Positions 1-40,887 are shown, counted from the stretch's first letter. The stretch: 40,887 nucleotides of DNA from an uncultured Chromatiales bacterium (GCA_964409585.1 CAYPEH010000007.1:1-40887); one strand, 5' to 3'. The notes: generated from the letters alone by a model not told the origin. Translations and numbers: made by a program.

Positions 1-54
1 ATCCTCGCTGTCCCACTTTTTCGCTACGATCCCCCCGAGTCCGACAGGCTGCTA
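1..54. mobile_element. Family-A palindromic MITE-like element, right-hand part only (truncated by window start)
   Basis: Identical to 32960-33013. Contains inner repeat CGCTGTCCCAC and right terminal repeat CCCGAGTCCGACAGGCTGCTA (34-54). Confidence 0.75.
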
Positions 55-141
55 GTATTACGGCCTGTAACGCACATTGCAGTGCGGCACCACCCCTCGC
101 ATCGTGGGGTGTGATGTTGGATTTCTCCAGGGGTCAGAGAA

Positions 142-435
142 GTGGTTCGTTTGTTTTCCGTCTTGTTGTTTCTGGTTGTGACTATGGCCGGGTTGAGCTT
201 TGCCGTTCTCAATTCGGAGACGGTGCCACTCAATTACTATTTCGGTGACCGCAATCTGCCCCTGTCCCTGGTGGTGGTGATTGCCTTTGCCCTGGGTGCA
301 GCCGTGGGCGGGCTCTTCAGTCTGGCGCTTGTTATCAGGCTGAAGAGGGAGATGGCCAGGCTGCGGCGGATCGTGCGCCTGAACGAGAAGGAAATCCTCA
401 ACCTGCGGAGTATCCCCATTAAGGATTCCCACTGA
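142..435 (+). CDS. lapA: LapA (YciS-like) inner-membrane LPS assembly protein, 97 aa, GTG start
   Basis: Two predicted TM helices followed by a basic coiled tail (RLKREMARLRRIVRLNEKE). Lies immediately upstream of lapB as in other proteobacteria. Confidence 0.8.
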   Translation: MVRLFSVLLFLVVTMAGLSFAVLNSETVPLNYYFGDRNLPLSLVVVIAFALGAAVGGLFSLALVIRLKREMARLRRIVRLNEKEILNLRSIPIKDSH

Positions 436-436
436 G

Positions 437-677
437 CCCGCCTGATTCATGGTGGCACCGAAACCCATGGTAACCGGATGAAGATTACAGCCAATCGTCA
501 AGAACAACGACGCTTTGTCTCCATGCTGGCTGGTTTCGGCCTGTCATGGTCCTGGCTGGTTCTGGCACATTTGGGCTTGGGCTTCGCTGACCCCATGGCC
601 ATGAATTCGCCTCCAGCCTTGGATCCAGACGCGCTAGCCTGGCGCCAGGAGCGGCGATCCACCATGAATCAGGCGGG
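437..677. mobile_element. Family-C MITE (241 bp), terminal inverted repeat CCCGCCTGATTCATGGTGG, flanked by 5-bp direct repeat CTGAG
   Basis: Left end CCCGCCTGATTCATGGTGG (437-455). Right end CCACCATGAATCAGGCGGG (659-677). CTGAG at 432-436 and 678-682. Related copy at 20527-20748. Confidence 0.85.
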
Positions 678-682
678 CTGAG

Positions 683-1852
683 ATGTTCGACCCCTTATGG
701 TTGATACTGCCAGCCGTGTTCGTCACGGGCTGGCTGTGGGTGAGGCGCCGTCCCCGCAGTGCCGGTAGTGGCTATCGCCGTAATAATTTCACCTCGGATT
801 ATTTCAAGGGTCTCAACTACGTCCTCCATGAACAGCCGGACAAGGCGATCGAGGTCTTTATCCGCATGGTCGAGGTGGACAGTGAAACGGTGGAGACCCA
901 TCTGGCACTGGGCAATCTTTTCCGCCGCCGTGGAGAGGTGGACCGCGCCATTCGTATTCACCAGAATCTGATTGCCCGCCCCACGCTCAACCGGGAACAG
1001 CGTACCCTGGCGTTATTGGAGCTGGGTGAGGATTACATGCGGGCCGGGCTGTTCGACCGTGCCGAGAACCTGTTCCTGGAACTGATCGAACTCGGCTCCC
1101 ATGCGGTTCCCGCATTGCGTAATCTCGCGGACATCTATCAGCAGGAGAAGGACTGGGAAAAGGCCATCAACATGGAGCGGCGGCTGGCCGTAGAAACGGG
1201 ACGGAATCGCAATGACATCATCGCGCAGTATCTGTGTGAACTTGCCGAGGAGGCACAGAGCCGCGGCGACCATGAACGCACCTGGAAGATGTTGCGCAAG
1301 GCGCTGGCTACAGACCGCAACTGTGTGCGGGCCAGTCTGCTTCAGGGCCATCTGTTCTCTGCAAGTGGTGACCGGGAAGGGGCTATCCGTGCCTACCGCC
1401 GGGTTGCCGAACAGGACATCGATTATCTCCCCGAAGTGATCGGGCCATTGCGAAAATGCTATGAATTGCAGCAGCAGTCGGCCGTGATGATGAGCTATCT
1501 GGAGTCCATGCTGGACCGCTACAAGGGCGTGGCCCCCATGTTGGCGCTGGCTGATATGATCCAACGTCAGCAAGGTGACCAGGCTGCCAGTGAATTCCTT
1601 GCCAGCCGCCTGCGCGCCAATCCCTCCGTGCGCGGCCTGGAGCGCCTGGTTCAACTGAAGATGGCCAACTTGCAGGATTGTGCCCGGGAGAGCATGGAAG
1701 ACCTGCGGTCAGTGACCGTGCGGCTGGTGGAGGACAAACCCTTGTACCGTTGCAAGCACTGTGGATTCACCGGTAAATCACTGCATTGGCAGTGTCCCGG
1801 CTGCAAGACCTGGGGCAGCGTCAAGCCGATGAAAGGTATCGATGGGGAGTGA
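683..1852 (+). CDS. lapB: LapB (YciM) TPR plus rubredoxin-type zinc-finger regulator of LPS biosynthesis
   Basis: 389 aa with an N-terminal TM helix, TPR repeats and the C-terminal motif CKHCGF...WQCPGC typical of LapB. Confidence 0.93.
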   Translation: MFDPLWLILPAVFVTGWLWVRRRPRSAGSGYRRNNFTSDYFKGLNYVLHEQPDKAIEVFIRMVEVDSETVETHLALGNLFRRRGEVDRAIRIHQNLIARPTLNREQRTLALLELGEDYMRAGLFDRAENLFLELIELGSHAVPALRNLADIYQQEKDWEKAINMERRLAVETGRNRNDIIAQYLCELAEEAQSRGDHERTWKMLRKALATDRNCVRASLLQGHLFSASGDREGAIRAYRRVAEQDIDYLPEVIGPLRKCYELQQQSAVMMSYLESMLDRYKGVAPMLALADMIQRQQGDQAASEFLASRLRANPSVRGLERLVQLKMANLQDCARESMEDLRSVTVRLVEDKPLYRCKHCGFTGKSLHWQCPGCKTWGSVKPMKGIDGE

Positions 1853-1856
1853 ATGA

Positions 1857-2582
1857 GTGACACAAGACAGGTCATTGGGGCCACGGATTATCGTTGCCCT
1901 GGATTTTCCGGCTGCACAGCCGGCACTGGATCTGGTGCAGAGGCTGGACCCGCGGCTCTGCCGCCTCAAGGTGGGCAAGGAGTTGTTCACCCGCGCCGGC
2001 CCCACCCTGGTGGAGACCCTGCAGACCCGTGGATTCGAGGTGTTTCTCGACCTGAAATTTCATGATATCCCCAATACCGTGGCGGGGGCCTGTGCGGCGG
2101 CGGCCGATCTGGGGGTCTGGATGGTCAATGTCCATGCCGGCGGCGGCCGTCGCATGATGGAGGCGGCCCGCGAGGCCCTGGACAAAGTGGCCACATCCCC
2201 CCCCCTGTTGATCGCCGTGACGGTGTTGACCAGCATGGCACGTGAGGATCTCAACGAGGTGGGTGTGGATGGTGAACCCGCCGATCAGGTGCAAAGGCTG
2301 GCATCGCTGGCCAACGCCTCCGGCCTCGATGGCGTTGTCTGTTCTCCACGTGAAGTTGCCCTGTTGCGCGCCTCCCAGGGGGATGCCTTTATTCTGGTGA
2401 CCCCGGGCATACGTCCCGCCGGTTCGGCCAGTGATGATCAACGCCGGGTCATGACGCCGGCGCAGGCAATGGAGGCGGGTTCGAACTACCTGGTGATCGG
2501 CAGGCCGGTCACCGCTGCCGATGATCCGATTGCCGCCCTGGATGCGATCAACCGGGATATGAGCCTGTCGGACTTAGGCTGA
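1857..2582 (+). CDS. pyrF: Orotidine-5'-phosphate decarboxylase
   Basis: Matches recalled PyrF motifs: [71 protein letters not shown] start. The last 8 codons and the stop lie in the family-A MITE. Confidence 0.95.
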
Positions 2583-2726
2583 ATTGGCTGAAAAAGCGGG
2601 ACAGCGGTCTCACTTCCCCTGATTTTTCGTTACATAGTCCCCACTATGCTCCTTAAAATCATGGAAAATCATTCTCGCTGTCCCACTTGTTCGCTTCGAT
2701 CCCCCTAAGTCCGACAGGCTCACATC
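2556..2726. mobile_element. Family-A palindromic MITE-like element (about 171 bp)
   Basis: Terminal repeats GATATGAGCCTGTCGGACTTAGG (2556-2578) and CCTAAGTCCGACAGGCTCACATC (2704-2726). Inner repeat GCGGGACAGCG / CGCTGTCCCAC. Copies at 7554-7722 and 32847-33013. Confidence 0.85.
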
Positions 2727-2769
2727 ACCCGAAGAACTCACTGGATACACAGGAAGGTACTGAGCAAGC

Positions 2770-3648
2770 ATGCCTGACAAAATCACCAAGGCCGTGTTTC
2801 CCGTGGCCGGCATGGGAACCCGTTTTCTCCCTGCCACCAAGGCCAATCCCAAGGAAATGCTGCCTATCGTCGACAAGCCGTTGATTCAGTACGCGGTGGA
2901 AGAAGCAGTGGCCGCGGGTATGACGGAACTGGTGTTCGTGACCAGCAGTTCGAAACGCGCCATCGAGGATCATTTCGACAAAAACTGCGAACTGGAAGGG
3001 ATCCTGGACGGACGCGGCAAGAAGGATGTGCTGGATATGGTGCGCAACGTGGTTCCGGATGGCGTTTCCTGCATCTATGTCCGGCAGGCAGAGGCCCTCG
3101 GCCTGGGGCATGCCGTGTTGTGCGCAAGACCGGTAGTCGGTGATGAGCCGTTCGCGGTGATTCTGGCCGACGATCTCATCCATAACGACGAGAAGGGCTG
3201 CCTGAGCCAGATGGTCGAGGTCTATCAGCGGTACGGGTGCAGCGTGCTGGGCGTGGAGCAGGTGGCTGCCGATGAGACGGACAAGTACGGCATCGTGAAG
3301 GTGACCGATGCCGGTGAACGGCTGGGAAAGGTGGAGGAGATCGTGGAGAAGCCCCACCCGGACGAGGCACCGTCCACCCTGGCTGTGGTTGGCCGCTACA
3401 TCCTCACGCCGCGGATCTTCGGTCTGCTGGAGAGGACCCAGGCAGGCGCTGGCGGTGAAATCCAGTTGACCGACGCCATCGCTGAACTCATGCGCGAACA
3501 GGATGCCATGTCCTACGCCTTCGAAGGCACCCGGTACGATTGTGGCAGCAAGCTGGGGTACCTACAGGCCACGGTGGAGTATGCGCTCATGCACGAAGGT
3601 CTGGGTGAGGATTTCCGCAGCTACCTGGAACAGTTGATGGCCAGGTAG
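2770..3648 (+). CDS. galU: UTP--glucose-1-phosphate uridylyltransferase
   Basis: 292 aa. N-terminal KAVFPVAGMGTRFLPATKANPKEMLPIVDKPLIQY is the GalU signature. VEKP motif present. Confidence 0.95.
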   Translation: MPDKITKAVFPVAGMGTRFLPATKANPKEMLPIVDKPLIQYAVEEAVAAGMTELVFVTSSSKRAIEDHFDKNCELEGILDGRGKKDVLDMVRNVVPDGVSCIYVRQAEALGLGHAVLCARPVVGDEPFAVILADDLIHNDEKGCLSQMVEVYQRYGCSVLGVEQVAADETDKYGIVKVTDAGERLGKVEEIVEKPHPDEAPSTLAVVGRYILTPRIFGLLERTQAGAGGEIQLTDAIAELMREQDAMSYAFEGTRYDCGSKLGYLQATVEYALMHEGLGEDFRSYLEQLMAR

Positions 3649-3679
3649 CAATGACACTGGCCGGCAGGGGCTGGCAGGT

Positions 3680-3961
3680 ATTAACCCGGCCACTTAATAT
3701 GTCGTGTTCAGAGCCTCAGGCATCTTCCCTGTCAAGGCGCGCGCCGCAGGCAATGGTCATTCCCTTGGCAAGGCGCGCAACGCCGAGAGGGGAGATGCCT
3801 GAGGCTCCTAACTAATTGATTATAAATGACAGGCCGTGCTGTGCGCGCCCACGGACTGCGTTGTCGAAACTGGCTGTAGGAGTGCTACAGCGGCGTTTCG
3901 ACGCCTTGCCGTGAACGCGCACAGCACGGCTGAACATGACCTATCAGGTGGCCGGGTTAAT
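3680..3961. mobile_element. Family-D composite MITE (282 bp): terminal repeats plus two long internal hairpin modules; the right end is chimeric
   Basis: Left end ATTAACCCGGCCACTTAATATGTCGTGTTCAG. Right end CTGAACATGACCTATCAGGTGGCCGGGTTAAT. Hairpin modules at about 3709-3808 and 3831-3930. Confidence 0.8.
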
Positions 3962-4210
3962 CATGCCGCGTTGCCAACGCTTCACAGCGTAACCCTCCGG
4001 TCCGGATTTCACGCGGCTCGCCTGGGGTGTGTATATGCACAGTCGCTGGACCGGGGAGGTTTCTGTCAGCAAATGAAGAATTTGCTTTACTCTCCAAGAA
4101 AATGAGTTATAAATAGGTCGTAAACCTATAATACTCAATAAGAAAATAACCACGGTTCCGGCCCCAGGCCGGGATATAAGATAAACATTGACGGGGTTGG
4201 GGGTTGCGCC

Positions 4211-4480
4211 ATGCCGGCGGAACAAAATACACAAGATCTTGGGGTCAACAGACCTTCACCACTACATGATCTAATGATCGGCCTGGCTGCCGGACTCGGC
4301 GCCGGCCTTCTCGGTGCGCTGCTGCTCGGCTTGGTGGTGGTGTTGCTTCTACCGGCCGACGGGGTGCGGCAGGCTCGTAATGATGCGGGTTGGGAGATGC
4401 GCGAGGCAGCCTATCAGGCGCCCACGACCACCGCTGAACCCCCTGCAAACCAGGGCCGGGAAGGGCTTACCAGTCTCTGA
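4211..4480 (+). CDS. Hypothetical small membrane protein (89 aa)
   Basis: ATG ORF with one strongly hydrophobic helix (IGLAAGLGAGLLGALLLGLVVVLLL), followed by a good intrinsic terminator at 4500-4534. No recognisable family. Confidence 0.4.
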   Translation: MPAEQNTQDLGVNRPSPLHDLMIGLAAGLGAGLLGALLLGLVVVLLLPADGVRQARNDAGWEMREAAYQAPTTTAEPPANQGREGLTSL

Positions 4481-4499
4481 CCGTTTGTCCGGTGCGCGT

Positions 4500-4534
4500 G
4501 GGGTGACCCCGGGTCACCCCATGTTTTCGTTTTC
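4500..4534 (+). terminator. Rho-independent terminator
   Basis: GGGGTGACC / GGTCACCCC stem followed by ATGTTTTCGTTTTC. Confidence 0.65.
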
Positions 4535-4579
4535 ACCACCTCCCGTTGAAAAGGGTGGGGCAATCCCACCTGTGCGTTC

Positions 4580-7105
4580 ATGCTCCCCTCGCTTCCCGTT
4601 GAAAAGGCCCTGCCGGAACTCGTACAGGCCCTGAAATCAGGATCATCCGCCCTGTTGCAGGCACCGCCGGGTTCCGGCAAGACCACCCTGGTACCGCTGG
4701 CGCTGCTGGATCAGCCCTGGTTGCGCGGCCGGTCCATCCTCATGCTGGAACCGCGCCGTCTGGCGGCGCGCGCGGCCGCCTACCGCATGGCGGATCTGCT
4801 GGGTGAGGAGGTCGGCAGCACGGTGGGTTATCGCACCCGGCTCGACAGTCGTGTTTCCGCGGCAACCCGTATCGAAGTGGTCACCGAGGGCATACTCACA
4901 CGCCGTTTGCAGAACGACCCGGAACTGAAGGGCACGGGTTTGGTGATCTTTGATGAATTCCATGAGAGGAACCTGCACACCGACCTGGGTTTGGCCCTGA
5001 CACTGGATGTCATGCAGGGGCTGCGCGACGATCTGCGGCTGCTGCTCATGTCGGCCACCCTGGATGCGCCTGCGGCCTCGGCCTTGCTCGGCGATGCTCC
5101 GGTGATTCACGCCGGGGGGCGCAGCTACCCGGTGGAGGTCCAATACCTTCCGGCCATGCCCGAGGGGCCTGTCGGCGATGTGGTCGGCGCGGCGGTGGTC
5201 CGCGCACTGAAGGAACGCTCAGGAGACGTACTGGCCTTTTTGCCAGGGGCCGGGGAGATACGCCGGGCCGGGGAATACCTGCGGGGGCGGGCCGAGTGCC
5301 GCGATGTGGAGGTGCTTCCACTCCATGGCGACCTGGGCCGGGAGCAGCAGGACCGGGTGCTGCGATTCGACCCCCATGGGCCAAGGCGTGTGGTACTGGC
5401 CACGCCCATTGCCGAGACCAGCCTCACCATCGAAGGGATACGGGTGGTGGTGGACAGCGGCCTGCGGCGGGAACCCCGTTTCGATCCCGCCAGCGGCCTC
5501 AGCCGCCTGCGCACAGTGAGGATTTCCAAGGCCGCCGCGGAACAGCGGGCTGGACGGGCGGGACGCCTGGCCCCCGGAAGCTGTTACCGTTTGTGGACGG
5601 AATCGGTGCAACGGGGATTGCAGGATCACAGCCGCGCGGAGATTCTCGGCAGCGATCTGTCCTCGCTGGTACTGGAACTGGCCCTGTGGGGGGTACGCTC
5701 GGCGCATGAACTGAAGTGGCTGGACCCGCCGCCGGAAGGGGCCTGGCAGGCTGCCGTCGCCCTGTTGCGTGGCCTGGGGGCCATCGATGCCGTGGGAGCG
5801 ATCACGGCGGCGGGGCGGGAGATGGCCGCCATACCCGCCCATCCCCGTCTGGCGCACATGTTGCGGGAAGGGCGGCGTCTGGGTCTGGCCGGACTGGCCG
5901 CGGATCTGGCCGGCCTGTTGAGCGAGCGGGATCCATTGTTGCCGCCGGCGGTTGGGCTGCAACGGCCGGTGGATCTGGAAACGCGGCTGGAAGCCCTGTG
6001 GGCCTTTCGCCGGGGAGGGGCCTCCGCGGCCAGGGGGCTGGGGGCGGATGCTGCCGTCTGTCGCCGGATCGAGCAGACGGTCCGCCGCTGGCGAAGGGGA
6101 GAGGAGGATGACGCGGACACCGGCGATGGCCGCCTGGGGTTGCTGCTGGCCTTCGCCTATCCGGATCGGGTGGCAGTGGCGCGTGAACCCGGCAGTGGAC
6201 GTTACCGTCTTTCCGGCGGCCGTGGTGCTGCCTTGCCGGCGTACGATGCCCTGGCCCGGGAGCCACTGCTGGTGATTGCGCACATGGATGCCGGACAGGG
6301 TGAGGGGCGTATCCATCTGGCCGCATCGGTCACCAGGGACGATCTGCGCCAGCATCTTCCCGAACATTTCACGGAAGCCACGGAGGTGTACTGGGACGAG
6401 CGTCAACAGGCGGTATCGGCGCGCTGGAGGGAGCGTTTCGGCCGGGTGGTGATGGACGAGCGGCCAGCCACCGATGTGGCGCCCGGCGAGGTTCTGGCCG
6501 CCATGTTGCAGGGGATACGCGGCATGGGCCTGGAGGTCCTGCCCTGGGATCGGGAACTGCGGTTGTGGCGGCAGCGGGTGCAGGCCGTGGCGCACTGGTT
6601 TTCTGAACAGGATTGGCCGGATGTGTCCGACGAGTGGTTGTTGTCCAACCTGGAGGAATGGCTGGGGCCCTACCTGGGCGGGGTCAGCCGGCGTCAGCAT
6701 CTGGAACGAATCGACCTGGGGGCGGCATTGCATGGATTGCTGGACTGGTCCCGGCAACGGCAACTGGATGAATTGGCGCCGACTCACCTGACCGTGCCCA
6801 GCGGATCGCGCATCCGTCTGGAATATGCCGGCCATGGGGAAGTGGTGCTGGCGGTACGTTTGCAGGAACTTTTCGGCCTGGCGGAAACCCCACGGGTCGG
6901 TGGTGGACGCATACCGGTCACCCTGCATCTGTTGTCACCGGCGCGGCGGCCGGTACAGGTCACGCAGGATCTGCGCGGCTTCTGGGAACGCACCTATCCC
7001 GAGGTGAAGAAGGAATTGAAAGGGCGTTACCCCAAGCACCACTGGCCGGACGATCCTTGGAGCGCGCAGCCTACGGCGCGGGCGAAACCGCGGCGGCGGG
7101 TGTAG
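4580..7105 (+). CDS. hrpB: ATP-dependent RNA helicase HrpB (DEAH-box)
   Basis: 841 aa with APPGSGKTT (Walker A), DEFHER (motif II), SAT, and C-terminal HA2/HrpB domains. Adjacent to mrcB as in E. coli. Confidence 0.93.
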   Translation: MLPSLPVEKALPELVQALKSGSSALLQAPPGSGKTTLVPLALLDQPWLRGRSILMLEPRRLAARAAAYRMADLLGEEVGSTVGYRTRLDSRVSAATRIEVVTEGILTRRLQNDPELKGTGLVIFDEFHERNLHTDLGLALTLDVMQGLRDDLRLLLMSATLDAPAASALLGDAPVIHAGGRSYPVEVQYLPAMPEGPVGDVVGAAVVRALKERSGDVLAFLPGAGEIRRAGEYLRGRAECRDVEVLPLHGDLGREQQDRVLRFDPHGPRRVVLATPIAETSLTIEGIRVVVDSGLRREPRFDPASGLSRLRTVRISKAAAEQRAGRAGRLAPGSCYRLWTESVQRGLQDHSRAEILGSDLSSLVLELALWGVRSAHELKWLDPPPEGAWQAAVALLRGLGAIDAVGAITAAGREMAAIPAHPRLAHMLREGRRLGLAGLAADLAGLLSERDPLLPPAVGLQRPVDLETRLEALWAFRRGGASAARGLGADAAVCRRIEQTVRRWRRGEEDDADTGDGRLGLLLAFAYPDRVAVAREPGSGRYRLSGGRGAALPAYDALAREPLLVIAHMDAGQGEGRIHLAASVTRDDLRQHLPEHFTEATEVYWDERQQAVSARWRERFGRVVMDERPATDVAPGEVLAAMLQGIRGMGLEVLPWDRELRLWRQRVQAVAHWFSEQDWPDVSDEWLLSNLEEWLGPYLGGVSRRQHLERIDLGAALHGLLDWSRQRQLDELAPTHLTVPSGSRIRLEYAGHGEVVLAVRLQELFGLAETPRVGGGRIPVTLHLLSPARRPVQVTQDLRGFWERTYPEVKKELKGRYPKHHWPDDPWSAQPTARAKPRRRV

Positions 7106-7120
7106 GCGGGAGGGGTGTGG

Positions 7121-7492
7121 TCATTCCCGCAGGCGTTGTTCCAGCTCCTTCGGCTCGATGGGGAAGGTCATTGCCTCGAACAATGGAAAGCGGCCACGCA
7201 GCTTTTCCAGCAGGTGGGCATTTTCCGCTTCATAAAAGACGATGACGCGGATCGACGGATGCCGTTGCACCACGGCGAGGATGGACTCCAGGTTGCTGGT
7301 GCGTTCACGAAAATCGGGCTGGTGATTGAACTCGGCCACGATCACATCGGGAACGTGGGTCTTGAGCCACTGGATGGCCTTGCGCCCGCTCCTGACGGTT
7401 TCCACCTCGAAACCGAGTTGGCGGTAGAGGGGGGTGAAATCGGGGTAGCCACCCCATTCGAAGATGGCCAGCAGGGTCTTGGATGCAGTCAT
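7121..7492 (-). CDS. Degenerate CheY-like receiver-domain protein (about 123 aa from the ATG at 7492; the ORF-track TTG at 7531 is less likely)
   Basis: Beta-alpha receiver-like pattern (LLAIFEW.., PDVIVAEFN, IRVIVFYEA), but the phospho-acceptor position reads E (VAEF) and the conserved Lys region is not recognisable. Confidence 0.55.
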   Translation of the reverse strand: MTASKTLLAIFEWGGYPDFTPLYRQLGFEVETVRSGRKAIQWLKTHVPDVIVAEFNHQPDFRERTSNLESILAVVQRHPSIRVIVFYEAENAHLLEKLRGRFPLFEAMTFPIEPKELEQRLRE

Positions 7493-7553
7493 GGTGGTGC
7501 GGATTGTCGGGCCTGGTCCAGTCGGCTGCAAGCGTGGACTCAGCAGCGGGTCG

Positions 7554-7722
7554 CTAGGAGTCTGTCGGACTTAGGATGAATCGGCTGCAAAAGCGGGACA
7601 GCGGTCTAATTTCCCCTGATTTTTCGTCACATGGTGCCCACCATGTTCCTCAAAATCATGAAAAATTCCCCTCGCTGTCCCACTTTTTCGCTACGATCCC
7701 CCTAAATCCGACAGACTCCTAG
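7554..7722. mobile_element. Family-A palindromic MITE-like element (169 bp)
   Basis: CTAGGAGTCTGTCGGACTTAGG (7554-7575) and CCTAAATCCGACAGACTCCTAG (7701-7722). Internal sequence matches 2579-2703. Confidence 0.85.
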
Positions 7723-9291
7723 ACGGTGCAATTGCCGCAGGCACTCGTCCATGGATGGCAGGCCGGCACTGCTGTCCACCGTCAGGGTGTGTGCGCGTTC
7801 CTCTTCGGACAGGGCCTCCCGGTCGGCCAGTTGCCGCTCCAGCACCGCCAGCGATGCCTCCGATGCGTCCCGGCCCAGTTCCTGCCGCGACACCACGCGA
7901 CGGCGCAGGACCGATGCCTCCGCGGTCAGTTCCATGATGACGAAGGGCACGCGCAGATCGTCCGCCAACTGCCGCATGGCGAGTCGCCGTTGCCGTTGCA
8001 GGAAGGTGGCATCCAGCACGGCGCTGCGTCCTCCGCCGATCACCTCCCTGGCCAGTTCGGCGAGGCGGGCGTAGGTGCGCTCGTCCGCCTCCGGACTGTA
8101 GATCGCCGCCTGGCTGTCGGCCAGGGCATCCAGGCCGTGCATGCGTTTGCGTTCCACGTCGGAACGCAGGCGGATGGCGCCCAGCCCCTCCACCAGTTGC
8201 TGCCCCAGGGTGCTCTTGCCGCTGCCGGAGACACCATGCAACAGGATCAGCATGGGCCGCGTGGGTTGGGTGTACCGCTCCGCCAGTTCGATATGACGTT
8301 GGTAATCGTCTTCCAGTCGTCCCTGCTCATCGTCGTTCAGTCCTTCCTGCGCGGCGCGGATACGCGCCACCTTGGCCCGGACCAGAGCGCGGTAGGCGAG
8401 ATAGAAAGGCAGCAGGGGCAGGGCGCCGTAATCGCCCGTGCGTTCCAGATAGGCATTGAGAAAACGTCTTGCCAGGTCTTCGCGTCCACGGCTGTCCAGA
8501 TCCATGACGAGAAAGGCCACTTCACTGATGAGGTCGATCCAGCGCAATCCGGGATTGAATTCGATGCCGTCGAAAATGATGATCTCATCATCCACCAGGG
8601 CGATGTTGCCCAGGTGCATATCCCCGTGGCATTCACGCACCATACCGCTGTCGCGGCGCCGGACGAAGGCCGTATGCAGGCGCCTCGATTCGGCCTGTGC
8701 CCACTGTTCCAGACGGTCCAGCCGCTGCCGCTGATCCCCGTTCGTCAGATGCGGGCGGATCTGGCGGAAATCCTCATCCACCGGCCGGTAGACCGTTTCC
8801 GGGCTGCCCCAGGAGCTGTCGCTGCCGGTGCCCGTGAGGGAGGCATGAAACTCAGCCACACGTGTGGCGATGGCATCCATGTGCCGGGGTTTCAGTCCGC
8901 CGGCGGACAATACCCGGTCGAGCAGGCAGCGTTGGGGAAACTGGCGCATCTGCACCATGTACTCGATGGCGGGTTGCCGGTTCAGTATCGGGGCATCCAC
9001 GCTTCCACCAATGGGAACCACCCTCAGGTAATAACCGGCGGCCAGGCGGCGGTTGAGGCGCACTTCCTCCTCGCAGTAGAAACGGCGTTTTTCCAGGGTG
9101 CTGAAATCGAGGAAGCCCAGATCGACGGGTTTTTTCAGTTTGTAGGCATAGGGCCCGGTCAGCAGGACAAGGGAGATATGGGTCTCCAGGACCTGGAAGC
9201 CGTCCACCGGGTGATCGAACAGCCGGGGGGCTTGCAGGGCGTGCACCAAACGGTGCAGGTGGTCGGTGGCGGGGGGCATGTACTCGCTCAT
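7702..9291 (-). CDS. Fusion protein: APH/protein-kinase-like phosphotransferase domain plus C-terminal P-loop kinase (AAA_33-like) domain, about 529 aa
   Basis: Kinase-like motifs HGDMHLGNI and FDGIEF. Walker A LLHGVSGSGKST at about residue 380. Start reassigned to the ATG at 9291 (MSEYMPP) because the ORF-track N-terminal 31 aa are encoded by the family-B MITE. The last 6 codons and stop lie in the family-A MITE. Confidence 0.8.
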   Translation of the reverse strand: MSEYMPPATDHLHRLVHALQAPRLFDHPVDGFQVLETHISLVLLTGPYAYKLKKPVDLGFLDFSTLEKRRFYCEEEVRLNRRLAAGYYLRVVPIGGSVDAPILNRQPAIEYMVQMRQFPQRCLLDRVLSAGGLKPRHMDAIATRVAEFHASLTGTGSDSSWGSPETVYRPVDEDFRQIRPHLTNGDQRQRLDRLEQWAQAESRRLHTAFVRRRDSGMVRECHGDMHLGNIALVDDEIIIFDGIEFNPGLRWIDLISEVAFLVMDLDSRGREDLARRFLNAYLERTGDYGALPLLPFYLAYRALVRAKVARIRAAQEGLNDDEQGRLEDDYQRHIELAERYTQPTRPMLILLHGVSGSGKSTLGQQLVEGLGAIRLRSDVERKRMHGLDALADSQAAIYSPEADERTYARLAELAREVIGGGRSAVLDATFLQRQRRLAMRQLADDLRVPFVIMELTAEASVLRRRVVSRQELGRDASEASLAVLERQLADREALSEEERAHTLTVDSSAGLPSMDECLRQLHRLGVCRI

Positions 9292-9300
9292 AGGTTCGGG

Positions 9301-9462
9301 ACCTGAATCCGTGGGTTCAGAGGGGATGCAGAGTGCGGGATATTGATTCGAATGGCGTAATGAAAAATCGCAGCCATACCCCACGGTCTGGTGAGATTTT
9401 TCATATAGCCAGACGGATCAAGAGCTTGCGCTATGCGCCCCGATGAACCCACGGATTCAGGT
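9301..9462. mobile_element. Family-B MITE (162 bp), ends ACCTGAATCCGTGGGTTCA / TGAACCCACGGATTCAGGT
   Basis: 19-bp perfect terminal inverted repeats. The interior is the reverse complement of the copy at 17854-18015. Confidence 0.85.
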
Positions 9463-9565
9463 CGGATACCCGGAAAGATGGCCCCCGCCACTCACGAAAG
9501 CAAGTCGGCCGTGATGGCGGGGGCCGCCCCTGTGCGTGTGACGGGAGCTGCCGTTACAATGGGCC

Positions 9566-11884
9566 ATGCCAGCCCGCAAGCGCCGCAACCGAAAGAATCG
9601 CCGGGGACGCCCCGTCCTGCGTTGGTTGCTGACCCGGCCGCTTCCCGTTCTCGCCCTCGCCCTGTTCGCCTATCTGGGTTACCAGGACTATCAGGTGCGC
9701 CATCACTTCGAGGGCAAGCGTTGGGCATTGCCGGCGCGTGTCTATGCCCGCCCCCTGGAACTGTTCAACGGCCTCGACCTGAAGGCCGGTGAGTTCGAGG
9801 CAGAACTCAAGGCCCTGGGTTATCGCCATCAGGCCAGGCCAAAGGCGCCCGGCACCTACCGGCGCAAGGGCAACAGCTTCCGCGTGGTATCCCGTGGCTT
9901 CGATTTCTGGGACGGAAGGGAGGCCCCGCGCAGTTTCGGTGCCGTTTTCCATGGCGGCCGGGTGCGGCTCACCGGCAAGGCCGAACTGGTGCGCCTGGAC
10001 CCCTTGGAGATCGGCGCCATCTACCCTTCCCACAACGAGGACCGTGTACTGGTACGGCTGGAGGATCTGCCCCCCCTGTTCATCGATGCGCTGCTGGCCA
10101 TCGAAGACCGGGATTTCCGTGACCATTTCGGCATCTCGTTGAAGGGCATCGCCCGCGCCCTGTGGGCCAACCTGCGTGCCGGCGGGGTGGTGCAGGGTGG
10201 CAGCACCCTGACCCAGCAGTTGGCCAAGAATCTGTTTCTCACCCGTGAGCGTTCCATCTGGCGCAAGCTCAACGAGGCGGTCATGGCCCTGCTGCTGGAG
10301 TGGCATTACTCCAAGGATGAAATCCTGGAAGCCTATGTCAACGAAGTGTTCCTCGGACAGCAGGGGCGCCGCGCCATCCACGGCTTTGGCCTTGCCAGCC
10401 GTTTCTATTTCGGCCGGCCGATACAGGAACTGGCGCCGGAGCACATGGCCATGCTGGTGGGCATGGTCAAGGGGCCGTCCTACTACAATCCCCGTCGGCA
10501 CCCGGAACGCGCGCTGAAGCGGCGTAATCTGGTGTTGCAGGTGCTGGGGGAGCGGGGATTGCTGTCACACAAGGCCGTGGAACGGGCACAGAAGACCGCC
10601 CTGGGCGTGGGGGCGGATGTGGGGGCGGCCAACCATTTCCCCGCCTTCCTCGATCTGGTGCGGCGGCAACTGCGCAGGGATTACCGTGACGAGGATCTGA
10701 CCTCGGAAGGACTGCGTATCTTTACCACCCTCGATCCACGGGTGCAGGGCGGTGTGGAAAAGGCCCTGTCGGGCCGCATCCTCTACCTGGAGAAACGCAA
10801 GAAGCTCCCCGGCGGCCATTTGCAGGGTGCGGTGGTGGTGACCGATCCCGGCAACGGCGAGGTGCTGGCCGTGGCCGGTGACCGCAAGCCGCGTTACGCC
10901 GGTTTCAACCGCGCTCTGGATGCCATGCGTCCGGTGGGTTCATTGATCAAGCCCGCGGTGTACCTGGCGGCTCTGGAACAGCCACAGCGCTATACTCTGG
11001 CGACCCGGCTGGATGACGGCCCCCTGCGACTGAAGGTGAAGGGCAGCGAGGGTGTCTGGGCACCGAAAAACTACGATGGCCGGTTCCATGGCCAAGTGAT
11101 GCTGGCCGATGCCCTGGTGCATTCCTACAATCCGGCCACGGTGCGTCTGGGCCTGGATGTGGGCATGGACGCGGTACACCGGACCCTTGCCAGGCTGGGT
11201 GTGGAACGGGACATGCCGTCCTATCCGTCCCTGTTCCTGGGGGCCGTGTCCATGAGCCCCCTGGAGGTGGCGCAGATGTACCAGACACTGGCCGGCGGCG
11301 GTTTCCGCACCCCTCTGCGTGCCATCCGGGCAGTCCTGACCCATGACGGTACTCCCCTCAAACGCTATCCCCTGCGTGTCGAACGCGCCTTCGACCCGAA
11401 GGCGGTGTACCTGTTGACCCATACCCTGCAACGGGTGGTGAGCGAGGGGACCGGTGCCTTCCTCTATCGCATGTTGCCAAAGGAACTGGGGGTGGCGGGC
11501 AAGACCGGAACCACGGATGACCTGCGGGACAGTTGGTTTGCGGGCTTCAGTGGGGACCGCCTTGCGGTGGTCTGGCTGGGCATGGATGATAACCGCCCGA
11601 TCAAACTGAGTGGCGGCTCCGGTGCATTGCTGGTGTGGGGCGATATCATGCGCAAACTGCGTACACAGCCACTGCAACCGGCCAGACCCGCGGGCGTTCA
11701 TCTTTTCAGGCTGAGTGAGGACGGCGGCCGGTTGGCGGGCGAGGGTTGCGCGGCCGGCCGGAGCCTGCCGTTCATCGACGGTTCCGAGCCGCCACGGGCG
11801 GCACCCTGTGGCAGCGCGGGAACCCGCCCGAACGACACAAAGTATGACGATCCATGGAAACGACTGGAGGAATTGGGTCTATGA
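9566..11884 (+). CDS. mrcB: Penicillin-binding protein 1B (bifunctional glycosyltransferase/transpeptidase)
   Basis: 772 aa. GT51 motifs EDRDF and GGSTLTQQLAKN. UB2H-like insert. Transpeptidase motifs SLIKP, SYN and KTGTT. Confidence 0.95.
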   Translation: MPARKRRNRKNRRGRPVLRWLLTRPLPVLALALFAYLGYQDYQVRHHFEGKRWALPARVYARPLELFNGLDLKAGEFEAELKALGYRHQARPKAPGTYRRKGNSFRVVSRGFDFWDGREAPRSFGAVFHGGRVRLTGKAELVRLDPLEIGAIYPSHNEDRVLVRLEDLPPLFIDALLAIEDRDFRDHFGISLKGIARALWANLRAGGVVQGGSTLTQQLAKNLFLTRERSIWRKLNEAVMALLLEWHYSKDEILEAYVNEVFLGQQGRRAIHGFGLASRFYFGRPIQELAPEHMAMLVGMVKGPSYYNPRRHPERALKRRNLVLQVLGERGLLSHKAVERAQKTALGVGADVGAANHFPAFLDLVRRQLRRDYRDEDLTSEGLRIFTTLDPRVQGGVEKALSGRILYLEKRKKLPGGHLQGAVVVTDPGNGEVLAVAGDRKPRYAGFNRALDAMRPVGSLIKPAVYLAALEQPQRYTLATRLDDGPLRLKVKGSEGVWAPKNYDGRFHGQVMLADALVHSYNPATVRLGLDVGMDAVHRTLARLGVERDMPSYPSLFLGAVSMSPLEVAQMYQTLAGGGFRTPLRAIRAVLTHDGTPLKRYPLRVERAFDPKAVYLLTHTLQRVVSEGTGAFLYRMLPKELGVAGKTGTTDDLRDSWFAGFSGDRLAVVWLGMDDNRPIKLSGGSGALLVWGDIMRKLRTQPLQPARPAGVHLFRLSEDGGRLAGEGCAAGRSLPFIDGSEPPRAAPCGSAGTRPNDTKYDDPWKRLEELGL

Positions 11885-12606
11885 ACAGGTCATCCCTGCC
11901 GTTATCCCTGGCCATCCTGGCCGTGCTGATCTCTGGATGTACCGCCAATCAGACGCGTGAGCCGGCACCAGTCGTGGAACGCAGCCGTCCGCTGGAGGCA
12001 TCCACGGCACCCGCCCTGCGCAAGCCCTGGGGCACACAGGCCGACTCATCCGGCAACGCACGACAGGACGGGCGGCCGGCGGAACAGGTCGCCCATGCCA
12101 GGCCGCTGGCAACCCCCGAACTGAAACCGGAACCGCTGCCCCCCGGGCCGGTGAAGGCGAAACCCGCCGGCGTCCGGCCGATGCCGGAGGAAGCGGGGAA
12201 AACGGACCAGCCCGTGACTACCGAGTCGGTGGTGATCAAACCGTTGCAGCAACGGACACTGCCGGCGGAGGCGGCAAACAGTCCGGCAGCCAGCCTGTTG
12301 CGCCAGGCCAACCGGCAGGTGGCCGAGGGGGACCTGGATGCCGCCGCGGCCAGCCTGGAGCGTGCCCTGCGTATCGATGTGCGCAATTCCATCGTCTGGC
12401 AGCAACTGGCGGAAGTGCGCCTGCGGCAGAACAAGCCGCGTCAGGCCGAGGCATTGGCACTCAAGTCCAACGCGCTGGCCAATGACGACAAACGCCTGGA
12501 GGCGCGCAATTGGCAGATCGTCGCCCAGGCCCTGTTGCAGCAGGGCGACAAGGAGGGAGCGCGCAAGGCGCGTGATCTGGCCATGAAACTGGCGGAGTCG
12601 ATCTGA
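11881..12606 (+). CDS. Lipoprotein with a Pro-rich linker and C-terminal TPR domain; LpoP-like candidate PBP1B activator
   Basis: Start ATG at 11881 with GGAGGA upstream; it overlaps the mrcB stop (ATGA). Lipobox LISGC. A low-complexity P/A/E-rich segment of about 110 aa. C-terminal TPR-like repeats. Confidence 0.7.
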   Translation: MNRSSLPLSLAILAVLISGCTANQTREPAPVVERSRPLEASTAPALRKPWGTQADSSGNARQDGRPAEQVAHARPLATPELKPEPLPPGPVKAKPAGVRPMPEEAGKTDQPVTTESVVIKPLQQRTLPAEAANSPAASLLRQANRQVAEGDLDAAAASLERALRIDVRNSIVWQQLAEVRLRQNKPRQAEALALKSNALANDDKRLEARNWQIVAQALLQQGDKEGARKARDLAMKLAESI

Positions 12607-12786
12607 ACCCGTGTGGGGCTTTCCGGCGGGGCCGGGAGGTTTCCAGTCATTCGATAAAGTCGAAGAAACCTCTGAACAAGTGCCGGGGGAAGGGGGTTTG
12701 GGGGAAGGGGCGCATCGACATACCCGCGAGCCATTACCGCAAGGGGACACTCATCAAGGCGCGCAGCGACCTGATCAGAGTTTCCC

Positions 12787-12820
12787 AAAGGCCCGGTGAA
12801 CACACCGGGCCTTTGCTTTT
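12787..12820. terminator. Intergenic hairpin terminator between the convergent lipoprotein gene and acs
   Basis: AAAGGCCCGGTG-AACA-CACCGGGCCTTT followed by GCTTTT on the plus strand. Confidence 0.6.
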
Positions 12821-12847
12821 GCCTATGAGCCTATCGGCCCGGGAAGG

Positions 12848-14794
12848 TTATTTGTTGGCGCGATTGGCGATCAGGTCGTCCACCACGGAGGGATCGGCCA
12901 GGGTGGAGGTGTCGCCCAGGGCGTCGATCTCGTTGGCGGCGATCTTGCGCAGGATGCGGCGCATGATCTTGCCGGAACGGGTCTTGGGCAGGCCCGGCGC
13001 CCACTGGATGATATTGACCTTGGCGATGGGGCCGATTTCGGTCCGCACCAGTTGCACCAGTTCGGCCTTCAGGTCGTCCGTTCCATCGATGCCGTGCCGC
13101 AGGGTGACATAGGCGTAGATGCCCTGGCCGGTGATTTCGTGGGGATAACCCACCACGGCCGCCTCCGCCACGTGCGGGTGCAGCACCAGCGCGGATTCGA
13201 TCTCGGCGGTGCCGAGGCGGTGGCCGGACACGTTCAACACGTCATCGACACGGCCGGTGATCCAGTAGTAGCCGTCTTCATCGCGGCGCGCGCCGTCCCC
13301 GGTGAAGTAGTAGCCCTTGTACATGGAGAAATAGGTCTGGTAGAAGCGGTCGTGGTCGCCATAGACGGTACGCATCATGGATGGCCAGGGATGCTTGATG
13401 GCCAGGTTGCCGGAGGCCGGGTTGCCCTCGACCAGATTGCCCTCGTCGTCCAGCAGCACCGGCTGCACACCGAAGAAGGGGTTGGTGGCGGAACCGGGTT
13501 TGAGCGGAGTGGCGCCGGGCAGGGGGGTCAGCATGTGCGCGCCGGTCTCGGTCTGCCACCAGGTATCCACGATGGGGCAGCGCTCTTCGCCGACCACGCG
13601 GTAGTACCATTCCCAGGCTTCCGGGTTGATGGGTTCGCCGACGGTGCCGAGCAGGCGCAGGCTGGAGCGGCTGGTGGCCTTGACCGGATCCTCGCCGACG
13701 GCCATCAGGGCGCGGATGGCGGTGGGGGCGGTGTAGAAGCTGGCTACCTGGTGTTTGTCGCAGACCTGCCAGAAGCGGCCGGCATCCGGGTAGGTGGGGA
13801 CACCCTCGAACATCAGACTGGTGGCGCCGTTGGTCAGCGGGCCATAGACGATGTAGCTGTGGCCGGTGACCCAGCCGATGTCGGCGGTGCACCAGTAGAC
13901 CTCGCCGTCCTTGTAGTCGAACACCAGTTTGTGGGTCATGGCCGCCTGAAGCAGGTAGCCGCCGGTGGTGTGCAGCACGCCCTTGGGTTTGCCGGTGGAG
14001 CCGGAAGTATAGAGGATGAACAGCGGGTCTTCGGCGTCCATCTGTTCGGGTTCACAGACCGGGTCGGCCGTCTCCATGGCCTCGTGGTACCAGACGTCAC
14101 GGCCCTCGGTCCATTCCACCGGCTGGCCGCCGCGCTGCACGACGATGGAGGTGTGGACGTTGGGGCATTGCGCCAGTGCCGCATCGGCGTTCTTTTTCAG
14201 CGGCAGCGCCTTGCCGCCGCGGATGGACTGATCGGCGGTGATCAGGCATTGGCAATCGGAGTCGAGGATACGGTCCCTCAGGGCGTCCGGGGAGAAGGCG
14301 CTGAAGACGATGGAATGTACGGCGCCGATGCGGGTACAGGCGAGCATGGCCACTACCGCCTCCGGGATCATGGGCATGTAGATGGATACCCGGTCACCCT
14401 TTTTCACGCCACGGCTCTTCAGCACGTTGGCGAACTTGTTCACGTCGGCGTGCAGTTGCCGGTAGGTGATCTTTTTGTCTTCTTCCGGGTCGTCGCCTTC
14501 CCAGAGTATGGCGGTCTGGTCGCCACGGGTTTCCAGGTGCCGGTCCAGGCAGTTGTAGGAGACGTTCAGTTTTCCGCCCTTGAACCACTCGATGTGCAGA
14601 TCGTCCTCCATAAAGCTCCAGTCGAGTACCTTGTCCCAGGGTTTGAACCAGCTGAGGTATTTATTGGCCTGTTCGCCCCAGAAACCTTCCGGGTCGTCCA
14701 CCGACTGCTGATACATCCGCTGGTACTGTTCCGCGGTGATGTTGGCCTGTGCGGCGAAATCCTCCGGTACCGGATAGACCTTGTCTTCGCTCAT
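12848..14794 (-). CDS. acs: Acetyl-CoA synthetase (AMP-forming)
   Basis: 648 aa. [14 protein letters not shown]-binding motif, WWQTETG, and C-terminal SGKIMRR with the regulated Lys. Confidence 0.97.
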
Positions 14795-14960
14795 TTTTTT
14801 ACACCTCGCTCAATCAATGATGGTGGTGGCGATCCGTCGGCGGCCGGGTGAATCGTCCGGGATCTTCATGATGCCTCGGCTGTCTGGATACGCTACCTGC
14901 TATGGTTGATAACTACCCCGGTGAATGCAATACGTCCGGGTGATTTACGTGTGATCCCCG

Positions 14961-15650
14961 TCAATTGGTGATGAAGTCTCCCAGTGAGCATTTCCCGTCA
15001 CGGTTCCGTTCCGCCACCATGGCCAGGAACAGTTCGGCGGTGGCCAGCGCGTCACTGAGTGCGTTGTGTGCCTTGTATCGTGGCAGATGGTATTTCGTCC
15101 GCAGATTGAACAGACGCAGGTCGGAGGGCTTGTAGACCGCGTGTGCTCGCTCCAGACGGCGCCTTGCCAGCATCTGGGTGTCGATGGTCGGGACGATGAA
15201 GGGCGCGCCATAGATGCGCTGGCAGGCCGCATCGATGAACTGCTGTTCCACGGCGGCATAGTGGGCCAGCATCACCCGTCCTTTCAGCCGTTCCAGCAGC
15301 CTGGGAAGGACTTCGTCCAGGGGCTGGCCGGCTGCCGCCTGGTCGTCGGTGATCTGATGGATGACGGCGCTTTCCTCCGGAATGTCCCGCCCGACCTGCA
15401 CGATCTGGTGCCAGGCGGTGTTCAGACGGATGCTCATCCCCTCGATATGGACCAGGCCGATGCTGACGATTACGTCCCTGGCCGGGGCCAGGCCGGTGGT
15501 CTCCAGGTCGAGGGCGACGATCCCCGCTTCCCGGCAGGAGGTGGCCGGGGAGGGGGGCGGAGTGGCCAGAAAGTCGCGCATCGGCCCCGGGCCGAGTTTC
15601 TTCAGGGCCCGGCGGCGGCGGAATTTCCGGCTGATCAGTCGTTCCAGCAT
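14961..15650 (-). CDS. DnaQ/DEDD-family 3'-5' exonuclease (DNA polymerase III epsilon-like, stand-alone)
   Basis: 229 aa. ExoI motif ALDLETTGL and C-terminal H..LSDA motif. Lies 10 nt downstream of the DUF294 gene. Confidence 0.85.
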   Translation of the reverse strand: MLERLISRKFRRRRALKKLGPGPMRDFLATPPPSPATSCREAGIVALDLETTGLAPARDVIVSIGLVHIEGMSIRLNTAWHQIVQVGRDIPEESAVIHQITDDQAAAGQPLDEVLPRLLERLKGRVMLAHYAAVEQQFIDAACQRIYGAPFIVPTIDTQMLARRRLERAHAVYKPSDLRLFNLRTKYHLPRYKAHNALSDALATAELFLAMVAERNRDGKCSLGDFITN

Positions 15651-15660
15651 GGGGGGCCAC

Positions 15661-17526
15661 TCAGGTGAAACGCCCGCCTTGGTAGCGGTTGGAGAGGGTT
15701 TCCTGCATGGTCTGGATCACCTTGAAGGCGTCCTTCAAGTGTTCGCGTTCCAGTTCGGACAGGCCATCCGGGGCCAGATAGTTGTTCGGGGCCTGACCGT
15801 TGCGGATCTGGCTGGCTTGGTGCTGAATGCGCAGGGAGGCGATGAATTCGAGGGCATCCTCCAGATTCTCACCCATCTCCCCGCTGAGTGCGCCGCACTC
15901 ACGTGCTTCACGCAGGCGTTCCGTGGTATTGACGGCGGTCAGGCCTTCAGACAGGGCATAGACGCGCGCCAGATCGGTGATGGGGACGATGCCGCGATGT
16001 TTGATATCGAAGGTGTCGTCGTGCTCTCCGCCGCTGATGAGGACGAAGGTGCGGAAGAAGCCGAGGGGCGGACGGTGCTGCAAGGCATTGGCCGCCATGA
16101 AGGCGATGAATATACGATTCTGCCGGGTCTTTTCCAGCACTTCGTGCTGCAAGCGGTTGAGCAGCCAGGTGGCGCCGCCAATGGCGCGCAGATCGAAGAA
16201 GATGCTGGAGAGCATCAATGCCTTGGGCTCGGGGCGATGGATCCAGTCGTCGAAATAGCGGCGCCAGACACTCAATGGCTGGCGCCACTGGGGATTGGTG
16301 GCCATGGCGTCGCCGGGGCAGTAATAGAAGCCGCAGGCATTGAGGCCGTCACTGACGAAGCGGGCCAGCTTTTCGAAATATTTATCATCCGCCGGGCTCA
16401 TTTCATCGTCGATGATCAGGGCGTTGTCCTGGTCGGAGTGGGATGTCTGCTCGCGGCGCGCCTGCGAGCCTCCGGCCACCCACACATACGGCACGGGCGG
16501 TGGCCCCAGCTGCTCTTCGGCCATCTCCAGCAGGCGGTTGGTGATGGAGTCGGTGATACAGGAAATGGCCTCGCCGATGTGCAGGGCGGTGGCGCTGGAA
16601 TTGGCCAGTTGCAATTGCAGTTCGGGCAGTTTTCTGCTGACCTGGGCCAGGTCCCCGATGGTCTGCGATTTGCGGATGTCGGTGGCGATGAAGGCCGAGT
16701 TCGTGGCCTGGTGACGGGCCAGGTCCGATGCCGTCAGCATGCCCACCAGATGGCCGTCCTGGACGACGGGGAGGTGGTGGACGTGCAGGCGGGTCATGGT
16801 CAGCAGCGCCTGGATCACCAGTTCCTTGTCCTCGATGGTCTCCACCTCGGTGGTCATGATGCGGCTGACCGGCTCGGTAACGGCAAGACCTTCGGCGACA
16901 CAGCGCATGCGCAGGTCACGATCCGTGATCAGACCGGCCAGCTTGCCGTCTTCCATGATCATCACCGAGGATACGCTGTTTCCGGTCATCACCCGGGCCG
17001 CCTCCTGGATGCTGGTTGCCGCGTCGATGGTGATGGCCTGTTTCCTGATCAGATCCTTGACCTCGACGGTCATGTAGGCAGCCGTGTTGTCGCCCAGCCC
17101 CTGCACCCGGCGTACGGCGAGTTGCAGGCGTTCCCGCAGGGAGGCGGAGAAGTGGCGGTTGAAGTCCTCCGACTGGCGTTTCAGTTCCTGTAGTGTTTCG
17201 CAGCCGATGAGGTAGATCAGGCTGTCCTCGGCGGCGGTTCCCCTGAGTCCCTCGGACAGGTCGACCAGTTGGCATTCGGTGGTGTAGAGATCCCCCTCAC
17301 CGAGTTTTTCCGCCAGGTTGCCGTCGCTGTTGCGCAGATCGATGCAGCCACTGCGGATGATGTAGAGATAACCGCGGGTCGTGTCCTGCGGCGGGAATGG
17401 GGATTGACGCCGGAGGTAGCGTATCTCCATGTCCCTGGGCAGTTGATCGAGGACCGCCGGCGGCAGGGAGCTGAATGGCTCACGCTGGGCCAGAAATTCA
17501 CGGATTTCGAGCAGTTCGATTTCCAT
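15661..17526 (-). CDS. cNMP-binding / tandem CBS / DUF294 putative nucleotidyltransferase
   Basis: 621 aa. N-terminal cyclic-nucleotide-binding-like fold, two CBS repeats, then a GlnD-like nucleotidyltransferase core (GGSQARREQTSHSDQDNALI) and a DUF294_C-like tail. Confidence 0.85.
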   Translation of the reverse strand: MEIELLEIREFLAQREPFSSLPPAVLDQLPRDMEIRYLRRQSPFPPQDTTRGYLYIIRSGCIDLRNSDGNLAEKLGEGDLYTTECQLVDLSEGLRGTAAEDSLIYLIGCETLQELKRQSEDFNRHFSASLRERLQLAVRRVQGLGDNTAAYMTVEVKDLIRKQAITIDAATSIQEAARVMTGNSVSSVMIMEDGKLAGLITDRDLRMRCVAEGLAVTEPVSRIMTTEVETIEDKELVIQALLTMTRLHVHHLPVVQDGHLVGMLTASDLARHQATNSAFIATDIRKSQTIGDLAQVSRKLPELQLQLANSSATALHIGEAISCITDSITNRLLEMAEEQLGPPPVPYVWVAGGSQARREQTSHSDQDNALIIDDEMSPADDKYFEKLARFVSDGLNACGFYYCPGDAMATNPQWRQPLSVWRRYFDDWIHRPEPKALMLSSIFFDLRAIGGATWLLNRLQHEVLEKTRQNRIFIAFMAANALQHRPPLGFFRTFVLISGGEHDDTFDIKHRGIVPITDLARVYALSEGLTAVNTTERLREARECGALSGEMGENLEDALEFIASLRIQHQASQIRNGQAPNNYLAPDGLSELEREHLKDAFKVIQTMQETLSNRYQGGRFT

Positions 17527-17601
17527 AGGGATTGGAAAGTTTAGAGACTAACCGCAAAGGCACACCGGGTTACGCCAAGGAAAAACCATTTTTTTATTGT
17601 G

Positions 17602-17850
17602 ACCTGAATCCTGCAAGTAGTTTGGCATTGCTCCGCACCTCCTGTGCTCCGCCCTTCGAGCCGCACTGCGTGCGTTCCCATCCGCTCCCGACGGATGGGT
17701 CGGTCGCCGAATCAGGCCCTCAAGCTGTGTTGGCCGCACCGGTTTCGTACTCGACGTAGCGCCGCTACGCCTGCGCCGCAACCGGCTTGCCGCCTTGTCC
17801 AGGGGCCTGCTCGACGCCCTCGGTACTCAAACCACTTGCAGGATTCAGGT
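17602..17850. mobile_element. Family-E MITE (249 bp), ends ACCTGAATCCTGCAAGTAGTTTG / CAAACCACTTGCAGGATTCAGGT
   Basis: 23-bp terminal inverted repeat sharing its outermost ACCTGAATCC with family B. The interior (17647-17702) carries the YTCCCGA-loop hairpin motif. Confidence 0.75.
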
Positions 17851-17853
17851 TGA

Positions 17854-18015
17854 ACCTGAATCCGTGGGTTCATTGGAGCGCATAGCGCAATCTCTTGATC
17901 CGCCTGGCTATATGAAAAATCTCACCAGACCGTGGGGTATGGCTGCGATTTTTCATTACGCCATTCGAATCAATATCTTGCACTCTGCATCCCCTCTGAA
18001 CCCACGGATTCAGGT
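17854..18015. mobile_element. Family-B MITE (162 bp), opposite orientation to 9301-9462, flanked by TGA/TGA
   Basis: ACCTGAATCCGTGGGTTCA ... TGAACCCACGGATTCAGGT. TGA at 17851-17853 and 18016-18018. Confidence 0.85.
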
Positions 18016-18021
18016 TGAAGG

Positions 18022-18050
18022 AAAAAAGGCCCCGCCGGAGCGGGGCCTTT
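18022..18050 (-). terminator. Rho-independent terminator downstream of actP
   Basis: On the minus strand, AAAGGCCCCGC-TCCG-GCGGGGCCTTT is followed by TTTTTTCC. Confidence 0.8.
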
Positions 18051-18072
18051 GGCAACCGGGGTAAACCGGTTG

Positions 18073-19851
18073 TTAGTGGCCGATCGCACCTGTGGAGCCC
18101 TTGGGCACGCGGATGTCTTCGACCAAGTGCTGGATGTGCTCCGGAGGCGGAGTGGTGAACTTGGAGACGGTGAGAGCGACCGCGAAGTTGACCACAGCGC
18201 CGACGGCACCGAAGGCATTGGGGGAGATGCCCAGGAACCAGTTCGGACCCATGTCACCGAGGAAGGAGGTGCCCGGGATGAACATGATGCCCTTGTGCTG
18301 GAACACGTACAGCATGGTGACACCGATGCCGGAGATCATGCCGGCAATGGCGCCCGCCCGATTCACCTTCTTGCCGAAGATGCCCATCATCAGCACGGGG
18401 AAGATGGAGGAGGCGGCCAGACCGAAGGCGATGGCCACGGTGCCGGCTGCGAAATCGGGCGGATGCAGGCCGAAGTAACCGGCCAGTGCGATGGCGCCGG
18501 CCATGGCGACACGGCCTGCCATCAGCTCGCTCTTCTCAGAGATGTCGGGTGCGAAGACACCCTTGAGCAGATCGTGGGAGATGGCCGAGGAGATGGCCAG
18601 CAGCAGGCCCGCCGCGGTGGACAGGGCTGCGGCGAGACCACCGGCCACCACCAGGGCGATGACCCATGCGGGAAGATTGGCGATTTCAGGGTTGGCAAGC
18701 ACCATGATGTCGCGGTCCACCTTGACCATCTCGTTGCCCTTCCATCCCCAGGCTTCTGCCTTCTTGGCCATTTCCGGGTTCTTGTCGTTGTAGTACTGGA
18801 TTCGGCCGTCGCCGTTCTTGTCCTCGTACTTCAACAGACCGGTCTTCTCCCAGTTCTTGAACCAGGCCGGTGCCTCGTCGTACTTCAGGTTGGCGGTCTC
18901 TTCACCCACCGGGCCATGCTGGATGGTGGTCATCAGGTTCAGACGGGCCATGGAGCCGACGGAAGGAGCGGTGGTGTACAGGATGGCGATGAACACCAGG
19001 GCCCAACCGGCGGAGGAACGGGCGTCCTTGACCTTCGGCACGGTGAAGAAGCGGATGATGACGTGGGGCAGGCCCGCGGTACCGATCATCAGCGACAGGG
19101 TATAGACGAACATGTTGAGCTTGCTGCCCATGACTTGTGTCGTGTATTCCTTGAAGCCCAGCTCGGTGACGACCTGATCCAGACGGTCCAGCATGTAGGT
19201 GCCGTCGGCCATCTCACTGCCGAGGCCCAGCTGCGGGATGGGATTGCCGGTCAGGTGCATGGAGATGAAGATGGCCGGCACGGTGTAGGCGAAGATCAGC
19301 ACGCAGTACTGGGCGATCTGGGTGTAGGTGATGCCCTTCATGCCGCCCAGCACGGCGTAGATGAAGACGATGCCCATGCCGATGTACAGGCCGGTGTCGT
19401 AGTCGGTCTCCAGGAAACGGGAGAAGGCTACGCCGATACCCTTCATCTGGCCGATGACGTAGGTCACCGAGGCCAGGATCAGGCAGATGACGGCCACGAT
19501 TCGCGCGGTACGCGAGTAGTAACGGTCACCGATGAATTCCGGTACCGTGAACTTGCCGAACTTGCGCAGGTATGGCGCCAGCAGCATGGCCAGCAGCACG
19601 TAACCGCCGGTCCAGCCCATCAGGAATACCGATGCGCCGTAACCGTTGAATGCGATGAGACCTGCCATGGAGATGAAGGAGGCGGCGGACATCCAGTCAG
19701 CAGCTGTGGCCATGCCGTTGGCGACGGGGTGGACCCCCTTGCCGGCCACGTAGAACTCACCGGTGGTTCCGGCGCGCGCCCAGATGGCGATGCCGATGTA
19801 CAGCGCGAAGCTAGCGCCGACAACGACATAAGTCATAGTTTGAAGATCCAT
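18073..19851 (-). CDS. actP: Sodium:solute symporter family, acetate permease type (ActP / VC_2705 subfamily)
   Basis: 592 aa polytopic SSF protein, paired with a DUF4212 small subunit and located in the acs neighbourhood. Confidence 0.9.
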   Translation of the reverse strand: MDLQTMTYVVVGASFALYIGIAIWARAGTTGEFYVAGKGVHPVANGMATAADWMSAASFISMAGLIAFNGYGASVFLMGWTGGYVLLAMLLAPYLRKFGKFTVPEFIGDRYYSRTARIVAVICLILASVTYVIGQMKGIGVAFSRFLETDYDTGLYIGMGIVFIYAVLGGMKGITYTQIAQYCVLIFAYTVPAIFISMHLTGNPIPQLGLGSEMADGTYMLDRLDQVVTELGFKEYTTQVMGSKLNMFVYTLSLMIGTAGLPHVIIRFFTVPKVKDARSSAGWALVFIAILYTTAPSVGSMARLNLMTTIQHGPVGEETANLKYDEAPAWFKNWEKTGLLKYEDKNGDGRIQYYNDKNPEMAKKAEAWGWKGNEMVKVDRDIMVLANPEIANLPAWVIALVVAGGLAAALSTAAGLLLAISSAISHDLLKGVFAPDISEKSELMAGRVAMAGAIALAGYFGLHPPDFAAGTVAIAFGLAASSIFPVLMMGIFGKKVNRAGAIAGMISGIGVTMLYVFQHKGIMFIPGTSFLGDMGPNWFLGISPNAFGAVGAVVNFAVALTVSKFTTPPPEHIQHLVEDIRVPKGSTGAIGH

Positions 19852-19872
19852 GGATTCTGTACCCCCCTGGTG

Positions 19873-20130
19873 TCAGTCTTCGTGCACGTCAAACTCTTGA
19901 TCGAGTTTGTTCATGCGTGAGGCGTAGTAGAAGATCAGCGCCACGAAAACGTAGATCGACCCTTGCTGGGCGAACCAGAAACCGAGACCCACGCCACCCA
20001 CATGGATGTTGTTCAGCACATCCGAAAGGATGATGCCGAACAGGTAGGACACGGTGAACCAGATCGACAGACAGATGGTCAGGAGGCGCAGATTCGCCTT
20101 CCAATAATCGGAGGCGTTGCTTGTACTCAT
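19873..20130 (-). CDS. DUF4212 putative solute:sodium symporter small subunit
   Basis: 85 aa with two TM helices. YWKANLRL and GFWFAQQGSIYVF motifs. Lies 21 nt upstream of the symporter gene. Confidence 0.75.
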   Translation of the reverse strand: MSTSNASDYWKANLRLLTICLSIWFTVSYLFGIILSDVLNNIHVGGVGLGFWFAQQGSIYVFVALIFYYASRMNKLDQEFDVHED

Positions 20131-20526
20131 CGTTATATCTCTCCCCTGTGATCGTTGACTTTGGTGTTGTTCGAAGAACCCTATGAGTGATCGGAGCAGG
20201 GCTTCTTTCTTTCATATGGCCCTCGTCGTCACACCACTAGATGGCTTCACCCCATAGAAGAGGCCAAGACTGATGTTCCGGGCTGCTTCCGGACATGTCA
20301 AATCGGGGCTAACTCTCTGTCCGCAAAGGACAAATAAAATCCTGAGCGACATGAAACAATGGCCGGAAAATTGGGGTGATGGGAAACAGCAGCACGGGGT
20401 AAATGTTACGAAAGGAAACGGAATCACGGCCCAGGGTAACCTTTCGGCGATTTGTGAGGCGGGGCGGAAAAGAGGCAGCCGGGAGGGGGGAATCCGCGCT
20501 TTTTCCCCCACATCCGCTCCGTTGAA

Positions 20527-20748
20527 CCCGCCTGATTCATGGTGGCGAGCAAAGCCCATGGAACCGGATGAAAGTCATGAGCCATCATCCAAGGGTAGTG
20601 GGCTTCGGCCTGTCACGGCCCTGTCCGGTTCTGGCGTGCCTGGACTTGGGCTTCGCCGAATCCATAGCGGTGGGGATTCGGCTCCAACCCGGTGCCCAGC
20701 CGCACCGGCCCAGCGCCAGGAACCGCGATCCACCATGAATAAGGCGGG
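20527..20748. mobile_element. Family-C MITE (222 bp) flanked by 5-bp direct repeat TTGAA
   Basis: CCCGCCTGATTCATGGTGG ... CCACCATGAATAAGGCGGG. TTGAA at 20522-20526 and 20749-20753. Confidence 0.85.
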
Positions 20749-20842
20749 TTGAAAGGGGGAGTTACCGCCGGCCGGTGTGCTCGGGGCAGGGGGAGGGGAA
20801 TAAAGATGTGTTGCCGGACTGTGCTCCGGGAGGACTGGAGAT

Positions 20843-21424
20843 TTACTGGGTCGTACTCTGTGTTGCCATGTAGCGGTTGGACAACCACAACACGTCGGCG
20901 TCTTCCAGCCTCAGGTCATCGCCCAGTCTTGCCAGCACGACACCATGCTCGGTCACCCAGCGATAGACGCCGGGGCCGCCCGCTTGCGCATCGACGGCCG
21001 CCGGGGCACCCAATTCGCCGCGCAACTGCCGGTGCAGAAAGGCCTGATGCGCCGGTTGGAAGCCGATCTTGACCACGGACAGGTGTCCGTCACGGAAAAA
21101 AATCTTTGCATAGCGGGCTGGCACACCGTTGAAGGAGGCGATGGCACTACTGCACAGCCGGTCCCCGAAGTTGCTCTGCCGTTCCTCGCAGTGAAATGGA
21201 ACCTCGGGAAAACTGGCGCGGAAATCGTCCTCGATGACCGCTCCCTGCAACTTGGCGAAGGCGATATCCATGTCCTCCGTGCCTTTCAGCAGTGCCGTCA
21301 TCACCATGTCGGTACGGCGTTGGCCGTCGTCGGTGAAGACCAGCCAGAAGAACGGCCCGAACACCAGCATCAGCAGCATGAGTTTTTTGTAGAGCGGGTT
21401 GACGGTGAATCGTTTGTTGGTCAT
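20843..21424 (-). CDS. Hypothetical membrane-anchored protein (193 aa)
   Basis: ATG ORF with an N-terminal TM helix (LMLLMLVFGPFFWLVF). Same strand as cbrB and orf145, 45 nt downstream of orf145. No recognisable family. Confidence 0.6.
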   Translation of the reverse strand: MTNKRFTVNPLYKKLMLLMLVFGPFFWLVFTDDGQRRTDMVMTALLKGTEDMDIAFAKLQGAVIEDDFRASFPEVPFHCEERQSNFGDRLCSSAIASFNGVPARYAKIFFRDGHLSVVKIGFQPAHQAFLHRQLRGELGAPAAVDAQAGGPGVYRWVTEHGVVLARLGDDLRLEDADVLWLSNRYMATQSTTQ

Positions 21425-21469
21425 GGGGTAATCAGGAAAGCTCTGAATGGGGTGGGGCCTTCCGGACTC

Positions 21470-21907
21470 TCAGCTGAACAGCGCCTGCCACCAACGGCGG
21501 CGGTTTCCGGGAGGGGGAAAGGCGGCCGGCAGGTCGACCGGTTTGAGTGTCGACAGGACCCAGCCGGGCAGGGGCGGATGCTCGGAAAAGCCACAGGAGA
21601 CGCCGAGATTGTTGGGGTCGAAGATCTTGATGAAGCAGGGCTGTTCGAAATCATCCGCGTAGACGATACCGCAATACCGTTCTTCGTGTTCTCTGCGCAG
21701 CAATTGATTGATCTCGGTTAGAAAATGGTCGAGTTGTTCTGCGCTGACGGACTCTTCCGGTGGCTGTTCACCGACGGCATAGATGAACCAATGGCGGTCG
21801 GCCAGTTCACGTACGCGGTCGAACAGTTCATCCAGCTGCTCCCATTTCAGCACGCCTTTGAAGCGGCCCTTGTAAACGGTCAGGTAAGGATTCTTGTCCT
21901 GGCTCAT
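21470..21907 (-). CDS. Conserved-looking hypothetical protein (145 aa)
   Basis: ATG ORF starting 6 nt after the cbrB stop, with soluble acidic composition. No recognisable family. Confidence 0.65.
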   Translation of the reverse strand: MSQDKNPYLTVYKGRFKGVLKWEQLDELFDRVRELADRHWFIYAVGEQPPEESVSAEQLDHFLTEINQLLRREHEERYCGIVYADDFEQPCFIKIFDPNNLGVSCGFSEHPPLPGWVLSTLKPVDLPAAFPPPGNRRRWWQALFS

Positions 21908-21913
21908 GTTGGT

Positions 21914-23251
21914 CTACTTTCGTCTTGGCACGCCAAGCCGCTGGCGTCTTTCCCACAAGGTCTTGCGGCTGATACCCAGTCGTCTGGCCAGTTCGGTTTC
22001 GGTCATCTGGTCCTGATTGTCGAGGACGAAACGGCGGAAGTAATCGTCCAGGGATAATATGCTGTTGCTCTTGCTGGCGGATTCGTTCGTGGACGGCTCG
22101 CTGGGCTCCAGGGCCATCAATTCCGGCCCGATCTCATCGCCATCGCTGAGAATCACCGCGCGCTCGATGGCATTTTCCATTTCCCGCACATTGCCCGGCC
22201 AGGGATGGGTGCGGATGCGGTTCATGGCCGCCGTGGAAAATCTCAGGGGGCCCCGGTTCAGGCGCTTGCGGCATTTCTGTAACAGGAAATTGGCCAGGGC
22301 TGGTATGTCGTCACCACGCTCCCGGAGTGGCGGCAGGCGGATTTCCATCACCCGCAGCCGGAAGAACAGATCCTCGCGGAACAATCCCTCGTCCACGCGC
22401 TTATGCAGCTCACGGTGGGTGGCGGCCACCAGCCGGATATCGGCGCGCCGCACCCGGGTGGAACCGACGCGGCGGATCTCGCCGTCCTGCAGCACGCGCA
22501 GCAGGCGGGCCTGGGCGGCGGGGGGCAGCTCACCGATCTCGTCCAGGAACAGGGTGCCGCCGTCGGCGGCCTCCACCAGCCCCTTGTGTTCTCCGACTGC
22601 GCCGGTGAAGGCGCCTTTCTCGTGGCCGAACAGTTCGGATTCGATCAGGCTTTCCGGAATCGCGGCGCAATTGACCGTGATCAGCGGGGCGTCGGCGCGG
22701 GTGCTTTGTTTGTGCAGGGCGCGGGCGACCAGTTCCTTGCCGGTGCCCGATTCGCCGAGTATCAGGACCGTGGTGTCCGTCGGGGCCACACGCTCGACCC
22801 TCTGAAAGACATCACGCATGGCCTCGCATTCACCGACCATACCCTCGATGGGATACTCGCGACTGAGATCCGATTTGAGCGCCTGGTTCTGCCGTGCCAG
22901 CCGGTTCTGCTGGAGGATGCGCTTGACCATCAGCAGCAGTTCGTCGTGGTCGAAGGGTTTGGCGATGTAATCCACCGCGCCCATTTTCATCGATTCCACT
23001 GCGGAGCGGACGCTGGCGTAGCTGGTCATGATCAATACCGGCACCCCTTCGGCCAGCGGAATGATGTCGGTGCCGGGGCCGCCGGGGAGGCGCAGGTCGG
23101 CGATGATCAGATCATAGCCACTGAGATCGAAGTTGCTGCTGGCTTCCGCTACCGTGCCCGCATCGTCCACCTGGTACTCATGCCGCTCCAGGAGGCGGCG
23201 TAGGGCAGAGCGGATGACGCTTTCGTCTTCGATGATGAGGATGGTAGCCAT
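21914..23251 (-). CDS. cbrB: Sigma-54-dependent NtrC-family response regulator, CbrB-like
   Basis: 445 aa. Receiver domain ([27 protein letters not shown]). AAA+ domain with GESGTGKE and [16 protein letters not shown]-terminal HTH. The N-terminus closely resembles recalled Pseudomonas CbrB. Confidence 0.88.
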
Positions 23252-23307
23252 GGTGGGGGGATTATACGCATGCGGGAAGGGAACGGGGGGTGCCCATTCA
23301 TTTAACA

Positions 23308-23358
23308 GGTCAGGGACGCGGGGCGAGCCCTGAACATTATTGGTTGCCGGACCAATAT
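23308..23358. repeat. Solo fragment of a family-D MITE right end in the cbrA-cbrB spacer
   Basis: GGTCAGGGACGCGGGGCGAGCCCTGAACATTATTGGTTGCCGGACCAATA aligns with 26687-26748 (GGTTAGGGATGCGGGG...CCTGAACAGGATCTACCCGGTTGCCGGGTTAATA). Confidence 0.5.
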
Positions 23359-26313
23359 CTATTTGGGGGCTGGGTTGGATGACTGCAGGGGCAGAAATAC
23401 ACTGAAGCGGGTGCCCTTGCCCGGCTCGCTCTCCAGGGTGATGTCGCCTCCGTGGTCACGGATGATGCTGTAGACCAGTGGCAGGCCCAGGCCGGTCCCT
23501 TCACCGGGCTGCTTGCTGGTGTAGAAGGGCTCGAAGATGCGTTCATGGAGATCCTCGGGAATGCCTTCGCCCTGGTCTATGACGTCGATGCGCAACTGTC
23601 CGCCGTCGCGGGTGGCCTGGATCTCCACCGTGTCGCCGGGTTTCGAGGCATCGCGGGCATTGACCAGCAGATTGACGAAAACCTGGATCAGGCGTTGCGG
23701 GTCGCCCTGGACCTGCAGGCCGGTGGGGCAGGTGTTGACGCAATCCACCTGTTTCGCCTTGTGGCTCAACTGGACCAGGCGCACCGCCTCGTCCACGCAT
23801 TGGCAGATATGGATGGATTCGAAATGCCCATGACTCACCTGTCCTCCATGGGTGAAGGTGAGCAGGGATTGCACGATGTCGGTGATCCGCCGTGTCTGCT
23901 CCAGGATCATCTGTATGCCTTCCTGTATTACCTCCGGTTCGGTCTCGTATTTCAGATTCTGGCTGATACTGTTGATGCCGGTGAGGGGGTTGCCGATCTC
24001 GTGGGCCACGCCGGCGGCCAGGCGGCCGATGGAGGCAAGGCGCTCGCTGTGGGCCAGTTCCACTTCCAGGGTGTGCAGCTCGCTCAGATCCTCCAGCAGG
24101 ATGACCGTTCCGGCCAGCGGTTCGTCGTCCTGTTCCAGGCTGGATTCGAGTACGGCCTTGTGCAGGTTCATCCAGCGCGGCTGGCCGTTGATCTCCAGTT
24201 CCACCTTGTACAGATGTTGGTCTCGGGTGCGGACGAAGCGGCTGAGCAGTTCGTTCCAGGGGGCGTCCAGGGCTTCGAGCCGGGAGCCTATGGCCTCGTG
24301 CTTGGGAATCCCCGACAGCACGGTCATGGCCAGGTTCCAGATCACTACCTCGCCATCCGGCCCCAGTGAACAGACCGCCAGAGGCAGTTCCTGGAGGATG
24401 TCGCTGTGATAGCGGCGCAGGCTGTCCAACTGGGCGCTCATGCCTTCCAGGCGTACACGTGAATCGGCCAGACGGTCTTCGATGAAGCGCAGGCTGTCGG
24501 CCAGGGCGATACGTTCACCCGGCGCCAGTTGCAGGCGTTGATCGACGATGGCCCGGGCCAGCAGGGGGCCGACCAGGCCGGACAGGTTGCGTTCGATGCG
24601 TTCGCGCAACCGCCGCAGTTCTGCCGAGCGGTGTTCCTGCGGTGACAGTCCCAGGTCCTGAAGTGCACTGCTCACTTCACGGTCGGCGGCCTCCTCACCC
24701 ATGATCCAGGCTAGGCGTTCCTTGAACTGTTCGGAGGAGGCGGCACTGACCACACCCAGTGGCAGATTGATGGAACGGCGGCAGCAGGCGCGGGCCGCCT
24801 CCATTTCCTCCTCGCTGGGCCGTGTGAACAGGGAAACCGTGAAAAACAACAGGGCATTGATGGACAGGGACCAGAAGGTGGCGAAACTCCAATGATCCTG
24901 GCCGCTGAGTTCACGTAAGTGGGATATGCCCAGGTCACTGCCGATCAGGCCGGAGTTGGCCGCCAGGGGAATGATCAGTGTCAGTACCCAGACGGCTGCT
25001 CCGCCAAGCAGTCCGCTGATGAAGCCGGCTCGGGTGGCGTGGGGCCAGAACAGCAGGCCGACCACACCGGGCAGGAATTGGGCGACGGCAACGAAGGAGA
25101 TCAGGCCCAGTTGCACCAGGCCCTGGTTGTTCTCCAGAACCAGGTGGAAACCGAAACCAGCCAGGATGATGACCGCAATCAGGACGCGGCGTCCCCACAG
25201 CAGCCGCTGATAGAGATTCAGATGACTGCGTCCGGGCGTGGAGAGGGTGGCCGGCAGGATCAGGTGATTGAGGGTCATGGCGGCCAGCGCCAGGGTGGTG
25301 ACGATCATCATGGCACTGGCGGAGGAGACGCCGCCGACGAAGGCCAGCACCGGCAGCAGACTGCTCTGCGCGGTAAGGGTGATGCCGAGCACGTAGTAAT
25401 CCGCCTCCGTGGGCGCCTGGATCGCCTGCCCTGCCCACAGGATCAGCGGGATGGGCAGGTTCAGCAGCAACAGCAGAAGGGGGAAACCCCAGGAGGCCTT
25501 GTCCAGGCCGCGCGGTTCGATGTTTTCGGTGAATGCCATGTGGAACTGCCGCGGCAGCAGGAAGGCGGCGGCGAAGGAAAGCAGCAGGAAGGTGGTCCAG
25601 GGGCCTTCGCGCACCGGATCGTATAGTGCCTCCAGGGCTTGAGGATGCGCCTGCAACCAGGCCTGCAACGGACCGGTTCCACCGAATACACCGAACAGGG
25701 CGAACAGCCCGACCAGCAGCAGGGCGATGAGCTTGACCGCGGATTCGAAAGCGATGGCCACCACCAGTCCCTCATGTTTTTCCCGGGGGGAGATGTGGCG
25801 GGCTCCGAAGAGGATGGCGAACAGGATCAGGGTGAGACAGAAACCCAGTGCCAGCAGCGTGGGGGGCGTACCCTGGGTGAGGATCTGAATGGATTCGGTG
25901 ACCGCGCGTATCTGCAACGAGATATAGGGCAGGGCACCGGCCAGCATGAACAGGGTGACCAGTACGCCGGCCCAGTGACTGCGGTAGCGGAAGGCGAACA
26001 GGTCGGCGAGGGAAGTGAGCTGGTATTCGCGTGTCAGGTGCAGGATGGGCCTGAGTATGACCGGCGCGAGGATGAAGGCGAGGGTGACGCCCAGGTAGAT
26101 GGTAAGGAAGTTATAGCCCTGATTCTGGGCGAAACCGACGCTGCCGTAATAGCTCCAGGACGTGGCGTAGACACCCAGGGACAGCACGTAAGTGGCCGGG
26201 TGACGGGCGATGCGCGCCGGAATGTACTCGCGCTCGGCCGCATAGGCGACCAGAAACAGCACCAGCAGGTAACAGACCGCGGCGAAAAACAGGTGGACCA
26301 GTTCAAAGGTCAT
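23359..26313 (-). CDS. cbrA: Sensor histidine kinase with an N-terminal SLC5/sodium-solute-symporter-like domain, CbrA-like
   Basis: 984 aa. About 13 TM helices, a PAS-like region, H-box AHEIGNPL, N-box [10 protein letters not shown]-boxes DQGEGI and GTGLGL. No receiver domain. Confidence 0.9.
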
Positions 26314-26503
26314 CGGAGTGGTTTCTCCGTGGTCTCAGGGCGGAAAGTGCGATGAGCCCCGCCCAGATCAGATAGGGCAGATACCACGGGTGTTCACCTC
26401 TCGCCCACCAGTTGAGTACTGGTGCCGTGAGTACGGCGATACCCAGCAGAAAGATCAACAGTGCGAGATCCGGATTGCGGTTGTTTTCGGAATCCAAGGC
26501 CAC
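26303..26503 (-). CDS. Small two-TM membrane protein overlapping the cbrA start by 11 nt, CbrX-like (start uncertain: GTG at 26503 or TTG at 26497)
   Basis: 66 aa ORF. AAGGAGG overlaps or precedes the start. The overlapping arrangement matches the cbrX-cbrA arrangement known from Pseudomonas. Confidence 0.55.
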   Translation of the reverse strand: MALDSENNRNPDLALLIFLLGIAVLTAPVLNWWARGEHPWYLPYLIWAGLIALSALRPRRNHSDDL

Positions 26504-26545
26504 CTCCTTCCCGGCCCCGGCGGGGACCGTGCCGGGGATTATATT

Positions 26546-26748
26546 ATTAAGCCGGCAACCTAGTATGTCGGGTTCAGCCGTGCTGTGCGTGCTCGCGGCA
26601 AGGCGTCGAAGCGCCGCTGCAGCACTCCTGCAGCCAGCTTCGACAACGCCGCCCTCGGGCCGGCACAGGCTTGTGCCTGTCCAATAGGTTAGGGATGCGG
26701 GGCAAGGCCCCGCATCCTGAACAGGATCTACCCGGTTGCCGGGTTAAT
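26546..26748. mobile_element. Family-D MITE (203 bp)
   Basis: ATTAAGCCGGCAACCTAGTATGTCGGGTTCAG ... CTGAACAGGATCTACCCGGTTGCCGGGTTAAT. Internal hairpin module related to 3831-3930 in reverse orientation. Confidence 0.8.
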
Positions 26749-26808
26749 AGCGTCGCGCCGGAAACGCGCCGCCGCCGTCGCCGCTCGTTTGCGCGGGAGG
26801 TTGCATGC

Positions 26809-27708
26809 TCAGGGCACGGGGGCAGGCAGGGTGAGCTGCGCGGGCACGGTCTCCAGGGACCAGTTTTGCACCGCCCATCGCCAGAGTTCCTCGACGCTGG
26901 CGTCCACCAGTTCCGCCGGGGGGCGCTGGCCGAGAAACTCCAGCGCGCGGATCAGCGCGGGGACCGGACGTTTGTCGTCCAGGGCAGGGGCGTGGGTCTG
27001 TTTGCTGAGCTTTTCCCCCGCGGAATTGACGGCCACCGGCAGGTGCAGATAGTCCGGAATGGTTTGTCCCAGCCGCTGCAACAGAAAGATCTGTCTTGGG
27101 GTCGAGTCCAGCAGGTCCGAACCGCGGACGACTTCGGTGATGCCCTGTTCGGCATCGTCCACCACCACCGCCAGCTGGTAGGCGAACAGTCCGTCGGCGC
27201 GGCGCACGATGAAATCCCCCACCTCGGTCTCCAGGCACTGCTGCCGTGGCCCCTGCAGCCGGTCATGGAAGACCACTGGGTCCGGGCCGGTCCGCATCCG
27301 CAGGGCGCGTGCCTGTTGGCCCTTTGCGAGGCCGTTTCGGCAGGTTCCGGGATAGATGCCCCGACCATCGCTGGCTGCCGCGATCTGTTTGCGGGTGCAG
27401 CCACAAGGGTAGACATCACCGTTGCGGATCAGCCGGTCCAGACTGTCCAGATAGGCCTGTGTGCGTTGGCTCTGGTACATCACTGCGCCATCCCACTGGA
27501 ATCCGTGGGCTTCCAGGCTGCGCAGGATGGCATCGGCAGCGCCCGCCTGTTCCCTGGGCGGGTCCAGGTCTTCCATGCGAACCAGCCATTGGCCGTTCAG
27601 GCTGCGGGCGCGCAGGGCACTGCCAAGGGCCGCCACCAGGGAGCCGAAATGCAGCGGGCCCGTAGGGGAGGGGGCGAAACGGCCCCGGTATGTGCCTTCG
27701 TCTTGCAT
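26809..27708 (-). CDS. gluQ: Glutamyl-Q tRNA(Asp) synthetase
   Basis: Start moved to the ATG at 27708 (MQDEGTYRGRFAPSPTGPLHFGSL = HIGH-type motif). Zinc-site Cys residues (YPCGCTRK.., YPGTC). Lies downstream of dksA as in enterobacteria. Confidence 0.9.
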   Translation of the reverse strand: MQDEGTYRGRFAPSPTGPLHFGSLVAALGSALRARSLNGQWLVRMEDLDPPREQAGAADAILRSLEAHGFQWDGAVMYQSQRTQAYLDSLDRLIRNGDVYPCGCTRKQIAAASDGRGIYPGTCRNGLAKGQQARALRMRTGPDPVVFHDRLQGPRQQCLETEVGDFIVRRADGLFAYQLAVVVDDAEQGITEVVRGSDLLDSTPRQIFLLQRLGQTIPDYLHLPVAVNSAGEKLSKQTHAPALDDKRPVPALIRALEFLGQRPPAELVDASVEELWRWAVQNWSLETVPAQLTLPAPVP

Positions 27709-27721
27709 CGAATCGAACAGG

Positions 27722-27755
27722 AGAAAGACGAAAAAGGCCGGCATGGGCCGGCCTT
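27722..27755 (-). terminator. Hairpin terminator/attenuator between dksA and gluQ
   Basis: On the minus strand, AAGGCCGGC-CCAT-GCCGGCCTT is followed by TTTCGTCTTTCTC. Confidence 0.75.
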
Positions 27756-27778
27756 CCAGGGAAACACGGGTGGAAACC

Positions 27779-28222
27779 TCACCCGGCCTTCTGTTTTTCC
27801 CGAATCTCTTCCAGAGTCTTGCAGTCGATGCACAGTGTTGCCGTGGGGCGGGCCTCCAGGCGGCGGATACCGATTTCCACGCCGCAGGCTTCACAGTAGC
27901 CGTACTCTTCGTTGTTGATCCGCGCCAGTGCCTCGTCGATCTTGCGGATCAGCTTGCGCTCGCGGTCACGGGTGCGCAGTTCCAGGCTGAATTCCTCTTC
28001 CTGGGTCGCGCGGTCATTGGGGTCGGGGAAGTTGGCCGCTTCATCCTGCATGTGATGAACCGTGCGGTCCACTTCCTCCATCAGCTCTTTTTTCCACGCA
28101 TTGAGAATCCCGCGGAAATGCTCGAGCTGCTCGTCATTCATGTACTCCTCGCCCTTCTTTTCCTTGTATGGCGTGATGCCATGGGAAAGGGGAGAGGTGA
28201 TGTTGTTCTTGGTTGCGGCCAC
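27779..28222 (-). CDS. dksA: RNA polymerase-binding transcription factor DksA
   Basis: GTG start at 28222 with AGGAG 7 nt upstream. Near-identical core to E. coli DksA ([33 protein letters not shown], CxxC...CxxC zinc finger, C-terminal EIREKQ). Confidence 0.93.
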
Positions 28223-28395
28223 AGAATGACTCCTAACCACTGCCTTGGCGGAAAAAATGAAGCGCGAATGTATACCAGATGAGTGTTCGCCCCGCAATCA
28301 TTTGATCCACCTTTAAATATAGACTCTTTTTGAGGGTGCAAACCGGTGGTGGCTTCGTTAAGCTTACGCGCCTTTTTTCAGCTGGACCCTTGCAG

Positions 28396-29163
28396 ATGAC
28401 TGAACTGAAGGCACTCCTGTTCGATGTGGACGGTACGCTGGCCGACACCGAGAGCGTGCATCTGGCCGCATTCAATCAGGCCTTTGCCGATGCCGGCCTG
28501 GATTGGCACTGGTCCCCCGAGCTTTACCTGGAATTACTGGCGGTTACCGGCGGCAGGGAACGCATGCGCTTCTACCTGGACCGCTATAATAAGGAATGGC
28601 CACGACCGGACAGTCTGGATGAATTCATCGCCGACCTGCACAAGGCCAAGACTGCCCACTATACCCGCATGGTGCGTGAAGGGGACATGCCCTTGCGTTC
28701 CGGTGTGTTGCGGCTGATCCAGGAGGCACGTTCCGCCGGGTTGAGACTGGCCATCGCCACCACTACTACGCCGGCCAATGTGACCGCCCTGCTGGAAGCC
28801 AATCTGCCTGAGGGCGGGGTAGAGTGGTTCGAGGAAATCGCGGCGGGCAGTGTCGTGCCGGCAAAAAAACCGGCACCGGACATCTACGAGTATGCCCTCG
28901 ATCGCATGGGATTGCGCCCGGAAGAGTGTCTGGCCATCGAGGATTCGGAAAACGGAATCCGTTCCTCATTGGCGGCCCGTGTGCCGACCGTGATCACGCT
29001 CAACGATTTCACCCGTGGGCACGATTTCTCCGGTGCCCTGCTGGTGACGGACGGTCTGGGTGAGCCGGATGCACCCATGCAGGTGATCTCCGGTGATGCC
29101 GGAGGAGCCGGTTTTGTGGATGTGGCCCTGCTGCGGCGCCTGCATGCGGAGGCAGTGGCATGA
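28396..29163 (+). CDS. cbbY: HAD-superfamily phosphatase, CbbY family
   Basis: Start ATG at 28396 ([19 protein letters not shown]). Extended similarity to recalled Rhodobacter CbbY (AFN..F...G.DW.W, TGGKER-like, [24 protein letters not shown]). Confidence 0.8.
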
Positions 29164-29840
29164 GCATGAACATTCCCGTCATTACCATCGATGGGCCATC
29201 CGGTTCCGGCAAGGGCACCATCGGTATGCGCCTGGTGGATACCCTCGGTTGGCATTTTCTGGACAGCGGTGCCTTGTACCGCCTGCTGGCTCTGGCCGCC
29301 GGGCGGCATGGCGTCGATCTTACCGATGAACAGGGGCTTGCGGCCCTGGCGGTGGCACTGGATGTCCGCTTCGAGCGGGCCGATGATGGCGGCGAGCGCA
29401 TCCTGCTGGACGGTGAGGTGGTGGGGGATGCCATCCGCACCGAAACCTGTGGCAACAATGCCTCCAGGGTAGCCGCATTGCCGGCGGTCCGTGATGCCCT
29501 GCTGGAACGCCAGCGCGCCTTTCGGCGGGAACCGGGGCTGGTGGCCGATGGCCGTGATATGGGGACGGTGGTGTTTCCGGATGCCCCGCTCAAGATATTT
29601 CTTACGGCCAGCGCGGAGGAACGCGCGCAGAGGCGTTATAAGCAGTTGATTGAGAAGGGAATCAATGTTAGCCTTCGCGCCCTCATTGAGGAGATCAGGG
29701 AAAGGGACGAGCGTGATGCGTCGCGCCCGGTTTCTCCCCTGGTTCCCGCGGAGGATGCCGAAGTGTTGGACAGCACCGTTCTCGGCATCGAAGAAGTCAT
29801 GGAACGTGTCATGGCCCTGGTCGAGGCGCGCTTCAGCTGA
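29160..29840 (+). CDS. cmk: Cytidylate kinase
   Basis: 226 aa with [14 protein letters not shown]-loop and DSGALYR. Start overlaps the cbbY stop. Confidence 0.95.
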
Positions 29841-29863
29841 AGAACCTCCTGTGAGGTTCGGTG

Positions 29864-29884
29864 AGCCCTCTGGGGCTTTTTTTA
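29864..29884 (+). terminator. Weak hairpin plus T-run after cmk (additional hairpins at 29842-29859 and 29891-29910)
   Basis: AGCCC-TCTG-GGGCT followed by TTTTTTTA. Confidence 0.45.
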
Positions 29885-29980
29885 TCGGGTGGTCCGGCCG
29901 TTGCCGGACCTGGTTTCAACCACTACCCGCATCCTGTCCTCCGGGCCAGGCTGCGTTACTTTTTTGAGGTCTTATTCGCG

Positions 29981-31657
29981 ATGAGCGAGAGTTTTGCCGA
30001 ATTATTTGAACAGAGCCTGACGAACCAGCAGCTGAAGCCTGGGAGCATCGTCATGGCAACGGTTGAGGAAGTGCGCAACGACGTGGTCGTCGTCAATGCA
30101 GGGCTGAAGTCGGAAGGCATCATCCCCATTGAGCAGTTCCTCAACGATGAAGGTAACGTCGAGGTCAGCCCCGGCGATACCGTTGAAGTGGCCCTGGACG
30201 CTGTCGAGGACGGATTCGGCGAGACCCGCCTGTCCCGTGAGAAGGCCAAGCGCGCCCGTGCCTGGTCCATGCTGGAGAAGGCCCACGAGGCCGGTGAGAC
30301 CGTCACCGGCGTGATCAGCGGCAAGGTGAAGGGTGGCTTCACCGTCGATATCAATGATATCCGCGCCTTCCTGCCCGGTTCCCTGGTCGATGTCCGCCCC
30401 GTGCGTGACACCACTTACCTGGAAGGCAAGGATCTGGAGTTCAAGGTCATCAAGCTGGACCGCCGCCGCAACAATGTGGTGGTTTCCCGCCGTGCCGTGG
30501 TGGAGACCGAATACAGCGCCGAGCGCGAGGCGCTGCTCAACAGCCTGGAAGAGGGCAAGACCATCAAGGGTCTGGTCAAGAATCTGACCGATTATGGCGC
30601 CTTTGTCGATCTGGGCGGTGTGGACGGCCTGCTGCACATCACCGACATGGCCTGGAAGCGCGTCAAGCATCCTTCCGATGTGGTCAACGTCGGCGAGGAA
30701 ATCGAAGTGAAGGTGCTCAAGTTCGACCGCGAGCGCAATCGTGTCTCCCTCGGCCTCAAGCAGTTGGGCGAGGACCCGTGGGTCGATATCGCCCGCCGTT
30801 ACCCGGTCGGCACCCGCCTGTTCGGCAAGGTTACCAATATCACCGACTATGGCTGCTTCGTCGAAATCGAGGAGGGCGTCGAGGGTCTGGTGCACGTCTC
30901 CGAGATGGACTGGACCAACAAGAACGTCAACCCCAGCAAGGTGGTCACCCAGGGTATGGAGACCGAGGTCATGGTGCTGGACATCGACGAGGAACGCCGC
31001 CGCATCTCCCTGGGCATGAAACAGTGTCAGCCCAATCCTTGGGACGATTTCGCCGCCACCCACAACAAGGGCGACCACATCACCGGTGTGATCAAGTCCA
31101 TCACCGATTTCGGTATCTTTGTCGGTCTCGAGGGCGGCATCGACGGCCTGGTGCACCTCTCCGACATCTCCTGGAACACGCCCGGTGAAGAAGCGGTGCG
31201 CGAATACAAGAAGGGCCAGGAAATCGAGACCGTGGTGCTGGCGGTCGATTCGGAGCGCGAGCGCATCTCCCTGGGCATCAAACAGTTGGAGAAGGATCCT
31301 TTCTCCAGCTTCCTGGCCAACAATCCCAAGGGCAGCATCGTCAAGGGTGTGATCACTTCGGTTGAGCCCCGTGGCGCCCATGTCGATCTGGGTGATGGTG
31401 TCGAGGCCTACCTGCGTGTCTCCGAGATCTCCCGCGAGCGCGTCGAGGATGCACGCAATGTCCTGAAGGAGGGTGACGAGATCGAGGCCAAGTTCATCGG
31501 TCTGGATCGCAAGAACCGCACCTTGAACCTCTCCATCAAGGCCAAGGAGAGCGATGAGGAAGCTGAGGCCATTCAGGATTACACTCGTTCCAGCGCCACT
31601 GGAGGCACCACCTTGGGTGATCTCCTCAAGGAACAGATGGCCAGTAAGGACGAGTAA
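29981..31657 (+). CDS. rpsA: 30S ribosomal protein S1
   Basis: Start at the ATG at 29981 ([13 protein letters not shown]). Six S1 domains. 558 aa. Confidence 0.97.
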
Positions 31658-31897
31658 TCGTCCCGCTGTCGAATCCTAAGGAACCTCTGTATAAGTCTGG
31701 GACGATGAGATCGCCGATCGGAATTCGCCAGTTCAAGGCGCCAATCGCACGTAATAGCCCGCTATTGCGAAGATTGGCAACGCAGAAATGGCGGATTCCG
31801 GCGGTGAGATCGCGTTCCACGACTTGTTCGGAGGCTCCCTAATCAGCCGCAAGACTGCGGGGGGCCTCACGGCCCCCCGGAACAGGTTTGAGAAAGA

Positions 31898-32185
31898 ATG
31901 ACAAAGTCGGAACTCATCGAGCAGATTGCACGCAAGCAGAGCCATCTTGCCTACCGTGATGTCGAACTGGCGGTCAAGGGCTTGCTTGAACAGATGAGCC
32001 AGGCCCTCGCGGCAGGCGAGCGTATCGAGATCCGCGGGTTTGGCAGTTTCTCGCTTCATTTCCGTCCGCCGCGCATTGGGCGCAATCCCAAAACCGGTGA
32101 TTCGGTTTCCCTGCCGGGGAAATACGTCCCTCACTTCAAGCCGGGCAAGGAGTTGCGCGAACGAGTCAACATGGGACGTCGGTAA
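31898..32185 (+). CDS. ihfB: Integration host factor subunit beta
   Basis: 95 aa: MTKSELIE..., [33 protein letters not shown]. Confidence 0.95.
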
Positions 32186-32570
32186 GGAGGCGGCAAAGCA
32201 AGAGAGCGGCCCGTTTACCGCTGCTTTTCGTTGTGTGGAACCCGCCACGGACCTCGAATCACTGAAATGATGGCCGTGGCATGGTGGGTGCCGGCCGGGG
32301 GCGGAAAGCCGCATGCCCCGGTCCGGTTCCGCCACCTCGGGCACACCCGGTTTCTGTCCGGTGTTTCGCTCCCGTAATCCCTGACGCCTCACCGTTCTCC
32401 CGGTTTTCCGCTTCGTTTCTTCTGGGCACGGCAATGCCGGCTGGTATTGCCGGCGCACCAGTCCGAATGCAGGTCACCATCATTTACCTGTGGCGACCTT
32501 TTCTCTGCATGTCACCGTTTTGGTTCTGGTTGCGTTTTACTATTCCGGCAACGTGATGTTTGCATCTTCA

Positions 32571-32676
32571 GCCTGCCTGTGTCCGCTCGCGGACTTCGTT
32601 ATCGAAACTGGATGCAGAATGACTGCAGCGGCGTTTCGATGCCTTGCCGCAGGCGGACTGAAGGTGTACACAGCCG
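32571..32676. repeat. Solo copy of the family-D hairpin module (REP-like, about 100 nt)
   Basis: ATCGAAACTGGATGCAG-AATGA-CTGCAGCGGCGTTTCGAT core aligns with 3856-3905 (GTCGAAACTGGCTGTAG-GAGTG-CTACAGCGGCGTTTCGAC) with paired substitutions. Confidence 0.65.
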
Positions 32677-32689
32677 GATCAATAAGACT

Positions 32690-32841
32690 AATCCTGACGA
32701 AGCCCCTCCCGGCGCCCCACCCGCAGGGAGGCCACAGCCTTCGCCTTGGCGTTGCGGCTCTTGGCAAGGACCGGGGGCATTGCCTGGCCGCGCTTTGATT
32801 CGAAGCGGCTGATGGACTCTGAATGCGGATTCGTCAGGGTT
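32690..32841. repeat. Palindrome-bounded element (about 152 bp), ends AATCCTGACGAA / TTCGTCAGGGTT
   Basis: 12-bp inverted ends with one mismatch. The interior (CCTTGGCGTTGCGGCTCTTGGCAAGG) resembles the first hairpin module of family D. Confidence 0.45.
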
Positions 32842-32846
32842 CGGGT

Positions 32847-33013
32847 TAGCAGCCTGTCGGACTCGGGCTGAATCGGCTGCAAAAGCGGGACAGCGGTCTG
32901 ATTTTCCCTGATTTTTCGTTACATAGTTCCCACTATGCTCCTCAAAATCATGAAAAATCATCCTCGCTGTCCCACTTTTTCGCTACGATCCCCCCGAGTC
33001 CGACAGGCTGCTA
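32847..33013. mobile_element. Family-A palindromic MITE-like element (167 bp); the duplication (as visible) starts inside it
   Basis: TAGCAGCCTGTCGGACTCGGG (32847-32867) and CCCGAGTCCGACAGGCTGCTA (32993-33013). Confidence 0.85.
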
Positions 33014-33100
33014 GTATTACGGCCTGTAACGCACATTGCAGTGCGGCACCACCCCTCGCATCGTGGGGTGTGATGTTGGATTTCTCCAGGGGTCAGAGAA

Positions 33101-33394
33101 GTGGTTCGTTTGTTTTCCGTCTTGTTGTTTCTGGTTGTGACTATGGCCGGGTTGAGCTTTGCCGTTCTCAATTCGGAGACGGTGCCACTCAATTACTATT
33201 TCGGTGACCGCAATCTGCCCCTGTCCCTGGTGGTGGTGATTGCCTTTGCCCTGGGTGCAGCCGTGGGCGGGCTCTTCAGTCTGGCGCTTGTTATCAGGCT
33301 GAAGAGGGAGATGGCCAGGCTGCGGCGGATCGTGCGCCTGAACGAGAAGGAAATCCTCAACCTGCGGAGTATCCCCATTAAGGATTCCCACTGA
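33101..33394 (+). CDS. lapA: LapA, second identical copy
   Basis: Identical to 142-435. Confidence 0.8.
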   Translation: MVRLFSVLLFLVVTMAGLSFAVLNSETVPLNYYFGDRNLPLSLVVVIAFALGAAVGGLFSLALVIRLKREMARLRRIVRLNEKEILNLRSIPIKDSH

Positions 33395-33395
33395 G

Positions 33396-33636
33396 CCCGC
33401 CTGATTCATGGTGGCACCGAAACCCATGGTAACCGGATGAAGATTACAGCCAATCGTCAAGAACAACGACGCTTTGTCTCCATGCTGGCTGGTTTCGGCC
33501 TGTCATGGTCCTGGCTGGTTCTGGCACATTTGGGCTTGGGCTTCGCTGACCCCATGGCCATGAATTCGCCTCCAGCCTTGGATCCAGACGCGCTAGCCTG
33601 GCGCCAGGAGCGGCGATCCACCATGAATCAGGCGGG
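33396..33636. mobile_element. Family-C MITE, identical duplicate of 437-677
   Basis: Offset +32959. Confidence 0.85.
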
Positions 33637-33641
33637 CTGAG

Positions 33642-34811
33642 ATGTTCGACCCCTTATGGTTGATACTGCCAGCCGTGTTCGTCACGGGCTGGCTGTGGGT
33701 GAGGCGCCGTCCCCGCAGTGCCGGTAGTGGCTATCGCCGTAATAATTTCACCTCGGATTATTTCAAGGGTCTCAACTACGTCCTCCATGAACAGCCGGAC
33801 AAGGCGATCGAGGTCTTTATCCGCATGGTCGAGGTGGACAGTGAAACGGTGGAGACCCATCTGGCACTGGGCAATCTTTTCCGCCGCCGTGGAGAGGTGG
33901 ACCGCGCCATTCGTATTCACCAGAATCTGATTGCCCGCCCCACGCTCAACCGGGAACAGCGTACCCTGGCGTTATTGGAGCTGGGTGAGGATTACATGCG
34001 GGCCGGGCTGTTCGACCGTGCCGAGAACCTGTTCCTGGAACTGATCGAACTCGGCTCCCATGCGGTTCCCGCATTGCGTAATCTCGCGGACATCTATCAG
34101 CAGGAGAAGGACTGGGAAAAGGCCATCAACATGGAGCGGCGGCTGGCCGTAGAAACGGGACGGAATCGCAATGACATCATCGCGCAGTATCTGTGTGAAC
34201 TTGCCGAGGAGGCACAGAGCCGCGGCGACCATGAACGCACCTGGAAGATGTTGCGCAAGGCGCTGGCTACAGACCGCAACTGTGTGCGGGCCAGTCTGCT
34301 TCAGGGCCATCTGTTCTCTGCAAGTGGTGACCGGGAAGGGGCTATCCGTGCCTACCGCCGGGTTGCCGAACAGGACATCGATTATCTCCCCGAAGTGATC
34401 GGGCCATTGCGAAAATGCTATGAATTGCAGCAGCAGTCGGCCGTGATGATGAGCTATCTGGAGTCCATGCTGGACCGCTACAAGGGCGTGGCCCCCATGT
34501 TGGCGCTGGCTGATATGATCCAACGTCAGCAAGGTGACCAGGCTGCCAGTGAATTCCTTGCCAGCCGCCTGCGCGCCAATCCCTCCGTGCGCGGCCTGGA
34601 GCGCCTGGTTCAACTGAAGATGGCCAACTTGCAGGATTGTGCCCGGGAGAGCATGGAAGACCTGCGGTCAGTGACCGTGCGGCTGGTGGAGGACAAACCC
34701 TTGTACCGTTGCAAGCACTGTGGATTCACCGGTAAATCACTGCATTGGCAGTGTCCCGGCTGCAAGACCTGGGGCAGCGTCAAGCCGATGAAAGGTATCG
34801 ATGGGGAGTGA
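33642..34811 (+). CDS. lapB: LapB, second identical copy
   Basis: Identical to 683-1852. Confidence 0.93.
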   Translation: MFDPLWLILPAVFVTGWLWVRRRPRSAGSGYRRNNFTSDYFKGLNYVLHEQPDKAIEVFIRMVEVDSETVETHLALGNLFRRRGEVDRAIRIHQNLIARPTLNREQRTLALLELGEDYMRAGLFDRAENLFLELIELGSHAVPALRNLADIYQQEKDWEKAINMERRLAVETGRNRNDIIAQYLCELAEEAQSRGDHERTWKMLRKALATDRNCVRASLLQGHLFSASGDREGAIRAYRRVAEQDIDYLPEVIGPLRKCYELQQQSAVMMSYLESMLDRYKGVAPMLALADMIQRQQGDQAASEFLASRLRANPSVRGLERLVQLKMANLQDCARESMEDLRSVTVRLVEDKPLYRCKHCGFTGKSLHWQCPGCKTWGSVKPMKGIDGE

Positions 34812-34815
34812 ATGA

Positions 34816-35541
34816 GTGACACAAGACAGGTCATTGGGGCCACGGATTATCGTTGCCCTGGATTTTCCGGCTGCACAGCCGGCACTGGATCTGGTGCAGA
34901 GGCTGGACCCGCGGCTCTGCCGCCTCAAGGTGGGCAAGGAGTTGTTCACCCGCGCCGGCCCCACCCTGGTGGAGACCCTGCAGACCCGTGGATTCGAGGT
35001 GTTTCTCGACCTGAAATTTCATGATATCCCCAATACCGTGGCGGGGGCCTGTGCGGCGGCGGCCGATCTGGGGGTCTGGATGGTCAATGTCCATGCCGGC
35101 GGCGGCCGTCGCATGATGGAGGCGGCCCGCGAGGCCCTGGACAAAGTGGCCACATCCCCCCCCCTGTTGATCGCCGTGACGGTGTTGACCAGCATGGCAC
35201 GTGAGGATCTCAACGAGGTGGGTGTGGATGGTGAACCCGCCGATCAGGTGCAAAGGCTGGCATCGCTGGCCAACGCCTCCGGCCTCGATGGCGTTGTCTG
35301 TTCTCCACGTGAAGTTGCCCTGTTGCGCGCCTCCCAGGGGGATGCCTTTATTCTGGTGACCCCGGGCATACGTCCCGCCGGTTCGGCCAGTGATGATCAA
35401 CGCCGGGTCATGACGCCGGCGCAGGCAATGGAGGCGGGTTCGAACTACCTGGTGATCGGCAGGCCGGTCACCGCTGCCGATGATCCGATTGCCGCCCTGG
35501 ATGCGATCAACCGGGATATGAGCCTGTCGGACTTAGGCTGA
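34816..35541 (+). CDS. pyrF: Orotidine-5'-phosphate decarboxylase, second identical copy
   Basis: Identical to 1857-2582. Confidence 0.95.
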
Positions 35542-35685
35542 ATTGGCTGAAAAAGCGGGACAGCGGTCTCACTTCCCCTGATTTTTCGTTACATAGTCCC
35601 CACTATGCTCCTTAAAATCATGGAAAATCATTCTCGCTGTCCCACTTGTTCGCTTCGATCCCCCTAAGTCCGACAGGCTCACATC
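35515..35685. mobile_element. Family-A MITE, identical duplicate of 2556-2726
   Basis: Offset +32959. Confidence 0.85.
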
Positions 35686-35728
35686 ACCCGAAGAACTCAC
35701 TGGATACACAGGAAGGTACTGAGCAAGC

Positions 35729-36607
35729 ATGCCTGACAAAATCACCAAGGCCGTGTTTCCCGTGGCCGGCATGGGAACCCGTTTTCTCCCTGCCACCAAG
35801 GCCAATCCCAAGGAAATGCTGCCTATCGTCGACAAGCCGTTGATTCAGTACGCGGTGGAAGAAGCAGTGGCCGCGGGTATGACGGAACTGGTGTTCGTGA
35901 CCAGCAGTTCGAAACGCGCCATCGAGGATCATTTCGACAAAAACTGCGAACTGGAAGGGATCCTGGACGGACGCGGCAAGAAGGATGTGCTGGATATGGT
36001 GCGCAACGTGGTTCCGGATGGCGTTTCCTGCATCTATGTCCGGCAGGCAGAGGCCCTCGGCCTGGGGCATGCCGTGTTGTGCGCAAGACCGGTAGTCGGT
36101 GATGAGCCGTTCGCGGTGATTCTGGCCGACGATCTCATCCATAACGACGAGAAGGGCTGCCTGAGCCAGATGGTCGAGGTCTATCAGCGGTACGGGTGCA
36201 GCGTGCTGGGCGTGGAGCAGGTGGCTGCCGATGAGACGGACAAGTACGGCATCGTGAAGGTGACCGATGCCGGTGAACGGCTGGGAAAGGTGGAGGAGAT
36301 CGTGGAGAAGCCCCACCCGGACGAGGCACCGTCCACCCTGGCTGTGGTTGGCCGCTACATCCTCACGCCGCGGATCTTCGGTCTGCTGGAGAGGACCCAG
36401 GCAGGCGCTGGCGGTGAAATCCAGTTGACCGACGCCATCGCTGAACTCATGCGCGAACAGGATGCCATGTCCTACGCCTTCGAAGGCACCCGGTACGATT
36501 GTGGCAGCAAGCTGGGGTACCTACAGGCCACGGTGGAGTATGCGCTCATGCACGAAGGTCTGGGTGAGGATTTCCGCAGCTACCTGGAACAGTTGATGGC
36601 CAGGTAG
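35729..36607 (+). CDS. galU: UTP--glucose-1-phosphate uridylyltransferase, second identical copy
   Basis: Identical to 2770-3648. Confidence 0.95.
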   Translation: MPDKITKAVFPVAGMGTRFLPATKANPKEMLPIVDKPLIQYAVEEAVAAGMTELVFVTSSSKRAIEDHFDKNCELEGILDGRGKKDVLDMVRNVVPDGVSCIYVRQAEALGLGHAVLCARPVVGDEPFAVILADDLIHNDEKGCLSQMVEVYQRYGCSVLGVEQVAADETDKYGIVKVTDAGERLGKVEEIVEKPHPDEAPSTLAVVGRYILTPRIFGLLERTQAGAGGEIQLTDAIAELMREQDAMSYAFEGTRYDCGSKLGYLQATVEYALMHEGLGEDFRSYLEQLMAR

Positions 36608-36638
36608 CAATGACACTGGCCGGCAGGGGCTGGCAGGT

Positions 36639-36920
36639 ATTAACCCGGCCACTTAATATGTCGTGTTCAGAGCCTCAGGCATCTTCCCTGTCAAGGCGCG
36701 CGCCGCAGGCAATGGTCATTCCCTTGGCAAGGCGCGCAACGCCGAGAGGGGAGATGCCTGAGGCTCCTAACTAATTGATTATAAATGACAGGCCGTGCTG
36801 TGCGCGCCCACGGACTGCGTTGTCGAAACTGGCTGTAGGAGTGCTACAGCGGCGTTTCGACGCCTTGCCGTGAACGCGCACAGCACGGCTGAACATGACA
36901 TATTAAGTGGCCGGGTTAAT
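36639..36920. mobile_element. Family-D composite MITE with near-perfect terminal repeats (apparently the intact parental version)
   Basis: Left end ATTAACCCGGCCACTTAATATGTCGTGTTCAG. The reverse complement of the right end, ATTAACCCGGCCACTTAATATGTCATGTTCAG, has 1 mismatch in 32. Confidence 0.8.
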
Positions 36921-36957
36921 AAAAAAAAGCGCAGCGGAAACCGCTGCGCTTTTTTTC
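36921..36957. terminator. Bidirectional rho-independent terminator
   Basis: AAAAAAAAGCGCAGCGG-AAA-CCGCTGCGCTTTTTTT sits between galU (+) and the small ORF (-). Confidence 0.85.
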
Positions 36958-36984
36958 CGGCGCCGGGACAGTAAGGGGTGGGAC

Positions 36985-37179
36985 TTACTTGGTCCAGTTG
37001 CCGAAGTTGTCCGTGCTCTTCTCTTCGCCGTCTTCGTAACCGGCCTCGTAGGCTTCGGTAATGCGCTGTTCCTCGCGCTTGGGATTCCGCAGGTAACCGC
37101 CGATCCAGCCCTGCATGTATTCTTTGTCAACGCCCATCTGCTCCATCTTGGTAACAGCTTCGTAGTAGGTCGTATCCAT
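36985..37179 (-). CDS. Small acidic hypothetical protein (64 aa from the ATG at 37179)
   Basis: GGAGA lies 5 nt upstream of the ATG, and the gene ends before the bidirectional terminator. Upstream residues of the ORF-track call lack an SD. No family recognised. Confidence 0.5.
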   Translation of the reverse strand: MDTTYYEAVTKMEQMGVDKEYMQGWIGGYLRNPKREEQRITEAYEAGYEDGEEKSTDNFGNWTK

Positions 37180-37431
37180 ATTTGTCTCCGAGGTTAAGCC
37201 CAACGCAAGAATAGCAGCGAATTCTAATAAATGAATACACACCGGGCAAGCAGGTTTTCACGTATTTCGCCGGTTAATGATCCGATAATTACCAGAAAAA
37301 TTGTGGGTATATACGGAAGGCGTACCCAATAAGTGGTAGTTTCTACCGGATGAATGGCAGCCGAATTCCTGCACCGATCCCCGTATACTTGCCGGCGGAA
37401 AATCCGACCAATCACTACCGGGAGTCGATAC

Positions 37432-37983
37432 GTGCGAATCAAGAGCCACTGGCACAAGACCGACCAGCCAAAGCCTGTGGAAGAGGTGGCAGGCGCCCTT
37501 GGATTCATCGGCTGGCGCATCGGCCTCAATGCCATCGACCGGATGGAAAAGGCCGGCTTTCGTTTCTTCTCCAACACACAACGCCTGCATGTTCTCGGTG
37601 AGTTCGTCGCCTTCCTGGTGCAGGTGGCCGACCGGACTGTATACGGTGAACTGGACGAGGATGAGCGGACCCGTTTCATCACCGCCTTTGCCAAGCACAT
37701 GGCGGGCAGTTGGGCCGACAACTACAAGGATATCGCCGGCGGCCGTCCCAGTGACTACAAGGGGGATTTCATCCGCCTGCTGAACGATCGCCTGTCCGAG
37801 TACGCGGAGTTCGGTTACAGCGAGGATGGGCCCACCTATGGGATGCTGCGCCTGTTCGGGGAGAAGGTGGAGGCAGTGCTGGGCGGCGGCGAGAACCGCT
37901 GGGCCCTGGAGCATATCGTCGAGATGGAGGCGCCGGACGCGGTGAGGATGCTGCGCAAGAGCCTGGAGGACCTGTTTTCCTGA
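37432..37983 (+). CDS. Hypothetical soluble protein (about 183 aa, GTG start with GGGAG upstream)
   Basis: Coding-like composition through to 37983, followed by a strong terminator. No family recognised. Confidence 0.6.
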   Translation: MRIKSHWHKTDQPKPVEEVAGALGFIGWRIGLNAIDRMEKAGFRFFSNTQRLHVLGEFVAFLVQVADRTVYGELDEDERTRFITAFAKHMAGSWADNYKDIAGGRPSDYKGDFIRLLNDRLSEYAEFGYSEDGPTYGMLRLFGEKVEAVLGGGENRWALEHIVEMEAPDAVRMLRKSLEDLFS

Positions 37984-38003
37984 GAACCGCCCCCCTGCCC
38001 CTG

Positions 38004-38039
38004 ACAAAAGAAAAGCCCCGGCCGTGCCGGGGCTTTTTC
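38004..38039. terminator. Bidirectional rho-independent terminator
   Basis: A-run, AGCCCCGGC-CGT-GCCGGGGCT, T-run. Sits between convergent genes. Confidence 0.85.
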
Positions 38040-38059
38040 GTAGGGGAGGCCGGCTGCGC

Positions 38060-38731
38060 TCAATCGTCGCCGGAGAAGGCGCCGATCAATTGCAGCAAGC
38101 TGAGGAACAGATTGTAGAGGTCCACGTACAGGGCGATGGTGGCCATGATGTAGTTGTCCTCACCGCCGTGGATCAGACGGCTGGTGTCGAACAGGATGAA
38201 GCCCGCCATGAGCATGGCGATGACCGCGGAGATGGCCAGCGACAGCGCGGGGATCGCCAGGAACAGGTTGGCGATGACCGCGACGATGGCGACGACCAGG
38301 CCGGCCATGAGGAAACCAGCCATGAAATTGAAGTTCTTGCGGGTGGTCAGTACGTAGGCCGACAGGCTGAGGAAGATGATGCCGGTGGCGCCCATGGCTG
38401 TCATGACGATCTGCGGACCGTTGGGCAGGCCCAGGTACATATTGATGATCGGCCCCAGAGTGAAGCCCATGAAGCCGGTCAGGGCGAAGACCGCCAGCAG
38501 GCCCCAGGCGCTGTTGCGCAACTTCGCGGTCAGGAAGAACAGCCCGAAGAAGCCGAGCAGGCCGAGCAGGCCCAGGGGCGGGGCGCCGACGGCGATGGAT
38601 ACCCCAGCCATGACGGCGCTGAACAGCAGCGTCATGGACAGCAGAGTATAGGTGTTGCGGATCAGCTTGTTGGTGCGGGCGATGGCCGCCTCGGAACGGA
38701 CGGGCATGCCGGTAGCCGGAATCATTGCCAT
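38060..38731 (-). CDS. BAX-inhibitor-1 / YccA-family inner membrane protein
   Basis: 223 aa with seven hydrophobic segments. N-terminal LIRNTYTLLSMTL matches YccA VLRNTYFLLSLTL. Acidic C-terminus. Confidence 0.85.
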   Translation of the reverse strand: MAMIPATGMPVRSEAAIARTNKLIRNTYTLLSMTLLFSAVMAGVSIAVGAPPLGLLGLLGFFGLFFLTAKLRNSAWGLLAVFALTGFMGFTLGPIINMYLGLPNGPQIVMTAMGATGIIFLSLSAYVLTTRKNFNFMAGFLMAGLVVAIVAVIANLFLAIPALSLAISAVIAMLMAGFILFDTSRLIHGGEDNYIMATIALYVDLYNLFLSLLQLIGAFSGDD

Positions 38732-38868
38732 GGAACCTCCTGTGGAAAGTGGGCAACGGTTCTATAGACCGCTCGGTCTGAAGATGGTTCGCAGAATAGC
38801 ATGGGGGGCATGGGGGTCAACCGGCGTGCGGGGAGGGGAGGCTCTACCTCAGTTTGGGTGCGGTGAGG

Positions 38869-38891
38869 CAAATGGCAGAGAGGGTGGGATT
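38869..38891 (-). repeat. Duplicate of the tRNA-Ser 3' end plus 4 flanking nt (23 nt, 1 mismatch versus 39054-39076)
   Basis: CAAATGGCAGAGAGGGTGGGATT versus CAAATGGCGGAGAGGGTGGGATT. Confidence 0.8.
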
Positions 38892-38892
38892 G

Positions 38893-38968
38893 TTCCGGGC
38901 ATCCTGCCCTCCACCCCTTCGGGGCCGCCGCTGCGCGGCGTTCAAATCCGTTCCCGACGGATTTGTCG
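38893..38968. repeat. 76-nt double-hairpin repeat, copy A
   Basis: TTCCGGGCATCCTGCCCTCCACCCCTTCGGGGCCGCCGCTGCGCGGCGTTCAAATCCGTTCCCGACGGATTTGTCG. Hairpins CGCCGC-TGC-GCGGCG and AAATCCG-TTCCCGA-CGGATTT. Confidence 0.75.
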
Positions 38969-39057
38969 AACCCGGCATGGTTGATTTCCGTGGGTTCGAA
39001 TCGAGGTTTTGCGGGAGGCATGGCAATTCGTTCCGCCTCCGGTACAAAGGGGGCAAA

Positions 39058-39145
39058 TGGCGGAGAGGGTGGGATTCGAACCCACGGACCCGCGAGGGTC
39101 AACGGTTTTCAAGACCGCCGCTTTCGACCACTCAGCCACCTCTCC
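39058..39145 (-). tRNA. tRNA-Ser (anticodon UGA), 88 nt with long variable arm and encoded CCA
   Basis: The reverse complement reads GGAGAGGTGGCTGAGTGGTCGAAAGCGGCGGTCTTGAAAACCGTTGACCCTCGCGGGTCCGTGGGTTCGAATCCCACCCTCTCCGCCA. Cloverleaf checked by hand. Collinear with E. coli tRNA-Ser(UGA). Confidence 0.93.
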
Positions 39146-39218
39146 AAATATCCCAAGACCGGCTTTTCCATGAATGGGCATGCCTGGTTGCGGGTCGCGG
39201 CGGTGTCCGCCGCTTGTA

Positions 39219-39294
39219 TTCCGGGCATCCTGCCCTCCACCCCTTCGGGGCTGCCGCTGCGCGGCGTTCAAAATCGTTCCCGACGATTTTGTCG
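39219..39294. repeat. 76-nt double-hairpin repeat, copy B
   Basis: Same as copy A with paired changes in the second stem (AAAATCG-TTCCCGA-CGATTTT). Confidence 0.75.
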
Positions 39295-39313
39295 GCCACT
39301 CAGCCGCCTTTCC
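39292..39313 (-). repeat. Fragment resembling the tRNA-Ser 5' half (acceptor/D arm), 18 of 22 matches to 39124-39145
   Basis: TCGGCCACTCAGCCGCCTTTCC versus TCGACCACTCAGCCACCTCTCC. Confidence 0.55.
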
Positions 39314-39351
39314 GGCACGGGGCGGCAAGGATACAGGATGGGCGCGCGGGC

Positions 39352-39849
39352 TTACAGCCCTTCGTGATCCAGCAGCCGTTTCACCAGCGCCCGGCTGTCA
39401 TCGGGCCGGTCGGCTTCTTCCGCAGGTGTCCAGGACATGTCGTTTTCCAGGCGATAGGAGCCTTCATAGACGTGTGGCGGCTTGCCGTTCCAGTCCTCCG
39501 GCGACAGCATGGAGAAATGCAGGCTGCCGTCGTCGTGGCGATAGAGGTGATAGGTCCGGCCGGGTATGCGCTTGAAGTTGCAGCGGGCGCGGAACAGCTC
39601 CTGGTCTCGGCGGGCCTCTTTCAGAATGGCCCGCGCTTCGGTCTGCAGGGCGCGGATCTGATCGGCGATGACTCTCAGTTTGGAGCTGGTGCGTACCTCC
39701 AGAACCTGGTCGGCGGCAGCGATTTCCCTGGCCAGATCCACCAGTTCAAAACCGGGTGACAGCCGGCTTACGGGGTAGGGGGCATTGTGATCAGCCCCTT
39801 CGTGTACCCGGCCACGGCCCTGGTAGGGTTTGGTGTCGCTATCGTTCAT
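39352..39849 (-). CDS. Conserved hypothetical protein (165 aa; possibly DUF2452-like)
   Basis: ATG ORF with coding-like composition. The family assignment is from memory only. Confidence 0.6.
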   Translation of the reverse strand: MNDSDTKPYQGRGRVHEGADHNAPYPVSRLSPGFELVDLAREIAAADQVLEVRTSSKLRVIADQIRALQTEARAILKEARRDQELFRARCNFKRIPGRTYHLYRHDDGSLHFSMLSPEDWNGKPPHVYEGSYRLENDMSWTPAEEADRPDDSRALVKRLLDHEGL

Positions 39850-39967
39850 GGGGTTCCCAATCGGATCGGAATCGGCGGCATTGTATCGGTAAACCGCTCC
39901 TATCTCCCAACCCTCAGTAGCCTCTGAAGCAGTCAGGGATGGGGGGATTTCGTATAGTCCATCCTGC

Positions 39968-40885
39968 TTGGTTCCTGTTATATTCGGAAGCCGCTTGGAT
40001 CAGCTTACGTATGATGAGGGTCGGTCGGAAGTGATTGATATAAAAGAAAAAGAAACCGGGTCCATATTGTATCGGGTGGATGCGGACAGCCTCGTCGGAG
40101 CGGATTTGCGAGCGGTCGACCTCAGCCGTGCCGATTTGAGTGGACAGGACCTCACGGAGGCCAACCTTGCACAGTCCAATCTGACCGATGCGGATCTGAG
40201 CAATGCCATTCTGTGCAAGGCCGATCTGACCGGCGCATGTCTGCACAATACCGATCTGACCGGCGCCGATCTGAGCAAGGCCCGTTTCACGCGTGGGACC
40301 GCCCGGGGTACGGCGGATCTGTACGGTGCGGTCATGAAAGAGGCCATCCTGCTCAACGCAGACCTGCGTTTCGTCAGCATGCAGGGCGCCGACTTGAGTG
40401 GTGCCGACCTCAGCCATGCGGCGATGCAGCACGCCAACCTGGCCTCTGCCTGTCTCGATGGTGCCATCTTCTGCGATTCACTGCTGAATTCGGCCAATCT
40501 GAGTGGTTGCAGTCTGATCGGGGCCGATTTTTGCGGCGCCCATCTCAACCACGCGAATTTCTGTTCCGCCGATCTCTCGGATGCCCGGTTCAGTGGAGAA
40601 AAGACGCAAAAGCCGGCGGTGTTGACACGTGCCAATCTGCGCCGGGCCAAGTTGATCAATGCACAGCTGGCGCGGACATCGATGCAGCACGCCGATCTGT
40701 CCGAAGCCAATCTCACTGGTGCGAATCTGACCGGTGCCATGATGAGCGGTGTGCACATGCGCAGCGCCAATGTCAGCGAGGCGGATTTCAAGGACGTGGC
40801 GCTGGGCACGGTGACCATGGACTTCGCCAATTTCTCGCAGGCCCTGAATGCGGACGTGCCCGGACACAAGACCAATGTGCGCTGA
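39968..40885 (+). CDS. Pentapeptide-repeat protein (start uncertain; no in-frame ATG near the 5' end)
   Basis: About 45 consecutive A(D/N)LxX pentapeptides (ADLRAVDLSRADLSGQDLTEANLAQSNLTDADLS...). The ORF-track start is a TTG at 39968. Confidence 0.8.
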   Translation: MVPVIFGSRLDQLTYDEGRSEVIDIKEKETGSILYRVDADSLVGADLRAVDLSRADLSGQDLTEANLAQSNLTDADLSNAILCKADLTGACLHNTDLTGADLSKARFTRGTARGTADLYGAVMKEAILLNADLRFVSMQGADLSGADLSHAAMQHANLASACLDGAIFCDSLLNSANLSGCSLIGADFCGAHLNHANFCSADLSDARFSGEKTQKPAVLTRANLRRAKLINAQLARTSMQHADLSEANLTGANLTGAMMSGVHMRSANVSEADFKDVALGTVTMDFANFSQALNADVPGHKTNVR

Positions 40886-40887
40886 AT

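Follow-up and report, generated by a model that had tools for sequence, protein, structure and literature searches.

A perfect 3.9-kb lapA-lapB-pyrF-galU duplicate in a Chromatiales metagenome contig is probably a repeat-induced assembly loop

Introduction

A contig of 40,887 nucleotides from an uncultured Chromatiales bacterium (GCA_964409585.1, CAYPEH010000007.1; the whole contig was analyzed and is referred to here as the window) carries lapA-lapB-pyrF-galU twice, once behind ihfB and once beside a small open reading frame and hrpB. This arrangement raises the question of whether the genome holds a second, relocated copy of these genes or whether the second copy was created during assembly. 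An assembly artefact was among the three options that the earlier note on this DNA had offered, and it is the one we now prefer: the 3.9-kb duplicate is probably a repeat-induced assembly loop, and not a second, relocated lapA-lapB-pyrF-galU copy.

Results

Extent and Boundaries of the Exact Repeat

In a pairwise comparison, the two copies of the repeat (1-3940 and 32960-36899) differ at 0 of 3,940 nt, which bears out the identity described earlier together with the gene content lapA-lapB-pyrF-galU and the duplication of both embedded MITEs (Table 1). A perfect match over 3.9 kb cannot be chance. The first mismatch lies at 3941/36900, where divergence had been placed; homology does not stop there, however, as 18 of the next 21 positions (3941-3961 vs 36900-36920) agree, with differences at 3941, 3945, and 3947, and past 3961/36920 the similarity falls to about 25%, the random level. 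The limit of homology is the end of a 282-bp MITE, not position 3940. The second copy was correctly assigned to a conserved cmk-rpsA-ihfB-lapA-lapB-pyrF context, which is present in four other assemblies.

On the left, the window is the whole 40,887-bp contig, with nothing before base 1, and base 1 is therefore a contig end; the longest recorded contig encoding HrpB, GalU, LapB, Acs, Bax1-I, and PBP1b has this same length. The statement that the first copy runs off the window is thus wrong in one respect, and the record holds only the right flank of this copy, its left boundary being a contig end inside a MITE. This D1-type MITE is about 170 bp long and its CTAG end falls at base 55. The largest default k of SPAdes and metaSPAdes is 55, and a start on 55 nt of a MITE is the mark that a k=55 de Bruijn graph leaves at the end of a contig; the contig opens on a k=55 repeat vertex. 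Because bases 1-55 are the terminal 55 nt of the MITE, the duplicated block consists of exactly one graph edge between repeats, together with the MITE core common to the copies. Other assemblies obey the same rule: the Logan contig L007, built with k=31, begins 30 nt short of where another D1 MITE ends (2692 vs 2721). The right end of the window (40887) is not at a repeat, and not every contig end here is therefore explained by repeats.

Table 1. Coordinates of the repeat copies, their genes, and the boundary elements in the window.
Feature	Position	Strand	Description
Contig start	1-55	+	Exactly the last 55 nt (ending ...CCGACAGGCTGCTAG) of the D1-type MITE; identical to 32960-33014
Repeat copy 1	1-3940	+	lapA-lapB-pyrF-galU, two embedded MITEs, first 261 nt of the junction MITE
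LapA-domain protein, copy 1	142-435		Precomputed Pfam match on equivalent genes of related contigs
Embedded MITEs, copy 1	433-681 and 2553-2721		Also duplicated in copy 2
lapB, copy 1	683-1852		
pyrF, copy 1	1857-2582		
galU, copy 1	2770-3648		
Junction MITE	3680-3961	+	282 bp, chimeric: 3680-3940 identical to the galU-side copy; last 21 nt with 3 differences
One full period	3941-36899	+	32,959 bp, hrpB…rpsA…galU
Period genes, first part			Small ORF (4274-4480), hrpB, 123-aa ORF, AAA_33 kinase-like, mrcB, TPR, acs, DEDD exonuclease, CBS/DUF294
Period genes, middle			VC_2705 symporter and DUF4212, sigma54 response regulator and sensor kinase, gluQ, dksA, HAD
Period genes, last part			cmk, rpsA, ihfB, lapA, lapB, pyrF, galU
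Right-hand neighbours of copy 1	4274-7105	+	Small ORF (68 aa, 4274-4480), then hrpB
D1-type MITE between ihfB and lapA	32842-33014	+	Last 55 nt equal the contig start
Repeat copy 2	32960-36899	+	cmk-rpsA-ihfB-lapA-lapB-pyrF-galU context, also seen in independent assemblies
MITE_B, downstream of galU	36639-36920	+	Matched TIRs (97% complementary)
MITE core	36663-36899	+	237 nt; in a k=127 graph, probably exactly common to MITE_B and one or more other MITE copies

Multi-Copy Repeats at Both Boundaries

The elements that bound the duplicate are short, non-coding, present in many copies, and bear terminal inverted repeats (TIRs), as expected of MITEs. The D1 family has four copies in the contig (three sequences standing for the four copies were aligned), with the TIR CTAGGAGCCTGTCGGACTTAGG and CTAG/TTAG flanks. 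The 282-bp family has 32-nt TIRs and is represented in the contig by two full and two partial or variant copies, and in metagenomes by 18 loci at 70-93% identity; most of its copies have TA on both flanks, a TA that could belong to the TIR. The TIRs of the junction MITE pair at 88%, compared with 97% for MITE_B, which is directly followed by a hairpin plus T-run (36921-36955). The extent of the MITE core was deduced from contig ends in sample 3300023503, namely the 127-mers 36663-36789 and 36773-36899. At least two further copies with mosaic TIR ends occur in the genome (Logan break points 3944/3945 and 36905/36906), making the core a multi-copy repeat that is prone to mis-joins. The duplicate is bounded on both sides, by the D1-type MITE on the left and the 282-bp MITE on the right, by multi-copy repeats with exact common segments longer than k.

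Repeat Geometry and Its Biological Readings

The right end of the repeat lies inside a MITE, its left end is a contig end at a MITE, and its offset is the distance between the two MITE copies; it follows that the only consistent biological geometry is a head-to-tail repeat of 32,959 bp, and a dispersed copy of 3.9 kb does not fit. tRNA-Ser was the sole match of the contig in an Rfam scan. A separate lapA-galU copy of 3.9 kb, inserted upstream of hrpB or maintained by gene conversion, would place two independent break points exactly on MITEs and set the copy down, in the same orientation, upstream of a gene 33 kb away, while its left break point is nothing but the contig end. Such a dispersed segmental duplication is seen in no other assembly, the window itself being the one contig that places lapA-galU beside hrpB, and it explains nothing beyond what a loop or a tandem repeat explains; we consider it very unlikely. 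The relocation of the lapA-galU block beside hrpB proposed in the earlier note is not supported, given the head-to-tail geometry, and neither is the galU-MITE-hrpB order, found in 0 of 5 other assemblies.

A real head-to-tail duplication or amplification of the 32,959-bp hrpB...galU unit deserves more weight, and we regard it as possible, if doubtful. It would have arisen by RecA-type unequal crossing-over between two direct MITE copies, leaving the junction MITE as the recombinant join point, and the contig would then run from the last 3.9 kb of an upstream unit through one complete unit into the downstream flank. The geometry fits exactly, as the repeat ends inside a MITE and the MITE at the join point is hybrid, with the left 261 nt of MITE_B joined to a foreign right tip; furthermore, the left and right TIR variable segments match in most members of the 282-bp family and do not match in the junction copy. 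The TIRs of another MITE copy in the window (26539-26749) are unmatched too, however, and TIR mismatch is therefore no unique mark of recombination. Also weighing against a tandem duplication, the visible duplicate starts exactly at the k=55 repeat vertex, which is a boundary of the assembler and not a biological one.

Sibling Assemblies of the Same Population

Five further assemblies represent this population, at about 99.9% identity; all of them have the single-copy layout and break at exactly the points described above. The related samples are Lo'ihi iron-mat metagenomes, one of which was sequenced with 101-bp reads and later reassembled by metaSPAdes v3.10; the window's own contig may stem from a different assembly. 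Across the five assemblies, the passage from galU through the MITE into the downstream flank is read by three contigs (L004, L006, and L120) and the passage from galU through the MITE into hrpB by none, and in four of them the period unit runs on into the downstream flank. Exact-protein look-ups with HrpB, the 68-aa ORF, the 123-aa ORF, and the TPR protein showed that every hrpB contig in the other assemblies begins inside the MITE, and no contig among the matches to these four hrpB-side proteins crosses the hrpB-side MITE leftwards. From position 3814 onward the window is identical to the independent hrpB contigs, with a 127-nt overlap with the galU-MITE_B context of 1-3940. The junction brings no new sequence: one side of it is the galU-MITE_B context, and the other the independent hrpB contigs.

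One sibling contig, Ga0256915_100308, spans 3814-36789, or 32,976 bp, which is one period of 32,959 bp plus 17 nt. A contig of one period with 17-nt matching ends could suggest that the unit is circular, as a replicon or as a recombination product that was excised, and that the galU-MITE-hrpB junction closes it. In a k=127 graph, however, the 17-nt excess is fully accounted for as 127+127-237: the k=127 contigs have 127-mers of the MITE core as their termini, and a downstream-flank contig (L118) starts at 36773, on the same 127-mer as the start of the one-period contig. Moreover, the unit is core chromosome (rpsA, cmk, pyrF, lapB, mrcB, dksA), four assemblies extend it into the downstream flank, and replication or integration genes were not found among the families matched in it. 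A 33-kb circular replicon was rejected on these grounds, and a circle of any kind appears exceedingly improbable.

A contig from 3300039233 starts at 3851, which fits no simple k=127 prediction, and its MITE_B has a 27-nt deletion. The IDBA-UD k=240 assembly 3300009408 has no contig with these exact hrpB-side proteins, and a look-up of the pentapeptide-repeat protein found no record. The junction 28-mer (3941-3968) had 0 matches in metagenome and viral collections, which evidently lack contigs of this population. In relatives, the hrpB flanks have no conserved neighbour and no galU upstream (the best HrpB match among those listed is only 60% identical), and synteny can therefore not name the true left neighbour of the hrpB-side MITE.

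Discussion

An Assembly-Graph Loop as the Preferred Explanation

In the preferred explanation, the window is a complete contig assembled from short reads of a hydrothermal iron-mat metagenome. MITE_B lies downstream of galU, and a near-identical copy with the same orientation would precede the small ORF and hrpB at a distance of 33 kb. A core common to both copies and longer than the k-mer would create a cycle in the assembly graph, leading from hrpB to ihfB, through lapA-lapB-pyrF-galU to the MITE core and back to hrpB; a single exit would open onto the real downstream flank. A walk of 1.12 turns round this cycle of about 33 kb would give the contig. Its first edge would be the one between the end of the D1-type MITE and the 282-bp MITE (lapA-galU), from which it would pass through the MITE core to hrpB and round the unit to lapA-galU again, and then leave into the downstream flank. 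At the hrpB-side MITE, the assembler would have taken galU in place of the true left neighbour, a choice that may have been made by coverage-consistent or single-candidate extension because the true neighbour was hard to assemble.

Zero divergence over 3,940 nt, a junction absent from the independent assemblies, and a start defined by the assembler all argue for such a loop. On the other side, an assembler guided by read pairs would be expected to join galU and hrpB only where some support exists, and the hrpB-side MITE shows no other left neighbour in any assembly, although the galU-side copy is crossed in three. This asymmetry would also be expected from a real and common tandem duplication, since hrpB would then have two true left contexts; the hrpB contigs of four other assemblies, which all break off in the MITE, whereas the galU-side copy is crossed, agree with that prediction, and the assembler did make the galU-hrpB join. 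In addition, the unit holds an acetate-scavenging module (acs, the VC_2705 symporter, and the sigma54 two-component pair) on which selection for amplification might plausibly act. Against a tandem duplication, the junction appears in 0 of 5 independent assemblies, and no outer parental MITE copy is ever seen joined to a left flank of its own. Large tandem duplications are also unstable and rarely reach high frequency without selection.

Should the junction be real, the Lo'ihi iron mats would host an uncultured gammaproteobacterium with a MITE-mediated 33-kb tandem duplication or amplification within its core genome, at high frequency across several samples, a prospect we hold to be rather unlikely. 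It would represent a natural, selected copy-number polymorphism caught in a metagenome, comprising the acetate-scavenging module with rpsA, lapB, mrcB, and hrpB, with 282-bp MITEs and not IS or rrn operons as the recombination substrate. This would add one more case of the well-understood repeat-mediated tandem duplication, in the form of a copy-number variant occurring naturally in an uncultured vent bacterium. If the duplicate is instead an artefact, the public record wrongly implies two copies of lapB, pyrF, and galU and an adjacency of galU and hrpB, and the locus yields a recipe for spotting such loops: a duplicate that starts at a contig end, k nt from the end of a repeat, and ends in a second repeat, with a contig of exactly one period in sibling assemblies as a further sign. 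Neither outcome touches an open question. Arguments from lapB dose are premature while the second copy is unproven.

Comparison With Known Systems

Metagenome assemblers are known to leave repeats of k length, of which 55, 77, and 99 bp have been described, and to string more than a single turn of a cycle into one contig (CheckV, PMC8116208). Similarly, the window begins with 55 nt of a repeat, a piece of k length, and contains sequence more than once at 100% identity, and its duplicated part would correspond to a graph cycle travelled more than once. In the CheckV cases the cycle is a real circular viral genome, whereas here it would be formed by two near-identical MITEs 33 kb apart on a chromosome, and the walk would exit into unique flank after 1.12 turns.

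Repeat-mediated duplications offer the other comparison, with join points of REP-mediated duplications known from Salmonella. Documented IS-mediated tandem duplications include one of 208.6 kb in Burkholderia thailandensis (PMC9946442) and one of 165 kb, flanked by ISPsy5, in Pseudomonas syringae DC3000 (PMC3916326). Like the duplications in these three bacteria, the unit considered here measures tens of kb and is flanked by direct repeats, with identical copies and a hybrid join point inside the repeat. Unlike those of B. thailandensis and P. syringae, its repeats are 282-bp MITEs and not IS, and the record contains no more than 3.9 kb of the putative upstream copy; its junction is known from the sequence of one contig and occurs in no other assembly.

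Bacterial MITEs include IS630/Tc1-like, TA-flanked elements. The boundary elements of the window resemble bacterial MITEs in their length of 170-282 bp, their TIRs of 20-32 nt, the absence of an ORF, and their multi-copy, intergenic occurrence.

Extent and geometry of the repeat

Pairwise comparison of both copies showed that every base of 1-3940 is identical to 32960-36899, and the first mismatch was found at 3941/36900, where the earlier note had placed the divergence. The repeat is genuinely present in the sequence, and chance is ruled out. Over the next 21 nt (3941-3961 vs 36900-36920) 18 of 21 positions match, with mismatches at 3941, 3945 and 3947; beyond 3961/36920 similarity drops to the random level. 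The copies are offset by 32,959 bp, and their ends stand in the same relation (36899 = 3940 + 32,959); the contig therefore consists of the final 3,940 nt of one unit, then a complete unit (3941-36899) and a downstream flank (36900-40887). This geometry describes a 32,959-bp period joined in a MITE and not, as had been proposed, a 3.9-kb block relocated next to hrpB; a join of biological origin would mean a 33-kb repeat in head-to-tail arrangement. The argument from lapB dosage is premature and should not be made before a second copy is proven.

The longest recorded contig with six different window proteins (NCBI, JGI, Logan) is 40,887 bp, the same as the window, which is therefore the complete contig, with nothing left of base 1. 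Bases 1-55 are the exact terminal 55 nt of a MITE of a second family, D1. The largest default k of SPAdes and metaSPAdes is 55. Assembler-made repeats of 55, 77 and 99 bp are described in the CheckV study (PMC8116208).

Features of the contig, in window coordinates unless a contig is named
Feature	Position	Remarks
LapA-domain protein, copy 1	142-435	Pfam match on equivalent genes of related contigs
lapB, copy 1	683-1852	
pyrF, copy 1	1857-2582	
galU, copy 1	2770-3648	
282-bp MITE, copy 1	3680-3961	TIRs 32 nt: ATTAACCCGGCCAC.../...GTGGCCGGGTTAAT
282-bp MITE, copy 2 (MITE_B, galU side)	36639-36920	TIRs 32 nt
Other MITEs of 282-bp type	26539-26749, 32575-32650	
282-bp family, other metagenomes	L090-L107	e.g. 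L097 1338-1619, L096 408-707, L101 1385-1670
D1 MITEs	2553-2721, 7550-7722, 32842-33014, 35512-35680	~170 bp; TIR CTAGGAGCCTGTCGGACTTAGG
MITE group	433-681 (= 33392-33640), 20523-20752	
MITE group	9301-9462, 17854-18015	162 nt
Unit	3941-36899	small ORF, hrpB, 123-aa ORF, AAA_33 kinase-like, mrcB, TPR protein, acs, DEDD exonuclease, CBS/DUF294, VC_2705-type symporter + DUF4212, sigma54 response regulator + sensor kinase, gluQ, dksA, HAD, cmk, rpsA, ihfB, lapA, lapB, pyrF, galU
Acetate-scavenging module	12848-26313 (-)	acs, DEDD exonuclease, CBS/DUF294 nucleotidyltransferase-like protein, VC_2705-family Na+/solute symporter + DUF4212, two small uncharacterized ORFs, sigma54-dependent AtoC-like regulator, AtoS-like sensor kinase
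Hairpin	36921-36955	AAAAAAAAGCGCAGCGGAAACCGCTGCGCTTTTTTT
76-nt direct repeats	38893-38968, 39219-39294	93% alike
tRNA-Ser(tga)	39058-39145 (-)	

The MITE at the join

The right end of the repeat falls within the 282-bp MITE. The copy-1 element equals MITE_B over its first 261 nt, with all three differences confined to the last 21 nt, and its TIR pairing is only 88% (inverted-repeat entry I8) vs 97% in MITE_B (I7). Because full-length family members on unrelated metagenome contigs each carry their own variable TIR segment, matched left and right, and the copy-1 element does not, it is a chimera of a MITE_B left part and a right tip from another copy, although the short variant at 26539-26749 likewise has unmatched TIRs. 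A hybrid at the join point is the expected remnant of unequal crossing-over, and thus favors a real MITE-mediated tandem duplication of the 33-kb unit.

The 282-bp family also occurs at 70-93% identity in other metagenomes' contigs of 45-69% GC, mostly at contig ends. The ends of Logan contigs L003 and L119 (k=31), at window 3944/3945 and 36905/36906, imply that additional MITE copies, with right TIRs that are mosaic variants (C,T,? and A,T,G), lie at other sites in the genome; the mosaic tips suggest many near-identical copies or inter-copy exchange. Directly 3' of MITE_B lies a perfect, GC-rich hairpin with A8 and T7 runs on either side, which looks like a candidate bidirectional terminator between galU and a convergent 64-aa gene, and which is absent after copy 1.

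Contigs from other assemblies of this population

Exact-protein look-ups retrieved contigs ~99.9% identical to the window from JGI assemblies 3300023503, 3300023507, 3300009408 and 3300039233 and Logan runs SRR5189948/49. Of these, 3300009408 is a Lo'ihi Seamount iron-mat composite assembly made with IDBA-UD (k up to 240, 101-308 bp reads; PMC5520029), and Ga0256915 and Ga0257019-23 are the same samples reassembled with metaSPAdes v3.10 (PMC7029218). Three contigs (L004, L006, L120) read through galU, MITE_B and the downstream flank, while the order galU-MITE-hrpB was found in none of the retrieved JGI and Logan contigs; all hrpB-bearing contigs begin within the MITE, at 3814, 3818, 3851 or 3915. 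Three assemblies cross the MITE on the galU side and none crosses the one on the hrpB side, a pattern that would fit two true left contexts of hrpB, as a tandem duplication predicts, and comparable IS-mediated duplications of 165 kb (PMC3916326) and 208.6 kb (PMC9946442) are on record. Against this, the junction is in no independent assembly, the left boundary as visible was set by the assembler, and the outer parental MITE was never observed; we consider a real tandem duplication possible but rather unlikely.

In 3300023503 the unit is a separate contig, 3814-36789, of 32,976 bp, or one period + 17 nt, and the downstream-flank contig (L118) starts at 36773. These ends are what a k=127 graph with a 237-nt common MITE core (36663-36899) gives: both contigs begin on the 127-mer 36773-36899 (= 3814-3940), the unit contig's last 127-mer is 36663-36789, and 127+127-237 = 17. 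The same rule holds for the Logan contigs built at k=31, with L007 starting 30 nt ahead of a D1 MITE's end.

The 3300039233 strain (L120, 14690-15080) has a 27-nt deletion within MITE_B (window 36755-36781) and a galU stop changed from TAG to TGG (36605-36607), extending GalU from 292 to 294 aa. Between-sample SNPs concentrate in a pentapeptide-repeat gene (39615-40705) near the contig's right end, including 7/8 differences to L006. Other assemblies continue past 40887 into rlmL, and strain variation may be the reason why the contig stops there.

An assembly loop as the probable origin

Since the core common to the two MITE copies exceeds k, any de Bruijn graph built from this genome has a cycle, duplication or not; it runs from unit to core and back to the unit, with a way out into the downstream flank, and a walk of 1.12 turns would yield exactly the contig observed. 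The junction requires no new k-mers, as the galU context covers 1-3940 and independent hrpB contigs cover 3814 onward (127-nt overlap), and the duplicated block corresponds exactly to a single graph edge, from the D1-MITE end to the 282-bp MITE, together with the common core. Concatenating a cycle over more than a single turn is a known behavior of metagenome assemblers (CheckV, PMC8116208). Taken together, these observations make an assembly loop the best explanation, and the apparent duplication is therefore probably of this origin. The assembler would have taken galU over the true left neighbor of the hrpB-side MITE, likely because that neighbor consists of repeats or varies between strains, a property that would equally explain why no assembly reaches it. 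A dispersed 3.9-kb duplication, which is very unlikely, and a 33-kb circle, which is more improbable still, both explain less and are contradicted by the exit to the downstream flank and by gene content. An assembly loop is a repeat-induced artefact and the alternative a repeat-mediated tandem duplication; either outcome is of a known kind, and no new mechanism is required.

Other repeats and modules on the contig

MITEs are unusually frequent on this contig: they make up at least four TIR-bearing families, 160-280 bp in size, all intergenic and several side by side; these are places where other assemblies break. The inverted pair 9301-9462 and 17854-18015 (96% alike) encloses mrcB, TPR, acs, exonuclease and DUF294 (8.4 kb) and is a potential inversion substrate. 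The acetate-scavenging module lies on the minus strand. The contig's only tRNA gene is flanked on either side by the 76-nt direct repeats, to which a 31-nt piece at 17672-17702 is related.
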